From positions 4,106 through 68,105 of the forward strand of contig JABIHN010000018.1 in NCBI GenBank assembly GCA_018649625.1: 64,000 nucleotides of DNA, in the 5' to 3' direction. The notes beneath the pieces are model-generated. The model had not been told where the DNA came from, did no database searches, and saw nothing but the letters and a program-made list of their open reading frames with translations. Below are positions 1 through 64,000 of the stretch, one piece after another (the first letter of the stretch is position 1; the number at the start of each line of letters is the position of its first letter). A program made the translations under genes and the position numbers. Source of the stretch: Fidelibacterota bacterium (GTDB lineage: Bacteria; Fidelibacterota; Marinisomatia; Marinisomatales; UBA1611).

Positions 1-238
1 TTTTGTCCAATTCTACAAAAACACGTTTTTGAACAAATAATTCATTCAAAACTATTCCATCGGCAGAATATATCCGTGTAACTAAATCTGGATCATAATT
101 TTCTAATTGTTCTAATGAAGGCAGATCTCTTGCTAAAAAATAAGAAATTCCTAAAATAAAGAGAATACCAAGTAAAATGATACCGAGACTATTCCGAATA
201 ATTCGGCCTACATGAATGGGCGAGGAAAGATTAAACAT
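1..238 (-). CDS. Class A penicillin-binding protein (PBP1A-like), N-terminal 79 codons; gene runs off the window start
   Basis: Minus-strand ATG at 238-236. My translation is MFNLSSPIHVGRIIRNSLGIILLGILFILGISYFLARDLPSLEQLENYDPDLVTRIYSADGIVLNELFVQKRVFVELDK: a short cytoplasmic tail, a TM anchor, then the LPS.EQLENY.P...TRIYS.DG opening of the glycosyltransferase-51 module. It is absent from the ORF track because no stop lies inside the window. Confidence 0.6.
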   Translation of the reverse strand, partial: MFNLSSPIHVGRIIRNSLGIILLGILFILGISYFLARDLPSLEQLENYDPDLVTRIYSADGIVLNELFVQKRVFVELDK

Positions 239-251
239 GAGAAAATTTACA

Positions 252-282
252 CCTTGCTCAGGGGTAGCTGAACAAGGTTTTT
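252..282. terminator. Hairpin in the fumC/PBP spacer (10-bp stem with 1 mismatch, 6-nt loop)
   Basis: CCTTGCTCAG-gggtag-CTGAACAAGG followed by TTTTT on the + strand. Both flanking genes are on the - strand, where the trailing U-tract is poor, so its role as the fumC terminator is uncertain. Confidence 0.3.
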
Positions 283-319
283 AAAAAATAAAGAGAAAAG
301 GAAGAATGGTTTAATAGGA

Positions 320-1717
320 TTAATTCTTCTTCCTGGGGTGAATCATATTCTCAGGTTGAACCAAGCGATCAAAATCTTCACCTGACATATACCCTAATTC
401 GATAATCGTTTTTCGAAGTGTTGATTTATTCTTAAATGCTGTTTTTGCAACTTCTGCAGCTTTATCGTATCCAATATGTGGGTTAAGCGCTGTGACTAAC
501 ATTAATGAATTATAAAGATTATGATCAATTCTTTCCTGGTTAGGCTCAATACCCACAATCGCATGTTCAGTAAAGGATTTACAGCCATCAGCCAATAAAC
601 GAATGGATTGTAAAATATTGTATGCTAAAACAGGGCGATATACATTTAATTCAAAATTTCCAGAAGCGCCAGCAATTGTAATCGTTGTATCATTTCCCAT
701 AACTTGGGTACACAACATTGTAAGAGCTTCACATTGGGTTGGATTTACTTTACCAGGCATAATTGATGAACCCGGCTCATTTGCAGGAATGGATATTTCA
801 CCAATTCCTGATCTGGGACCGCTTGCCAACCAACGAATATCATTGGCAATTTTAAATAAAGATGTGGCGATTACTTTTAATGCACCCGACAATTCAACAA
901 TACTATCTTGTCCGCCTAAAGCTTCAAATTTATTATCTGCTGTTCTAAATGGAAGGCCTGTTAATTCAGCGATTTCGTTGGCAGCTGCTTCACCAAATCC
1001 TTCTACAGAGTTGATGCCAGTTCCAACAGCGGTTCCACCCATGGCCAACTCATAACAATTGTCTAATGCCTTATCTATACGGTTTAAACCGTGGTCTACC
1101 GCAGAAACATATCCGGAAAATTCTTGTCCCAAACTAAGAGGCGTCGCATCCTGTAAATGGGTTCGCCCTAATTTGATAACAGAAGAAAATGCTTTCGCTT
1201 TTTCATCCAATGCATCACGCAATCTTTTCATGGCAGGAATCAACTGTTGATGAATACTTTCTACAGCAGCAATATTGATTGCTGAAGGAAATGTATCATT
1301 GGTGGATTGGCTCATGTTAACGTGGTCATTTGGATGAATTGGATTTTTACTTCCCATTTCGCCCCCAAGCATTTCAATGGCACGATTCGCAATGACTTCA
1401 TTGAAATTCATATTAGATTGCGTACCAGATCCTGTTTGCCAAACGACCAATGGAAAATGGTTATCTAATTTTCCTTCAATGACTTCATTTATGGCTGAAT
1501 GAATGATTGATTTAGTTGAATCATCTAAATTGCCAAATTCATGATTGATTGTGGCGGCCGCTTTTTTTAAGATTCCGTAGGCACGAATAAATTCACGAGG
1601 GAAGCGTTCTCCACCGATTTTAAAATTTTCATAGGATCGCTGCGTTTGCGCGCCATAGTATTTATCAGATGGAACTTCGATTGGGCCTATACTATCTCGT
1701 TCTGTGCGCGTACTCAT
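320..1717 (-). CDS. fumC: Fumarate hydratase, class II
   Basis: 465 aa. Carries the fumarase/aspartase signature [16 protein letters not shown] and the typical N-terminus [24 protein letters not shown]. Confidence 0.95.
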
Positions 1718-1718
1718 A

Positions 1719-2726
1719 TTAGTTTACAATCCAGGTATCACCAGCATTTAAAAGATCTTGAACTTTAGCTAACCCTTTTGATTTTTTAGCTGCATCTATT
1801 TGGTCTACTAATTCCTGATTATATGTTGGTTTGTCAATACAATAAATAACGCCAATTGGTTCAGGCAACACAGGGCTCGAAGTCCAGTTTGCTATAATGT
1901 GTGCTAAATCCAAATTAGTTTCATCATGAATTAAAATATCATTTACACTATGTGTTTCCATATCCACAACTATGGCTTTAGATCCATCTAGTCTTATCCC
2001 TTTGGTATCTTTAGCAAATAACATAGGTTCACCATGTTTTAGTTCAATTACATTATCTAACTTTTCAGTGCCAGTATATTCTTCATATGCACCGTCATTG
2101 AAGATATTACAATTTTGATAAATCTCAATTAAAGATCCACCGTCATGTTGGTAGGAACGTTCGAGCATTTCAGCGAGATGTTTTTGCCAACGATCAATTG
2201 TTCGGGCTACAAATGTTGCTTGTGCGCCCAATGCCAATGATGGAGGGTTTAAAGGATAATCGATAGATCCAAATGGTGATGCTTTAGTTTTTTTCCCTTG
2301 TTCGGATGTAGGAGAATATTGCCCTTTTGTTAATCCATAAATTCGATTATTGAACATTAGAATATTGAGATCCATATTTCGTCGTAATGCATGCATAAAA
2401 TGGTTCCCACCGATGGAAAGTCCATCTCCGTCTCCTGTTACTACCCAAACAGAAAGATCGGGGTTTGCAATTTTAACACCTGTGGCAATCGCAGGTGCAC
2501 GACCATGAATTGAATGAAACCCGTAAGTATTCATGTAATATGGGAAACGACTTGAACATCCAATCCCTGAAACGAAAACAAAATCTTCACGTTTGCGACC
2601 AAACGTTGGCATTTTCTTTTGAGTTTGTGCTAGGATAGCATAATCACCACATCCAGGGCACCATCGTACCGCTTGATCTGATACAAAGTCTTTTTTAGTT
2701 AATGGAGGTGTTTGTACTTCAGTCAT
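1719..2726 (-). CDS. korB: 2-oxoglutarate/2-oxoacid:ferredoxin oxidoreductase, beta (TPP-binding) subunit
   Basis: 335 aa. Has the [12 protein letters not shown] motif and the GDGD...GGNH TPP-binding region. It lies 4 nt downstream of korA, and fumC starts 1 nt after it. Confidence 0.9.
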
Positions 2727-2730
2727 AATT

Positions 2731-4572
2731 TTAACCCAGTGTGTTTTTAACAGTTTCTATAATGCTTAATGCACTAATCGGACGACCACGGACAAGATTT
2801 AAACCTTGTGCATCAACAAGGTATTCTGCTCGAATTATTCGAAGAAATTGTCCTAGATTGATTTCTGGAACCAAAACATTTTTGAATCCAATAATAATTT
2901 CACCTAAATCTTTTGGTAGAGGACTAATCCATCTAATATGAGCATGAGATACTTTTAGTCCTTCTTCTTGTAAGGTTTCTACAGCAGATCGGCAAGAACC
3001 ATAGGTTCCACCCCAACTAAGGACAAGCATATCACCATGATCTTCACCATAAACTTTTGTAGGTGCAATATCCTGTTGAATACGATTTACTTTTTCTTGT
3101 CTTATTTCAACCATCTTATGATGATTCTCAGGATCATAGGAAACATGTCCCGTATTTTCAGCTTTTTCTATACCACCTAAACGATGTTCTAATTCAGGTG
3201 TTCCAGGAATCGCCCATGGGCGTGAAAGCGTTTTTTCATCTCGTAGATAGGGTAAGTAATCTGTCTCACTATTTTTTTCATGAGCAAACTTTACATCAAT
3301 ATCTTCTAAATCATCCACATTTGGAATTTTCCAAGGCTCAGAACCATTCGCCAAATAGCCATCAGTAAGTAACATGACTGGTGTCATATATTTTAAAGCA
3401 ATTCGACATGCTTCATATGCGGCAAAGAAACAATCTCCTGGTGTTTCTGCTGCAATAACTGGCATAGGCGCTTCACCATTTCGGCCATAAAGTGCTTGGT
3501 TTAAATCTGATTGTTCAGTTTTAGTAGGTAATCCTGTACTAGGACCTCCACGTTGAACATTAATGATTACCATTGGTAATTCTGTTATTATTCCCAATCC
3601 TAATGCTTCACCTTTTAAGGCAACACCAGGTCCAGATGTTGCAGTAATTGCAAGTTTACCGGCAAAAGCGGCACCTACCACAGATGACATACCAGCAATC
3701 TCATCTTCAGCTTGGAAAGTTTGAACTCCAAAATGTTTCCAAGTTGCTAAGGTATGAAGAATATCACTTGCTGGCGTAATGGGATAACCTCCATAAAACA
3801 ATTCTAACCCTGATTTTTCAGATGCGGCCAATAAACCCAGAGATGTTGCAAGGTTTCCATTCATATTCCGATAGTTACCTTTAGGGAGGTTGGCTTTTTC
3901 TACTTTAAATCTTGTCATGAATAATTCAGTTGTATCTCCAAAATTGTACCCAGCATTCAATGCTTTAGTATTGGCGTCAATTATGGAATCTTTTCCTTTG
4001 AATTTTTTCTTTAACCAATCTTCTGTGGAATTTAAAGGGCGGTCATACATATAGAATAAAACACCTAAGGCGAAAAGATTTTTAGTTCTTCCAACCAATT
4101 TGGGTGGCATATCTAAACCTTCACAAGCTGCCGTTACCATTTTATTCATTTCAATTGGAATGATAGTGAAATAATCATCTAATGATCCATCTTCAAGTGG
4201 ATTAGATTCATATCCAGCAAATTTCAAATTCTTTTTAGTGAAAGCATCAGTATTAATAATCATCGTGCCACCAGGAATTAATTCATTTCGATGGACTTTT
4301 AGTGCCGCAGGATTCATGGCAACCAGTACATCGGGTTTATCACCGGGAGTGTGAATGTCTTTTGATGAAAATTTAATTTGGAATGCACTGACTCCAGCTA
4401 ATGATCCGGCGGGTGCACGAATCTCGGCAGGAAAGTCGGGCAACGTACTTAAGTCGTTACCTAAGATGGCCGTAGTTTCTGTAAAGCGTCCACCTGTTAA
4501 TTGCATCCCATCACCGGAGTCTCCGGCAAATCGAATGACAGCTTCGTCAATTGTCTTGAATGTTTTACCCAT
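2731..4572 (-). CDS. korA: 2-oxoglutarate/2-oxoacid:ferredoxin oxidoreductase, alpha subunit (fused gamma+alpha type)
   Basis: 613 aa. Motifs GYPITPASD and GGPSTGLPTKTEQSDL are typical of KorA in two-subunit OFOR enzymes. Confidence 0.9.
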   Translation of the reverse strand: MGKTFKTIDEAVIRFAGDSGDGMQLTGGRFTETTAILGNDLSTLPDFPAEIRAPAGSLAGVSAFQIKFSSKDIHTPGDKPDVLVAMNPAALKVHRNELIPGGTMIINTDAFTKKNLKFAGYESNPLEDGSLDDYFTIIPIEMNKMVTAACEGLDMPPKLVGRTKNLFALGVLFYMYDRPLNSTEDWLKKKFKGKDSIIDANTKALNAGYNFGDTTELFMTRFKVEKANLPKGNYRNMNGNLATSLGLLAASEKSGLELFYGGYPITPASDILHTLATWKHFGVQTFQAEDEIAGMSSVVGAAFAGKLAITATSGPGVALKGEALGLGIITELPMVIINVQRGGPSTGLPTKTEQSDLNQALYGRNGEAPMPVIAAETPGDCFFAAYEACRIALKYMTPVMLLTDGYLANGSEPWKIPNVDDLEDIDVKFAHEKNSETDYLPYLRDEKTLSRPWAIPGTPELEHRLGGIEKAENTGHVSYDPENHHKMVEIRQEKVNRIQQDIAPTKVYGEDHGDMLVLSWGGTYGSCRSAVETLQEEGLKVSHAHIRWISPLPKDLGEIIIGFKNVLVPEINLGQFLRIIRAEYLVDAQGLNLVRGRPISALSIIETVKNTLG

Positions 4573-4786
4573 GTAAGTTCGTATTTATTGGAAAGTTATT
4601 AATCTTGGTGAAGAATAAAAAATTCCAGGTTAGTAAAAATGATTATAATGTTTTTCAATATTTCGTAAAATCAGTACTTGAATTTACCAAGTTGATACAA
4701 AGGTGAAAAAGAAATTAATTCTCTTTCTTTATCAACAATATTTTAAGATTACACTCATAATTAAACGAAAATACTTATCAAATCTT

Positions 4787-6754
4787 ATGGAAAATAAACA
4801 CAAATATTCTTTTGGAATACGAATGCGATACCGCATTGATAATTTTATGGCAAAGGGTAGCTCCTCCATTTTTCTAGCCTTACTTGCACTGTTTATGTGT
4901 GGTTTTCTCGTCATGGTTATGGTTCGAATGATAGCAAATCTTTTTCTTCCAGATGAAACTTTAAGTAGTTGGATGGAGATTCCATGGCGTGTTTATGTTT
5001 CAGTAATGGAGGGTTCAGCGGCAGAAACTGATGGTGATAGTAATTGGCTCGCAAAGGTAACATCCATTGTTGGAGTCCTTGTTGGACTCATCCTTTTTTC
5101 AAGTATGGTTGCATTTATCACAAGTGTTTTTGAAGCAAAATTGGCCGAGTTACGGCGTGGAAGAAGTTTGGTTCTAGAAGAAAATCACACACTCATTCTA
5201 GGGTTCGGTGATCGTATTATTGAAATTATTCGTGAGCTTATTGAAGCAAATGAATCAGAGCCAGATGCTGCCATTGTAATTTTAGCCGATGATGATAAAG
5301 AAGAAATGGATAATATTATCCGCGATAATATTGATGATTTTATTTCAACACGTGTCATCACACGTTCCGGTGTGGTAACCAATATAAATAATTTGAAAAA
5401 GGTGAAGGCCGAAAATGCTAAATCCATTATCATCATGAATAGTGCAGCCAGTTGGAGACCTAAAGAAGACAGGAAGTTGGCAGATGCATTGGTATTAAAA
5501 TCCATCATGTCTATTATTGCTGTTTGTGATGGTGAAAAACATCCGCCTATTGTGTGTGAAATTCATTCTGATAGAGATAGAGAGCTTGCCGAAAACATTT
5601 CCAATGGTACGGTAAAAGCTCTCAATGAAGTGAGTGTCCTATCTCGCATGATTGCTCAATTGGCCTTAAGTAGAAATGGCCTTTCAGTTGTGTATAGCGA
5701 TATGGTTGGGTTTGATGGCAATGAATTTTATTTTTATCAACCGGAAGATGGCTGGGGTGGCCATTTGACTTTTGGCGAAAGTTCTAACCGATTTAAGAGT
5801 AGTACGCCCATGGGAATCCATAAGGCTGATGGAAAAATTTTATTAAATCCATCGCCTGAGATGCCTGTAACAGATGAAGATGAACTCATTGTATTTGCAG
5901 AAGATGATTCAACAATTTTCTACTTTAATCAACCTGTTTTTGAAGCTGAAATAAACGAGATACCCCAATCTAACATGAGTCTTAGAACTCAACGAGTTGC
6001 TCTTTTAAACTGGACGCCAAAAACTGACATTATCATGGAAAAACTGTGCAGTTATCTTCCACCAGGTTCGGAATTGTGTACCTATGTTACAGAAGTTAAT
6101 AATGAGATGGATACAGTAAAGGAAACTCTTTTAAAGCAGTACCCTAATTTGACCATTTCAATTCTTCAAATGGATTTTAATGACCTAACTAAATTAAATG
6201 AAATTGATCCTAATAATTTTGATAGTTTATTGATATTATCTCCTGGGGGAGCCACTATCGAAGAGATGGATGCTTACGTAATTTCATTATTGATTCGTCT
6301 TCGACAAATTTTGAAAAATTCAGGATCAAATAAATGGCCAAAGCTCATTACAGAAGTAATGGATAGTGAAAATATTGATATTATTTTAAATAGTGGTGTA
6401 GAAGATTTTATGGTTTCAAACCAATTTGTATCTCAAATAATGGCTCAAGTCTCAGAAGAACCTTTAGCTTTGGATGTATATGATGACCTTTTTCAATCGG
6501 AAGGAAGTGAATTGTATATTAAACCTGTTTCCTATTACTTTTCATTTAATGGAAAAGAATCAATTACAGTAGCGTATGGAGAGTGTGTCCAAGCTGCCAA
6601 ACTTCGGAATGAAGTTATTTTGGGTATTCAACTTCATTCGGAACAAAAGGATAAGGATAAAATGTTTGGAATATCTTTAATTCCCAATAAAAGCGATGTA
6701 TTTACAATCACCCCAAATGATGGATTAATAGCTTTAGCGCAAGATGAATCGTAA
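4787..6754 (+). CDS. Putative ion channel of the CASTOR/POLLUX (DMI1)-like type: 2-TM pore module plus tandem RCK/TrkA-like domains
   Basis: Two TM helices flank a pore-like loop (WRVYVSVMEGSAAETDGDSNW). They are followed by HTLILGFGDRIIEIIRELIEANESEPDAAIVILADDDKEEMD, which strongly resembles the first RCK domain of CASTOR/POLLUX-type proteins (recalled from memory). The track starts at GTG 4703; I prefer ATG 4787 (MENKHKYSF..), but the start is unresolved. Confidence 0.6.
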   Translation: MENKHKYSFGIRMRYRIDNFMAKGSSSIFLALLALFMCGFLVMVMVRMIANLFLPDETLSSWMEIPWRVYVSVMEGSAAETDGDSNWLAKVTSIVGVLVGLILFSSMVAFITSVFEAKLAELRRGRSLVLEENHTLILGFGDRIIEIIRELIEANESEPDAAIVILADDDKEEMDNIIRDNIDDFISTRVITRSGVVTNINNLKKVKAENAKSIIIMNSAASWRPKEDRKLADALVLKSIMSIIAVCDGEKHPPIVCEIHSDRDRELAENISNGTVKALNEVSVLSRMIAQLALSRNGLSVVYSDMVGFDGNEFYFYQPEDGWGGHLTFGESSNRFKSSTPMGIHKADGKILLNPSPEMPVTDEDELIVFAEDDSTIFYFNQPVFEAEINEIPQSNMSLRTQRVALLNWTPKTDIIMEKLCSYLPPGSELCTYVTEVNNEMDTVKETLLKQYPNLTISILQMDFNDLTKLNEIDPNNFDSLLILSPGGATIEEMDAYVISLLIRLRQILKNSGSNKWPKLITEVMDSENIDIILNSGVEDFMVSNQFVSQIMAQVSEEPLALDVYDDLFQSEGSELYIKPVSYYFSFNGKESITVAYGECVQAAKLRNEVILGIQLHSEQKDKDKMFGISLIPNKSDVFTITPNDGLIALAQDES

Positions 6755-6821
6755 TTGTAAGTTATTTCTTTGAATGGAATTACTGGTATATTCTGTGCTA
6801 TTTAAACAGACATAAAAAAAA

Positions 6822-7862
6822 ATGAAAAAAGAAAAAGAAAATATAAGACTCACTTTGTTGAGTCACGGTTCCGGTTGAGCTTGTAAGATTGGTCCGGGGG
6901 ACCTAGCCCAAGTTTTGGGTAATCTTAAAATGAAATCTCATGATTCTGTCATTGTAGGCTTTGATGGCGCAGATGATGCCGCCGTGGTGCGTCTAAATGA
7001 TGGTACAATATTGGTTCAATCTGTAGACTTTTTCACACCAGTTGTAGATGATCCTTATCAATTTGGACAAATTGCTGCAGCAAATGCTTTGTCTGATATT
7101 TATGCAATGGGTGGAAAACCACTTTTTGCTTTAAATATTGTTGGTTTTCCTATTGACGATTTGCCAAAATCCGTTTTAACTGAAATATTACAAGGTGGTG
7201 CGGATAAAGCTGCTGAAGCAGGAATCCCTATTGTTGGAGGACATTCTGTGGATGATAAAGAACCCAAATATGGGATGGTTGTCACGGGAGAAGTAGAAGA
7301 ATCAAAAATGTGGAGAAATTCTGGCGCTCAAGTTGGAGATGTCCTAATCTTAACTAAGCCATTAGGAACAGGTATTATTGCCACGGCCATTAAAAAGGGT
7401 GAAGCAAGTGAAGGTAGTATATCCGCAGCAATTGAGTCTATGGGATCGTTAAATAAAGATGCGGCTGATGCGTTAAACGATTTAGATGTACATGCTGTTA
7501 CAGATGTGACTGGATTTGGATTGTTAGGGCATTTAAAAGAGTTGTGTGAAGCGAGCAATATTTCATCCAATATTTATTTTGATCAAATCGAATTTTTACC
7601 TGGGGTTCGTGAGCTAGCAGAATCGGGAATTATGCCGGGCGGAACTAAACGTAATTTAGATTTTGTGAAAGATTTTGTATTATTTAAATCAACATTAACA
7701 CAGGTAGATCAATTTATGATTGCAGATGCTCAAACATCTGGCGGTCTATTAATATCGATATCTAAAAGCGATGCTAAAACATTTTTAAATATATTTAAAA
7801 ATTCCGCAGCAGTCATTGGTGAAATTAGCCATCGTAATAATAAATTAATTTCTATTAATTGA
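6822..7862 (+). CDS. selD: Selenide, water dikinase (selenophosphate synthetase), selenocysteine-containing form; UGA (Sec) at 6876-6878
   Basis: The track ORF (6915..7862, TTG start) lacks the catalytic N-terminus. In the same frame, ATG 6822 gives MKKEKENIRLTLLSHGSG-[TGA]-ACKIGPGDLAQVLGNLK and then continues into the track ORF. The TGA sits at the Cys/Sec position of the G-x-G-(C/U)-x-x-K loop (E. coli Cys17/Lys20). The rest matches SelD/PurM-fold motifs (DDAAVV, FFTPVVDDPY.FG.IAAANALSDIYAMGG, DVTGFGLLGH, PGGTKRN). The total of 346 codons is the usual SelD size. Confidence 0.85.
6878..6914 (+). promoter_or_regulatory. Candidate bacterial SECIS element for the selD UGA
   Basis: Two-tier hairpin that begins at the last nucleotide of the UGA. 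Lower stem: AGCTTG (6878-6883) pairs with CAAGTT (6909-6914), with one G-U pair. Upper stem: GGTCC (6891-6895) pairs with GGACC (6899-6903). The apical loop is GGG. The upper stem starts 15 nt after the U of the UGA. Confidence 0.6.
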
Positions 7863-7904
7863 TTCTCCATTTAAATCCGACATAAATAGTCTTAATTAAA
7901 TGTT

Positions 7905-7932
7905 TGATTGAAATTTCTTTTATTTGTAAAAT
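7905..7932 (+). promoter_or_regulatory. Sigma-70-like promoter for the Rrf2-suf operon
   Basis: TTGATT (7905-7910), a 16-nt spacer, then TAAAAT (7927-7932). It lies 24 nt upstream of ATG 7956. This is sequence resemblance only. Confidence 0.4.
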
Positions 7933-7955
7933 AAAGGACTAATTAGGTCGTATAT
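7931..7955. promoter_or_regulatory. Candidate IscR/Rrf2 operator overlapping the -10 box and start site
   Basis: ATAAAGGACTAATTAGGTCGTATAT matches 18 of 25 positions of the E. coli IscR type-1 consensus ATASYYGACTRWWWYAGTCRRSTAT (consensus recalled from memory). It contains an imperfect dyad, GGACTAA/TTAGGTC. Confidence 0.35.
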
Positions 7956-8360
7956 ATGTTGAAAATCACGAGAAAAGTAGAATATGCACTCATAGCTTTA
8001 AGTCAAATGCAACTGAATGGAGATGAATCGTTGACATCTGTTAAGGAGATATCTCAACAAAATGATATACCTTATGAACTTCTAGCTAAAACGATGCAAC
8101 TTCTTGCAAAGGCCGAAATTGTAGAAGCTGTTAAAGGTCCACAGGGTGGGTATCGTCTTAAAAAAGATCCTACTGATATTAAAATGACAACTTTTTTTGA
8201 AATCATTGAAGGTCCCATGGGATTTATGGATTGTTCATTTGATTCTAATTGTCACCAAATTAGATCCTGTTCTATCCGGACCCCTATTCAAAGAATTAAT
8301 GATTCTATTCGAAACATGTTTAATAATATTTCACTTAACGATATCACGAGGACAACATGA
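7956..8360 (+). CDS. Rrf2-family transcriptional regulator, IscR-like (Fe-S cluster-binding)
   Basis: 134 aa. N-terminal wHTH MLKITRKVEYALIALSQM. Cys triad C-x5-C-x5-C (MDCSFDSNCHQIRSC) with the same spacing as the IscR cluster ligands. It is the first gene of the suf operon. Confidence 0.85.
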   Translation: MLKITRKVEYALIALSQMQLNGDESLTSVKEISQQNDIPYELLAKTMQLLAKAEIVEAVKGPQGGYRLKKDPTDIKMTTFFEIIEGPMGFMDCSFDSNCHQIRSCSIRTPIQRINDSIRNMFNNISLNDITRTT

Positions 8361-8725
8361 GTCATTCTTTAAAACCTAAAGTTATTGATGTACTTAAACA
8401 ATGCTTTGATCCAGAAATTCCGGTAGATCTTTGGAGCCTTGGCTTAATTTATTCTATAGAATTTGATGTAGTTGAAAAAGAGAAATCGGATGTAAATATC
8501 ATTATGTCACTTACAACGCCAGGATGTAGTATGGGGCAACACATGGCAAATGATATTAAAGATAAGGTTTCAAGTATGGATGAAGTCAATGAAGTGAATG
8601 TGACTGTAACCTTTGACCCTCCGTGGAACCCTAAAATGATGAGCGATGAAGCTCGTAGTAAACTGGGATTTGACCCAACCCCTGTCCCAAAAACCGAACC
8701 GAAAATTGAAACGGAGTGGGAATAA
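8357..8725 (+). CDS. DUF59 / MIP18-family Fe-S assembly protein (short SufT/PaaD-like paralogue)
   Basis: 122 aa. Motifs CFDPEIPVDLWSLGLIY and TTPGCSMG. Its ATGA overlaps the Rrf2 stop. Confidence 0.8.
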   Translation: MSHSLKPKVIDVLKQCFDPEIPVDLWSLGLIYSIEFDVVEKEKSDVNIIMSLTTPGCSMGQHMANDIKDKVSSMDEVNEVNVTVTFDPPWNPKMMSDEARSKLGFDPTPVPKTEPKIETEWE

Positions 8726-9111
8726 TGAGCGAAACGATACAAAATAAAAAAACGATTGAAGAACAACAGGAAAAATTTCAAAATGCTACTATCACAGTAA
8801 CAGAGAGTGCAGTAAAAAGATTGAAATCGGTCATGACGTCTGATGGAAAAGAAAATCACATTTTGAGAATGTCCGTTGAAGGTGGGGGCTGCTCAGGTAT
8901 GACATATAAAATGGATTTTGAAAATAAGAAAGGCGAATTTGATAAAGAATTCGAATCCAATGGTCTTACCATTGTTTGTGATTTGAAAAGTTGGCTCTAT
9001 TTAAAAGATATTGAAGTGGATTATTCTGACGACTTATTGAATGGAGGGTTCAAAATACAGAATCCAAATGCAGAGAGAACTTGCGGTTGTGGTACAAGCT
9101 TTTCTGCATAA
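8725..9111 (+). CDS. sufA: A-type Fe-S cluster carrier (SufA/IscA/ErpA family)
   Basis: C-terminal CGCGTSF and internal GGGCSG motifs. The track starts at GTG 8716; ATG 8725 overlaps the upstream stop as TAATG. Confidence 0.85.
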   Translation: MSETIQNKKTIEEQQEKFQNATITVTESAVKRLKSVMTSDGKENHILRMSVEGGGCSGMTYKMDFENKKGEFDKEFESNGLTIVCDLKSWLYLKDIEVDYSDDLLNGGFKIQNPNAERTCGCGTSFSA

Positions 9112-9135
9112 TTACATTTTAAATAATTACAAAAT

Positions 9136-10581
9136 ATGAGCAACGAACAAAAAATTATAGATGATAATCTGAAAAAGGACTACGAATATGGTTTTGTCAC
9201 AGATATTGAATCAGAGACTCTACCGCCTGGTCTTAATGAAAATGTAATTCGGATTATTTCCGCAAAAAAAGAAGAGCCGGAATGGCTATTAAATTGGCGA
9301 TTAAAAGCTTATCGTCATTGGCTTAAAATGGAAGAACCAAAATGGTCAAAAGTAGTTTATCCCGAAATTGATTTTCAGGCAATTAGTTATTTTTCTGCAC
9401 CTAAGAAAAAAGAGCTGGCGAGTTTAGATGAAGTAGATCCTGATTTGCTTGCCACCTATACAAAACTGGGAATTCCTTTAGAAGAACAAAAGATGCTTTC
9501 TGGTGTTGCCGTAGATGCTGTGTTTGATAGTGTATCCATAGCGACGACATTTAAAGAAGAGTTGAAAAAAGCAGGTGTTATTTTCGGTAGTTTTTCAGAT
9601 GCCGTTAAAAATTATCCTGAATTAATTCAAAAATATTTAGGGTCTGTTGTCCCTTATACTGACAACTATTATGCCGCATTGAATTCAGCGGTTTTTACAG
9701 ATGGCTCATTTGTGTATATCCCGAAAGGTGTTCGATGCCCAATGGAACTTTCAACGTATTTTAGAATCAATGAAGCTAATACGGGGCAATTTGAGCGTAC
9801 TTTAATTATTGCAGATGAAGGGAGTTACGTTAGTTATTTAGAAGGGTGCACCGCACCTCAACGTGACGAAAATCAACTTCATGCTGCCGTAGTGGAATTG
9901 GTGGCTCATAAGGATGCTACCATCAAATATTCTACAGTTCAAAATTGGTATCCCGGACACCCTAAAACTGGTACTGGTGGAATTTATAATTTTGTTACAA
10001 AACGTGGAATCTGCTTAGAAGAAAATTCACGTATTTCTTGGACACAAGTTGAAACAGGATCAGCTGTTACTTGGAAATACCCATCTTGTATTTTAAAAGG
10101 TGATAATTCGGTGGGAGAGTTTTATTCCGTGGCCGTAACAAATAATTTTCAACAAGCGGATACCGGTACAAAAATGATTCATTTAGGAAAAAATACAAAA
10201 AGTACAATTATATCTAAAGGTATCTCAGCAGGAAAAGGTCAACAAACTTACCGAGGTGAAGTGAAAATCATGAAAGGAGCTGAGAATGCTCGGAATTTTT
10301 CTCAATGCGATTCAATTTTAATTGGTAATCAGTGTGGTGCCCATACATTTCCGTATATTGATGTTCGAAATCCATCGGCGAAAATGGAGCATGAAGCCAC
10401 GACTTCTAATATCGGCGAAGATCAACTCTTTTACTGTAATCAACGTGGCATATCATCTGATGATGCTGTTTCAATGATTGTTAATGGATTTTGTAAAGAT
10501 GTATTTAAAGAATTACCAATGGAATTTGCTGTAGAAGCAACCAAATTAATGGAAGTCAGTTTAGAAGGAAGTGTGGGATAA
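9136..10581 (+). CDS. sufB: Fe-S cluster assembly scaffold SufB
   Basis: 481 aa. Typical SufB blocks [33 protein letters not shown] and [22 protein letters not shown]. Confidence 0.95.
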
Positions 10582-10585
10582 AATA

Positions 10586-11323
10586 ATGTTAGAAATAAAA
10601 AATTTATATGGCGGTGTCGAAGGTAAGACCATTTTAAATGGAATTAATTTGTCTATTAAACCAGGTGAAATGCATGCTATCATGGGGCGAAATGGTTCAG
10701 GTAAAAGCACTTTGTCAAATATCATTACAGGTCGAGATGGATACATGGTTACAAAAGGTGATGTGCTTTTTAATGGAGAATCAATTTTAGATTGGTCCCC
10801 GGAAGCTCGGGCCTTGGCTGGAATCTTTATGTCATTTCAATATCCAGTTGTAATCCCAGGGGTAAACAATACCTACTTTTTAAAAGCAGCTTTAAACGCA
10901 AAACGGAAAAACGCGGGTAAAAAAGAACTGGACGCAGTAGGATTTCTAAAGCTTATCAAAGAGAAATTGAAAGAAGTTGATATGGATCCTAAATATCTTC
11001 AAAGAGCTGTGAATGATGGATTTTCGGGTGGGGAAAAGAAACGAAATGAAATTTTACAAATGCTAACATTGGAACCGAAACTAGCAATTTTGGATGAAAC
11101 TGATTCTGGTCTGGACATTGATGCTTTAAAAATTGTAGCAGATGGAGTAAATAGATATAGAAACTCTAATCGGTCTTTTCTGGTGATTACTCATTACCAA
11201 CGTCTTTTAAATTATATTGAACCTGATTTTGTTCATGTATTAATCGATGGGAAATTTGTGAAATCAGGCGGGAAAGAGTTAGCATTAGAATTGGAAGAAA
11301 AAGGGTACAATTGGCTGGAATAA
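10586..11323 (+). CDS. sufC: Fe-S cluster assembly ATPase SufC
   Basis: Walker A GRNGSGKST, ABC signature FSGGEKKRNEI, Walker B LAILDETDSGLD. The track start GTG 10571 overlaps sufB; ATG 10586 (MLEIKNL) is preferred. Confidence 0.95.
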   Translation: MLEIKNLYGGVEGKTILNGINLSIKPGEMHAIMGRNGSGKSTLSNIITGRDGYMVTKGDVLFNGESILDWSPEARALAGIFMSFQYPVVIPGVNNTYFLKAALNAKRKNAGKKELDAVGFLKLIKEKLKEVDMDPKYLQRAVNDGFSGGEKKRNEILQMLTLEPKLAILDETDSGLDIDALKIVADGVNRYRNSNRSFLVITHYQRLLNYIEPDFVHVLIDGKFVKSGGKELALELEEKGYNWLE

Positions 11324-12591
11324 TGAGTTTCACATCTTTTCAAACTGAATTTGATAAAATGATGAGCCGGGATTATTTTTCCGATAAAGTTCATCCTATG
11401 AGAGAAGAAGCATTTTCTAAATTTATAGAGATGGGACTCCCAACTAAAAAATGGGAAGATTGGCGATTTACCAATTTATCGTCCATATCTGAACGGGAAT
11501 TCAGAATCTCCGAAATTCAAGATGCACCTAATAGTGATATTGATATCTCTCAATACGATATAAATGATTTAGATACGATAGTTATTTATAATGGTCATTA
11601 CCAAGAATCACTTTCATCAATGCCATCAGGTGTTCAATTGGTATCGGGATTGGAATACTTGAGCAAAACAAATTGGGAATTCAAATCACCCGAAACATCT
11701 CCATTTGATCTTTTAAATACCGCATTTATGGACAGTGGAATGTCTTTCATGGTTGATCAAAATGTAGTTGTAGAAAAACCCATTCGTATGCTTTTTATTT
11801 CTGCTGGTTTAGAGAGTCTTATGGTTACACCTAGAATTCATGTTGATTTAGGTGAGTCCAGTTCACTTACTTTTATTGAACATCATGTTGGAGATTCAAC
11901 ATCATTTTTTCAAAATGAATCCGTATTTATATCTTTAGGGCAAAATGCCCAATTAGATCATATTAGAATTCAGTCTAATTCTATTTCTACTTCAAATATT
12001 GCAAATATAAATGTGTGCCAAAATTCAGATAGTCAATATTATTTTTTCCAATATGCTGACGGGAGTCAATTAAATAGGCTCAATATTAAAACTAAACTCA
12101 TAGGAGAAGGCGCAAATTGCGCAATTAATGGATTGGCATTATCCAATGGAACTCAACATTTAGATCATCACATTATTACAGATCATTTAGTTCCTAATTG
12201 TACCAGTTCACAAAATTTTAAATCGATTTTGCAAGATCAATCTTCCGGTGTTTTTAATGGGCGAACAATTGTATGGCAAAATGCACAAAAAACAGATTCA
12301 AATCAATCCAACAAGAATTTACTCCTTTCTAAAAATGCGCTCATGAATTCAAATCCACAATTGGAAATTTATGCGGATGATGTAAAATGTGCTCATGGAT
12401 CTTCCACTGGTGCCTTGGGTGAAGATGCTCTTTTTTATCTTCGTTCCCGTGGTTTAAATGTGCTGTCAGCGAAAGCATTATTAGTTCGTGGTTTTGCTAC
12501 TGAATTACTGGATAAGGTAAAGCATGGTGGAATTCGAGACTTTATCACAGATCGATTTGATTTATGGCTAATGGAGAACACGAAAGAATGA
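11323..12591 (+). CDS. sufD: Fe-S cluster assembly protein SufD
   Basis: About 422 aa. SufBD-fold C-terminal region (NPQLEIYADDVKCAHGSSTGALGEDALFYLRSRGL). ATG 11323 overlaps the sufC stop as TAATG; the track uses TTG 11311. Confidence 0.9.
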   Translation: MSFTSFQTEFDKMMSRDYFSDKVHPMREEAFSKFIEMGLPTKKWEDWRFTNLSSISEREFRISEIQDAPNSDIDISQYDINDLDTIVIYNGHYQESLSSMPSGVQLVSGLEYLSKTNWEFKSPETSPFDLLNTAFMDSGMSFMVDQNVVVEKPIRMLFISAGLESLMVTPRIHVDLGESSSLTFIEHHVGDSTSFFQNESVFISLGQNAQLDHIRIQSNSISTSNIANINVCQNSDSQYYFFQYADGSQLNRLNIKTKLIGEGANCAINGLALSNGTQHLDHHIITDHLVPNCTSSQNFKSILQDQSSGVFNGRTIVWQNAQKTDSNQSNKNLLLSKNALMNSNPQLEIYADDVKCAHGSSTGALGEDALFYLRSRGLNVLSAKALLVRGFATELLDKVKHGGIRDFITDRFDLWLMENTKE

Positions 12592-12995
12592 CGGTTCGAG
12601 AAACATTAAATGAAATGAATGAATTATTTTCAATTTTCGATAATCCAAAAGACAAGTTTATCCAACTCATGGATATGGCAAAAGAATCGAAAGGATTAAC
12701 TGAATCTGAAAAGACGGATGAGAATAAAATTTATGGTTGTACATCTCAAGCTTGGGTTGTTGCAGATCGTAGTGATCAGGAAACTTTTACTTTTAGGACT
12801 GAATCTGACGCAATGATTGTAAAAGGATTGCTTGTATTATTAGAAAACATATTCAATCAGCAACCTGTTAATGAAATTTTATCCGTAAATAGTGTCGATA
12901 TATTAAACTCCATTGGATTGGATGGCGCAGTAACCAGCCAACGAACCAATGGTTTTTCCAGTGCAGTTGAAAAAATTCAAGGACTCGTGAAATGA
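12588..12995 (+). CDS. sufE: Cysteine desulfuration (sulfur acceptor) protein SufE
   Basis: Contains the active-site context YGCTSQAWV and SDAMIVKGL. ATG 12588 overlaps the sufD stop as ATGA; the track offers an earlier ATG at 12564. Confidence 0.85.
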   Translation: MTVRETLNEMNELFSIFDNPKDKFIQLMDMAKESKGLTESEKTDENKIYGCTSQAWVVADRSDQETFTFRTESDAMIVKGLLVLLENIFNQQPVNEILSVNSVDILNSIGLDGAVTSQRTNGFSSAVEKIQGLVK

Positions 12996-13534
12996 ACCAA
13001 GTTCCAAATGAATCGATTAGATTATTAAGGGATGTAGATGCCAATATGGTTCCTTCGGGCGATGAAGTCAAATTGCTTGCAGGGAATTTGGTGCGTGTTA
13101 CTCAAGCTTTGGGCGGAAATTATACGATATTAATCAATGGGAATATGGTTCAGATTTCCGCAGAAAATGCAGATGCTCTCGGATTTGAAATTGAAAAAGA
13201 GTCAGATGAAAGCACACCAAAAGGAAATCTTGAGCAACAGGTTTGGGATCAGCTTAAAACATGTTACGATCCGGAAATCCCCATCAATATTGTGGAGTTG
13301 GGACTTATTTATGGTTTAGATATTTCTGAATTAGATGAAGGTAAATTAGTTAATATAAAAATGACTCTTACTGCACCAGGTTGCGGTATGGGTCCCATGA
13401 TTGGTGAAGAAGCAAATCGAAAAGTGAAAGCTTTGTCAGATGTTGAAGATGTTTTAGTCGAGTTAGTTTGGGAGCCGCAATGGAATCGGGATATGATGAG
13501 TGAAGCTGCTCAATTAGAACTGGGAATGTTTTGA
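12992..13534 (+). CDS. sufT: SufT-type DUF59 protein (long form, about 180 aa)
   Basis: The C-terminal DUF59 module has CYDPEIPINIVELGLIY and TLTAPGCGMGPMI. An N-terminal extension of about 80 aa matches SufT-like proteins. Its ATGA overlaps sufE. Confidence 0.8.
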   Translation: MNQVPNESIRLLRDVDANMVPSGDEVKLLAGNLVRVTQALGGNYTILINGNMVQISAENADALGFEIEKESDESTPKGNLEQQVWDQLKTCYDPEIPINIVELGLIYGLDISELDEGKLVNIKMTLTAPGCGMGPMIGEEANRKVKALSDVEDVLVELVWEPQWNRDMMSEAAQLELGMF

Positions 13535-13620
13535 TTTTCCTGCCACAAAGAACATCAAGAAGCGCAAAATCCTTAAATAAAATTCTTAGCGATTTTTCGC
13601 GACCTTAGCGGCTAATTATA

Positions 13621-14814
13621 ATGAATTTTTCAGCAAAAGAAGTCAAAAAAGATTTCCCCATTTTTAAAGACTCTAATTTAGTCTATTTGGATAATGCGGC
13701 AACAACACAAAAACCCCAAGCTGTTTTAGATGCGGTTGAATCCCTTTATAAAGAAGCTAATGCCAATGTGCATCGAGCTCTTTATTCACTCGGAAGCGAT
13801 GCCACGGAACGATTTGAAAATTCACGTAAAAAGGTTGCCAACTTTATTGGTGCACCTTCAAAGGAAATTATATTTACCAGTGGTACAACAGAATCAATTA
13901 ATCTTTTGGCTCGCACGCTTGGAGACACATTAAATTCCGGTGATGAGATTCTAATTTCTGAAATGGAACATCATTCTAATATTGTTCCTTGGCAAATGGC
14001 TGCAAAGCGAACCGGTGCTTCTTTAAAATATATACCAATTACAGAATCAGGTGAATTGGAATTGGAAAATGCTGATTTTAATATCAAGACAAAAATTGTT
14101 TCTCTTACTCATATGTCAAATGTTTTAGGGACAATTAATCCTATTGAAGAATTATCTAAAAGAGCACACGAAGTTGGAGCAATCATGATTGTGGATGGAG
14201 CCCAAGGCGTTCCTCATATGGCTGTAAATGTAAAAGATTTAGGATGTGATTTTTATGCCTTTTCAGGACATAAAATGCTAGCACCCACAGGCATTGGTGT
14301 TCTCTGGGGAAAAACCGAACACTTGGAAGAAATGGATCCTTTTATGGGTGGCGGTGAAATGATTGATATAGTTAGTATGGAGTCTTCCACATGGAATGAA
14401 ATTCCCTATAAATTTGAAGCTGGGACACCAAATTTTGCACAAGCGGTTGGTTTGGGGGCTGCGATTGACTATTTAGAGAAAATTGGAATGGATGAAATTC
14501 AAAATCATGAAAAAGTTATTACACAATATGCTTATAACGCTTTAAATCAAATTGGTGGTTTAAAAATCTATGGTTCTGCTAAAGAGCGGGGTGGTGTTAT
14601 CAGTTTTAATGTGGATGGGATTCATCCTTACGATCTTGCTCAATTTTTAAACGAAGATAATATTGCGATACGTGTAGGGCATCATTGCGCACAACCACTT
14701 CTTAAAACCCTCGGAGAGACAGCTACGGCGAGAATGAGTTTTTATATCTATAATGATGAATTGGATGTGGATAAGTTCTGTGCATCATTGGAAACAATTA
14801 AAGGATATTTTTAA
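13621..14814 (+). CDS. sufS: Cysteine desulfurase, SufS (group II, CsdB-like)
   Basis: 397 aa. PLP-lysine context FSGHKMLAPTGIGVLWG. C-terminal active-site region RVGHHCAQPL. Confidence 0.95.
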   Translation: MNFSAKEVKKDFPIFKDSNLVYLDNAATTQKPQAVLDAVESLYKEANANVHRALYSLGSDATERFENSRKKVANFIGAPSKEIIFTSGTTESINLLARTLGDTLNSGDEILISEMEHHSNIVPWQMAAKRTGASLKYIPITESGELELENADFNIKTKIVSLTHMSNVLGTINPIEELSKRAHEVGAIMIVDGAQGVPHMAVNVKDLGCDFYAFSGHKMLAPTGIGVLWGKTEHLEEMDPFMGGGEMIDIVSMESSTWNEIPYKFEAGTPNFAQAVGLGAAIDYLEKIGMDEIQNHEKVITQYAYNALNQIGGLKIYGSAKERGGVISFNVDGIHPYDLAQFLNEDNIAIRVGHHCAQPLLKTLGETATARMSFYIYNDELDVDKFCASLETIKGYF

Positions 14815-14906
14815 TGAATTTGTTTTTCCAGAGATTGCGAAGTAATTATTTTGGAGTCCTATTTTACTGGAGGTCGGCTCTGGGACCGGCATGACAACAT
14901 AATTTT

Positions 14907-15158
14907 ATGAAAACAATTTTATTAGATGATTTTTTAGATGATGGAATTATCCGCGAGAAATCATTTCGACAAATGGTAGAAGATTATGATTTCAATCAGT
15001 ATGAAAATGAAAAAGTCATTATAAAAGGGTGTGCCAGCGTGGTAGTTCCCACATGGGCGTATTTGATGTTAACTGCACAATTGGCACTTGTTGCTGATAA
15101 AATCTATTATGGTGAACCACGATATGCCGTAAAAATATTTGATGGAAAAAATATTTAA
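14907..15158 (+). CDS. Small conserved protein, DUF2480-like (short, single-module form)
   Basis: 83 aa. DDFLDDGIIREKSFR...VIIKGCASVVVPTWAYLMLTAQL resembles the repeated module of DUF2480 proteins, which follow suf operons in Bacteroidetes (family recalled from memory). Confidence 0.45.
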   Translation: MKTILLDDFLDDGIIREKSFRQMVEDYDFNQYENEKVIIKGCASVVVPTWAYLMLTAQLALVADKIYYGEPRYAVKIFDGKNI

Positions 15159-15179
15159 AATGTTGGAGATAAATAGAAT

Positions 15180-15602
15180 ATGAAAAACCGTGTAAGTTGG
15201 GAAAAATATTTTATGAATATTGCAACAGAAGTTGCAACACGATCCACTTGCGATCGGAAGCATGTTGGGGCTGTCATTGTTCGAGAAAAGACCATTTTAT
15301 CCACAGGGTATAATGGGAGTATTAAGGGGCTTGCTCATTGTGATGAAGCGGGACATGAAATGGTGGATGGGCATTGTATTCGAACCACTCATGCAGAAGC
15401 AAATGCAATTGCTCAGGCAGCAAAAAATGGTGTTGGAATTAAAGATTCAGAAATTTACGTGACTGCTTCACCTTGTTATAATTGTTTTAAGCTTATTGCT
15501 AATTCAGGAATAATTACTATTTACTATGATGAATTTTATCGGGATGATCGAATAATCAATCATGCGAAAGAAGCGGGCATTGAATTGATATCTTTAAATT
15601 AA
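15180..15602 (+). CDS. Deoxycytidylate (dCMP) deaminase
   Basis: 140 aa. Zinc motifs HAEANAI and PCYNCFKLI. N-terminal W.KYFM..A..VA.RSTC. Confidence 0.9.
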   Translation: MKNRVSWEKYFMNIATEVATRSTCDRKHVGAVIVREKTILSTGYNGSIKGLAHCDEAGHEMVDGHCIRTTHAEANAIAQAAKNGVGIKDSEIYVTASPCYNCFKLIANSGIITIYYDEFYRDDRIINHAKEAGIELISLN

Positions 15603-15646
15603 ATTGGTTTTAATTATTTTTTAAATTAAGTATTTCATTCTTTGCA

Positions 15647-18022
15647 GTGAAAGGGATTAATAGCCTAAACTTTGGGGTGAATCCATTTATCCCAATTCTA
15701 CTTCTCTTTTCCTTCATTTCTGCTGAGATTTATGATGTTTCTATTTCCGAAAATGATACCGCCAGCTATAACTATGCGGATTTCCGGATGTGGGTGGATG
15801 ATTCCACCGACACACTCCGGGGCATATACTGGTTTATGCATCCCAACAATGGCGATTCCCGTAATATTGTAACCGATTCGGCTTACCAAGCATTGGCCAG
15901 CGGTCAAAATTTCGCCCTCATGGGCGCTCATATTTTTAACATGCACATGAATACGGGCATTGGCGATGCAGTAATCGCAGCCATGGATTCTTTTGCTGTT
16001 TTGTTCCGCCACGATGAATTAGAATTTGTTCCCTTTTTCATCAACGGTTATTCTTGGGGTGGCCAATTCGCTTATCATTTCACCAAATGGATCCCTGAAC
16101 GGATTGTTGGGTTCATCACTCAAAAAGGTGGATACCACAATGCCGATCCGGCTGGAGATGCAATTGAAGTTCCAGGACTTATGTTTGTCGGTGAAAATGA
16201 CCTGCCTTATCGCATCGAAAATTTAACCGGCATCTTTTTAGATCATCGTCCATTGGACGCAAAATGGATTCTGGCCATGGAACAAGACGCGGGACATTCC
16301 CAAATTACAGACCATTCTTTTTTGGACTCATTTTTCAATACTGTAACGGATCTTCGTCTTCCGGATTCTATGGATGTATTCCAACCCATTATTTTGAATT
16401 CACTTACCGATTCAGTGGGCTGGTTTGGGGATCAAGATACATGGAATATAGGTTCTTTTGAATGTTATAATGGTATTATCGATTCATCATCTTGGTTCCC
16501 ATCTAGAAATGTTGGGGAACGGTGGCAGAATTTTGTTTCGGAAGGAATGGTGATAGATATAAGTGATTGCGAAAATCAAATTTGGTACATTTCTCCAACG
16601 GGTTCAGATTCTACTGGAGACGGTTCGGAGCAATATCCATTTGCCACAATACAGCATGGAATTGATTTATCGGATAATGGAGATACAGTCTTAGTATATC
16701 CAGGCATCTTTGATGAACCAATTGACTTTTTGGAAAAAAGCATAGTTATTGGTTCATTATATATATTGGAAGAAAATGAAAATTATATTGACGAAACTAT
16801 TTTGTCAAATTCGGTAAATATTATTTTAGCATTAGATTCAGAATTAAATGGGTTCACTTTTTTAAACATTGATTTATATTTAGAAGGTGGACCACAGGCC
16901 GTAATTTATATTGAAAATGCTTCTCCAAAAATTATAAATAATCGATTTGACAATCTGTATTTATTCCAATCTGTTGAGTCGGCTATTATCTATTGTGAGA
17001 GTTCAAATGCATTAATTATGAATAATGAATTCATAAATGGTACTATTGGAAATGGTGATGTATTAGGGGGATATATTTTGAGTAAGAACTCAAGCGTTAC
17101 TATTAAAAATAATCGATTTGATAATGGGTATGTAGGATTTGCAGAACCGGCAGGATTTATTGTATCTGTTAATTCGGAAAATATTATTGAATCAAATATC
17201 ATGAATAATCCATCTATGGGTTATTGCTATACATGTGCTGCTATTACTATTCTTGATAGTAGTGATTGTATAATTCGTAATAATTTAATTTTAAACGCAA
17301 TCGGTGATGGATATGGTGCAGTAGTTGCAAGTCACAGTCAATATGTATCGTATAATAATACTTTTGTAGCGAATAGCTTTGGGTATGCAAATTTATTTAG
17401 CGATGGAATAGTGATAAACGATATAAATTATGGGTCAAGCAATACATTTTATTTAGATGAAAGCTCAACAATTCAAGTGTCTTATAGCGATATTCAAGGT
17501 GGCTGGGCAGGCATAGGAAACATAAACTCAGATCCTCTTTTTATTAATCCAGATAGTGGAAATTTTAATTTGCTAGAAAGCTCTCACTGTATAGATGCTG
17601 GTACACCATTCTTCGCTTGGGATGGGGATACTTTAATTAATATGATGGAAGATGAGTACAATGGGAACACCCCGGACATGGGTGCTTTTGAATCTCCCTA
17701 TACGGCAACTGTGTCCATCGATGATGAAATTATCCCAACGGAATTTGTACTTCATCAACCTTACCCTAACCCATTCAACCATACCACAACCATTCGGTTT
17801 GATTTGATAGAGACACGTATTTCGACAGAGCTCAATAACAATGTGTCTTTACATATTTTTGATATAACCGGTCGCTTGGTGGAAACGATGTTGAACGGAA
17901 AAATAGAATCGGGAAATCACGAAATAAAATGGAATGCAACTCAATTTTCAAGTGGGATTTATTTTGTTGAATTGGTTTCCGGGCAAAATCGTTCCGTACA
18001 AAAGTTGGTTTTGCTAAAGTAA
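15647..18022 (+). CDS. Secreted multidomain protein: alpha/beta-hydrolase (esterase-like) + right-handed parallel beta-helix + T9SS C-terminal sorting domain
   Basis: GTG start with a signal-like N-terminus. Nucleophile elbow GYSWGG. Repeated I.NN.F/I.NN.I beta-helix turns. C-terminus PYPNPFNHTTTIRF...SGIYFVELVSG..VQKLVLLK. Confidence 0.75.
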   Translation: MKGINSLNFGVNPFIPILLLFSFISAEIYDVSISENDTASYNYADFRMWVDDSTDTLRGIYWFMHPNNGDSRNIVTDSAYQALASGQNFALMGAHIFNMHMNTGIGDAVIAAMDSFAVLFRHDELEFVPFFINGYSWGGQFAYHFTKWIPERIVGFITQKGGYHNADPAGDAIEVPGLMFVGENDLPYRIENLTGIFLDHRPLDAKWILAMEQDAGHSQITDHSFLDSFFNTVTDLRLPDSMDVFQPIILNSLTDSVGWFGDQDTWNIGSFECYNGIIDSSSWFPSRNVGERWQNFVSEGMVIDISDCENQIWYISPTGSDSTGDGSEQYPFATIQHGIDLSDNGDTVLVYPGIFDEPIDFLEKSIVIGSLYILEENENYIDETILSNSVNIILALDSELNGFTFLNIDLYLEGGPQAVIYIENASPKIINNRFDNLYLFQSVESAIIYCESSNALIMNNEFINGTIGNGDVLGGYILSKNSSVTIKNNRFDNGYVGFAEPAGFIVSVNSENIIESNIMNNPSMGYCYTCAAITILDSSDCIIRNNLILNAIGDGYGAVVASHSQYVSYNNTFVANSFGYANLFSDGIVINDINYGSSNTFYLDESSTIQVSYSDIQGGWAGIGNINSDPLFINPDSGNFNLLESSHCIDAGTPFFAWDGDTLINMMEDEYNGNTPDMGAFESPYTATVSIDDEIIPTEFVLHQPYPNPFNHTTTIRFDLIETRISTELNNNVSLHIFDITGRLVETMLNGKIESGNHEIKWNATQFSSGIYFVELVSGQNRSVQKLVLLK

Positions 18023-18041
18023 AAAGTGGTTGAATTGTAAA

Positions 18042-19778
18042 ATGGATGAATCTCATTTAAAGCAAGTTCTTACTCAAATAGACGGTATGGGATACAAATC
18101 TTATAAAGAGATTCAAGGGAAATATATATATAAGGATTTTGAACTTTTCATAGATCATGTTCAAGGCGACCCTTTTGCTCATCCTTCAAAAATTCGTCTA
18201 CGAGTTCAACAAAAAATCGCAAAAATCCCAGATAATCTTTGGGTGAATTCAACCAGGAAATTAGCATTGGAAGATTTTATGGCTCGTAATGTTCGAGAAG
18301 CTATTCATTCAATAAATACACAAAAAAAAGGATCGGGAAAAAGTGGTTTAATTTTCATTGACGCTGGAAATCAAGAAGTTATAGAACGAACTGCATTTGT
18401 CATTACAAAAGATTGGATTGAAGCGCGTATTCAAGTTGGCCTTCCAGCCAATGGTAGAACAATTTTGGGACTAGAAGCAATCAAAATACTATGTAATAAA
18501 ATTCCGAAAATTATTGAACAATCTTTTAAATGGAAAAATTTAGACCAAAATACCTGCATTCAATTTGTGGATTGTATTGAGAATCAAGAACACCTTCGTA
18601 ATCAGTTGGTATTACAAGGATTAGTAGCATTTATTGCTAATGGTTCTATTTTACCTAGAGCATCTGGTATTAGTAATCGACCTTTAAACAGTGAAAATGT
18701 TATTGAATTTCAATCACCGAAATCACTTGAAACATCATTTGAATTGAAAAATCCACTCTCTGATGGTAAAACTGTTATTCATGGAATGGGCATTCCAAAA
18801 GGTGTCATTTTAATTGTTGGGGGCGGATATCACGGCAAATCTACTTTATTAAAAGCATTGGAGAGATGCGTTTATCCTCACGTTCCGGGAGATGGACGAG
18901 AGTATGTTATTACAAATCCGGATGCTGTAAAAATTCGAGCTGAAGATGGGCGCCGAATTGAAAAAGTGAATATTGATTCCTTCATCACCAATCTGCCCCA
19001 AGGTGTCAGAACAGATTCATTTTGTACTGATGATGCAAGCGGGAGTACAAGTCAAGCTGCAAACATAATTGAAGCGATAGAAGTTGGTTGCAATTTTCTT
19101 TTATTGGATGAAGATACATCTGCTGCAAATTTTATGATTCGAGATGCACGGATGCAACAATTAGTTCAAATTAATGATGAACCTATTACTCCTTTTGTGG
19201 ATCGTATTAGAGAACTATATGAAGTTCAAAATGTGTCTACAATTTTAGTCATGGGAGGGTCCGGTGATTATTTTGATGTAGCTGATACTGTGATTAAAAT
19301 GAAGGATTATTTGCCATATGACGTGAGTACAGAAACAAAAATGATTGTGAAAGCTTATCCAAGTAAAAGACAAGTTGAATCTATCAAACCGATAGAAACA
19401 AATGCTGTACGAATTCCATCATCTACATGTTTCAAAGCGAGACGTGGTACAAAAGAAGTGAAGATTGATACGCAAGGAAATGATAAAATTATTTATGGAA
19501 ATGAGACCATTGACCTTCGATTTGTGGATCAATTGGTAGAAAATAGCCAGATTCGTGCAGTTGGGCATGCGATTTATTTGGCTTCTCAGTTCATGATGCG
19601 AGATTGTGAGACTTTAAAAGAAATTATAAAAGGTTTAGATGATTATTTTGATAAAAACGGTCTAGATTCTCTAGACCCATTTTATGAAAAAGAAAAACAT
19701 CCTGGGAATTTTTCTAGACCTCGTAAATATGAAATTGCAGCAACCATCAATCGAATGAGAACTTTAACAATAAATTAA
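18042..19778 (+). CDS. ABC_ATPase-family protein (predicted ATPase of the ABC class, uncharacterised)
   Basis: N-terminal GMGYKSYKEIQGKY..F.L.IDHVQGDPFAHPS, Walker A-like GGGYHGKST and D-loop LLLDEDTSAANFM match that family as I recall it. ATG 18042 is preferred over the track start at 18030. Confidence 0.7.
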   Translation: MDESHLKQVLTQIDGMGYKSYKEIQGKYIYKDFELFIDHVQGDPFAHPSKIRLRVQQKIAKIPDNLWVNSTRKLALEDFMARNVREAIHSINTQKKGSGKSGLIFIDAGNQEVIERTAFVITKDWIEARIQVGLPANGRTILGLEAIKILCNKIPKIIEQSFKWKNLDQNTCIQFVDCIENQEHLRNQLVLQGLVAFIANGSILPRASGISNRPLNSENVIEFQSPKSLETSFELKNPLSDGKTVIHGMGIPKGVILIVGGGYHGKSTLLKALERCVYPHVPGDGREYVITNPDAVKIRAEDGRRIEKVNIDSFITNLPQGVRTDSFCTDDASGSTSQAANIIEAIEVGCNFLLLDEDTSAANFMIRDARMQQLVQINDEPITPFVDRIRELYEVQNVSTILVMGGSGDYFDVADTVIKMKDYLPYDVSTETKMIVKAYPSKRQVESIKPIETNAVRIPSSTCFKARRGTKEVKIDTQGNDKIIYGNETIDLRFVDQLVENSQIRAVGHAIYLASQFMMRDCETLKEIIKGLDDYFDKNGLDSLDPFYEKEKHPGNFSRPRKYEIAATINRMRTLTIN

Positions 19779-19835
19779 AAATGATTGGAGTCTTTAATTT
19801 TTTACTTTTCACTGAAATTATTATGATGAATACTA

Positions 19836-21692
19836 ATGGATAATCCTGCTTTAACAATTGGTCTTGCCATGGCTCTTGGCATGATTTCTCAAGTAACCGC
19901 TCGCCACATTCGGCTTCCAGGAATTGTGGTTCTTCTTGGTGCTGGTTTTTTATTTGGCCCAGATGGATTAAATTGGGTTCGGACTGGTTCATTGGGGCCA
20001 TCTTTGCATATCATTGTGGGATTTGCTGTTGCTGTTATATTATTTGAAGGAGGTATGAATCTTCGTTTTAGCCGTATCAAACGAGAACAAAATACGATTC
20101 AAGGTCTTATTACTTTAGGCGCATTCATTACTTTTTTAGGTGGAACTTTGGCGTCTCTATTTTTTCTAGGTTGGGATTTGAGAACATCCATTTTATTTGG
20201 TACTATAATTATTGTCACAGGTCCAACTGTGATTTCGCCCTTATTAAAAAGAGTACGAATCCATCATGGTGTTAGCACTGTTTTAGAAGCAGAAGGTATC
20301 CTATTAGATGCTATTGGTGCAATTGTTGCAGTAGTAGCCTTAGAAATTGCCATTAGCCCGTCAGGCCTTTCATTTATTAAAGGGCTCTTCCATATTGTAT
20401 CGCGACTTGCAGTAGGTGCCACCCTAGGGTTAATAGGTGGTGGGGTTTTAATGCTTTTATTTCGAATTCGAAAACTCATTCCCGAAGGATTGGAGAATGT
20501 ATTTATTTTAAGTTGGGTATTTGCACTTTTTCAAATTTCCAATACGGTTAGTCCCGAAAGTGGTATTGCAGCTGTCACTGTTGCAGGAATGACATTGGGA
20601 AATTCTAAAATATATATCCATCGAGAGTTATTAGAATTCAAAGAGCAATTAACTGTACTCATGATTGGAATGCTCTTTATTATTCTTGCTGCAGACGTTC
20701 GAATTTCTGACATCCAACTTTTAGGATGGCAAGGCGTTTGGACGGTTCTTTTTCTTATGTTCATCATAAGACCGTTATCCGTGTTTTTGTCCACAGGTAA
20801 AACAGACTTAGAAAGGCGACATAAATTACTTTTGTCATGGATAGCTCCACGTGGAATTGTTGCGGCGGCTGTAGCATCTTTATTTGCATTTGAATTGAAT
20901 TTACATGGGTATGATGGAAGCCAACTTCGTGCGTTGGTATTTTTACTGATAATAATGACAGTACTCGCTGCTGGATTAACAGGTGGTTGGGTTGCATCTA
21001 TATTAGATTTAAGAAGAAAAAGTGAATCTGGCTGGATTATTTTAGGGGCTCATGAAGTAGCTAGGCTCCTGGCGCGATTACTGAAACAAGGTGGAAATGA
21101 AGTTATTTGTATTGATGAGAACCCAAAATCCTGTCGTTTAGCTGAGAATGAAGGAATTAAAGTGTTTTATGGAAATGCTCTAGGAGACCGGACATTACAG
21201 CGTGCAGAACCGGATAGCCGGAAGGGAATTATAGCGCTGAGTGGAAATGAAGAAGTGAATTTTATTTTTTCTCAACGGGTTAAGCATTACCGAAAAGAAA
21301 TGATTATTTTGACTGGTATAAAAATAAATGATGAAGGAATTACATCAAAAATGATTGCTGATACAGGTGGACGTATTCCATTTGGAAGAGCTGTTGACAT
21401 AGATATGTGGTCAATTTGGATTCGAAAAGGTTTAACAAAATATTCATCTTATAAAGTGGGAGAAAACACGAATATTGATTTTTCAGATGAAACAATTATT
21501 GGATTACTTTTACCTTTAGTATCAATTCGTAACAATTCAACAAGTCCAATTGACGATTATTTTAAGATTAAATCAGGCGATATAATCACTTTTTTAATCA
21601 ATACTCAAAAAGAAGAAGATGCAAATGAGTGGTTAAAGGAAAAAGGATTTAAATCGGGACCTGTTGCAAGACCTGGATTATCACTCTTTTAA
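19836..21692 (+). CDS. Cation:proton antiporter (CPA1/NhaP-like) with C-terminal RCK (TrkA-N/TrkA-C) domains
   Basis: 618 aa. About 12 TM helices including WIAPRGIVAAAVAS. A cytoplasmic tail follows, with GAHEVARLLARLLKQGGNEVICID (Rossmann-like RCK_N) and a TrkA-C-like end. Confidence 0.85.
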   Translation: MDNPALTIGLAMALGMISQVTARHIRLPGIVVLLGAGFLFGPDGLNWVRTGSLGPSLHIIVGFAVAVILFEGGMNLRFSRIKREQNTIQGLITLGAFITFLGGTLASLFFLGWDLRTSILFGTIIIVTGPTVISPLLKRVRIHHGVSTVLEAEGILLDAIGAIVAVVALEIAISPSGLSFIKGLFHIVSRLAVGATLGLIGGGVLMLLFRIRKLIPEGLENVFILSWVFALFQISNTVSPESGIAAVTVAGMTLGNSKIYIHRELLEFKEQLTVLMIGMLFIILAADVRISDIQLLGWQGVWTVLFLMFIIRPLSVFLSTGKTDLERRHKLLLSWIAPRGIVAAAVASLFAFELNLHGYDGSQLRALVFLLIIMTVLAAGLTGGWVASILDLRRKSESGWIILGAHEVARLLARLLKQGGNEVICIDENPKSCRLAENEGIKVFYGNALGDRTLQRAEPDSRKGIIALSGNEEVNFIFSQRVKHYRKEMIILTGIKINDEGITSKMIADTGGRIPFGRAVDIDMWSIWIRKGLTKYSSYKVGENTNIDFSDETIIGLLLPLVSIRNNSTSPIDDYFKIKSGDIITFLINTQKEEDANEWLKEKGFKSGPVARPGLSLF

Positions 21693-21720
21693 TTACTCAC
21701 TTATTACAAGAATAATGGGT

Positions 21721-21767
21721 GGGGTATAATCCATTAAGAGGTAAGTAAGGTTAATGAATCATACCCC
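21721..21767 (+). other. 47-nt imperfect hairpin immediately after the antiporter gene
   Basis: GGGGTATAATCCATTAA-(13-nt loop)-TTAATGAATCATACCCC, with 15 of 17 positions paired. No U-tract follows. Confidence 0.4.
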
Positions 21768-22113
21768 GGTCTCTACAAACCAAACGTACACAAACCGATA
21801 CGTATTATTAAATATACGTTTTAGTAGATTTTCTCCTTAACGTAATTTTTACCATAGTGAGCCATGTCACAATCGCGTTTTGCCGAAAATTTAGGATAAT
21901 ACACTATATAATTATTATGAAAAATAGCAATTTGCTTTGAGTTGAATGGCAAAATAGTAATAATGAACCACTTATTTAAATTCATTCTCTTATTTGCATA
22001 GAAGAAAATATTTATTAGTTTCCCGCCCTTAATCGTCCTACAAACACTAATAATACATACTTTTAGAAAAGACGATTTGATTTTTTATTAATCTTAACAA
22101 CAAGGATATAACA

Positions 22114-22290
22114 ATGTCTAAAACAAATACACTAGCCGATCAAATTAAAGGTCACTTCGCTGAATTCACCGATAATCATGATAAGAACATGAACGGAAAC
22201 AAAGCAGCAGGTAGCCGAGCTCGTAAAGCTGTTGGCGAAATTAAGAAACTTGTAACTGATTATCGTAAATCTTCAGTTGCTGGTGAGTAA
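22114..22290 (+). CDS. Histone H1-like small basic protein (Bacteroidetes-type)
   Basis: 58-codon ORF, below the track cutoff: MSKTNTLADQIKGHFAEFTDNHDKNMNGNKAAGSRARKAVGEIKKLVTDYRKSSVAGE. The core GNKAAG.RARKA...IKKL....R matches small proteins annotated as histone H1 in FCB bacteria (from memory). A strong terminator follows. Confidence 0.65.
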   Translation: MSKTNTLADQIKGHFAEFTDNHDKNMNGNKAAGSRARKAVGEIKKLVTDYRKSSVAGE

Positions 22291-22316
22291 TTAGTTCAAT
22301 CACTGATTGACTAATA

Positions 22317-22356
22317 AAAGCCCTCGCATTTTGGTATGTGGGGGCTTTTTATTTTT
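22317..22356 (+). terminator. Rho-independent terminator of the histone-like gene
   Basis: GCCCTCGCA (22320-22328) pairs with TGTGGGGGC (22337-22345), including two G-U pairs. The loop is 8 nt, followed by TTTTTATTTTT. Confidence 0.75.
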
Positions 22357-22370
22357 AAGCTCAATGAAAG

Positions 22371-23078
22371 ATGTTTAAATATCCAAATTTTTTAATATTA
22401 CAAAATAAATTATTCTTAATTACGATTCCTCGTATTGTTGTAACGGCATTTGTTATTCTTCAAGCGCTTGGTATGTTGGTTTACTCCGGAGGTAGTCTTC
22501 ATAATAAGACTGCTGTTGGATATTCATTTACCCGAAATTTCTTTTCAGATTTAGGTCTTAATCGTGCATATAATGGAGATTTAAATTTTTTGTCGATGGC
22601 ACTTTTTACAATTAGCCTAATATTTGTAGGCTTGGCTTTTATGTTTTACTATTCTGCAATATTACAGTTTTTTAAAAAAGATTTAATAAATTATAGACTT
22701 TCTATTGTTGGATCTATTTTCGCTATTGGAGGGAGTATCGCATTAATCGGTACGGGAGTTACACCAGCCGATTTAGTTTTGGATATTCACATTTTTTTTG
22801 CGAATAGTATTTTTAAATGTTTTATGGTTACATCGTTTTGTTACACCATCGTAATTTATCGTTCAAATATTCTTGAGAAAAAATATGCATTGGGGTATGG
22901 GATATTTTTTCTATTAATTACATTATATGTGGGTGTTTTAGAGTTTGCTCCACCGGCAAGATTAAGTGAAACGTCACTTATGTTTCAGGTTGTGACTCAA
23001 AAGTTAATTGTCCTGACATTTTGCTTATCTATCGTTTATCAGACATTTGGATTTTCTAAATCGTCAATTTTTGACTGA
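22371..23078 (+). CDS. Polytopic membrane protein of unknown function (DUF998-like?)
   Basis: 235 aa with about 6 hydrophobic helices and no catalytic motif that I recognise. Confidence 0.6.
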   Translation: MFKYPNFLILQNKLFLITIPRIVVTAFVILQALGMLVYSGGSLHNKTAVGYSFTRNFFSDLGLNRAYNGDLNFLSMALFTISLIFVGLAFMFYYSAILQFFKKDLINYRLSIVGSIFAIGGSIALIGTGVTPADLVLDIHIFFANSIFKCFMVTSFCYTIVIYRSNILEKKYALGYGIFFLLITLYVGVLEFAPPARLSETSLMFQVVTQKLIVLTFCLSIVYQTFGFSKSSIFD

Positions 23079-23083
23079 TTTAA

Positions 23084-24199
23084 TTATTTAGTTTGGTTAG
23101 AATGCTCGGGGTCATCAGGATCTAAAAATCGAATTTTTTGAATTGTTTTATAATTTGCCCAATTAAAATTATCATGGGTTATTGTTTCAACCTTGTGTCC
23201 ATTTTTATGAATGAAAATTTTATTTTTTGTCAGATTTGAATTTTCAATAGTCATATCCGAAAGTTGATCATATAATTGTATCATTGCTTGTTCACTTTTG
23301 AGTATGGAATTTTTTTCATCCTTTCCCAATATTTTCAAATATGGATGTTTAGAAATACTTTTGTATTTTATATTCAAATCAAATATTTGCTTAATATCAT
23401 CTTGAGTATATCCTAAATATTTTTCAAAAGCATCAGCACCATTCATGTTTGTAAACTTTCGTCCTACGGCATCAGATTTAATATAGACTTGGCTTTCAAT
23501 GATAAAATGAAAGTCTTTATTATTAGGCTCCTTTACACCTTTTTTCACCAATCCTTTTTCCAATGCATAGCGAGTTAAATTGACAGCATCATGAATCTCT
23601 AATTTATCCATAATATTTTGTCGATGTTTATTTACAGTTCTCTCACTAATAAATAATTGTTCAGAAATATTTTTGGAGCTATTGCCATTAGCCAAATGAA
23701 TGAGAACTTGCTTTTCTCGTGGAGATAATGATTCTAATTTAGATTCATTCTGATTTCCTCCATTTAACTTATCTCTTGCAGCCTTAAGTACAATGTCTGC
23801 AATAGAAGGGCTAAAAAATGTTTTTCCTGCATGAACATCACGAACAGCATCAATTAAAGTATTGGTATCGCTTTGTTTCAATAGGTATCCGTGTACACCA
23901 GATTTAATTGCGCTTAAAACGTAAGCTTCATCAGAATACATAGATAATAAAATGATTTTAATATTATCTAGTTGTTTTAGAACTTTTTTTGCTACATCTA
24001 ATCCATTTATTTTAGGCATACTGATATCTAAAAGAGCAACATCAGGTTTTAAGTCTAAAATTAGTTTTATGGCATCCATTCCATTTTCAGCTTCACTGAT
24101 TACATGGATATCATCTTGGCTTTCTAATATCATTTTTAATCCGCTACGAACAACGCCATGATCATCAGCAATAAACACTTTAATAGTTTTTTTAGTCAT
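23084..24199 (-). CDS. Response regulator, NarL/FixJ type (REC + LuxR HTH) with an extra ~150-aa C-terminal PAS-like extension
   Basis: REC domain: IKVFIADDHGVVRSGL...DVALLDISMP. HTH: LSPREKQVLIHLANGNSSKNISEQLFISERTVNKHRQNIMDKL. Residues after ~220 (…GADAFEKYLGYTQDDIKQIF…IFIHKNGHKVET…) resemble a PAS fold. Confidence 0.85.
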   Translation of the reverse strand: MTKKTIKVFIADDHGVVRSGLKMILESQDDIHVISEAENGMDAIKLILDLKPDVALLDISMPKINGLDVAKKVLKQLDNIKIILLSMYSDEAYVLSAIKSGVHGYLLKQSDTNTLIDAVRDVHAGKTFFSPSIADIVLKAARDKLNGGNQNESKLESLSPREKQVLIHLANGNSSKNISEQLFISERTVNKHRQNIMDKLEIHDAVNLTRYALEKGLVKKGVKEPNNKDFHFIIESQVYIKSDAVGRKFTNMNGADAFEKYLGYTQDDIKQIFDLNIKYKSISKHPYLKILGKDEKNSILKSEQAMIQLYDQLSDMTIENSNLTKNKIFIHKNGHKVETITHDNFNWANYKTIQKIRFLDPDDPEHSNQTK

Positions 24200-24213
24200 A
24201 TAATTAGTTTCAT

Positions 24214-26190
24214 TTATATTGGTATGCTTACAAGAATGGTGACACCTTGTCCGAAATTTGAAATAATTTCAAATGTTCCCTTTACATTATTAACCCGTTC
24301 TTTCATTCCAAGGATTCCTAATCCGGAGATTGGAGTTGGAATAATTTTTCCAGTTTCAAATCCTTTACCATCATCTTGGATTTTGAGTTGAATTGAATCA
24401 GTATCGAAAAGTAGCGAAACATTTATTTCATTGGCATCTGAATGCTTTGCTGCATTGGTTAATCCTTCTTGAAATATACGATATAGACTTGTGCGTATCT
24501 CACTGTTTTCAATTTGAATAGACTCAGCATTAATATTAATAGGTATTTTTGTCATGGTGGAAAAAGATCTACCATGCGCTTCCATAGCTGGAATTAATCC
24601 TAAGTCATCTAAAATGGATGGTCGTAGGTTAAATGAGAATTGATGTATTGTTTCGATTGCCTCGGACATTACAGCTTGGCACGTTCTGATATTATTTTCT
24701 AATTCTGAATCATGACTTTTTTGATTTTGTACTATATGTTGAAGGTTAATATTAACTGCGGCTAAAGATTGTCCGATTTCATCGTGCAGCTCCCGACTTA
24801 GTTTTGTTCTTTCATCTTCTTGCGCTTGAATGAGTGCACTAGATAATGAACGAATTGCTTTTGTTCTGTTAATAATTTGGATCTCCAACTTTTCTTTCAT
24901 CTCTTTAGTTTCCATATGATATTCAATAAATTCATTAAATGCCACGATGGTTACAATTCCAGTAAATAAAAGAAAACCAAATACGTTAAAATGTTGAAAA
25001 CTGAAAAACATAATACTGGAAAATATATCAATTCCTAAAAATATAAATAATATAATCATTCCAAAAAACAGACTCCCAACCACAGTCCCAGTATAAAGCT
25101 TAATGTGTGTTAATTGCAATTTGGAAGACGCCATTTTTTGTTTGAATTCACGGGATATTTGGTAGGTCAAAAATGACATTGGAATAATAATTGTGAATTG
25201 CCATACTCGTAGTAAATCATTAATAAAAGAGATTGGCGCAATAAGAGTACATATAGAAATAATCAAATAGAATATCAATATTATCTTGTAAGGATTTTTT
25301 ATTTGATTAAATAGAAGTCTTTGAATAAAACCAATAAAGAAAAAAGATGATATAAATATGGAAAAATATTCCATTCGGAATGAAAACAATCCCCATTCTT
25401 GAATGATAGTTAAGTAATCAACACGACTTAAGTTATATCCTGCAATTGCGAAAGCCCATCCAGTGAAATAAAGATAATTTGTTTTATTTGGAATACGTAA
25501 AAACATATATAGCCAAAACGTTCCTATATTTACATAAAACCAAACTAATCCATATTGATATAAACGTAAGGAGCGATTATTTAAATTTTTTAGAGAAGTT
25601 ATCAGGTAAGGATTAGAATAATACATTCCTGTTCCCAAAAAATCGCGACTTCCTATTATGTGGATTACTAAATTATTTTCACCATCAATCAAGTTTTGGT
25701 TTGGAATGGGAATGTAAAGCCCTTTTCCTCTTTTAGGCTTAATAAGCTTTCCATTTTTAATTCCATAATTATGTTCTTCAACTAAGACGCCATTAAAAAA
25801 TATTTGCCAATTATAGGCGATACCAACTAGACCAATACCTATACCTTCATTTACATTGGCTTGAGCAGAATCTAAAATGATTGGGAATATAAAAGTAAAT
25901 GATTCTGCAGGCCCAGCTTTCAGAGATAAAAATTTGTGTTCAGGTTTATTTGGTAAATCTAAATTTCTAATTGACAGTGATCTTTTTCCATCTAGTGAGC
26001 CCGGAATATGAGTCCACTCTGAATCAAAGACTGGAACTTTGTGGATCCACTCAGAAGAAAAACCTTCATGAATAAATACATCCAACTTTGAAAGATTAAT
26101 TGATTCAAATCCATCACCAAAGCAGGGTAGAACAAACAGGAAATAGATAGTGAATATTTTTATATATGATAGATGGAATATTTTAACCAT
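24214..26190 (-). CDS. Sensor histidine kinase, 7TMR-DISM type (extracellular domain + 7 TM + HisKA_3 + HATPase_c)
   Basis: 658 aa. A signal peptide and an extracytoplasmic domain of about 190 aa are followed by seven TM helices. H-box LSRELHDEIGQSL, N-box FQEGLTNAAKH, G-boxes DDGKGF and GLGILGMKERV. It lies 14 nt upstream of the regulator gene. Confidence 0.85.
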   Translation of the reverse strand: MVKIFHLSYIKIFTIYFLFVLPCFGDGFESINLSKLDVFIHEGFSSEWIHKVPVFDSEWTHIPGSLDGKRSLSIRNLDLPNKPEHKFLSLKAGPAESFTFIFPIILDSAQANVNEGIGIGLVGIAYNWQIFFNGVLVEEHNYGIKNGKLIKPKRGKGLYIPIPNQNLIDGENNLVIHIIGSRDFLGTGMYYSNPYLITSLKNLNNRSLRLYQYGLVWFYVNIGTFWLYMFLRIPNKTNYLYFTGWAFAIAGYNLSRVDYLTIIQEWGLFSFRMEYFSIFISSFFFIGFIQRLLFNQIKNPYKIILIFYLIISICTLIAPISFINDLLRVWQFTIIIPMSFLTYQISREFKQKMASSKLQLTHIKLYTGTVVGSLFFGMIILFIFLGIDIFSSIMFFSFQHFNVFGFLLFTGIVTIVAFNEFIEYHMETKEMKEKLEIQIINRTKAIRSLSSALIQAQEDERTKLSRELHDEIGQSLAAVNINLQHIVQNQKSHDSELENNIRTCQAVMSEAIETIHQFSFNLRPSILDDLGLIPAMEAHGRSFSTMTKIPININAESIQIENSEIRTSLYRIFQEGLTNAAKHSDANEINVSLLFDTDSIQLKIQDDGKGFETGKIIPTPISGLGILGMKERVNNVKGTFEIISNFGQGVTILVSIPI

Positions 26191-26498
26191 CTCTTAAATT
26201 AGGGGAAAAAGAAAAGAATAACTATAGTTCCAAATACAATTTTATTTAAAAAATAATTGATATTTTTTGAAAAAGAGTAACATTATTATTTCAATAAATT
26301 CGCTAAGTAATAATACTTAGTGATAATTACGTAATTCACCTTATTGTTTATAATGATAGGGGCAATCTAATTTTAAGCCATCCAATACAGTAATTGATAT
26401 GGTACATTGTGTTGGAACTCAAGACACGTTGGTGTTCGAATATTTTTTTTGTGTTTAGAAATACCCGCTAATTAGCGTGGTTATTTCTCCTCAAGGCA

Positions 26499-26528
26499 GG
26501 GGGAAACGAAAGTTTCCCCCATTTTTTT
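26499..26528 (+). terminator. Strong orphan rho-independent terminator (no annotated + strand gene upstream)
   Basis: GGGGGAAAC-GAAA-GTTTCCCCC followed by A+TTTTTTT. On the opposite strand no U-tract follows the stem. Confidence 0.75.
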
Positions 26529-26625
26529 ATATAAATGAAATCAATTCATTATTGGATCAAAAAAATAATTGTTCTGAATCTTTCAGTCGTGAATCTTTTG
26601 ACTTAAATTTGTTATAACGCAAATT

Positions 26626-27219
26626 ATGATCCATCATTCAAATCTTTCTCATACATTTTTTCCAAATATATCTGAACAATGTCGGTTAGAAATCTTAGCC
26701 GATTTAAACTCAAATATAACAAAGGCTGAAAAATCTCATTTCATTAATAGAAGATGGGAAAATTTGTACCTTCATCCAAATGATGTAAAAGGTGTAAAAT
26801 CAATTTTTCAAATTGCATCCAAACTTGCAAAAAATATTTACGGAAAATCTTTGATAGTTCCACATCAAGGATATGGTATTTCTTTTGATGAATTCTGGTT
26901 TAATGTTGCAAAGCCTGGAGAAGAAACAGGCTGGCATAATCATAAAAAAAACGCAGTGGTTTCGGGCGTATATTATTTAGATATCCCTATAGATTCAGGA
27001 GATATTCAATTTCGTAAAAAAGAGAAAGATGAATGGGTATATTGGACAGAACAGTCAAAAACAGGGAAAATGATTCTATTTGATTCAAAATTAGAACATT
27101 CAGTTTCAAAAAATAAGAGTGGTAGAAATCGAATTTCTATAGCATTTAATCTCTATGCGTTGCCTTTAAAAATTGAAATTGATTCAAATCAGTATTCACT
27201 TAATAAATTCTTTTCTTGA
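26626..27219 (+). CDS. 2OG-Fe(II) oxygenase superfamily protein (TIGR02466 / 2OG-FeII_Oxy_5-like)
   Basis: 197 aa. GWHNH...SGVYYL...GDIQF...GKMILFDSKLEHSV..N.S...RISIAFN fits the H-x-(D/H)...H jelly-roll pattern of that family. Confidence 0.7.
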   Translation: MIHHSNLSHTFFPNISEQCRLEILADLNSNITKAEKSHFINRRWENLYLHPNDVKGVKSIFQIASKLAKNIYGKSLIVPHQGYGISFDEFWFNVAKPGEETGWHNHKKNAVVSGVYYLDIPIDSGDIQFRKKEKDEWVYWTEQSKTGKMILFDSKLEHSVSKNKSGRNRISIAFNLYALPLKIEIDSNQYSLNKFFS

Positions 27220-27239
27220 ATAGGTATAGGGAATAATAC

Positions 27240-28739
27240 ATGAAATATTTTTTATTATTTTTAGGATTAATAAGTCAATTTATTTTGGCGAATGAATTTT
27301 CACAAAGCACTTTAGTATCCACAGAGCTTACGGCATATAATTATTATCCGGATATTGAAGTTGATGAATCTGGAACTATCTATATTGTTTGGGTAAATAG
27401 CCATCAAGGTGGCGATGTACATTTTGCAATGTCCAATGATCATGGCCAAACATTCACTCATTTATCAAGGGTGAATCACGTTCTAAACCAAGCAACCACC
27501 ATTGGGTTCAGTGGACCGCAAATTGAAGTCCTAAATGATACAATTCATGTTCTTTGGACGGATCAACGTTCAGGATATTCTCACACATCGGCATATTATG
27601 CTAGATCCATAGATCAGGGGATCTCTTGGGAAGAATCTCAAATTGGGCACCCAAATGGTGTCAATTTCTATCCAGAACTTATGATAGACTCAGAAGGGAT
27701 TATTCATGCATCATTTCATTATTATCAATCTGGATCATTTGATTATCATCATATCGCACATACATTTTCTTCTGATGGTGGGGAAACATGGTCAGAATAT
27801 TCGAATGTTAGCGATTATGAAATCGGTGAACCTTGTGATTGTTGCCCGATTGAACTACATGAGTTGCCTAATGGGAAAATTATTCATGGCTTCAGAAATA
27901 ATAATGAAAATATTCGGGATATGTTTTCCACTGAATGGAAATCTGAAGATTCAACTTGGATTAATTTAGCGCCCTTATCTTATGATAACTATTTTGTGGA
28001 TTTTTGTCCATCTAGTGGGCCAAGCATGGTTAGTTTAGATTCTACAGTTGCCATGGCATATATGGCCGGGCTGAATGGAGATACGAGAGTTTTTTTATCA
28101 TTATCTGATGATTTAGGTGACACTTTTTCTGTGAATATTCCATTAGAAATCTCAGGACAAACAGATATTAATCAAAATCACCCTTCTGCTGTAATCACGG
28201 ATAATGGTGATATCCATATGATTTGGGAAGATAGTAGAAATGGAGGAAATATTTTATATGGAAAACTTGAATTCGGACAAACACTTTTTTCTGATTTTTC
28301 AACAGTGAATGATTCCGCCACAACATTTCCAGAGATTGCACCAAAACTGGCTCGGGATTCTGAAGGGTTTTTATATGCCGTTTGGGTCGATAGACGATAT
28401 GGGCGTCAGATCCATTTTTCAACAACATATCCAGTGCCTTTATCCAATCAGCATAAAATAATTCCGGACTTATTTACATTATTTGAACCTTATCCCAATC
28501 CCTTTAATCCAAGGACTACAATTCAGTTTTCAATTCAATCAGAAATATCACATGCATTTGCATTACTTCAAGTATTGGATATAAACGGTCGAATTGTTGA
28601 AACATTAGTCAATGAGAAAAAAGAAAAAGGTATACATAAAATTCAGTGGAATGCTTCTGACTATTCAAGTGGTGTATATTTTATTTCTTTAAAAATTCAT
28701 GAAAATGTAAAAACTGTAAAAACTATTTTATTGAAATAA
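27240..28739 (+). CDS. Secreted BNR/Asp-box (sialidase-fold beta-propeller) protein with T9SS C-terminal sorting domain
   Basis: Signal peptide. Four Asp-boxes: SNDHGQTF, SIDQGISW, SSDGGETW and SDDLGDTF. C-terminus PYPNPFNPRTTIQF...SGVYFISL...VKTILLK. Confidence 0.8.
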   Translation: MKYFLLFLGLISQFILANEFSQSTLVSTELTAYNYYPDIEVDESGTIYIVWVNSHQGGDVHFAMSNDHGQTFTHLSRVNHVLNQATTIGFSGPQIEVLNDTIHVLWTDQRSGYSHTSAYYARSIDQGISWEESQIGHPNGVNFYPELMIDSEGIIHASFHYYQSGSFDYHHIAHTFSSDGGETWSEYSNVSDYEIGEPCDCCPIELHELPNGKIIHGFRNNNENIRDMFSTEWKSEDSTWINLAPLSYDNYFVDFCPSSGPSMVSLDSTVAMAYMAGLNGDTRVFLSLSDDLGDTFSVNIPLEISGQTDINQNHPSAVITDNGDIHMIWEDSRNGGNILYGKLEFGQTLFSDFSTVNDSATTFPEIAPKLARDSEGFLYAVWVDRRYGRQIHFSTTYPVPLSNQHKIIPDLFTLFEPYPNPFNPRTTIQFSIQSEISHAFALLQVLDINGRIVETLVNEKKEKGIHKIQWNASDYSSGVYFISLKIHENVKTVKTILLK

Positions 28740-28813
28740 GGTATTTATGGTCGTTGATTGATGTTGAAACTAGTTTTAACTTTATGGCTAACTTATTTTA
28801 ATCGGAGAACAAT

Positions 28814-29491
28814 ATGAATCGTTTAATAATTGGTGTCCTTCTTTCTTTTACTGTAATTATTTCAGTAACAGCATTGAATTATTCACCTGATATTAACTCA
28901 GGGAGCTCTAGCTGCAAAAGTACATCGTTATGTGAAAAGTCCGGACCATCTTGTGAGAAGAAAAAATCATGCGATAGTCAAAGATTTAACAAAAATTGTA
29001 ATAAAAGTGATAAAAGTTCCTGTGCATCCAAAAAGAAAAAGTGCTCAACTTCAGATGCTAAATATGACAAATACAAACATTGCGAAACAAGTAAGACTCA
29101 ATGTGATTCTAAAAAGAAAAAATGTTCAACTTCAAATGCTAAATGTGGCAAAGATAAACAGTGCGACACGAGTAAGACTCAATGTGACTCTAAAAAGAAA
29201 AAGTGCTCAACTTCAGATGCTAAGTGTGACAAAAACAAACATTGCGATACGAATAAAACGCAATTTGCATCTAAAAAGAAAGAATGTTCTAAAAGTGAGA
29301 AAACATTTGAATGTAAAAGCGTGAAAAAATCATGTGCTCTAGATTGTACAAAACCATGTTGCGCAAAAAAAGTGACAAGTAGCACATGCAAACCCGATTG
29401 TACCAAACCATGTTGTGCAAAAAAAGTGACAAGTAGCACATGCAAACCGAATTGTACGAAACCTTGTTGTGCAGGTAAATCAGTACACTAA
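28814..29491 (+). CDS. Exported Cys/Lys-rich tandem-repeat protein (possible metal-binding or disulfide-rich surface protein)
   Basis: RBS GGAGA 5 nt before the ATG. Signal/anchor MNRLIIGVLLSFTVIISVTA. The remaining ~200 aa consist almost only of C, K, S, T and D, with about 30 Cys mostly spaced C-x5-6-C. The C-terminus is CTKPCCAKKVTSSTCKP x2.4. A strong terminator follows. Confidence 0.7.
   Translation: MNRLIIGVLLSFTVIISVTALNYSPDINSGSSSCKSTSLCEKSGPSCEKKKSCDSQRFNKNCNKSDKSSCASKKKKCSTSDAKYDKYKHCETSKTQCDSKKKKCSTSNAKCGKDKQCDTSKTQCDSKKKKCSTSDAKCDKNKHCDTNKTQFASKKKECSKSEKTFECKSVKKSCALDCTKPCCAKKVTSSTCKPDCTKPCCAKKVTSSTCKPNCTKPCCAGKSVH
29030..29290 (+). repeat. In-frame tandem repeat, 81-bp unit x3.2 (27-aa unit KKKKCSTSDAKCDK.KHCDTSKTQCDS)
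   Basis: Units start at 29030, 29111, 29192 and 29273 (the last partial). Copies differ by scattered substitutions. Confidence 0.9.
29342..29473 (+). repeat. In-frame tandem repeat, 54-bp unit x2.4 (18-aa unit DCTKPCCAKKVTSSTCKP)
   Basis: Units start at 29342, 29396 and 29450 (the last partial). The first two copies are nearly identical. Confidence 0.9.
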
Positions 29492-29530
29492 AATTTATGC
29501 GTTTCAATACGCTTACTAATTTTATCATTA

Positions 29531-29558
29531 CACCCAGAATATTTCTGGGTGTTTTGTT
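29531..29558 (+). terminator. Rho-independent terminator of the Cys-rich gene
   Basis: CACCCAGAA-tat-TTCTGGGTG followed by TTTTGTT. Confidence 0.75.
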
Positions 29559-29796
29559 ATTTCAACCTGTTACTAAATTAATACCAGTTTATACGAATTC
29601 TATCGTAGCGTGTAATGAAGAGACTGATGACTTTATTTACAAAAGATAATCTAAATCAGGCTTTACCAATTTTTTGTGATGTGTTTGAGTGAGAACCAAA
29701 TTTACAAAAACTAATACCAAGATTAGTGGATGTTGGATTATTATTGAATGATCCCAAACTCACTGAAATTATAATGAACAACTATTAAGGAAATTT

Positions 29797-31173
29797 ATGA
29801 AAAATATTATTATTTTATCATTTTTTATTCTCCAAGTCGGATTATTGAAATCTGAACCAGGCCAATTGATTGAATACAATCTTCAGTCCAACATGTCACA
29901 AGAAGATATTACATTAGTTTTATGGATGGCAGGTATAAACGCTGAAGCAAATTATAGCATTTCAATATATGATATTAAATACGAAACAGAAGGAGAAGGT
30001 GGGTATATTGATACCTTAGCAGGCTTAGTCGTATTCCCACAATCACCATCTGAAGCATTTCCAATTTTAACCTATCACCACGGAACGGCTGTGAATGACG
30101 CAAATGCTCCATCGCTACTCGGGCTGTCAGTAGATAATCAAGAAATTTTATTCATTTCTTTAATTACATCTCCAATCGGATATATTACACTTTTTCCAGA
30201 TTATGAAGGCTTGGGTGATCCTAATACATTTCATCCCTATATTATTGGAAAATCTTATGCTCATTCAACAGTAAATATGATTCGTGCTGTCAAAGAATTA
30301 TCTTGGGAATTAGAGTTAGCAAATTCGTTCCAGTTTAATGATCAACTCCATCTACTTGGATATTCTGAAGGTGGATATGCTACATTAGCTGCACAGCGCG
30401 AAATTGAATTATATTATAGTGACGAATTATCGATTACTACATCAAGCCCCATGGCAGGACCATATGATTTAGGAGGAACTATGGTTGATTATTTATTATC
30501 ATCGCCTGGCTATGCGCAACCATATTATATCCCTTATATCATGATAAGTCATTTATGGTATTATGAAGGTTTAGATGTTGGTCTAGATGTTTATTTCGAC
30601 CCTTTTTATGCGGATACTTTAGGATCTATGTTTGATGGAACCCATTCAGGAAGTGAAATTAACTCACTACTTCCAGATGATCCGTTAGATATTTTGCTTC
30701 CTGAAGTTTTAACAGAATTCTCCAATAATGAAAATCACTTTTTTAGAGTGTCTATGGAAGAAAACACCTTATTGGATTGGACTCCGCAAAGCCCAACATT
30801 TTTCTACCATGGTATGGGAGACGATATTGTTCCCTATGAGAATGCTCAAGTTGCGTATGATACTTTTGTTGCGAATGGTGCTCCCAATATTTCATTAACG
30901 CTTTTTCCTGAGTCAGCTGGAGGCCATGGTGCTGTAGCGGCAACTTGTTTGATTGCTGGATTTGAAGTTATTTCAGATTATCATGCTATTAGTCCAAAAG
31001 GCGATTTGAATAGTGATAGTTTTATTACCAGTGAAGATTTGGATATATTATTAGAATCAATTGTATTAGAACCTAATGTATCAGAGTTTCAATGGTGGGC
31101 TGGTGATGTTGATTCAGATGGTTCACATTCAGTTTTTGATCTATTGCTTACATCTGATTCCATGGATGAATAA
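29797..31173 (+). CDS. Secreted alpha/beta-hydrolase (secretory-lipase-like) with C-terminal dockerin-type module
   Basis: Signal peptide. Nucleophile elbow LLGYSEGGYA. The C-terminus has two Ca-binding-loop repeats, GDLNSDSFITSEDLDILL and GDVDSDGSHSVFDLLL. It has no T9SS tail. Confidence 0.75.
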   Translation: MKNIIILSFFILQVGLLKSEPGQLIEYNLQSNMSQEDITLVLWMAGINAEANYSISIYDIKYETEGEGGYIDTLAGLVVFPQSPSEAFPILTYHHGTAVNDANAPSLLGLSVDNQEILFISLITSPIGYITLFPDYEGLGDPNTFHPYIIGKSYAHSTVNMIRAVKELSWELELANSFQFNDQLHLLGYSEGGYATLAAQREIELYYSDELSITTSSPMAGPYDLGGTMVDYLLSSPGYAQPYYIPYIMISHLWYYEGLDVGLDVYFDPFYADTLGSMFDGTHSGSEINSLLPDDPLDILLPEVLTEFSNNENHFFRVSMEENTLLDWTPQSPTFFYHGMGDDIVPYENAQVAYDTFVANGAPNISLTLFPESAGGHGAVAATCLIAGFEVISDYHAISPKGDLNSDSFITSEDLDILLESIVLEPNVSEFQWWAGDVDSDGSHSVFDLLLTSDSMDE

Positions 31174-31441
31174 AAAGATACTGACACGCCATCCACAAAA
31201 GAAAAAAGGCATTCGTATTGATCAACAGAAATACGATGTGATTCGCGGAGCAATCCTTAAATCAATAAATGATAAACCGCTTTCATTTTCGAATATTACA
31301 AAAGAGTTAAAAAACCAATTGCAGACATCCTTTGATGGATCGATAAACTGGTACACTGTGGTGGTTAAATTAGATTTGGAATCGAGAGGTGAGATTTATC
31401 GTATTATGGGCCGTCCAGATAAATATTCAATTTCATCATAA
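31166..31441 (+). CDS. Small conserved hypothetical protein (winged-helix-like?)
   Basis: I start it at ATG 31166 (MNKKILTRHPQKKKGIRIDQQKYDVIRGAIL...), which overlaps the lipase stop. The track's longer 31076 start lies inside the lipase gene. Confidence 0.5.
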   Translation: MNKKILTRHPQKKKGIRIDQQKYDVIRGAILKSINDKPLSFSNITKELKNQLQTSFDGSINWYTVVVKLDLESRGEIYRIMGRPDKYSISS

Positions 31442-31467
31442 GTAATTAACCTTTGTAATTTCAACCC

Positions 31468-31557
31468 ATGAAAAAAATAATTTTTAAAGTAATCATTGTG
31501 GCTTTTGTCGGATACCTTCTATTTAATTATATTATTATTTGGACGACACACTTTTAA
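31468..31557 (+). CDS. 29-aa hydrophobic mini-protein
   Basis: MKKIIFKVIIVAFVGYLLFNYIIIWTTHF. Its stop overlaps the next ATG as TAATG. Confidence 0.35.
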   Translation: MKKIIFKVIIVAFVGYLLFNYIIIWTTHF

Positions 31558-31733
31558 TGGTTTCTCCCTTAAAGAAATTTGTAATGATGTTCATTTGGAT
31601 GGGCATTACTGCTTTTATAGTTATAATGTCTCATTCAATTTTTAATATTCCGGATGAAATAGCAGGCGTATTATATTTTATTTCAATTGGATTGGCTATA
31701 TCAGGCGTATTGAATTATTATCGTGATGACTAA
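31557..31733 (+). CDS. 58-aa two-TM mini-protein
   Basis: MVSPLKKFVMMFIWMGITAFIVIMSHSIFNIPDEIAGVLYFISIGLAISGVLNYYRDD. Coupled to the preceding mini-ORF by a TAATG overlap. The track lists the same frame from 31539. Confidence 0.4.
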   Translation: MVSPLKKFVMMFIWMGITAFIVIMSHSIFNIPDEIAGVLYFISIGLAISGVLNYYRDD

Positions 31734-31753
31734 GCTTTTAGATATTATTTAAA

Positions 31754-32368
31754 TTGAAAATTTCGACAGAAATATTTAGCGAATGGGCGTTAAATGGGAA
31801 AGATGAAGGCATGGAAGAAAACCATCGTGCTGCCGTATCTGAAATGTTATCTATAATTTCTAATAATCGTTCAAAACCATTTTCTTTTATTGATGCTGGC
31901 TGTGGAAATGGGTGGGTGGTTAGATTGATGAAAAAACACTCTTTATGCCATCTAGCAATTGGAATTGATGGGGCGGTGGAGATGATCAAAAAAGCTAAAA
32001 CAATTGATCCAGATGGAATCTATTTTTGTTCAGATTTATTAAAGTGGATACCAGAACAAAAGGTTGACTTAATTCATAGTATGGAAGTTTTTTATTATTT
32101 AAAACATCCAAGCGAGTTAATTCGTCATATGGCATTAAATTGTTTAAAGCCTGGGGGCGAAATGATTATGGGAGTTGATTTTTATTTAGAAAATAAAAAA
32201 AGCCATTCATGGCCAGTGGATTTGAATACACATATGTCTTTATTTAGCGAACATGATTGGGTAACAATGTTTAAAACAAATGGTTTTAATCAAGTTCAAA
32301 GCTTTCGAGTTAATGTAAATAATGAATTTCCTGGAACTTTAGTTGTCAGGGGAAAACTAAAAAATTAA
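31754..32368 (+). CDS. Class I SAM-dependent methyltransferase
   Basis: Motif I FIDAGCGNGW and post-I/II blocks. TTG start; an in-frame TAG at 31739 rules out a longer form. Confidence 0.8.
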   Translation: MKISTEIFSEWALNGKDEGMEENHRAAVSEMLSIISNNRSKPFSFIDAGCGNGWVVRLMKKHSLCHLAIGIDGAVEMIKKAKTIDPDGIYFCSDLLKWIPEQKVDLIHSMEVFYYLKHPSELIRHMALNCLKPGGEMIMGVDFYLENKKSHSWPVDLNTHMSLFSEHDWVTMFKTNGFNQVQSFRVNVNNEFPGTLVVRGKLKN

Positions 32369-32905
32369 GTGAATAACAAACAACACTTTATTGTTCATAT
32401 TAAATGTATTCAATTAGCTTTCCTTGTATGCCTATGGAATTCAAATACATTTGCTCAAGAACAAAAATCTATAAAAGCACAACCTTTAACCTTACAGCCT
32501 ACAAATAAACCTATGAAAAAAACAGATTCAGAATGGAAAAAGATCCTTACCCAAGAAGAATATAATATCCTTCGTGAAAAAGGTACAGAACGTGCATTTA
32601 CAGGGAAATTTGATAAACATTATGAAAATGGTGATTATGTTTGTGCCGGATGTGGAGAAATCTTATACTCTTCAAAGACTAAGTACAATTCTGGGTGTGG
32701 TTGGCCGGCGTTCAGTGCAGGAATGGAAGGTAAAATAGATGAATCAATTGATACTTCGTTTGGAAGAATTCGTACTGAAATAACTTGTTCAAATTGTGGC
32801 GGACATTTAGGTCATGTTTTTAATGACGGTCCAGCACCAGCTGGGATACGCCATTGTGTGAATTCCGCTTCGTTGAAATTTCATACGAAAGAAACTAAAG
32901 AATGA
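32369..32905 (+). CDS. msrB: Peptide-methionine (R)-S-oxide reductase MsrB, possibly exported
   Basis: Zinc CxxC pairs CAGCG and CSNCGG, GWPAF, and catalytic RHCVNS. The GTG start gives a signal-like N-terminus ([15 protein letters not shown]). An internal ATG ([10 protein letters not shown]) would give a cytoplasmic form. Confidence 0.9.
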
Positions 32906-32972
32906 ACAGGTGATGAAGTAATCGGTTTAAAATTAATGTACTTTTTATTGAAATAGATCTATAGCTGTAATT

Positions 32973-34499
32973 TTATTTTAATAGAGTGATTTTTTGGTTT
33001 AATAAAGATCCAATAGCGTCTATTTGAATTATATAAGTGCCCGAAGCTAATTGGGTACCATTTAATATAAATTTATTTTTCCCAGCATTTTTAATACCCA
33101 ATCGAAATGTTTTAATTTTTCTACCTCGTAGATCTAATATTCGAATTGTTACGTTCCCATTTTTTGGTAAAGTATAAGAAAGAATTGTAGTGGGGTTAAA
33201 TGGATTTGGAAAAGCGGGCTCCATGGTAAAGTTTGCTGGAATTGGTGTCTGCTTAATTGATAAAGGTGTTTGAATAAATGGTATTGATTCAAATTCTTGT
33301 CCAAAAACAGTATTGGCAATATTTTGATCTAAACCAAACCAATCTGTGATAATTGATGAATATAATTGACGGAAATCATGTTGAATAAAAAGATTGTTAT
33401 TTTGATCTAGAGAAGATAGAGATGGTTGTTCACCAAATAAATCTGGTACAAGGTGATTTCCAAAAACCATAGTCGGCGCTGCTGTTCCATGATCAGTTCC
33501 CGTAGATCCATTCTCAAAATATCGGCGTCCAAATTCACTGGTCGTTACAATCATGACTTTATCCATTAATCCTTGATTCTCTAAATCTTGCATAAAAGCT
33601 GAGATCGAATTATTCAAATCAGAGAGTAAATTATTGTGAGTGTTTCCCTGATCTACATGTGTATCGTAACCTGATTGATAAATTCGATAAATAGGTGTTT
33701 GTAATCCACCCGAAATCATTTGTGCAGTTAAAGCCATTTGATATCCGAGATTGGTTTCTGGATACTCTATAGAATTTGAGCCCCCAGCTGCAGTTTCATT
33801 AATAACTTCAGCATATTCAAAAGAAAGCAAATCAACTTCTCGAATAAAATCTAATTCCAACCCACCATAAGTATCTAAAGCTGGGTCATTTTCGCCAGGT
33901 ATATAATTACCATTAATAAGATAATACATCGTTTCAGGATCAAAGACCATCATTCCTGTATTTGACTCAGATGTTTTAAATTCTAACAAATTTGCACTGT
34001 TAAATTGAATTGCCAATGGATGGTCTGGTGCATTAGATGGAAAATCAGGATATTCCTGCTCTAGGAGACGACCAATCCAACCTGTTTGCAAATATTCATT
34101 TGCGTCAGAACCAGTTACCCAAATATCTGAAGATCGAAAGTGTGATAAATTAGGCTGATGGTAACCTACACCATGAATTAAACTCATTTGTTCATTTTGA
34201 AATAAGGAATGAAAAGCAGAAAGACTTGGGTGAAATCCGTTATAGTCATCAATTCCTAAGGCTTGATTTTGTGAAATTGCGAGGGTGGGTCTTGCATTAT
34301 AATAGATATCATTTTGGACAGGAATAATTGTATTTAAACCATCATTTCCACCATTCAATTTGATTAAAACTACAATTCTATCAGATTCCCATTCGACACT
34401 TCGGCCCAATTTGTTTTTCCGGCCCAATGCCATAATTGGAATTTGTGTACCAAAAGCAGATAAAGCAAAAGCAGACTTAATAAATTCACGACGTTTCAT
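32973..34499 (-). CDS. DUF1501-family (sulfatase/alkaline-phosphatase-fold) protein with twin-arginine signal and T9SS C-terminal domain, copy B
   Basis: MKRREFIKSAFALSAFG Tat motif. Family blocks LNGGNDGLNTII, LSHFRSSDIW, VTTSEFGRR and GTDHGT. C-terminus FPNPFNPTTILSY...GTYIIQI...KITLLK. Confidence 0.85.
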   Translation of the reverse strand: MKRREFIKSAFALSAFGTQIPIMALGRKNKLGRSVEWESDRIVVLIKLNGGNDGLNTIIPVQNDIYYNARPTLAISQNQALGIDDYNGFHPSLSAFHSLFQNEQMSLIHGVGYHQPNLSHFRSSDIWVTGSDANEYLQTGWIGRLLEQEYPDFPSNAPDHPLAIQFNSANLLEFKTSESNTGMMVFDPETMYYLINGNYIPGENDPALDTYGGLELDFIREVDLLSFEYAEVINETAAGGSNSIEYPETNLGYQMALTAQMISGGLQTPIYRIYQSGYDTHVDQGNTHNNLLSDLNNSISAFMQDLENQGLMDKVMIVTTSEFGRRYFENGSTGTDHGTAAPTMVFGNHLVPDLFGEQPSLSSLDQNNNLFIQHDFRQLYSSIITDWFGLDQNIANTVFGQEFESIPFIQTPLSIKQTPIPANFTMEPAFPNPFNPTTILSYTLPKNGNVTIRILDLRGRKIKTFRLGIKNAGKNKFILNGTQLASGTYIIQIDAIGSLLNQKITLLK

Positions 34500-36154
34500 G
34501 ATAATTGAAATTCTGGTACACGCATGATATAAATCATTAAATCTTTCATTCTATTCCATTGAGGATCATTGGGGGGTGCATTAATGGACCAATCATAGGG
34601 TTCAGCGCCATCAAGAAGAACTGCTAACATTCGCTCTTCAAGATTCTCCGAAAGAGGATTCCCAAAAAAGAGAAAACCAAGGTTTTTTACAATTTGTTCT
34701 GATGCATATCCTTCTTCATTTTGATTATACATAGATTGTGCCAAGGCACGAACATTAGTCGTCATATCAAAATTCCCCCATGGACTTTGCCCCGTGATAA
34801 GTGACGTTGCTTGGATTTTTCGAACTGGCAGTGTTATTGAATTAATCCACGATCTATATCCTGGCCAACCACTCACATCTGGCGGCTCCAAAGGAAGCAT
34901 CCCCAAAAATTCCTGTGAATGAATAAAAAAGGAGATGGAGAAATCAAAGTTTTCCATATTGCATTTTCGAATGAGTCCCTGCATTAAAGTAACCGGATTT
35001 TGTATATCTGATCCTCGAAAATTTTCATCATAAAAATGTTCTGTTGAAAAAAGGAAATAAAGGACAGTAGCGATGTTGTAATTATTATTTCTTAAAACAT
35101 TGGCCATTTCATTTACAACTGTTTCATTAACATTTTGGTAAACAAACCATTTGTAAAGTCGAGTACAAATATGGATAGCAGTGGCATCTTGTTCCATGAT
35201 AATATTTATAATGTCATCACCATTCCAATGACCGGTTTGCCCCAGAAATGTTTTAGATCCGAAATCGTGCTTATTCGTCCACCAATTCCCAGTGCCAGAG
35301 CCTTCTTCGAAATTATAATTTGTCTCCACTCCATTAGTCAAATAACCGGTGAAAGCACGAGCTGCTTCTACAATGTCATCTTGCGAATAGGTATCAACTC
35401 CCATGGTGAATAGTTCCAAAAGTTCTCGTGCAAAATTTTCATTGGGTTCTTCACGTGTACTTTGATATAAATCTAGCCAGATTATCATGGCGGGAGCAAA
35501 GGTAACTTGTCGCAGTAATTCCTTAAAATTGCCAAGTCCGTATTGTCTGAAGACAGAATTTTGTTGATACATAGCTTGCGGAAAAATGACTTTCGATTGA
35601 GCGGTTGCAAAATAATTATGCCAGAAAAGTGTTATCATTTCTTGAATGTTAACAGGATTTCGCATCATGCCTTTCATCCACCAATATCCAAGATCTTTCA
35701 TTCTTATTCGATATTGTTGAAGAAGCTCTAAAATTTCATCTTCTGTTAGAGCATCCCATTGTGGCGCATCTTCATCTACCCAATCCCCGGGTGGGTCAGG
35801 TAATGGTTGATAAGAAAGAATTGAGCTTAATTCCAATTCCATTGAATTTTCACTGCTTTCTTTTATTTCAGGATATTTAGGACCAAACATTGACCGGCTT
35901 AATAAATGTTTTGCAGCGCCCATATCCCAATTTACTTCTTGCAAGGATTCGGTATTGTTGGTACCTGGAATTACGGGTGCTATTTCATCTGTTTTCGGTG
36001 GGTGATAAATGGGCGGTTGTTTCTCTAAATGTTCACGAACGAACTTGGCTACTCGCTTAGTGGGCCAACTTGGGTTAAGCCTATCTAGATCGGGACGAGC
36101 ATCAGAATGATTTCCTGTTAAAAAGTTACGTCGAGATATTGAAGGTAAAGGCAT
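34496..36154 (-). CDS. DUF1800-family protein, copy B
   Basis: 552 aa. HLLSRSMFGP, TLFWHNYFAT, NENFARELLELFTMGV and EPPDVSGWPGY. Its stop overlaps the DUF1501 start as ATGA. Confidence 0.85.
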   Translation of the reverse strand: MPLPSISRRNFLTGNHSDARPDLDRLNPSWPTKRVAKFVREHLEKQPPIYHPPKTDEIAPVIPGTNNTESLQEVNWDMGAAKHLLSRSMFGPKYPEIKESSENSMELELSSILSYQPLPDPPGDWVDEDAPQWDALTEDEILELLQQYRIRMKDLGYWWMKGMMRNPVNIQEMITLFWHNYFATAQSKVIFPQAMYQQNSVFRQYGLGNFKELLRQVTFAPAMIIWLDLYQSTREEPNENFARELLELFTMGVDTYSQDDIVEAARAFTGYLTNGVETNYNFEEGSGTGNWWTNKHDFGSKTFLGQTGHWNGDDIINIIMEQDATAIHICTRLYKWFVYQNVNETVVNEMANVLRNNNYNIATVLYFLFSTEHFYDENFRGSDIQNPVTLMQGLIRKCNMENFDFSISFFIHSQEFLGMLPLEPPDVSGWPGYRSWINSITLPVRKIQATSLITGQSPWGNFDMTTNVRALAQSMYNQNEEGYASEQIVKNLGFLFFGNPLSENLEERMLAVLLDGAEPYDWSINAPPNDPQWNRMKDLMIYIMRVPEFQLS

Positions 36155-36242
36155 TTTTAAGAATTATCTATTGTACAGTTATATTAACTGACCCACATTA
36201 CCTTAATAAGTTAAATAGTGAAAGACATTTAATTTCATAAAA

Positions 36243-37799
36243 TTATTTTATCAGCATCACTTTTTGGCTACGAATCCCAAAATCTGACTTAACCTGAACA
36301 AGATATGGTCCAGAAGGAAGAGAATTACCACGTAGAATAAATTCATTAGAACCTGAATTTAATTGTCCCAAATTGAATTCTTGAATTTGTTTACCATTTA
36401 AGTCGAACAGTCTAATTTTCACGATAGAATTTGATGGGAGGTTGAATGAAATTGTTGTTGATGGATTAAATGGATTTGGATAGGCTGGGTGTAATTTGAA
36501 TTTCTTTAGGATATGAGATTCATCATGAATAGCTACCGTTTGATTAAGAAATGGGATTGGCGAAAAATTACCGCCAAAGACGGAGCTTGTAATTGATTCG
36601 CTTGTACCGAACCATCGAGTCATTAATGTTGAATAAATTTGTCTATAATCAAATTCCATTTCCATATTCCCATTTACATCAATTTGATTATAATTGGGAT
36701 TCTCTCCAAATATACCGCCATTTATATCTGAACCAAAAATAAGAGTAGGTGCACTTGTACCATGGTCTGTTCCTAAAGAAGCATTCTCAAAGGCTCTTCG
36801 GCCAAATTCGCTCGTTGTAACAACCAGAACTTTATCTAGAACGCCTAAAGCATCCATTTCTGATAGGAAAATTGATAGAGAATCGGAAAGTTCTGATAAA
36901 AGGGTAGAGTGCCTTCCTGTCGTAGATGGCGATGATCCAACTTGATCTATATGAGTATCATAACCATTTTGATATAGTCGATAAATAGGTGTTGGCAATC
37001 CGCCAGCTATTAATCTTGCTGTAATTTCAAATTGTTGACCTAGGCTTGTATTAGGATATTGCAGTACAGTATTGGGCGCATTCTCAGCTGTTTCGTTTAT
37101 TATTTGTGAATATTCGAAAGAAAGTAAATCCATTTCTCTTAAAAAGTTTAATTCATCTCCACCATAAGTATCAGGTGCTTCATTTTCTTGATCATTTATA
37201 TAATTTCCAGTAATGATAGAATACATGGTGTCTGGATCATAAAGGTATAGGGCCATGTTTGAATTTGACGATTTAAACTCTAATAAATTTGCGCTATTAA
37301 ATTGAATTGCAAGAGGAAACTCGGGGCTATTTTCAGGGAAACCTGGATATTCAGCTTCAAGAAAACGACCTATCCATCCAGTAAACAGTTCTTCATCTTC
37401 ACTTGAACCAGTATCCCAAATATCAGATGAACGGAAATGGGACAAATCGCCATTTGGATAGCCAACATTTTGAATAATACTCATTTGAGAGTTTTGATAA
37501 AAAGGTAGAAGAGGTTCTAATGCTGGGTGTAAAGCGAGGCTATCTGTAATTGGAATTGATTGATTATTGGGAATCCCAATCGTGGGTCTTAATTGGTAAT
37601 ATAAAGGGTCTTGGTGTGAAATGATTGTATTTAATCCGTCATTTCCACCATTTAATTTAACTAAAACTATAATTTTATCAGAATCTAGCGATGTTGTTTT
37701 TAAAGAGCTTCGTTTAGGTCCGCCTATTAAAGTTTTTGGGAGTGCAGCTCCAAGCGCAGAAATGACAAATGAAGATTTTAAAAAGTCTCGCCTTTTCAT
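36243..37799 (-). CDS. DUF1501-family protein with twin-arginine signal and T9SS C-terminal domain, copy A
   Basis: MKRRDFLKSSFVISALG. It has the same family blocks as copy B. C-terminus YPNPFNPSTTISF...GPYLVQV...KVMLIK. Confidence 0.85.
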   Translation of the reverse strand: MKRRDFLKSSFVISALGAALPKTLIGGPKRSSLKTTSLDSDKIIVLVKLNGGNDGLNTIISHQDPLYYQLRPTIGIPNNQSIPITDSLALHPALEPLLPFYQNSQMSIIQNVGYPNGDLSHFRSSDIWDTGSSEDEELFTGWIGRFLEAEYPGFPENSPEFPLAIQFNSANLLEFKSSNSNMALYLYDPDTMYSIITGNYINDQENEAPDTYGGDELNFLREMDLLSFEYSQIINETAENAPNTVLQYPNTSLGQQFEITARLIAGGLPTPIYRLYQNGYDTHIDQVGSSPSTTGRHSTLLSELSDSLSIFLSEMDALGVLDKVLVVTTSEFGRRAFENASLGTDHGTSAPTLIFGSDINGGIFGENPNYNQIDVNGNMEMEFDYRQIYSTLMTRWFGTSESITSSVFGGNFSPIPFLNQTVAIHDESHILKKFKLHPAYPNPFNPSTTISFNLPSNSIVKIRLFDLNGKQIQEFNLGQLNSGSNEFILRGNSLPSGPYLVQVKSDFGIRSQKVMLIK

Positions 37800-39451
37800 G
37801 ATAATTGAAATTCAGGTAGTCTAAACATATGTATTAACATATCTTTCATTCGATTCCATTGTGAATTGTAAGATGGAAGATTAATATTCCAATCATAGGG
37901 TTCTGCACCATTTAATAGAATGTCTTGCAGTTGTTGCTCCATAGCTTCGGTTAAGGGTAACCCGAAAAAAATGAAGGCTAATTTCCGAACAACTTGTTCA
38001 CTCGGATACCCATCATCATTTGGATTATATAATGATTGTGAAAGAGTCTGGAGATTCAAATAGGTTCCAAAATTCCCGAAAGGGCTTTCACCTGTAATGA
38101 GAGATGAAAGAACAATTTTACGCATTGGAATTGTATTGGAATTAATCCATGAATGATATCCTAACCAACCACTTACATCTGGTGGCTCAAATAATAGCAT
38201 ACCCATTGAATCTTGTAAATTTGGAAAAAAATTAGTTGGAAAGTTTTGATTTTGAAGATTTAATCTTTTAATTGTGCCCGTCATCATCTGATTTGGATTT
38301 TGAATTGCTGCACCACGAAAATTTGGATCATGAAAATGTTCACTTAATAATAAGAATTCCATCATTGGTTTTATTTCATAATCATTTGATCTTAAAACAT
38401 CAGCCATTTCAGAAATAAATGATTCATCTACATTATCATAAACAAACCATTTATAAATTCGACGACAAATTTGTTTTGCACATTCATCTTGTTCTAAAAT
38501 GATATTTAATATATCATCTCCAGTCCAGTTTCCAGTTTGTCCAAAAAAAGTTTTTTCATCAAAATCATGCCAATCAGTCCACCAGTATCCCCATCCTTCC
38601 ATAGTTTCAAAATCATAATTTGTTTGAATTCCATCAGTAACGTATCCAGTAAATGCTCTTGATGCTGCCACAACATCATCTTGTGAATAATTATTAACAC
38701 CTAATGTAAATAACTCCATTAATTCTCTTGCGAAATTTTCATTAGGCGCATGTTTTTTACTTCCACCAGTATCAAGCCAAATTATCATAGCTGGACCAAA
38801 AGTAATTTGTCTTAAAAGAGATTTGAAATTACCAAGACCATGTGTTCGGAAAACTTGTTGTTGATGGTACATTGCTTGTGGGTAAAAAACTTTAGAATAA
38901 CCGGTTGCGAAATAATGATGCCAAAATAGTGTCATGGTTTCAGTAATATTTATTGATTCATTCATCATTCTTTCACACCACCATCTTCGAAATTGATTCA
39001 TTCGATTGTAATATGATTGAATAATTTCATTTCTTTCAGCAGTTGATAAAGAATTCCAATTTGGTAGATCTTCATTCACCCAAATTCCAGGCGGTTCAGG
39101 AAGAGATTGTTCTTCTAATAATGATTGTACGGTTGACTCTAAACCAGATGTGAATGATGTATTAATTTCATCGTAGGACGGACCTGAAAGAGTGCGATTT
39201 AATAAGTGTTTTGCTGCATCAAGATTCCAATCAATTTCTTGTAAAGAATTGGTTCTATTTTTTACATGAATAATTGGGAGCGTTTTTTCTGTTTTTTGAA
39301 TTGAATGGCTGATGGGATTCTTTTCGAAATTTGCCCTAATTAGTTTAGCGACTTCTTTTGTTGGCCAATTGGGATTTAGTCTATCTAGGTAAGTTTTAGA
39401 TTTTTTTCCACCGGAAATGAATTGTCTTCTAGATATTCGTGAATTAGACAT
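37796..39451 (-). CDS. DUF1800-family protein, copy A
   Basis: 551 aa. HLLNRTLSGP, TLFWHHYFAT, NENFARELMELFTLGV and EPPDVSGWLGY. ATGA overlap with copy A of DUF1501. Confidence 0.85.
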   Translation of the reverse strand: MSNSRISRRQFISGGKKSKTYLDRLNPNWPTKEVAKLIRANFEKNPISHSIQKTEKTLPIIHVKNRTNSLQEIDWNLDAAKHLLNRTLSGPSYDEINTSFTSGLESTVQSLLEEQSLPEPPGIWVNEDLPNWNSLSTAERNEIIQSYYNRMNQFRRWWCERMMNESINITETMTLFWHHYFATGYSKVFYPQAMYHQQQVFRTHGLGNFKSLLRQITFGPAMIIWLDTGGSKKHAPNENFARELMELFTLGVNNYSQDDVVAASRAFTGYVTDGIQTNYDFETMEGWGYWWTDWHDFDEKTFFGQTGNWTGDDILNIILEQDECAKQICRRIYKWFVYDNVDESFISEMADVLRSNDYEIKPMMEFLLLSEHFHDPNFRGAAIQNPNQMMTGTIKRLNLQNQNFPTNFFPNLQDSMGMLLFEPPDVSGWLGYHSWINSNTIPMRKIVLSSLITGESPFGNFGTYLNLQTLSQSLYNPNDDGYPSEQVVRKLAFIFFGLPLTEAMEQQLQDILLNGAEPYDWNINLPSYNSQWNRMKDMLIHMFRLPEFQLS

Positions 39452-39501
39452 GGTTTTAATTTAAATATTTATTAATGAAGTTCAACAATTGATATTGAAA
39501 A

Positions 39502-40107
39502 TCAATATTTAAAAATAAAATTATGAATTAGATCTCGTGCTTTGAGTGGAACTTTATGGCGAGCAGATAAAATTTTCAGATTAACTTTATACCCTAAATT
39601 TTGAAAAATTTTAAAAGATTTTTGACTCTCATCTGGTAAAATTATTTCATCTTTATTACCGTGAATTAGTAAAATTTTTGTTTTTTTACTATTATTCGTG
39701 GCATCTTGTACAAAATTATTTTTATTCTTAATAAATCCAGCAATAGGAATAATTCCACCTAATGAATAGTCTTGACGGATCATGAATTCCATGGATAAGC
39801 ATGCACCTTGGGAGAACCCGAGTAAAAAAATTTCATTTAACTTAAATCCTTGATGGGTTAAATCCTGAATTATGGATTGAATTAATACCAATGATTTTTC
39901 CACTTCCCATCCAATTTTATCATTTCCTTGAAACCATGTAAATCCTTTTTTCTCCGATTTAAATGGTGCTTGTGGAATAATCCAAAGTGTATCCGGAAGC
40001 TTTAATGATTTAGTAACTGGATCCATTGAAGTCACATCCCCTGTCCACCCATGTATTGCAATTACAGCTTTGTTAGGTGAATTGGATGTAGAAAAGGAGG
40101 TTTTCAT
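39502..40107 (-). CDS. Alpha/beta hydrolase, phospholipase/carboxylesterase family
   Basis: 201 aa. Has the HGWTGD oxyanion region, the nucleophile GFSQGA, and later HGNKDEII and ARH. Confidence 0.8.
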   Translation of the reverse strand: MKTSFSTSNSPNKAVIAIHGWTGDVTSMDPVTKSLKLPDTLWIIPQAPFKSEKKGFTWFQGNDKIGWEVEKSLVLIQSIIQDLTHQGFKLNEIFLLGFSQGACLSMEFMIRQDYSLGGIIPIAGFIKNKNNFVQDATNNSKKTKILLIHGNKDEIILPDESQKSFKIFQNLGYKVNLKILSARHKVPLKARDLIHNFIFKY

Positions 40108-40147
40108 ATTTTAGGCTTTTTTGATGATTGTTAAATGTTTTATAGAT

Positions 40148-40810
40148 TTAAGATGTCATATTTCGATTCGCTTCATAATCATCCATACGAAGCTTGAAAT
40201 CATTATTATTCTGTGCTTGTAATAAAGGGCTAATTTTAATATTCTGTTCTAATGTAATTGATGGACGGTCACCATAATCATGTCCAGGATAAATTCTTGT
40301 ATTCTTAGGTAATGTCAAAATAGATTTATAAACAGAATTGTAAAGGTCATTACAGTTACTTCTTTGGGATAGAACACGTCCGGTTCGTCCAACAAATAAT
40401 GTATCGCCTGTAAAAAGAACGGAATCTAAATGGTAACAAATAGAATCAAAATAATGTCCTGGTGTATGAATGGCTGTAAATGCCAATTTCCCAATATTAA
40501 ATAATTGCTTATGTTCTAAAGATTTGAATCTTACTTTATATAATTCCGTAGATGAGTATGGGTGCCCTAAAATAATCATATTTGGGAAAGCTTTTGTATA
40601 TTCTTCTAAATATGCTGTATGGTCACCATGAGTATGGGTGATTAATACAGCTCTAGGCTGATTGTTGAGGTAATGAGAAATATGTTTTAAGTCAATGGCC
40701 GCATCAATAATAACCTGAATACCAGTTTTATTACAAGTAATTACGTAAGTAAAGTTTTTATCATATCCACCTAAAATGGAACGAATTGAGAAATCAGTTG
40801 TTGATATCAT
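40148..40810 (-). CDS. MBL-fold metallo-hydrolase (glyoxalase II-like)
   Basis: 220 aa. Motifs THTHGDH, TPGH and GDTLF. Confidence 0.85.
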   Translation of the reverse strand: MISTTDFSIRSILGGYDKNFTYVITCNKTGIQVIIDAAIDLKHISHYLNNQPRAVLITHTHGDHTAYLEEYTKAFPNMIILGHPYSSTELYKVRFKSLEHKQLFNIGKLAFTAIHTPGHYFDSICYHLDSVLFTGDTLFVGRTGRVLSQRSNCNDLYNSVYKSILTLPKNTRIYPGHDYGDRPSITLEQNIKISPLLQAQNNNDFKLRMDDYEANRNMTS

Positions 40811-40907
40811 GAATAATTGCAGAACAATGGACTATAATTTTGTAATTTTCAAATCATAATAATAGCATTATTATTAAGTTAATCAATTTTAATTAGGAAT
40901 ATTATAT

Positions 40908-41081
40908 ATGCAAAAAAGACAATTAGCATGGTACCTTATTTTCGGTGGATTGGCAATTATTTTGTTGTCATTTGTCACGACGATATTGGCATTCATAGGA
41001 AGTCATCCCATTCTTGGACTTGCTTTAATATCTATTGGATCTGGAATCTTCCTATTGGCGATTGAATCCAAGGATTCATAA
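40908..41081 (+). CDS. 57-aa two-TM mini-protein
   Basis: MQKRQLAWYLIFGGLAIILLSFVTTILAFIGSHPILGLALISIGSGIFLLAIESKDS. Below the track cutoff; no family recognised. Confidence 0.4.
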   Translation: MQKRQLAWYLIFGGLAIILLSFVTTILAFIGSHPILGLALISIGSGIFLLAIESKDS

Positions 41082-41137
41082 TTTGCCCAGTTAAAATTGT
41101 AAACTATTTCAAACTAATAACATAGGGAAAAGAAAAA

Positions 41138-41827
41138 ATGAAACATGGAATACTTCCATTAATTATCCTTTTAGTCATCGGATGTGGTTCTGATTCTAAA
41201 GGGACGTCTAGTACAACTTTAAGCTCATTTACGGATTCTGTCAGCTATTCGTTGGGAGCTGATTTAGGCGAAAACCTAAAGACACAAAATGTTGAAATCA
41301 ATTATGATCTCATTGTTGCGGGACTTACAGATGGTATGGAAACAGGTGTTGTTCAATTGAACCCAGATGAAAGACGGAAAGTTATGACTGCACTTCAGAA
41401 GAAAATTCGTGACCAAGCACAACAAGAAGGATCAAATAACCTTGTTGTTGCAGATGAATTTTTAGCAAAAAATAAATCAGAGAATTCAGAAGTAAAAGAA
41501 ACACCCACTGGATTACAATACAGAGTTATTCAGGAAGGTGAGGGTAATTCGCCAATAAAATCAGATAATGTAAAAGTTCATTATGTTGGACGTTTAATGG
41601 ATGGATCAGAATTTGATTCTTCTATTAAACGTGGTGAGCCATCTACGTTTGGATTGACTCAAGTAATTAAAGGATGGACTGAAGGATTACAGCTCATGAA
41701 TGTTGGATCAAAGTTTGAGTTTTATATTCATCCAAAACTTGCTTATGGCCCGAGACCTCGTCCCAGTATCCCCGGAAATAGTTTGCTTATTTTTGAGGTA
41801 GAATTACTAGAGATTATTGAGAAGTAA
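41138..41827 (+). CDS. FKBP-type peptidyl-prolyl cis-trans isomerase lipoprotein (FkpA/Mip-like)
   Basis: Lipobox LLVIGC. N-terminal dimerisation helix region. C-terminal FKBP domain GLQYRVIQEGEG...VKVHYVGRLMDGSEFDSS...VIKGWTEGLQLM. Confidence 0.9.
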   Translation: MKHGILPLIILLVIGCGSDSKGTSSTTLSSFTDSVSYSLGADLGENLKTQNVEINYDLIVAGLTDGMETGVVQLNPDERRKVMTALQKKIRDQAQQEGSNNLVVADEFLAKNKSENSEVKETPTGLQYRVIQEGEGNSPIKSDNVKVHYVGRLMDGSEFDSSIKRGEPSTFGLTQVIKGWTEGLQLMNVGSKFEFYIHPKLAYGPRPRPSIPGNSLLIFEVELLEIIEK

Positions 41828-41850
41828 TTATATTATAAAGAGTATTAATA

Positions 41851-41878
41851 AAAAAGGAGCAGAAATGCTCCTTTTTTT
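41851..41878 (+). terminator. Rho-independent terminator of the FKBP gene
   Basis: AAAAA-GGAGCA-gaaa-TGCTCC-TTTTTTT. Confidence 0.8.
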
Positions 41879-42011
41879 ATATCCAGGAACGAATGAAAAC
41901 ACGAACTATTATTCTTTCCGACTATCGGGGTATATGTATAAATATAGTTTATTGGATGAATGGAAGTATTTGCTGGTTTTACCATCAATCAATAAACTTA
42001 AAAGCGAAACT

Positions 42012-42125
42012 ATGGGTGAGCGAAAAGACTGCTTTCAAAAGCTCATAGATGAAAATGGTTGGTCTAAATCTGAGTTGTCGAGGCAGTTAAACGTAAGTAC
42101 CGCTTTGGGTGTCAATGGTGTTTAA
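42012..42125 (+). pseudogene. Possible remnant or mini HTH (XRE-like helix-turn-helix) ORF, 37 codons
   Basis: MGERKDCFQKLIDENGWSKSELSRQLNVSTALGVNGV. The G.S.SEL...L.VS pattern is HTH-like, but the frame stops right after helix 3. Confidence 0.2.
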
Positions 42126-42231
42126 TTCTGCTTAGATTTATTCTTTTATTTTCATTTTTCTTTTAGAGTTGATAAGAGTTTTTAAAAAAAAAGATTTCAT
42201 CTAATTTTATTAAATAAGACATATTAAATTT

Positions 42232-45200
42232 ATGGAAGGACATTTTCATTTGACGCAATTATTCACAAAAAATATATACACAAAAATATTAGTTATAATA
42301 TCTGTATTATTTCTTTTTTATATATATTCGCTTTGGTATAAATCTTATGTACAAAAAACGGGTTATGGACCGCGTGTAGTATTTGCATCAAAAAGAAACT
42401 TTTTTACTAAAACTCGTGGAAATATAGAAGGGTATCGAGTTGTGCTTGATTTTCGTAAAAAGTTAAATTCATCTCATCCCGGATTTCTTGTCCCCAAATA
42501 TTCAAACTTTATTCAAGCATATGAAGGTGATAGTTTTATTTCCCACGATACAGTATTGCAAGCTCAACAAATACCAATTCAGGAAATTTCTAAAATTGAA
42601 TATAAGAAGATTAATAAAGATAGTTCATTTGCACTATGGGCAATTCAAAGAGTTAATTCAAAATCGCTTATTCCTCGAACAAGTCTTTATGTTTTAGAAC
42701 CATCAGAATTTGAGCTATGGTGGAAACCTCCAAATTCTTCAAACTATGAAAAACTGGATAATTCAGAAGAATTAAATATTCGGATTCATGATGAAGTAAA
42801 GTTGAATGGAATCGAAGTAACAGAATACGATGATAATTATACTATTTGGATACTCGGTTATAATGGTATTTTATATAATTATTTTGTTGATAAAACAACT
42901 GTGCAAGAAAATGGAGGTATTCTTAAGAAAGGCCCTAAGATTTTAGCAGCAAATACGCCAACAGATATGCGGTATATCTGTGATTTGACAATAATACTTG
43001 GTGATTCATATAATACAGGTTGGCAAAGTTTGGATGCTATTGAAGGAGAAATTAGAGGACTTCCTGCAAGTCAAAAATATCATTATTTTTTTTCAATTAA
43101 TGCGGTAAAGCTTGAGTACCTCGTAATTGGGATACCTAAAGGAGACAATGATAATCCTATAATTACACATACATTACCATTTGATGTGAATAATACTAAA
43201 ATTAAGTGGGATGAAGGAACAGTGGTTTTTAGACCAATTTCTAACTACGGTTCTGATGATTCTCTCTTTATTATTTCAGCGGATGCTTTCGGTGCATCAG
43301 TTTTTACAAGAAAAATTGATTTAAGTTTTGAAAAGAAGGATAAATCAAGCTTTGGGCTAAATATGAATACGCAAGTAATAGACAGTATTCAAGTTTATGG
43401 CTTTGACCAAGAGCGTGCTTATATAGAAGGAGTAGCGCTCGGAACAAATGAACATACAGATTTAGTTGTTTCAGATAGGGAAGGTATTATTCATCAATAT
43501 CAATGTTATCATACGAAATTATTTCCAAATCAACCGATTAAGCTTAGTTGCATTATTCGAAAATGTATCCCAAAAAATATTTTTAGTTTTTTAAAAGACG
43601 GCACTTTTGATAGTCCTATAAAAGTCGATTTAAGAACGAGCGTGACACATGGTCAAGATGTTGCATATGATAGCCAAGGCGGAGTTTGGATTGCAGATGA
43701 ACACTATTTTAGAAAAATTTACCCTTCATTATTTGGCTTCTGGTATCAATGGGCATTGTTTTTTGCGAATCAAAATTGGATCCCCGTTTTGTTTATATTT
43801 GGAATAGTTTTTAATCTTTACAGAGCTGGTAGTCGTATGAAAACTGCCCAAATTCTTATTGAAAAACAAAATATAGAATTAAAAAAACATTCCCAAATAC
43901 AATCGACATTTTTTGCTCATATTTCTCATGAATTCAGGACGCCACTTAACTTGATTCTTGAGCCATTAAATGAACTTCGAGAAAAAGATTTAAAAGGCAA
44001 TTTTCTTAAACAATATAATATGATTGAACAAAATGGAAATAGGTTATTAAAACTGATCGATCGATTATTAAAACTTTCAAAATTAAAAGTAGGTAAACTT
44101 TCCTTACGAGCTGGGCACTATAATTTAATTCCTTTTTTACAAGGAGTTGAGCAAGCGTTTGAACTCTATGCCAAACATGAACGAATATCTTTGAGGTTTG
44201 AATCAAATGAAGAGAAGATAATGTTATATTTTGATTATGATAAGCTTGAAGATATTCTGTATAATTTATTGGCAAATGCTTTACGGCATACAAACACAAA
44301 CGGGAAAGTATTAATTAAAATTAAATGTCAACCGGGAAATAAATATTTCCCTGAAGGATTTGTCAATATTTCCATAAAAGACACAGGTTGCGGAATTACA
44401 AAAGAACGTTTACCATATATTTTCGATCTTTATTATCAAGCAAACGAAGATAAAATTGGCACAGGAATCGGGTTAGCATTAACAAAAGGACTTATTCAAT
44501 TACATCATGGCGATATCAGTGTCAAAAGTGAACTTAATTGGGGAACTCAATTTTCTTTTAATTTGCCACTGGGTAAAAAGCATATTAATAAAAAAGAAAT
44601 TATACGAAGTCAAAATAGCGTAAAAAATAATGGTAGTGGCATTTTGAAAGAAGTTGATTATAATGAAGAGATTGAACCTTCTCTCCATCCATCAAAAACT
44701 GATCCCAAATCAGAAATTATTTTACTCATAGATGATCAACCTGATTGGAGAAATTATGTAAAAGAAAATTTATCTGATCAATATCAGATAATTGAAGCAA
44801 AAGATGGCGGAGAAGGATATGGCTTAGCAATATCCAATGATCCTGATATGATTATTTGTGATATTAATTTACCTGTTTTGGATGGTTTGAAATTGTGTGA
44901 AAAATTAAAAAATGATTTACGAACCAGCCATATACCATTGTTATTGTTAACGGGACGAGCTGATGAAGACGATGAAATTGAAGGATTTGATGCTGGGGCT
45001 GATGACTATATCACAAAACCAGTTAAACTAAAGGTATTAAAAGCTCGCATTAGAAATCATTTATCTCAGAGTCAAAATGTAATTAAAACGATCAAACGTA
45101 CAGGTTCAATTGATTCTGTAATAAAATTAGATTCCCCTGAAACAAAAGAATTTTTAATAAAATTCAGGAGCATAATTGATGAGAATCTATCCAGCGGTAA

Positions 45201-45465
45201 ATATTTTGATATGACTATTTTAGCAAAAAAGATGGGAATGTCCAGAAAATCGCTCTATCGAAAATTTTCAAAAACTATTGATATGTCACCCGGTGATTAC
45301 GCATATGAAATAAGGCTTCAAAAAGCTGCAAGTCTTTTATTACATTCAAATGAAACAATTGAAAAAATAGCATTAAATGTAGGGTTTTCAAGTGGATCGC
45401 ATCTTGCGAAACGATTTCGCGATCGATTTGGTTTATCCCCAAATGATTATAGAGATAAAAATTGA
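42232..45465 (+). CDS. Hybrid two-component system protein (periplasmic sensor + HisKA + HATPase_c + REC + AraC-type HTH)
   Basis: 1077 aa. N-terminal TM, then about 480 aa periplasmic with one regulator-propeller-like repeat (DVAYDSQGGVWIA), then a second TM. H-box FFAHISHEFRTPLN, G-box GTGIGLALTKGL, REC domain ILLIDDQPD...DMIICDINLPVLDG, and a C-terminal AraC HTH (IALNVGFSSGSHLAKRFRDRFGLSPNDYR). Confidence 0.85.
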   Translation: MEGHFHLTQLFTKNIYTKILVIISVLFLFYIYSLWYKSYVQKTGYGPRVVFASKRNFFTKTRGNIEGYRVVLDFRKKLNSSHPGFLVPKYSNFIQAYEGDSFISHDTVLQAQQIPIQEISKIEYKKINKDSSFALWAIQRVNSKSLIPRTSLYVLEPSEFELWWKPPNSSNYEKLDNSEELNIRIHDEVKLNGIEVTEYDDNYTIWILGYNGILYNYFVDKTTVQENGGILKKGPKILAANTPTDMRYICDLTIILGDSYNTGWQSLDAIEGEIRGLPASQKYHYFFSINAVKLEYLVIGIPKGDNDNPIITHTLPFDVNNTKIKWDEGTVVFRPISNYGSDDSLFIISADAFGASVFTRKIDLSFEKKDKSSFGLNMNTQVIDSIQVYGFDQERAYIEGVALGTNEHTDLVVSDREGIIHQYQCYHTKLFPNQPIKLSCIIRKCIPKNIFSFLKDGTFDSPIKVDLRTSVTHGQDVAYDSQGGVWIADEHYFRKIYPSLFGFWYQWALFFANQNWIPVLFIFGIVFNLYRAGSRMKTAQILIEKQNIELKKHSQIQSTFFAHISHEFRTPLNLILEPLNELREKDLKGNFLKQYNMIEQNGNRLLKLIDRLLKLSKLKVGKLSLRAGHYNLIPFLQGVEQAFELYAKHERISLRFESNEEKIMLYFDYDKLEDILYNLLANALRHTNTNGKVLIKIKCQPGNKYFPEGFVNISIKDTGCGITKERLPYIFDLYYQANEDKIGTGIGLALTKGLIQLHHGDISVKSELNWGTQFSFNLPLGKKHINKKEIIRSQNSVKNNGSGILKEVDYNEEIEPSLHPSKTDPKSEIILLIDDQPDWRNYVKENLSDQYQIIEAKDGGEGYGLAISNDPDMIICDINLPVLDGLKLCEKLKNDLRTSHIPLLLLTGRADEDDEIEGFDAGADDYITKPVKLKVLKARIRNHLSQSQNVIKTIKRTGSIDSVIKLDSPETKEFLIKFRSIIDENLSSGKYFDMTILAKKMGMSRKSLYRKFSKTIDMSPGDYAYEIRLQKAASLLLHSNETIEKIALNVGFSSGSHLAKRFRDRFGLSPNDYRDKN

Positions 45466-45617
45466 TGCACATTGCTATAATAATCAATCATTCTCTATAA
45501 TTAAATAAAATCTAATTTTTTCCCCTATATAGTTAAAATTGACACAATTATGTTGCAACTTGGCACGGTCGTGTTTGGTGTAGCAATGATATTAGTTTGT
45601 AATTTTCCAAGTCTTTC

Positions 45618-45644
45618 TAATTGGATAAAACTGGTAATTGGATA
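45618..45644 (+). promoter_or_regulatory. Perfect 10-bp direct repeat TAATTGGATA x2 (17-bp period) upstream of the TonB receptor gene
   Basis: Copies at 45618-45627 and 45635-45644, about 150 bp upstream of ATG 45796. Direct repeats are the usual site geometry for AraC-type domains. Chance occurrence in AT-rich DNA is not excluded. Confidence 0.3.
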
Positions 45645-45795
45645 TAATAAATCCTATTAAAAATATTTGTTTTATTTGAAAAAACAATAACAACCTGGTC
45701 AATCTTACTGAAAAAGACAGCTTGAAAAATGAAGAAATACTTTAATTATTCAAGTAGCGTTACGATTGTATAAACTAAATAAACTGGAGAATAAA

Positions 45796-48717
45796 ATGAT
45801 CACAAGTTTAACAAAGTATAAATGCATTGTTTCAAGCCTAAGTTTTTTAACTATTTTAATGACAATACCTGAAATTACTGTTGCACAGAGCAATGGAAAG
45901 ATTTCAGGTAATATATCCGATGCGGAATCGGGCGATTATTTGCCTGGTGCAAATGTATTTTTAGATGGTACTAATTATGGTGCATCGTCAGATAGAGCTG
46001 GGAATTACACAATTTTAGGAGTTTCTGAAGGGAGCTATACCTTAAAAGTTTCATATGTAGGTTACAGTGATTATTTAAATTCAGTCACTGTTGGATCTGA
46101 TCCTGTTATTGAAGATGCAAAGCTTTCGGTTAGTTATGTCGCCTTAGGCGCTGTTAACGTAAGTGGGTTGGCGCAGGGGCAATCCAAGGCGCTCAACCAA
46201 CAAAAGTCTTCTGGAAGCATAAAAAACATTGTGTCATCCGAAATGATTGAACGATTTCCAGACCAGAATGTTGCTGATGCCTTAAAACGTTTACCGGGTG
46301 TTGCTCTTGAAACCGATCATGGGGAAGGTCGTTATGTTCAGATTCGTGGAATTGAAGCTCAACTAAATTCAACCACATTAAATGGAGTGAAAATTCCAAG
46401 TCCAGAAAACAGTGAACGTAAAGTGTCACTAGATGTTATTCCATCATTTTTACTGGGCGCTATTGAATTATCAAAAGCTATTACACCAGATATGGACGCA
46501 GATGCTATTGGTGGTTCAGTTAATTTGATAACCAAAAATGCTTTTGATTATGACGGTAGGGTTATGAGTTTAAAAGTATCGGGTGGTCAAAGTACAATGC
46601 GAGGAAAAAATGCTGGTCTAGCGGCATTTAATTTTGCTGATCAATTTATGGATAATAAGCTAGGTCTCATTATTTCTAGCAGCTATGAAAATAGAGATAT
46701 GCATACAGATAATATTGAGTTAGAATGGGATGATAAATATGAATATGTAACTGACGTAGTAGATGATCCAGATGATGAAACATTTGTTGTTGAAGAAAAA
46801 GATGGTACGGTCTTAACGGATGTTCAATTAAGAAATTACAGCCTTTCTAGAGAACGCATCGGTTTAACTGCTAATCTAGATTATAAAATCAATGCCAATT
46901 CTAAGATTTACTTACGAAGTATAAGGAATAAATACACCGATTGGGAAGCAAGAGATCGCTTGAGATTTCGATTAGACAAATCTGTTGATGAAGAAGAACC
47001 GGGGTCTGGGTATGATCCTTCTGATGGTTTAGCTGTAACATTAGGTCGGTTAGAACGAGACTTAAAAACAAGAAATTCAGTATCGCTTATTAATAGTTAT
47101 ACATTAGGCGGTGAACATCAAATTGGAAAGGTTGGGATTGATTATAGTTATACAATATCTCATGCAGAAGAATTCAGATCTCCATCTACAAATGTTACTT
47201 ATGAAGCAAAAGATGTAAATATGGATTATGAATTCAGCGATGAACATTATCCTAAATTATCAAATTTTACTGATGATGATGGAGAAATATTCGATATTAA
47301 TGATCCTTCAAACTTTGAACTTGACGAGATTGAACTATTGGGTTCATATATACCTAATGCAAAAGATCCGAACGGTAATATTACGACTGATGATGATCAA
47401 ATTTTGGCTTTAAATCTTTCAATGGATGTATCTGTTGGTCCTTTAGCAGGGAAAATAAAAGCAGGTATTAAAATGTCCAATAAACAAAAAATGGAAGATA
47501 GAACTGGGAATGAAATCTGGGGTTGGGATGGTGATGATGATCTAACAATGTCTGATTTAACCCAGGGTGTGGATGGTGAGAATTTCATGGACGGGAATTA
47601 CACTCATACTTTAGGTATTGATGTAGATAAAGTCCGTGACCACATGGCTACTAACATTGATGATTATGAAATATTTCCAGCTTATGAAGATGTCTTTTTC
47701 AAGACATGGGATGCGAATGAAAGTTTAACTGCTTTCTATGGAATGGCAGATATGCGAATGGGTAAAATGAATATTATTGCAGGTGCACGAGTAGAGAATA
47801 CGTCCATTGAATATAATAGTTGGAATGGTGATATTGCAGAAATCGAAGATGCTGAAGGTACCTATGAAGAATCATTGGAATTAGTGACAAAAGTAAATAG
47901 CAAATCAGATAATAGTCTAACACTTCCAATGGTCCATTTGCGATATAATGTAAATGAAAAGTTACTTGTCAGATTGGCTTATACAGAGTCTTTAGCTAGA
48001 CCTAACTATGGAAGTTTAGTCCCCTTTGTTATTGCTGATGATGATGAAGCAGAAATTGGAAATCCTGATCTAAAACCAGCTCATGCAAAAAATATAGATA
48101 TGATGCTAGAATATTATGCTGGACCTCTTGGAGTTTTGAGCTTTGGATATTTTTCGAAAGATATCGCCAATTATTTTTATGAAGGTGTCTTCGAAGATTA
48201 TACGGTTCTTGGCAAAGAGTATGCAGAAGTTGTCATGCCTGCAAATGGTGAGGGAGCTACCTTAAGTGGTTGGGAAATCAATTTACAGCAACAACTAACA
48301 TTTCTGCCTGGTATTTTGAGTGGTTTTGGCATTTATGCAAATTTTACATCGACCACATCAGATGCTAATTATGGATCAAACAGAGAGAATACAACGCTTC
48401 CCGGTCAAGCAGGTAGCACTGGGAATTTGAGTCTTTCTTATGAAACGAAGAAATTATCAACAAGGCTTTCCTATGCGATTTCGGATAAATACATTGTTAT
48501 AGTTGGTGGCGGAGTAGATGAAGATGTTTATTATGAACCATCCAATCGCGTTGACGTTTCATTAAGTTATAACCCTATGAAAAATTTAACCTTATTGGCT
48601 GATTTAATGAATTTGAATAATGCGCCATTAGGTTACTATCAAGGTTCTGAGTCAACTCCTATACAAAGAGAACTTTACGGCCCTTCATTCCGGATGGGTT
48701 TCCAGTATGATTTTTAA
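45796..48717 (+). CDS. TonB-dependent outer-membrane receptor with N-terminal CarboxypepD_reg-like domain
   Basis: ATG 45796 is preceded by GGAGA; the track starts at TTG 45766. Signal peptide, then GKISGNISDAESGDYLPGANVFLDGTNYGASSDRAGNYTI, a plug domain (FPDQNVADALKRLPGV), and a barrel ending FRMGFQYDF. Confidence 0.9.
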   Translation: MITSLTKYKCIVSSLSFLTILMTIPEITVAQSNGKISGNISDAESGDYLPGANVFLDGTNYGASSDRAGNYTILGVSEGSYTLKVSYVGYSDYLNSVTVGSDPVIEDAKLSVSYVALGAVNVSGLAQGQSKALNQQKSSGSIKNIVSSEMIERFPDQNVADALKRLPGVALETDHGEGRYVQIRGIEAQLNSTTLNGVKIPSPENSERKVSLDVIPSFLLGAIELSKAITPDMDADAIGGSVNLITKNAFDYDGRVMSLKVSGGQSTMRGKNAGLAAFNFADQFMDNKLGLIISSSYENRDMHTDNIELEWDDKYEYVTDVVDDPDDETFVVEEKDGTVLTDVQLRNYSLSRERIGLTANLDYKINANSKIYLRSIRNKYTDWEARDRLRFRLDKSVDEEEPGSGYDPSDGLAVTLGRLERDLKTRNSVSLINSYTLGGEHQIGKVGIDYSYTISHAEEFRSPSTNVTYEAKDVNMDYEFSDEHYPKLSNFTDDDGEIFDINDPSNFELDEIELLGSYIPNAKDPNGNITTDDDQILALNLSMDVSVGPLAGKIKAGIKMSNKQKMEDRTGNEIWGWDGDDDLTMSDLTQGVDGENFMDGNYTHTLGIDVDKVRDHMATNIDDYEIFPAYEDVFFKTWDANESLTAFYGMADMRMGKMNIIAGARVENTSIEYNSWNGDIAEIEDAEGTYEESLELVTKVNSKSDNSLTLPMVHLRYNVNEKLLVRLAYTESLARPNYGSLVPFVIADDDEAEIGNPDLKPAHAKNIDMMLEYYAGPLGVLSFGYFSKDIANYFYEGVFEDYTVLGKEYAEVVMPANGEGATLSGWEINLQQQLTFLPGILSGFGIYANFTSTTSDANYGSNRENTTLPGQAGSTGNLSLSYETKKLSTRLSYAISDKYIVIVGGGVDEDVYYEPSNRVDVSLSYNPMKNLTLLADLMNLNNAPLGYYQGSESTPIQRELYGPSFRMGFQYDF

Positions 48718-48743
48718 TGGTGCATAATAAATTATGATCCACC

Positions 48744-48781
48744 AGGGGTTCCTTTAATAACTCCTTGATTTAGGAGCCCCT
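48744..48781 (+). terminator. Hairpin after the TonB receptor gene (possible attenuating terminator)
   Basis: AGGGGTTCCT-(18 nt)-AGGAGCCCCT, a 10-bp stem with one G-U pair. The downstream U-tract is weak (TGTAAAATTTTG). Confidence 0.4.
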
Positions 48782-48840
48782 TGTAAAATTTTGTAAGATT
48801 AATAAAAATATTTCAACATGCAAATATTTAAGGGTAAAGA

Positions 48841-49917
48841 ATGTATAAAATTATATCAAGTTTTCTGTTTCTATTTTTTATTTCATGCACAAATATGGAT
48901 AGTAATATTCAGATTAATAAAGTCTATGCTTCGATTGAAACAGAACCCGTTGAGTCATCTGGAGATACTGCTGATGATCCATGCATTTGGGTGCATCCAA
49001 AAGATCCTTCTTTGTCCTTGGTCATTGGAACTGACAAAGATGAAAATTATGCTGGTTTAAGAGTTTACGATTTAACTGGAAAAGAAATATTTAAGACTGA
49101 AAATGGAAAAATGAATAATGTGGATATTCGGTATGGCTTTGTACTGGGAAGTGAAAAAATAGATATTGTTACAGCGGGAGAAAGAACATCCAATACATTA
49201 GCCATATTTAAAGTTGATATAGAAAATAGATCGCTTGTAAATATCGCAGCAAGAGAAATTAAATTGGGAATTTCAGTTTATGGATCATGTATGTATAAAA
49301 ATGTAAATACAAATGATATATATGCTGTTGTGAATGATAAAAAAGGGAATGTAGAACAATATTTATTAAATGATAATGGTCAAGGCCTAGTAGATGCTAC
49401 ACTTGTGCGCACCCTTAAATTACCTAGCCAATTAGAAGGATGTGTTGCGGATGATATTTTGGGTCATTTGTATATAGGCGAAGAAGAAAAGGGAATATGG
49501 AAATTTGGGGCAAATCCCAGTGATGGCAATCAAGGTTTATTAATAGACGAAATGGGATCTCATCTTACAGCTGATGTAGAAGGGTTAACAATTTATTATT
49601 CAGGGGACTCCACAGGTTATTTAATAGCATCCAGCCAAGGTAACAATTCGTATGCCATATACAAACGTGAAGGTGATAATTCGTATATTGGACAATTTGC
49701 AATTGCCGACGGTAAAGTTATTGATGGTGTATCCGATACTGATGGAATTGATGTTTGCAATTTGAACTTAAACGACCAATTCCAAAATGGGTTCTTCATT
49801 GTGCAAGATGGAGTGAATGATATTGGGAACCAAAGTTTTAAAATTGTTCCCTGGGAAAGTATTGCTAATAGTTTCAATCCATCGTTGAAAATGAATAATA
49901 CATGGGATCACCGTTAA
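48841..49917 (+). CDS. Beta-propeller phytase (3-phytase, PhyC-like) lipoprotein
   Basis: Lipobox FFISC. Colinear by eye with Bacillus PhyC blocks: ETEPV.S.GD.ADDP.IW, NNVDIRYGF, LEGCVADD..G.LYIGEE..GIWKF, DVEGLTIYY...GYLIASSQGN.SYAIY, SDTDGIDV and FKIVPWE.IA. Confidence 0.9.
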   Translation: MYKIISSFLFLFFISCTNMDSNIQINKVYASIETEPVESSGDTADDPCIWVHPKDPSLSLVIGTDKDENYAGLRVYDLTGKEIFKTENGKMNNVDIRYGFVLGSEKIDIVTAGERTSNTLAIFKVDIENRSLVNIAAREIKLGISVYGSCMYKNVNTNDIYAVVNDKKGNVEQYLLNDNGQGLVDATLVRTLKLPSQLEGCVADDILGHLYIGEEEKGIWKFGANPSDGNQGLLIDEMGSHLTADVEGLTIYYSGDSTGYLIASSQGNNSYAIYKREGDNSYIGQFAIADGKVIDGVSDTDGIDVCNLNLNDQFQNGFFIVQDGVNDIGNQSFKIVPWESIANSFNPSLKMNNTWDHR

Positions 49918-49936
49918 TTGTAATTCATTTTTATCA

Positions 49937-51292
49937 ATGAAAATAATTATCAATTATATATTAAAGTTTTTTAAGGCTGGCGGACAGAAGCCTCCCATAA
50001 AAGATAAGAATGAAATTGACAATCTTTTCTCGAAGCATAGAAAAGAAGTTCTTATCGCGATTATTTTTTCATATGGGTTTGCATATACGTGTCGCTTAGC
50101 TCTGTCTGTTGTAAAAAAACCGCTTATTGATAATGAAATCTTCTCGATTACCGAATTAGGGCTTGTTGGCTCATCATTTTTTTATGGATACGCATTTGGC
50201 AAGTTCTTTAATGGCTTTCTAGCTGACCATGTAAATGTTAAAAAGTTCTTATCTTTTGGTCTTATAATATCAGGTATTATCAATATAATTATGGGTTCTG
50301 TTCCAAGTCTGTTTTTTTGGGTGGCGCTATGGGGATTAAATGGCTGGTTCCAAGGGTTTGGAGCACCATCTTGTGCTATATCATTAACTAATTGGTTTAG
50401 CGCGAGTGAAAGAGGGCGTTATTACGGTCTATGGAGTTCATCTCATAGTATCGGTGAGGGATTAACCTTTATTGGTACCGCTACTTTAGTAAGCTTCTTT
50501 TCCTGGAAGGCCGGATTTATTGGTCCTGGGATTACTCTAATTATTGTGGCATTTATCGCTTACTATTTTCTACAAGATCATCCAAAAACGTTAGGTTTAC
50601 CCTCAATTTCAAATTGGCGTAACGAGCCGGTTAATAAAAGTTATACGAACAGTTTTTCAGATATTATAAAAAGCCAGTTTCAAATAATAAAAATCCGTTC
50701 TATATGGATTATTGGTTTATCGAGTGCTACCATGTATATCACAAGATATGCCATTAATAGTTGGGGGATATTATATCTACAAGAGGCGAAGGGTTTTACC
50801 CTTATTGAAGCTGGTAGTTTAATTGGGCTAAATACATTTGCAGGTATTATAGGATGTATCGCGTATGGATTTATATCAGATAAATATTTTGAAGCACGTC
50901 GACCACCGGTTACCTTCCTCTTTGGATTGTTAGAAATAGGCTCCTTATTGCTTATATTTTTCGGATCACCTTCAACGCTTACACTCTCAATCGGTTTTAT
51001 TATATATGGGTTCACATTAAGTGGTTTATTGGCAGTGTTAGGTGGGTTATTTGCGGTAGATATTGCACCCAAAAATGCAACAGGGGCAGCAATGGGATTC
51101 ATAGGAATATTTAGTTATTTAGGTGCAGCTTTTCAGGAAAACATAAGTAGTCATCTTATCGAAAATTCTATCACAGTAATAGGTGGAGAAACAATTTACA
51201 ACTTTGATGATGCAATTGCATTTTGGGTGTCAGCATCAGTAGTTTCTTTATTATTAGCCTTGTCTCTTTGGAAGATTCAAGCAAAAGATTAA
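49937..51292 (+). CDS. MFS transporter, organophosphate:Pi antiporter (GlpT/UhpC-like) family
   Basis: 451 aa, 12 TM. The N-terminal half (SYGFAYTCRLALSVVKKPLI..., GSSFFYGYAFGKFFNGFLADHVN.KKF) fits the OPA family. Confidence 0.8.
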   Translation: MKIIINYILKFFKAGGQKPPIKDKNEIDNLFSKHRKEVLIAIIFSYGFAYTCRLALSVVKKPLIDNEIFSITELGLVGSSFFYGYAFGKFFNGFLADHVNVKKFLSFGLIISGIINIIMGSVPSLFFWVALWGLNGWFQGFGAPSCAISLTNWFSASERGRYYGLWSSSHSIGEGLTFIGTATLVSFFSWKAGFIGPGITLIIVAFIAYYFLQDHPKTLGLPSISNWRNEPVNKSYTNSFSDIIKSQFQIIKIRSIWIIGLSSATMYITRYAINSWGILYLQEAKGFTLIEAGSLIGLNTFAGIIGCIAYGFISDKYFEARRPPVTFLFGLLEIGSLLLIFFGSPSTLTLSIGFIIYGFTLSGLLAVLGGLFAVDIAPKNATGAAMGFIGIFSYLGAAFQENISSHLIENSITVIGGETIYNFDDAIAFWVSASVVSLLLALSLWKIQAKD

Positions 51293-51353
51293 TATTTTAG
51301 AATAATACTTATTATAGAAATATCACTTTCACACTTAAAAGAAAAAAACAAAT

Positions 51354-52568
51354 ATGAAGAATATACCCTTATTTTTATTACTCACTTTCTCATTGTTAAT
51401 AAGTTGTAGCAAAGATTTAGAATCAACAACAGATGAGTTCTCATTCATTTTAGCGGCAGATTGGAGAGATAAGGCCACAGAAAAATATAATTCAAATGAA
51501 TATTTTCTAGGTGCACTGAATGCGATTGAAAAAGTAGGAAAAGGGTCCTTTATGATAAGCCCAGGCGATTTAGAGCCTGCATCATCGTCTGCAAATTTAA
51601 TTGCTAAAATATTAGGTAAAGACTATCCATGGTACCCTATTGTAGGGAATCATGAATTAGAAGATCCACAGACAATGGTATTCTTAAGAGAATTAAATAA
51701 AAATGGTAATTCGTTACCAAATATTGTAAAAATAGGTCCAGCTGGATGCGAAGAAACAACCTATTCTTTTGATTATGGAGATTTTCATTTTGTGGTTTTA
51801 AATGAATATTTTGATGGAAAATCTGATACGGGAACGGATGGAAATGTAGTTGATGTGTTGTTATCATGGTTAGAAGATGATTTATCAGAAACAACAAAGA
51901 AACATATTATAGTTGCTGGGCATGAACCTATCATTTCTATTCCAGATCTTAATAATGGCAGGCAACGTCATGTTGGGGATGCGCTAGATCAATATCCAAA
52001 ACAATCGTTCAAATTTCACCAATTGATGATGAAATATGATGTTTTGGCCTATCTACATGGACACACTCACAGTACATCTTACACAAAGATTAATGGATTA
52101 TGGCAAATTGACTGCGGCCATGCTCGTGGTGTAGAAATTTTGTACCCTGGGTTAGCATATGAAACAATAAAATCAGCCGTTATAGAAAATAAAGATAACA
52201 CTAAATCGATTGAAGATATTATTTCTACTATCTATACTCCAGATACTTATCGTCATAAGAAATTATTATACTATATGAACCTTACAAATATGATTAGTTA
52301 TAAAAAAATAAATAATTCTCAAGGCTTTGAAATATTAAAGAAGTTTTATAAAAAAGCTGACTCATTAATTGATAAAGAAAGAGAAGAATATTTTAGTACA
52401 TTTTGGGACAACATTAATCCCACTAGAAGTACATTCATGAAATTCAGGGTATCCAAAGAAAAAGTATTGATTGATATTTATCGTAATGATGCAAAAGGCG
52501 GAGATTATAGTTTAACAAAGACAGTTTCACTGAATTTGTTAAAAAACGTACCAGTTCCATCATTTTAA
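51354..52568 (+). CDS. Calcineurin-like metallophosphoesterase lipoprotein
   Basis: Lipobox LLISC. Metallophosphoesterase motifs SPGDLEP, VGNHELE, VAGHEP and LHGHTHS. The C-terminal ~130 aa are unassigned. Confidence 0.75.
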   Translation: MKNIPLFLLLTFSLLISCSKDLESTTDEFSFILAADWRDKATEKYNSNEYFLGALNAIEKVGKGSFMISPGDLEPASSSANLIAKILGKDYPWYPIVGNHELEDPQTMVFLRELNKNGNSLPNIVKIGPAGCEETTYSFDYGDFHFVVLNEYFDGKSDTGTDGNVVDVLLSWLEDDLSETTKKHIIVAGHEPIISIPDLNNGRQRHVGDALDQYPKQSFKFHQLMMKYDVLAYLHGHTHSTSYTKINGLWQIDCGHARGVEILYPGLAYETIKSAVIENKDNTKSIEDIISTIYTPDTYRHKKLLYYMNLTNMISYKKINNSQGFEILKKFYKKADSLIDKEREEYFSTFWDNINPTRSTFMKFRVSKEKVLIDIYRNDAKGGDYSLTKTVSLNLLKNVPVPSF

Positions 52569-52656
52569 AATGTTTGTCAAAGAGCAAAATGGATATATAT
52601 TTATAACATTATAAAAGAACTGAGTCATTATTTACAACAAAACAACAAGATGAAAT

Positions 52657-54297
52657 ATGTTTAACGGAATCGATTTTTCACTCATTTCATTTATTGTAGC
52701 CACCGGTGCAGTGGCTTTATTCACTTATCGTATTGTCCGAAAGATGGAAAAGTCAGATAATGTATCAGAAGAATATTTTACGGGCGGCCGGTCATTAAGT
52801 TGGCCTATTGTTGCAGGATCTTTATTATTAACTAATTTATCTACAGAACAGCTTGTTGGATTAAATGGTGACGTATTTGGCGATAAAGCATTGGTTGGTG
52901 TCGCATGGGAAGCATTAGCGGCTTTTGCCATGATTGCCACTGCACTAATATTTCTGCCAAAATATTTAGCGAGCGGATTTACAACGACACCTGCTTTTTT
53001 AGAAAAAAGGTTTGATAAAACAACCCGTTCTATGGTGTCAGGGTTATTTTTATTTGGCTATGTAACCGTCTTACTACCAGTTGTTCTTTATACCGGTTCA
53101 TTGGCTTTGATTGGCATGTTTAATTTAAATATTTCCTTATGGGTCGTGGTTGCCGTTATTGGATTATTGGGAAGCTCCTATGCCATTTTTGGAGGTCTAA
53201 AATCGGTTGCGGTCAGTGATACAATAAATGGCGTTGGGTTGCTTATTGGTGGTCTGGCCATTCCTGCGTTAGCATTAATGAAACTGGGAGACGGTTCGTT
53301 CTTTTCTGGGGTTTCAACTTTATTAAACACTCACCCGGAATATTTGGCAGTATTAACCCAAACGAATATTGATAATAAAGTTGTCTCTGTTCCTTGGCCA
53401 ACTCTTTTGACTGGAATGATGTTTATTCAGGTATTTTATTGGTCAACCAATCAAGTCATAGTGCAACGTGCCATGGCAGCTAAAAGCCTTGCTGAAGGCC
53501 AAAAGGGAGTGTTATTTGCATCAGGAATGAAACTGGTAGGTCCAATCATGCTTTGTCTTCCGGGGATAATAGCACTTCATATGACAGATGTATTGACTTT
53601 TTCTAAGCAGGATCAAGTTTATGGCGCTGTTGTCCGCCAAGTATTGCCAGAATGGTCTGTTGGCTTATTTGCAGCTGTTTTGATGGGGTCAATTCTTAGC
53701 TCTTTTAATAGTGCCTTAAATAGCGCTTCTACATTATTCTCATTACAATTTTATAAAGGGTATATTAACCAAAATGCTTCAAATGAACAAATTGTAGAAA
53801 CAGGGAAAAAGTTTGGAATGGGGCTTGCAGTGGCATCTATTTTAATTGCCCCAATGCTGGCACAAATGGAATCCATTTTTACTTACCTTCAAAAAGTGAA
53901 TGGGTTGTATAGTGTTCCTATCATAGGAATTTTCATTTTAGGAATTGGGACAAAACATGTTCCAGCCATCGCAGCCAAAATTGGTATGATTGTGGGCATG
54001 GTTTTTTATGCATTTTTCACATTTGTAAATATTAAAGATGTGCCAACCTTTTTTGCAAATGGAGATGGTGATCTTCATTGGCTCCATGGCTATTTTATCA
54101 GTTTTATAGCATCGATTGCTGTGATGCTAATAATTGGGCAATTAAAGCCGAAAACTACCAATGAAATTGCAATTAGTGACACCCGCGTTCCTGCTCCAGT
54201 GGATATGACGCCTTGGGTTCATGCAAAAAATACATCTTTAGCCATTATGGTAATCACAGTAAGTATTTATTTGGCACTTACAATTGCAGCAAATTAG
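52657..54297 (+). CDS. Sodium:solute symporter (SSS family, SGLT / Na+-myo-inositol cotransporter-like)
   Basis: 546 aa, about 14 TM. N-terminal YFTGGRSLSWPIVAGSLLLTNLSTEQLVGLNG and FYWSTNQVIVQRAMAAKS are SGLT-type blocks. Confidence 0.85.
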   Translation: MFNGIDFSLISFIVATGAVALFTYRIVRKMEKSDNVSEEYFTGGRSLSWPIVAGSLLLTNLSTEQLVGLNGDVFGDKALVGVAWEALAAFAMIATALIFLPKYLASGFTTTPAFLEKRFDKTTRSMVSGLFLFGYVTVLLPVVLYTGSLALIGMFNLNISLWVVVAVIGLLGSSYAIFGGLKSVAVSDTINGVGLLIGGLAIPALALMKLGDGSFFSGVSTLLNTHPEYLAVLTQTNIDNKVVSVPWPTLLTGMMFIQVFYWSTNQVIVQRAMAAKSLAEGQKGVLFASGMKLVGPIMLCLPGIIALHMTDVLTFSKQDQVYGAVVRQVLPEWSVGLFAAVLMGSILSSFNSALNSASTLFSLQFYKGYINQNASNEQIVETGKKFGMGLAVASILIAPMLAQMESIFTYLQKVNGLYSVPIIGIFILGIGTKHVPAIAAKIGMIVGMVFYAFFTFVNIKDVPTFFANGDGDLHWLHGYFISFIASIAVMLIIGQLKPKTTNEIAISDTRVPAPVDMTPWVHAKNTSLAIMVITVSIYLALTIAAN

Positions 54298-54403
54298 AAT
54301 TATCTTATAAAGAACCACAACTATTACAATCTTCAATTATTTATAGAAAACTGTTATTTACATATTAGATATGTTAAGTGGTTCGTGTTATCGACCCAAG
54401 TTG

Positions 54404-54477
54404 TACCCCGAACAGGACTCGAACCTGTGACCCTCTGCTTAGAAGGCAGATGCTCTATCCAGCTGAGCTACCGGGGC
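54404..54477 (-). tRNA. tRNA-Arg (anticodon UCU)
   Basis: The reverse complement is GCCCCGG-TA-GCTC-AGCTGGATA-GAGC-A-TCTGC-CTTCTAA-GCAGA-GGGTC-ACAGG-TTCGAGT-CCTGT-TCGGGGT-A. It folds into a full cloverleaf with a GTTCGAGTC T-arm and TCT in the anticodon loop. CCA is not encoded. Confidence 0.9.
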
Positions 54478-54619
54478 ATAAATTTGTTTTCAATCTTTTC
54501 AATAATTGAATAGGTAAATTGATATTTAAAAATAAAATATTATTGAAGTTTGAACGGTGGAAGTTACAAAGTGAAGAAAAAGTATCATTGTAAAAAATGA
54601 GTAAATATAGGTGTAATTT

Positions 54620-54641
54620 TCTCGTCGAGAGCTCGTCGAGA
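54620..54641. promoter_or_regulatory. Tandem GC-rich mini-palindromes (TCTCGtCGAGA / gCTCGtCGAGA, 11-bp period) just upstream of a -35 box
   Basis: CTCGTCGAGA occurs at 54621-54630 and at 54632-54641. The 22-mer is also self-complementary at 18 of 22 positions. It is a GC-rich island in an AT-rich spacer between the divergent tRNA and small-protein genes. Confidence 0.35.
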
Positions 54642-54647
54642 AAAATC

Positions 54648-54677
54648 TTGACACTTACCCCTTAGATGTTGTACACT
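54648..54677 (+). promoter_or_regulatory. Sigma-70-like promoter of the small repeat-protein gene
   Basis: TTGACA (54648-54653), an 18-nt spacer, then TACACT (54672-54677). A GGAGG Shine-Dalgarno (54744-54748) lies 5 nt before ATG 54754. Confidence 0.45.
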
Positions 54678-54753
54678 TGCCGTTGAGAGGAGTAGGGAAT
54701 TATTCTCTATCCACTACCAAAAAAGCAAACCACAATTAAAATTGGAGGTCAAA

Positions 54754-54981
54754 ATGGCTGAAGTTGTAAAGGAAACTGGAGTTACCAAAGAAAAGGGATT
54801 CTTATATTATTTAGATAAGAATGGTAATGTATCACGATCAAAAATGGCTCGCGCCGGAAAGGGTGGCGGAAGTCCTGAAGAAGTTGCAAAAGCGGGTGTT
54901 ACACGTGAATCAGGCTTTTTATATTTCATTGATAAAAATGGACATGTAGCTCGCGCACCTATGGCAAGAGGACGTAAATAA
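54754..54981 (+). CDS. Small basic protein made of two ~30-aa tandem repeats (unknown family)
   Basis: 75 aa from ATG 54754; the track's TTG 54742 start includes the SD. The repeats are GVTKEKGFLYYLDKNGNVSRSKMARAG and GVTRESGFLYFIDKNGHVARAPMARGR. It has its own promoter-like, SD and terminator signals. Confidence 0.75.
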   Translation: MAEVVKETGVTKEKGFLYYLDKNGNVSRSKMARAGKGGGSPEEVAKAGVTRESGFLYFIDKNGHVARAPMARGRK

Positions 54982-55002
54982 GCTATTTTATCAGTTTGGA
55001 TT

Positions 55003-55036
55003 AAAAAAGGCTCTCAATAATAGAGGGCCTTTTTTT
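55003..55036 (+). terminator. Rho-independent terminator of the small repeat-protein gene
   Basis: AAAAAA-GGCTCTC-aataata-GAGGGCC-TTTTTTT, with one G-U pair. Confidence 0.75.
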
Positions 55037-55126
55037 ATTAAAAACATTGTATTAAGTTTATTAAATTACGGCGGTTGGTTGTACCAATAATCCGAGGTTA
55101 CACTCCTCCCTAATAAGAGAAAAAAT

Positions 55127-55900
55127 ATGAAAAACATAATAATCTTCATTCTTGCAATGACGATTCTTTTACCTATAAATGGTGAAGAATTACAATTGTT
55201 TGGTGGAAGGAAATCTTCAGGTAAATCTGAAAACAAAGAAAAACAGGAAAATATCTCTGTAGATGTTTCTCCGACTAAGGTAATTAGTAGAAAAAATATT
55301 GAATCAGTGATTCCAGTGAAACGAATCCCTGATGGGTGGGTATTCCGAGATGAATTACTCTCTCCTTGGGAATCAAATCTTCCTGCAGTTCTTTCTATCA
55401 TACCAGACACAACGGTTGAAGTCGTATATCATGATGATAACCGTACAACAAAAGAAGGGTTTATTCTACCCATTAAACGTGCATCTGTAGAATTTCAATA
55501 CACATCTCGTTTGACTCATGAACAGATTAGATTGGAATTTGTGAATGTTGATTTTATTTACAGTACAACCAATAACAATGATTCTCATTTCATTTTGGAA
55601 GGAATCACGAAAAAAGTAAAATTAAAAGACACAGGTTTTCCTCAATTAACATCTGGTGATATTATTAAGCACAAAGTACTCATGGAATTCGGTACTCCTA
55701 AAGAATTTGATGGTGTCTGGCATATTTATGAAGATGCTAAGTCCACCTATAAAGTTCGAGAGTTAGATGAACGGAATATCAAAGTTGAAATGTCTAGTTT
55801 AAAAGTTAATGATAAACTTGAAAAAGCCATTGATGATACCTATTCCAAACAAGGAATAGAATACAAAAAACGTTTGATGGTCCAAGGTATTGATATATAA
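55127..55900 (+). CDS. Secreted hypothetical protein
   Basis: 257 aa. Signal peptide MKNIIIFILAMTILLPINGEE. No motif recognised. It lies directly upstream of the Omp85-family gene. Confidence 0.65.
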   Translation: MKNIIIFILAMTILLPINGEELQLFGGRKSSGKSENKEKQENISVDVSPTKVISRKNIESVIPVKRIPDGWVFRDELLSPWESNLPAVLSIIPDTTVEVVYHDDNRTTKEGFILPIKRASVEFQYTSRLTHEQIRLEFVNVDFIYSTTNNNDSHFILEGITKKVKLKDTGFPQLTSGDIIKHKVLMEFGTPKEFDGVWHIYEDAKSTYKVRELDERNIKVEMSSLKVNDKLEKAIDDTYSKQGIEYKKRLMVQGIDI

Positions 55901-55909
55901 ACTGTGTTA

Positions 55910-57202
55910 ATGTTTAAACTTAAAAAAAGGTCTCTAGTAGGCCTTTTTTTATTGCTTGTTGTTTTGTCGAACCTACTAGGAAGTGGATATTCTCCATCTA
56001 TTTCATCTATCCAAATTTATGGAAATTCCAAAACATTGGATTATATTATTGAACGTGAAATTCACCATACTCTTCATACTATTCTAGATAGTACCATTGC
56101 AGAAGAAGATCGAAATCGATTAGAAAATTTAGGAATCTTTAGCGAAGTGTCGTGGAAAGTAATTCCACTGCAAGATAAGTCTGCAATATTAAAATATATA
56201 GTTATTGAATCCATTCAAAAAACACCACCTGGCGTATTTCCAGTGTATGAAGAAGACACTGGGTGGTCATTAGTTGGCGGATGGATTATTCAAAACTTTA
56301 GAGGTAGAAATCAAACGTTACAATTAGGTGGAAGTATTGGAGGAATGGATACTTATGGATTTAATTTTGTCGATCCTTGGATGTTTGGCAATCATGTTTC
56401 ACTCTCATTGAGTTCGGGTAAATCATCATTTCATCATAATTTTTTAAATTGGGAAACGGATGTTCAATCATTCCAAATTGATTTAGGTCGTTGGTTTGGT
56501 GAATCTATCAAATCTTCAATTGGATTTGAATTTGAAAAAAAAACCTTTTCTAATGAATCAACTTCAAATTCATATTTATATTTTTCACCTCAAGTTTCTA
56601 CTCGATATGATACAAGAGATATTTATTGGAATCCAACAAAAGGTCTTTTGATTTCTCATTATTTTTATTTTATGAATGGGATCGAACCTTCTAATTATTC
56701 ATTGTTAATTTGGCGCCAATCCTATTCAGGATTTTTCAAGTTAAACACATCCAAAAAGAATTTAGTTTTGGCTGTAAATACCACTTTTAAAAGAAAATGG
56801 GGCGATAAAAAGGAAATTTGGTTAAACTATTTTGGTGATTCATATTCAGTCCGTGGATGGGCATTACCGAATCAAGAACTATATTATTCAGGAGCCGAAT
56901 CGTTTCGTTTTGGACATGAATCAGTTCAAACGACTATAGAGTTAAGAAAAGATATTATCCCTAAATATGCTACCAAATATGGGGTTGAGTTTGGATTGGG
57001 TGTTGTAGCTTTTTTAGATGCAGGAATTATCAGTGAATCGTGGACTGATTTATTATCACAAAGTCCAATGTTAGGAACTGGTATCGGCCTTAGGATTCCA
57101 ATACCAATGGTGGATGTATTAAGAATTGATTATGGCTGGGGTTATAAAGATGGTGATTGGAATTCAGGCTCAATCCATTGGAGTGTTGAGCAGAAGTTCT
57201 AA
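55910..57202 (+). CDS. Omp85/BamA-family outer-membrane protein (single POTRA + surface-antigen D15 barrel)
   Basis: Signal peptide, a POTRA-like SISSIQIYGNSKTLDYIIEREI, and a beta-barrel ending SIHWSVEQKF. ATG 55910 is preferred over GTG 55904. Confidence 0.8.
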   Translation: MFKLKKRSLVGLFLLLVVLSNLLGSGYSPSISSIQIYGNSKTLDYIIEREIHHTLHTILDSTIAEEDRNRLENLGIFSEVSWKVIPLQDKSAILKYIVIESIQKTPPGVFPVYEEDTGWSLVGGWIIQNFRGRNQTLQLGGSIGGMDTYGFNFVDPWMFGNHVSLSLSSGKSSFHHNFLNWETDVQSFQIDLGRWFGESIKSSIGFEFEKKTFSNESTSNSYLYFSPQVSTRYDTRDIYWNPTKGLLISHYFYFMNGIEPSNYSLLIWRQSYSGFFKLNTSKKNLVLAVNTTFKRKWGDKKEIWLNYFGDSYSVRGWALPNQELYYSGAESFRFGHESVQTTIELRKDIIPKYATKYGVEFGLGVVAFLDAGIISESWTDLLSQSPMLGTGIGLRIPIPMVDVLRIDYGWGYKDGDWNSGSIHWSVEQKF

Positions 57203-57861
57203 CTTTTCTTTTTAAATATCATTGCTTTTTCAAACTGATTTTCTGTACCATTTCTAAGTCGAGAAATATTAGAACGATGAGTATAAATCATAAAAAATGG
57301 TACTAGTAAGCTGAAGATTAATAGAGATAGTTCAGCCGGTTCTATTCCGATAATAGGTAATAGGAGTAAAAGGATAGGTAAGGATGTACTGGCTATCATG
57401 GATCCAATTGACACATATCCTGTGAAAATTAATGTAATCACAAAAACCAAAATACATAGTGGTACAGCTACAGGGAACAATGCGATGAGCATTCCAGCTA
57501 GAGTCCCGACACCCTTTCCACCTTTGAATCCGGCAAAGACTGTGTATGTGTGTCCTAATACCGCAGCAAATCCACATAAAACTTGAAAAAGTCCTAAGTC
57601 TGGAAGTAGAGTTGCTTCAAAATATAATTTGGCTAAATAGGCGGCAGGAAGCCATCCTTTGAATATATCAAATAAAACGACAAATAAGGCGGGTTTCCAT
57701 CCAAGCACTCTAAATATATTCGTCCCACCTGCATTTCCACTGCCATGTTCTCGAATATCGATTCCTCGTAATGCTCTACCAACGATAATACTTGTCGGAA
57801 AAGACCCAATCAAATAACTTATAAAAAGAATTAGAATAAATATAATATTCGGATGAATCAT
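57199..57861 (-). CDS. plsY: Glycerol-3-phosphate acyltransferase PlsY
   Basis: 220 aa. Has the GSGNAGGTN motif, FKGGKGV and multiple TM helices. Confidence 0.9.
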   Translation of the reverse strand: MIHPNIIFILILFISYLIGSFPTSIIVGRALRGIDIREHGSGNAGGTNIFRVLGWKPALFVVLFDIFKGWLPAAYLAKLYFEATLLPDLGLFQVLCGFAAVLGHTYTVFAGFKGGKGVGTLAGMLIALFPVAVPLCILVFVITLIFTGYVSIGSMIASTSLPILLLLLPIIGIEPAELSLLIFSLLVPFFMIYTHRSNISRLRNGTENQFEKAMIFKKKS

Positions 57862-57941
57862 TTGGATTGACCAATATAAATTGAATTGTAATTATGAATG
57901 AATAAGAACATAAAAATATTTAATTTATATAAGATTAGTAT

Positions 57942-58535
57942 TTACGGTAAAGGATTTACATCAGGTGCTAACATTCCACCCGAGATGATTGTTTTTAGCC
58001 CATCTTCAACTGACATTCCAGTTGGAACAGCATCTGCTTGAGGTATCAATAGAAAGAACCCTGAAGTAGGGTTTGGCGTTGTTGGGACAAATAAGTGATA
58101 ATAAGGCACGCCATCGTTTGTTTTAGATTCCCCACTAATGAAAGCCATTGTCCAAAGTCCTACTCTTGGATATTGGATATACACAGCGCCTTGGAAAGTA
58201 TCAGATGTCCCTTTTGTAAATGTATCCGTAATCTGTTTTAATGTGCTATAGATTGTATTAACTATAGGAACTCGCTTTAATATTTTTTCACCTAAGTCAA
58301 ATATTTTTCGTCCAAGAAAATTTGTGACAAGAATACCTAAAAAAAGGATGAGAACTAATGTTAATACTATTCCAAGTCCGGGGATTTCAATTCCGAATTT
58401 TTCAAGAATCGGAGCTGATAATTCATCAAGCGAAACAAATAAAAATTCTAATAAAAAATACGTAAATAATAAGGGAAGAGCTGTAGCTATACCTGCAAAT
58501 AGTTTAGTTCTAATGTTCTGTATGATAGAGTTCAT
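57942..58535 (-). CDS. DUF502-family membrane protein
   Basis: 197 aa. Two N-terminal TM helices, then RVPIVNTIYSTLKQI and TPNPTSGFFLLIP, typical of DUF502. Confidence 0.75.
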   Translation of the reverse strand: MNSIIQNIRTKLFAGIATALPLLFTYFLLEFLFVSLDELSAPILEKFGIEIPGLGIVLTLVLILFLGILVTNFLGRKIFDLGEKILKRVPIVNTIYSTLKQITDTFTKGTSDTFQGAVYIQYPRVGLWTMAFISGESKTNDGVPYYHLFVPTTPNPTSGFFLLIPQADAVPTGMSVEDGLKTIISGGMLAPDVNPLP

Positions 58536-58585
58536 AAGGGCTTGAAGTTAATTGGGTTCTAAAGTTAATAAAAGAGAGTTCATAG

Positions 58586-59071
58586 TTAGAGTTTTACATC
58601 AATTCCTTCATGAGTTAGGAGAATCATTTTTTTATCCAATCCACCACCATAGCCTCCCAACGTGCCATTTGATGTCAAAACTCTATGGCATGGAATAAGT
58701 ATTGCAATTGGATTATTTGCATTGGCCGATCCAGCCGCGCGCGAAGCTTTTTCATTCCCTGCTCGTTTGGCAATTTCTTGATAAGATACAGTTTTACCAA
58801 AAGGAATTTTCGCCACTTCTAATAATGATTTTTTATAAAAGGGCGGCATCTTTAAATCAAGAGGGACTGTAAAATCCTTTCTTGTTCCATTAAAATATTC
58901 TTGGAGTTCTTTTAGTGTTTGATTTAAAAGTGGAGATCTATTTTTTATAGAAGTTTGGGGTTCATCTTGAATGATATCATTAGCAAGGTGAACACGATAA
59001 ACTCCTCGATCATTGGTACGAATACCAAGTGTGCCAATAGGAGTTTTTATTTTAGCATATTCATTCATCAA
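58586..59071 (-). CDS. ogt: Methylated-DNA--protein-cysteine methyltransferase
   Basis: 161 aa. Active site IPCHRVL. Upstream region SYQEIAKRAG...ASRAAGSANA.NP. Confidence 0.9.
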   Translation of the reverse strand: MMNEYAKIKTPIGTLGIRTNDRGVYRVHLANDIIQDEPQTSIKNRSPLLNQTLKELQEYFNGTRKDFTVPLDLKMPPFYKKSLLEVAKIPFGKTVSYQEIAKRAGNEKASRAAGSANANNPIAILIPCHRVLTSNGTLGGYGGGLDKKMILLTHEGIDVKL

Positions 59072-59933
59072 AGTTTACAAGAACAGCGCCCATAATGACG
59101 AGCCCGCCTCCAAATATAGCCAGAATTGATAGTTTTTCATCTAAGAATACCCATCCCAAACCTGTCGCCAATAAAGGCGGGAAAAAGGCAATATACGAAA
59201 TTTGAGACATTGATATATGGGTATATAGCCAAAAATAAATATACCATGCAATTAAAGAGCCAAAAATTGATAGATAAATTAATGCGAAAATATTAAAATT
59301 GCTCCAGACCATAATTTGATCGGATTCAAATATAAGGGATACAATAAATAATAGAATTCCAGCAACTATTTGGCTAACTGCGTTTAAGTGTAGTGAAGAT
59401 ACGGCAGTTGAATGCCTTTTTAAATATACGCTGGGATAGGTTGCAACTACGACTGCTATCATGACAACTAAAATACCTAAAACAATTTGATCGCCTTCAA
59501 AATTTAATCCTTCTTTTAAAATCAGTAATGCACCCATTGTACCTAGAAATAAGCTTAGTATTTTCTTTCGTGTTAATCGTTCATTCGGCAGCATGAAATA
59601 TGAAAAAGCTGCAACACTTAGTGGAAATCCGGCCCAAATAATTGATGATAAACTTGAATATATAAATTGTGTAGCCCAGTAGGTTAGGCCATAACTAATG
59701 GCAAGATTTAGTACACCAAATTGAAAATATAATATGAGTGATATTCTATCGAATGGAGGCCAACTCCTTTTATATAAAATATAAATCCAAAAAATAATCC
59801 CTGCCCCAAAAAATCTGATTCCAGATCCTAAAAAAGGTGGTGTGCCATCTGTAAGGCTCTTTTTTAAAATAAGCCAAGTTGTTCCCCAAATAAAGCAAAG
59901 AACAATATAATTGAATAAAACTTTAGGTTTCAT
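59061..59933 (-). CDS. EamA/DMT-family transporter
   Basis: 290 aa, 10 TM in two EamA-like halves. Confidence 0.8.
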   Translation of the reverse strand: MKPKVLFNYIVLCFIWGTTWLILKKSLTDGTPPFLGSGIRFFGAGIIFWIYILYKRSWPPFDRISLILYFQFGVLNLAISYGLTYWATQFIYSSLSSIIWAGFPLSVAAFSYFMLPNERLTRKKILSLFLGTMGALLILKEGLNFEGDQIVLGILVVMIAVVVATYPSVYLKRHSTAVSSLHLNAVSQIVAGILLFIVSLIFESDQIMVWSNFNIFALIYLSIFGSLIAWYIYFWLYTHISMSQISYIAFFPPLLATGLGWVFLDEKLSILAIFGGGLVIMGAVLVNFDE

Positions 59934-59937
59934 ATTG

Positions 59938-59983
59938 AAAAAAAAACGCCCCGACCTATGATAGATTTAGGACACGGGGCGTT
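59938..59983 (-). terminator. Rho-independent terminator downstream of secF
   Basis: On the minus strand: ACGCCCCG-(loop)-CGGGGCGT followed by T9 (the plus-strand A-run at 59938-59946). Confidence 0.7.
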
Positions 59984-60011
59984 TGGAATATATTTAAGTT
60001 ATTAAGAAAAA

Positions 60012-60935
60012 TTAATTATCTGAATCCATTTTAATTACAACTGGACTTGCAACAAAAATACTGGAGTATGTTCCAACAATTACGCCAATGATCATTGCGA
60101 ATGCAAAGGTATGAATCACTTCTCCACCAACCAAAAATAATATCATGACAACAAAAAATGTTGTAAGAGATGTTATAATTGTCCGACTCAATGATTGATT
60201 AATACTCTCATTAATAACGGAAGATAGAGATGCTTTTTTCAAACCTTTCACATTTTCTCGAATTCGATCAAAAATAACTATAGTATCATTCAAAGAATAT
60301 CCTACAATGGTAAGAAAAGCTGCAATCACAGCTAAAGATATTTCAAAATCCAATATGGAAAAAATACCCAATGTAATTAAAATATCATGGGTTAATGCAG
60401 CAATTGCACCTACAGCATATTTGAATTCAAAGCGAATGGAAATGTAGATTAAAATAAGTGCCAATGCACTGAATATAGCCATGATAGCATCCCCGCTTAA
60501 TTCAGCACCAACTTTGGGTCCTACCTTTTCTATAGATAGAATAAAATCTGATTGATTTTCAGGAACAAGCTTTGGAAATGCTTCAGCCATTTTTTCAACG
60601 AACTTATGTGCGAATTGTTCAGGCTCATCTTCCATACTTGGCAGTCGAACAGCCACATTAGACTCATCGCCAAAATGTTTTATCTCAACATGACTAAAAT
60701 CGAAAGACTGTCCATCGATTGTGACTTGATTTAATGCCGTACGAACTTCGTCGATATCTACAGGCTCTGTGTAATTGACGGCGATCATAGAACCACCTTT
60801 AAAGTCAATACTTAATTTAGGACCGCCTTTCATGAACATTGTTGCAAGACCAACAATGATTAAAACTAGAGACAAAATTCCAGTTAATCTGGTTTTGCTA
60901 ATGAAATCGATATGTGTTTCTTTGATTATTCTCAT
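60012..60935 (-). CDS. secF: Protein translocase subunit SecF
   Basis: 307 aa. Typical SecF blocks (IDFKGG, HDILITLG, GYSLNDTIVIFDRIREN). Confidence 0.95.
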   Translation of the reverse strand: MRIIKETHIDFISKTRLTGILSLVLIIVGLATMFMKGGPKLSIDFKGGSMIAVNYTEPVDIDEVRTALNQVTIDGQSFDFSHVEIKHFGDESNVAVRLPSMEDEPEQFAHKFVEKMAEAFPKLVPENQSDFILSIEKVGPKVGAELSGDAIMAIFSALALILIYISIRFEFKYAVGAIAALTHDILITLGIFSILDFEISLAVIAAFLTIVGYSLNDTIVIFDRIRENVKGLKKASLSSVINESINQSLSRTIITSLTTFFVVMILFLVGGEVIHTFAFAMIIGVIVGTYSSIFVASPVVIKMDSDN

Positions 60936-60936
60936 A

Positions 60937-62862
60937 TTAAATACTCAATGTTGTAAGCCCTTTTCGGGACGTATATGCATTAAAAATAGTGCGTGTAATA
61001 AAGACTGCAGTGAACAAGCTAATTAGGATTCCCCAGAAAAGAACAGTTGCAAACCCTTTAATTGGACCCGTACCAAATTGATAAAGAACCAAGGATGCAA
61101 TTAAAGTTGTTATACTTGCATCAATGATTGTGGTTAAAGCTCTATCATATCCAGCATCAACCGCAGCTTTAGGTGTTTTCCCTTTTCGTAACTCTTCACG
61201 AATCCGCTCAAATATAATCACATTAGCATCTATGGACATCCCAACAGTTAAAATCAATCCTGCAATACCGGGAAGGGTTAGAGTTGCTTGTAAAGAAGCC
61301 AAAACAGCTAATACAAGCAAGATATTCCAGATCAATGCAAAATTTGCAACAATTCCAGCCATCTTGTAGTAAACCAACATAAAGATAAGAACAAGACCTA
61401 ATCCTAATAGTACAGCTTGAGTTCCTTGCGCAATAGAGTCAGCACCTAAACTAGGTCCAACAATTCTTTCTTCAATAATATTAACCGGAGCAGGTAAAGC
61501 ACCTGCACGAAGAATAATTGCTAAATCTTTTGCTTCATTTATATTAGCAAATCCTTGAATTTGTGTATTTCCACCAGAAATTTTTTCTTTGATTGATGGA
61601 GCCATATGAACTTTATTATCAAGTACAATCGCAATTCGTTCAGAGATATTTGCGCCAGTGACTCGAGCCCAAGTTCTTGCTCCTTCACTATTCATTGAGA
61701 GCGAAACGATGGGTTGGCCGGCAGAACCGCCACCCAATGAACCTAAGTCTGCTTTGGCTTCATCGACAACGCCACCTGTAAGTTCAGGGGATTTTTCTAA
61801 ATAGTAAAGTCTATAAAAATTATTAGAAACATTTCCATTTGCAGACACTTCTGCTTTATGACTTAATAGAAACTGGCCATTTGCACTTTTCAGTTTTGAT
61901 GTAATTTCTGGTTTGGATAATAATTTTTTCAATGCATACACATTTTTTTCAGGTACGCCCATGTCACCACCAATTGCCGCTAATAAGCCAGAGAAGGGTG
62001 CTTGGGTAAAAATATCTGCTGATTCATTTTCAATTAAATCACTATTTGAAGATTCTTCAGGTGTTTGATCTGTTTCTCCAAATAATTCAGAAACAGTTGT
62101 TGTTCCATCTTCTTTCTTGATATCTTCAGATGGTTTTGTTTCTATTTTAGATTGACCGGCATTTGATAATTCTAATAATTCGGCTTCATCAGTTGTTTCT
62201 TTTAGAATATCATCTAATTGAAGAATCATTTCATTGGTAACAGCAACATTTTTTACTAAATAAAATTCTAGAAGTGCGGTGCTTTGAAGTAAAGCTCGTG
62301 CCCGTTCAGAATCTTGGATTCCTGCTAACTCAACTACAATCCGATGTTTGCCCTGTTTTTGAATTGTGGGTTCAGCGACGCCGAATTGATCAACGCGGTT
62401 TTGTAAAATTTCCAAAACTCGGTTAATTGCATCATCAGCTTCGTCTTTTAATGCCAACATGATATTTTCTAATGATGCACCATATTGATGGTAATAGCGG
62501 GATAGTTTAATCCCATCTGCTTTTACATCTTGCTCGAATGCCGCAAAGAAATCTACATCTGGTGATGCTGATTTTTCTTTGGCACCTGCTATGATAGCTT
62601 CAAGACGATCATCACGCATGTCTGCAAGATTTGTCATTAGGGTTGGAATGTCTGCTTCGAGAACAATATACATTCCACCTTTTAAATCAAGACCTTGTCT
62701 AATGATTTTGGATTCGATTTGTTCAAGATCTCCAGATGTACGGAGTTCTTCTTTTTTATCGTCGGTCATGTTCTGGTATTGCCAGGTTGGCAACAGGGCA
62801 TAAATCGCCCAGGCAAGAATGAGTCCGATAATTAAATATCTAGGTGTTAAATTATTTTGCAT
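60937..62862 (-). CDS. secD: Protein translocase subunit SecD
   Basis: 641 aa. LGLDLKGG-type block (QGLDLKGGMYIVLE), a large periplasmic domain, and C-terminal GMSIDANVIIFERIREE. secF starts 1 nt after it. Confidence 0.95.
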   Translation of the reverse strand: MQNNLTPRYLIIGLILAWAIYALLPTWQYQNMTDDKKEELRTSGDLEQIESKIIRQGLDLKGGMYIVLEADIPTLMTNLADMRDDRLEAIIAGAKEKSASPDVDFFAAFEQDVKADGIKLSRYYHQYGASLENIMLALKDEADDAINRVLEILQNRVDQFGVAEPTIQKQGKHRIVVELAGIQDSERARALLQSTALLEFYLVKNVAVTNEMILQLDDILKETTDEAELLELSNAGQSKIETKPSEDIKKEDGTTTVSELFGETDQTPEESSNSDLIENESADIFTQAPFSGLLAAIGGDMGVPEKNVYALKKLLSKPEITSKLKSANGQFLLSHKAEVSANGNVSNNFYRLYYLEKSPELTGGVVDEAKADLGSLGGGSAGQPIVSLSMNSEGARTWARVTGANISERIAIVLDNKVHMAPSIKEKISGGNTQIQGFANINEAKDLAIILRAGALPAPVNIIEERIVGPSLGADSIAQGTQAVLLGLGLVLIFMLVYYKMAGIVANFALIWNILLVLAVLASLQATLTLPGIAGLILTVGMSIDANVIIFERIREELRKGKTPKAAVDAGYDRALTTIIDASITTLIASLVLYQFGTGPIKGFATVLFWGILISLFTAVFITRTIFNAYTSRKGLTTLSI

Positions 62863-62905
62863 TATAAATGGTTATTTAAGGTTTAAAAAAGCCGGTGAAT
62901 ATAAG

Positions 62906-62922
62906 CTCGTGACTCTCACGAG
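62906..62922 (-). other. Short perfect hairpin in the secD leader
   Basis: CTCGTGA-ctc-TCACGAG, 44-60 nt upstream of the secD ATG. Function unknown. Confidence 0.25.
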
Positions 62923-63058
62923 GGCAAGTAAGATGGGAAGTTTTTCTGTTGAGTTTGAGTGATAATGGGAATATGGCCATTAATAGACATAATTAAGGTC
63001 AGGTTTTTTTTGATTATTTCTAAATTATATCAAATTTAAACTCACTCTAATAGAAAAA

Positions 63059-64000
63059 TTATTTCAAATATATTACTTTTTGTGTTTGTACTTTATTAGC
63101 AACGGTGAGTTTTCCAAAATAAATTCCACTAGCATAATTGGATGCATTCCATAGGACATCATGCTCACCAGTTAAAAGTTTTCTATCAATCAAAGTTTCA
63201 ATCAATCGACCATTTATGTCAAAAATTCTTAGAGAAGTATTAGATTGACTCTCTACCGAAAATCGAATTGTTGTAGTAGAATTGAATGGGTTAGGATAAG
63301 CCGGATAAAGAATGAACTTGATTGGAAGACTATCATCAGAATCATTGCTTAAGTAAGTATGGGTTTCAACTGATTCTGCATTTGCCATAATATCACTTTC
63401 ATCATACCATCGTTCCCGAAGACTATCTTGTGAATAAAAGGCAGTTAAATCATTATAATGGGGAGATGATGGGTCTTCTGATTGCCCATTGGGTTTCATT
63501 GACCATGCTTTAGGCGTTTCACCTTCTTTGATTCGAATTAACATAATGTGATCATTTCCAGCGGTGCTGTGAAAAAGGTTATCATTTTGTAAACTTCCTT
63601 TTCCCATTTTGGCCGCAGCTAAATCAGTATGACCTGTTCCACCTGAAAGGGGAAAGTAATTATTTCCTCGGAAATACCCATGAATATCTCCCCAAGGAAT
63701 ATACTGAGTACCATATCGACTGATTAATTCATCTTTAGCCCCTACAAGCGATTCAACAATCGTGCGTCTTTCAAATTCATTAAAGGAGTATGGATTTACA
63801 AATTTTAAATTTTCAGGAAGAACTTCACGCACATAAAATAGAAGGGACATTTCAGTGGATGTTATTTCAGCCTTTCCATTCCAAGTAAATAAAATATTTG
63901 CTAACGAATCTGCTTCAGCTTGTCTTGGGAATGAATCCGCGGTTGATTCTTCTAAAGCTAAAGGTAATATTTGTTTAAGAGAATCCCATCCAAGCATTTG
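63059..64000 (-). CDS. Penicillin-acylase (Ntn-hydrolase) family protein, C-terminal part, with T9SS C-terminal sorting domain; 5' end outside window
   Basis: The frame is open to the window edge. GQSEDPSSPHYNDLTAFY...W resembles the conserved C-terminal GQSG.P.SPHY.DQ block of penicillin/AHL acylases. The tail is YPNPFNSTTTIRF...SGIYFGKL...QKVIYLK. Confidence 0.7.
   Translation of the reverse strand, partial: QMLGWDSLKQILPLALEESTADSFPRQAEADSLANILFTWNGKAEITSTEMSLLFYVREVLPENLKFVNPYSFNEFERRTIVESLVGAKDELISRYGTQYIPWGDIHGYFRGNNYFPLSGGTGHTDLAAAKMGKGSLQNDNLFHSTAGNDHIMLIRIKEGETPKAWSMKPNGQSEDPSSPHYNDLTAFYSQDSLRERWYDESDIMANAESVETHTYLSNDSDDSLPIKFILYPAYPNPFNSTTTIRFSVESQSNTSLRIFDINGRLIETLIDRKLLTGEHDVLWNASNYASGIYFGKLTVANKVQTQKVIYLK

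Follow-up and report, generated by a model that had tools for sequence, protein, structure and literature searches.

A tandem-repeat, Cys/Lys-rich protein of Marinimicrobia with a predicted export signal carries a CTKPCC module that may bind thiophilic metals

Known bacterial metallothioneins are small, cytosolic, non-repetitive and rare, and apo-metallothioneins fold only upon metal binding (PMC7558416). In the periplasm, copper handling is thought to rest mainly on Met/His proteins and folded chaperones (PMC7558416). CusF, a folded beta-barrel, uses Met, His and Trp to bind Cu(I)/Ag(I), and the Tat-exported Csp1 forms a rigid four-helix bundle (PMC7558416). In the K-P-C-C-A-C stretch of human COX17, Cys23/Cys24 form the copper-binding motif and are reduced in the intermembrane space (PMC12114033).

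We compared these systems with a Cys-rich gene found in a 64,000-nucleotide stretch of DNA (the window). The gene and the regions of its product are:

28814..29491, + strand: coding sequence, 225 aa, ATG start; frame conserved in orthologues
28814..28873, + strand: residues 1-20, MNRLIIGVLLSFTVIISVTA, predicted Sec-type signal peptide or signal anchor, V-T-A at -3 to -1
28874..28912, + strand: residues 21-33, LNYSPDINSGSSS, conserved spacer without Lys or Arg before the polycationic part
28913..29314, + strand: residues 34-167, Cys/Lys/Ser/Asp lattice, 18 Cys mostly 6-7 residues apart
29021..29286, + strand: 81-bp (27-aa) tandem repeat, 3.3 copies, 83% matches (Tandem Repeats Finder)
29333..29470, + strand: residues 174-219, three C-x3-C-T-K-P-C-C-A units (12 Cys), conserved module
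29342..29473, + strand: 54-bp (18-aa) tandem repeat, 2.4 copies, 92% matches (Tandem Repeats Finder)

A sequence-only reading had counted about 30 Cys and seen almost no hydrophobic residues. The protein has exactly 30 Cys, with 50 Lys, 37 Ser, 20 Thr and 14 Asp, and the 205 residues past residue 20 include 11 I/L/V/M/F/W. Cys makes up 13% of the whole protein and 15% of the part past residue 20, which has three each of Tyr, Phe and His. The 47 other ORFs of the window average 0.88% Cys (maximum 4.5%) and 6.2% Lys, versus 13.3% and 22% in this protein, and a degenerate DNA pattern for CTKPCC occurs three times in the window when 0.01 occurrences are expected. Together, the composition and the pattern counts indicate that the make-up of the gene is more than chance. 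The two repeat families reported earlier, 3.2 copies of the 81-bp unit and 2.4 copies of the 54-bp unit with CTKPCC, were both recovered in frame at nearly or exactly those copy numbers.

The DNA is repetitive and of low complexity, and a 130-aa ORF (28932-29324) lies in the +1 frame, so that the gene might be a tandem-repeat artefact or the overlapping frame the true one. The repeat copies themselves speak against this. Differences between the 81-bp copies fall on codon positions 1, 2 and 3 in the ratio 5/8/24, with pairwise pS of 0.38-0.57 and pN of 0.075-0.11. The comparison of synonymous with non-synonymous changes that the sequence-only reading had called for gave a pN/pS of 0.20 in the Cys frame, pointing to purifying selection, versus 3.1-3.3 in the other two frames. 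Copies 1 and 2 of the 54-bp unit are separated by three synonymous and no non-synonymous changes, and point substitutions between copies are indeed seen in both families. The ORF at 28932-29324 was rejected, with a pN/pS above 3 in its own frame; it lies mostly inside the 81-bp expansion, which is missing from the aligned orthologues. The frame originally assigned is the one in which the orthologues keep the leader, the positions of the Cys and the units at the end, and the ribosome-binding site, promoter-like boxes and terminator are all conserved. The chance that this is not a gene is negligible: 28814-29491 is a real protein-coding gene under purifying selection.

The 81-bp repeat is missing in four aligned orthologues and appears from the alignment to be an expansion specific to this lineage; repeat number differs widely between species. 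Marine metagenomes carry exactly this 225-aa protein in at least 263 indexed assembly blocks, and two retrieved contigs differ from the window at 1 of 20,678 positions. In a search for repeat-number variants within the species, the exact sequence was absent from the protein-cluster collection, and the metagenome_contigs set gave no match for a 22-nt exact pattern or by a protein-guided scan.

The gene is flanked by the following elements:

28751..28760, + strand: conserved upstream box TCGTTGATTG with a -33-like TTG
28777..28784, + strand: -7-like element TAACTTTA (TAnnTTTG type), 20 nt past the TTG
28804..28808, + strand: ribosome-binding site GGAGA, 5 nt ahead of the ATG
29530..29562, + strand: intrinsic terminator, 10-bp stem, 3-nt loop, then UUUUGUUAUUU
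29497..29785, + strand: remnant of a DUF1028 gene enclosing the terminator; codons 1-48 and 280-332 kept, about 230 deleted
26626..27219, + strand: conserved neighbour, cytoplasmic 2OG-Fe(II) oxygenase (PF13759; weak Asp/Asn hydroxylase match)

The C-TTG-TT columns of the upstream box are invariant in 8 orthologous intergenic regions, whichever gene lies upstream, and by comparison with the published consensus TCGTTGATTG may be a Bacteroidetes-type -33 element. The counterparts of the -7-like element in orthologues are TACATTTG, TACATTCG or TAAATTTC; a sigma-70 scan found no + strand promoter at these boxes. The gene has its own ribosome-binding site, as first described, and GGAGA or GGAAA is kept in all 8 orthologues. 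The terminator, previously called strong, is a functional-looking predicted hairpin (29530-29552, -16.8 kcal/mol, z = -5.8, 0/200 shuffles folding as well), and all 7 other orthologous loci keep the stem sequence, even where it falls on synonymous sites of the overlapping ORF. The span first given for the gene, 28814-29558, was right about the gene but not about its end: the ORF stops at 29491, and 29558 belongs to the U tract of the terminator. A search of the whole window with Rfam returned one tRNA only and no known RNA element around the gene.

The overlapping ORF belongs to DUF1028. Intact DUF1028 proteins from loci L003 and L014, used as tblastn queries, matched only 29497-29634 and 29627-29785. 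At 6 of 8 orthologous loci, an intact DUF1028 gene begins 6-10 nt past the stop codon and contains the terminator hairpin. Calling the gene monocistronic, as was first done, is thus right for this genome and for L010, where the DUF1028 gene is gutted, and wrong for the six loci in which it is intact. At least 8 Marinimicrobia species have a positional orthologue, in the conserved order 2OG oxygenase - Cys-rich gene - DUF1028/lipase - methyltransferase - MsrB. The 2OG oxygenase lies 71-126 nt directly upstream of the Cys-rich gene in L009, L011, L036 and L037; in the window, a BNR/T9SS gene is inserted between the two. The oxygenase may be functionally linked to the Cys-rich protein. At none of the Marinimicrobia loci is the gene flanked by a metal transporter, sensor or cuproenzyme, which argues against a role in metal binding.

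Several features of the protein are those expected of an exported one. In the AlphaFold2 model, a hydrophobic helix spans residues 4-20, which supports the signal or anchor sequence proposed earlier and fits a predicted N-terminal export signal. Across 8 orthologues the leader has a pN of 0.16 and a pS of 0.65, and [VI]-T-[AS] is conserved ahead of [LM]-N-[YF]. The spacer that follows may ease export by virtue of the positive-inside rule. The first Cys is at residue 34, and the protein therefore has no lipobox. A function of the leader as a general sorting signal was rejected, since a leader profile retrieved only members of this family.

The model, built with the orthologue alignment, has a mean pLDDT of 36.9, with values below 50 and no helix past residue 20, consistent with a protein that is disordered beyond its leader. 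Like the bacterial metallothioneins SmtA/BmtA and MymT, the window protein is Cys-rich with few hydrophobic or aromatic residues and is probably unfolded without metal; a multi-thiolate role is also what we propose for it. By broad standards (high Cys, few aromatics, no predicted fold) it resembles a metallothionein, as far as the model goes. It differs from the SmtA/BmtA type, which is small and cytosolic, in its 225 aa, signal sequence, tandem units and strongly cationic character, and no metallothionein Pfam profile matches it. The C-x5-6-C periodicity noted earlier was confirmed throughout the 81-bp repeats; the spacing of this lattice is wider than that of classical metallothioneins, which weighs against metal binding. 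The largest gaps between successive Cys are 9, 9, 13 and 14 residues. In the tail, the pattern is C-x3-C-x3-CC and the units start with Cys at residues 174, 192 and 210.

With Csp1, the window protein shares a Cys-rich, predicted exported design of high capacity, and soft-metal storage is proposed for it; it differs in its Sec-type leader, and the lack of any predicted helix beyond that leader and of a Pfam match places it outside the Csp family. The likeness to COX17, which speaks for metal binding, lies in the K-P-C-C-A pentapeptide with its vicinal Cys pair. However, the window protein lacks paired C-x9-C segments, a predicted helical hairpin of the twin CX9C type and any detectable homology to COX17, and the likeness may be convergent; that it covers only five residues tells against metal binding. 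The intermembrane space in which COX17 resides is an oxidising compartment equivalent to the periplasm.

The periplasm is indeed oxidising, and the 30 Cys could simply form disulfides. Chlamydial cysteine-rich envelope proteins stiffen the envelope by means of disulfides, and OmcA works through such cross-links. The window protein might likewise be a disulfide-cross-linked envelope protein whose Lys bind anionic envelope polymers, stiffening or organising the periplasm or outer membrane. The hydrophobic leader with its predicted export, the even number of Cys and the charge past residue 20 (51 K+R versus 20 D+E, net about +31) would all suit such a protein, as would the setting of a core gene in housekeeping synteny away from metal genes. 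There is also a loose echo of chlamydial biology in an Hc1-like gene of the window. The window protein and OmcA are both small-to-medium proteins very rich in Cys, OmcA exported and ours predicted to be, but ours has another motif, lacks a lipobox and matches neither Chlam_OMP3 nor any further Pfam family. The charge, moreover, does not define the module, since the spacers between units in Planctomycetota are acidic or neutral, and the precise C-x3-C-T-K-P-C-C motif is found elsewhere together with HMA, YHS or HMBD domains and with Cus or SOD genes. We therefore regard an envelope role as unlikely.

These associations emerged from the family of the protein. The sequence-only reading recognised no family, and this stands for the curated libraries: Pfam (E <= 1) and NCBIfam hold no relevant family for the window protein, and among solved structures there was no relative but only a chance LDL-receptor match (E = 3.6). 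It does not stand beyond them, because a Marinimicrobia family and a repeat class of about 100 clusters can be defined. All members of the Marinimicrobia (SAR406) family share a near-invariant leader (MNRLT..SVTALNYTPD) and end in C-x3-C-T-K-P-C-C-A units, and the window protein belongs to it by its leader, M-[NKS]-R-L-T-x-...-[VI]-T-[AS]-[LM]-N-[YF]-x-P, and by positional orthology. The region in between evolves fast in the orthologues.

A fast-evolving middle in a repetitive, cationic, Cys-rich protein with a signal sequence might also mark a secreted antimicrobial or peptide precursor of defensin-like or RiPP-like kind. Yet no maturase, radical-SAM enzyme, immunity gene or dedicated exporter lies nearby, the gene is a stable positional orthologue across the clade and the CTKPCC module is also found in lipoproteins of metal operons, which makes this reading very improbable.

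The class as a whole was defined by at least two copies of C-x3-C-[T/D/N/S]-K-[P/A/E/Q]-C-C. An exhaustive profile search of 1.84 billion representatives yielded 99 clusters with the CTKPCC unit, and phmmer with the whole window protein found the class independently; the window protein contributes three copies, all of them C-x3-C-T-K-P-C-C-A. The unit K-x-C-x-x-[DNG]-C-T-K-P-C-C-A is kept residue by residue in Marinimicrobia, Planctomycetota and Bacteroidota, showing that more than composition is shared. CTKPCC-repeat proteins are thus a rare class without a Pfam or NCBIfam model. A tblastn search of plasmids with a repeat concatenate, low-complexity filter on, gave no match. In the literature, we found no paper with CTKPCC, TKPCC or DCTKP, KPCCA solely as part of the COX17 sequence or of unrelated strings, and nothing relevant on periplasmic metallothionein, Marinimicrobia with metallothionein, YHS with CusB, or DUF1028.

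A hydrophobic N-terminal segment is present in 91/99 clusters, as it is in the modelled window protein (helix 4-20), and at least 52 are lipoprotein-like with a lipobox; these N-termini indicate that the CTKPCC module is extracytoplasmic. The commonest Pfam partners are HMA (6 clusters) and YHS (5), and HMBD is fused to the repeats in L021; the window protein itself has none of these three domains. In two genomes, repeat+YHS lipoproteins are encoded between a CusB-like adaptor (HMBD+YHS) and a CusA-like pump, with an OEP gene upstream. A flavobacterial CusB/DUF3347 cluster includes a repeat+HMBD protein, and an HMA fusion with repeats adjoins CtaA/COX15. In three genomes, all of one lineage, Cu,Zn-SOD is preceded at a distance of 50-65 nt by a small lipoprotein made of repeats only. 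Nothing related to metals was seen in three of the contexts examined outside Marinimicrobia. The SOD association stems from a single evolutionary lineage, and orthology between the two Cus examples is possible, which reduces their weight for metal binding.

Two groups of relatives resemble described metal proteins. Over residues 67-220, the window protein can be aligned at 40% identity to the tail of P0009, the HMA fusion beside CtaA/COX15 and one of the HMA (CopZ/MerP-like) lipoproteins of Flavobacteria (P0009-P0011), which share the Cys/Lys lattice followed by two terminal CTKPCCAK units; the window protein differs in lacking the HMA domain and lipobox and in having its own conserved leader. 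One source names P0009-P0011 'mercuric ion binding protein'. P0004 and the L013 protein resemble CusF in being small, predicted to be periplasmic and encoded inside OEP-CusB-CusA operons, a placement that by analogy suggests a CusF-like hand-over role. In contrast to CusF, the ligands proposed for the window protein are Cys in a disordered repeat, and its gene lies outside such an operon.

HMA or YHS nevertheless occurs in only 11/99 clusters, and fusions of the repeats to rhodanese in 2/99 (P0060, P0064) point to sulfur chemistry. A periplasmic sulfur or selenium carrier or buffer, or a thiol redox buffer, might use the C-terminal Cys-Cys arms to carry persulfide, polysulfide or selenide between enzymes; in most cases only a few residues separate the last CTKPCC unit from the C-terminus, which recalls a swinging arm, and the idea would fit Marinimicrobia sulfur metabolism in oxygen-poor water. 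MsrB and a SelD-like AIRS gene are also in the window. But metal domains outnumber rhodanese by 11 to 2, no sulfur-oxidation or polysulfide reductase genes are adjacent and the proximity of MsrB belongs to a long syntenic block rather than to this gene. The selenium link raised earlier found nothing in its favour beyond the AIRS-family gene, 21 kb away. We consider a sulfur or selenium role improbable.

Taken together, the recurrence of the CTKPCC unit with HMA, YHS and HMBD, in Cus-type operons and beside Cu,Zn-SOD supports, on independent comparative grounds, the earlier suggestion of metal binding, with selenium removed from it. We judge it about evenly balanced whether the window protein is an exported protein of metallothionein-like kind that binds or chaperones thiophilic metals, most likely Cu(I). 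The gene would be transcribed from its own conserved promoter-like element and the transcript would end at the conserved hairpin. The N-terminal hydrophobic segment would take the protein across the inner membrane, the leader being either cut after V-T-A or retained as an anchor. In the periplasm, the three C-x3-C-T-K-P-C-C units, with four thiols each, would bind thiophilic metal ions if kept reduced; Cu(I) is the likeliest metal, and Ag, Hg, Cd or Zn are possible. The 18-Cys lattice upstream would add capacity. The protein would act in periplasmic metal buffering or hand-over, as an exported metallothionein or metallochaperone, and not as an enzyme.

More tentatively, we propose that C-x3-C-T-K-P-C-C may be an undescribed extracytoplasmic Cu(I)/soft-metal module, a periplasmic, repeat-built counterpart of the metallothionein/COX17 site that is scattered over Planctomycetota, Bacteroidota and Marinimicrobia. 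SAR406 would have expanded this module into a 30-thiol polycationic buffer with a dedicated leader, perhaps hydroxylated by the 2OG-Fe(II) oxygenase encoded upstream. Metal binding is directly testable with a short synthetic peptide of two to three CTKPCC units, for example KSCALDCTKPCCAKKVTSSTCKPDCTKPCCAKK.

SAR406 (Marinimicrobia), an uncultured lineage, is abundant worldwide in the dark ocean and in oxygen-minimum zones. The CTKPCC class has no Pfam or NCBIfam model and is hence currently missed by genome annotation. If the proposal is true, an exported or lipoprotein repeat with four Cys per unit would be a new building block of bacterial metal homeostasis, and an abundant deep-ocean lineage would carry a high-capacity trap for thiophilic trace metals unseen by catalogues of metal-cycling genes. 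Given the abundance of SAR406 and the many metagenome assembly blocks in which the protein is indexed, such a trap could matter for the cellular hold on Cu, Cd, Zn or Hg there.

The Cys-rich gene encodes exactly 30 Cys, which the sequence-only reading had put at about 30, and 50 Lys among 225 residues; the remainder is mainly Ser, Thr, and Asp. Cys makes up 13.3% of the protein versus a mean of 0.88% in the 47 other ORFs of the window (34% G+C). I, L, V, M, F, or W account for just 11 of the 205 residues past position 20, where K+R (51) exceed D+E (20). Tandem Repeats Finder recovered both in-frame repeat families that had been noticed by eye, and the ribosome-binding site and strong terminator read from the sequence were also found:

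28814-29491, + strand: Cys-rich gene, ATG start, 225 aa
29021-29286, + strand: 81-bp tandem repeat, 3.3 copies
29342-29473, + strand: 54-bp tandem repeat, 2.4 copies
75-nt upstream spacer, + strand: box TCGTTGATTG, conserved in 8 orthologues
20 nt after the TTG of TCGTTGATTG, + strand: TAnnTTT(G)-like element, conserved in 8 orthologues
spacer, after the TAnnTTT(G)-like element, + strand: GGAGAA, conserved in 8 orthologues
5 nt before the ATG, + strand: ribosome-binding site GGAGA, within this GGAGAA
29530-29552, U tract to 29562, + strand: terminator hairpin, 10-bp stem, -16.8 kcal/mol, z -5.8
29497-29785, + strand: DUF1028 (PF06267) remnant, codons 1-48 and 280-332 left

Differences among the three full 81-bp copies numbered 5, 8, and 24 at codon positions 1, 2, and 3. 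Between copies, pN/pS was 0.20 in the Cys frame and 3.1-3.3 in the two alternative frames, including that of a rival ORF (28932-29324). The first two copies of the 54-bp repeat showed three synonymous and zero non-synonymous changes, and in homologues leader, Cys positions, and C-terminal units are preserved. These results argue against a different conserved frame, the outcome that the sequence-only reading named as its refutation, and show a real gene read in the Cys frame. On the same grounds we rejected the view that the ORF is an artefact and no true gene, which we regard as scarcely credible.

The spacer boxes are kept in 8/8 orthologues, whatever gene lies upstream. They resemble the Bacteroidetes -33/-7 promoter type and argue for a putative promoter of the gene's own; a sigma-70 scan found no promoter in the spacer. 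The terminator hairpin, whose sequence is conserved in all orthologous loci (L003, L009-L012, L014, and L017 are those listed), lies inside the next ORF, DUF1028. In six loci (L003, L009, L012, L014, L017, L036) DUF1028 is intact (331-336 aa) and begins 6-10 nt past the stop codon of the Cys-rich gene, with the hairpin falling at about codons 12-19, in the DUF1028 signal peptide (T-P-G-I-F-L-G-V). Because synonymous sites of the stem codons (ACA CCC GGA ... CTG GGT GTT TTG TTT) are invariant while flanking codons vary, and because the window's sole stem change (GGA to AGA) replaces a G-U pair by A-U, the RNA structure itself must be under selection. In the window, about 230 codons have been deleted internally relative to the ~332-aa protein of relatives; L010 retains a similar stump of 42 codons, an independent-looking reduction. 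The Cys-rich gene is thus effectively monocistronic in the window, as first read. Its ancestral arrangement was not: DUF1028 lay directly 3', expressible only by terminator read-through. A further, speculative idea is that the hairpin attenuates DUF1028 in a translation-coupled way.

Related contigs belong to Candidatus Neomarinimicrobiota (Marinimicrobia, or SAR406). Indexed public assemblies contain the 225-aa protein in identical form in 263 blocks, and two marine contigs differ from the window by 1 mismatch in 20,678 aligned positions. Despite the 263 blocks, the exact protein was absent from the protein-cluster collection; two scans of metagenome_contigs for the window protein or sequence gave no match. 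At least eight species have a positional orthologue, within a block ordered DUF998, 2OG-Fe(II) oxygenase, Cys-rich gene, DUF1028, lipase, SAM methyltransferase, MsrB, with insertions or losses in certain species. Orthologues range from 63 to 183 aa. All open with M-[NKS]-R-L-T-...-[VI]-T-[AS]-[LM]-N-[YF]-x-P and complete ones finish in ...C-G-P-N-C-T-K-P-C-C-A-x-K. Their middle is highly variable (about ten 16-aa units in L009, a Cys lattice of its own in L012) and the 81-bp array is restricted to the window's lineage, so between species the repeat content changes fast.

Codons 1-26, compared across eight orthologues, gave a pS of 0.65 and a pN of 0.16, which places the leader, with the last C-terminal unit, among the most conserved parts of the protein. 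AlphaFold2 modelled its only helix there (residues 4-20). V-T-A at positions -3 to -1 is compatible with a signal peptidase I site, and the 14 residues after the leader hold zero Lys/Arg; by the -3/-1 and positive-inside rules, this stretch would suit export of a cationic domain. The protein has no lipobox, its first Cys being residue 34. The leader is a predicted cleaved signal or membrane anchor. A general sorting tag was rejected, since a leader profile retrieved members of this family only.

Several neighbours deserve mention. The 2OG-Fe(II) oxygenase (26626-27219, +; cytoplasmic, PF13759, with a 24-bit match to Asp/Asn beta-hydroxylase PF05118) always lies just upstream in Marinimicrobia, directly adjoins the gene in L009, L011, L036, and L037, and could be a putative modifier of the repeats. 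A BNR-repeat protein gene with a T9SS C-terminal sorting domain (27240-28739, +) appears to have been inserted between the two in the window, L010, L012, and L014, and not in others. T9SS sorting tails also mark the DUF1501 proteins of two tandem DUF1800 + DUF1501 gene pairs (32973-39451, -), which look like a local duplication. Farther off are a 58-aa gene (~22114-22290, +), conserved in the relative L003, for which a match to chlamydial histone-like protein Hc1 (PF07432) was precomputed; an AIR-synthase-family gene (6915-7862, +), the putative 'selD' of the sequence-only reading, with SufB-like, SufD-like, and class-V aminotransferase (SufS-like) genes farther downstream (9136-14814, +); and a row of TonB-dependent receptor, phytase, MFS transporter, and metallophosphoesterase (45766-52568, +) that looks like a phosphorus-scavenging locus, with a hybrid histidine kinase/AraC regulator upstream (42232-45465). 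No maturation, immunity, or export genes lie near the Cys-rich gene, which makes an antimicrobial protein or peptide precursor very improbable.

Within the C-terminal unit, C-x3-C-T-K-P-C-C-A, the coding pattern for CTKPCC occurs three times in the window versus 0.01 expected. From 49 distinct units in three phyla we derived the consensus K-x-C-x-P-D-C-T-K-P-C-C-A-x-K, in which all four Cys and the Lys are invariant. When 1.84 billion representatives were searched, with no word index, for a profile spanning two to three units, 99 clusters matched at E <= 1e-3, of which 18 reached E <= 1e-10; the module is rare, yet real. A hydrophobic N-terminus was found in 91 of the 99 clusters and a lipobox, by a crude pattern, in at least 52; many members are 56-90-aa lipoproteins built solely of two or three units. 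Pfam partner domains were HMA (6), YHS (5), and rhodanese (2), with LolA-like, LTXXQ, and others as single cases; one flavobacterial member ends in HMBD. In four proteins (P0008, P0054 with eight units, P0083, P0132) the repeats occur together with LTxxQ-like segments of the sort seen in CpxP/ZraP-type periplasmic proteins; P0008 and P0132 additionally contain YHS. Neither Pfam nor NCBIfam has a model for the repeat, and a literature search found the motif in no paper. That no family could be recognised thus holds for curated models, against which a Marinimicrobia family and a 99-cluster repeat class can now be set.

Outside Marinimicrobia, two genomes encode a repeat+YHS lipoprotein between a CusB-like adaptor, which has HMBD and YHS domains of its own, and a CusA-like RND pump, with an outer-membrane factor gene upstream. 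On a flavobacterial contig the cluster around a repeat+HMBD protein encodes a CusB-like adaptor and DUF3347 proteins; three planctomycete genomes, related to one another, have the gene of a repeat-only lipoprotein 50-65 nt 5' of one for Cu,Zn-superoxide dismutase; and a flavobacterial HMA fusion adjoins CtaA/COX15. Three further contexts held nothing metal-related. Window residues 67-220 are 40% identical to the Cys/Lys tail of the flavobacterial HMA lipoprotein P0009. Because this alignment takes in lattice and units together, the window protein has its whole mature architecture, and not just the last units, in common with a protein whose metal-binding domain is genuine. A disulfide-cross-linked polycationic envelope protein would fit the charge, the export, and the absence of metal neighbours, yet it leaves the motif's company in other bacteria unexplained, and we consider it unlikely. 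Still less probable is a sulfur or selenium carrier or redox buffer, for which the C-terminal Cys pair and two exported proteins (P0060, P0064) with two or three units fused to rhodanese speak; these fusions hint that the module may serve sulfur-transfer chemistry too.

From the observed gene, the selection on it, its family, the module, and the module's associations, we propose an exported, metallothionein-like binder of thiophilic metals, a reading to which we give an even chance. We infer export and Cys kept as free thiols: three C-x3-C-x3-CC units would offer 12 and the C-x5-6-C lattice 18 more, and these would bind a thiophilic metal. AlphaFold2 predicts the protein to be unstructured without metal; apo-metallothioneins fold only upon metal binding (PMC7558416). 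For the metal, Cu(I) is a tentative best guess on three counts: the module occurs in Cus, SOD, and CtaA contexts, its partner domains include HMA, YHS, and HMBD, and its units contain the pentapeptide K-P-C-C-A. The Cys pair of this pentapeptide in human COX17 (Cys23/Cys24) forms a copper-binding motif and is kept reduced in the oxidising intermembrane space (PMC12114033), a likeness that we treat as a lead, not homology.

Closest in function are bacterial metallothioneins, periplasmic copper chaperones like CusF, Csp1 (an exported storage protein), and the COX17 site. The window protein is a member of none: it lacks a metallothionein profile match and is not cytosolic, AlphaFold2 gives no Csp1-like four-helix bundle, and it has no twin CX9C. 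Curated profiles and solved structures gave no match placing it in a known metal-protein family, and judged by its repeats it belongs to a class absent from curated libraries. The comparative case is coherent, with binding, redox state, and physiology as its predicted parts. Neither a transporter nor a sensor adjoins the gene in Marinimicrobia, where its neighbours are housekeeping genes; this setting suggests that its role would be constitutive buffering or delivery and not inducible resistance.
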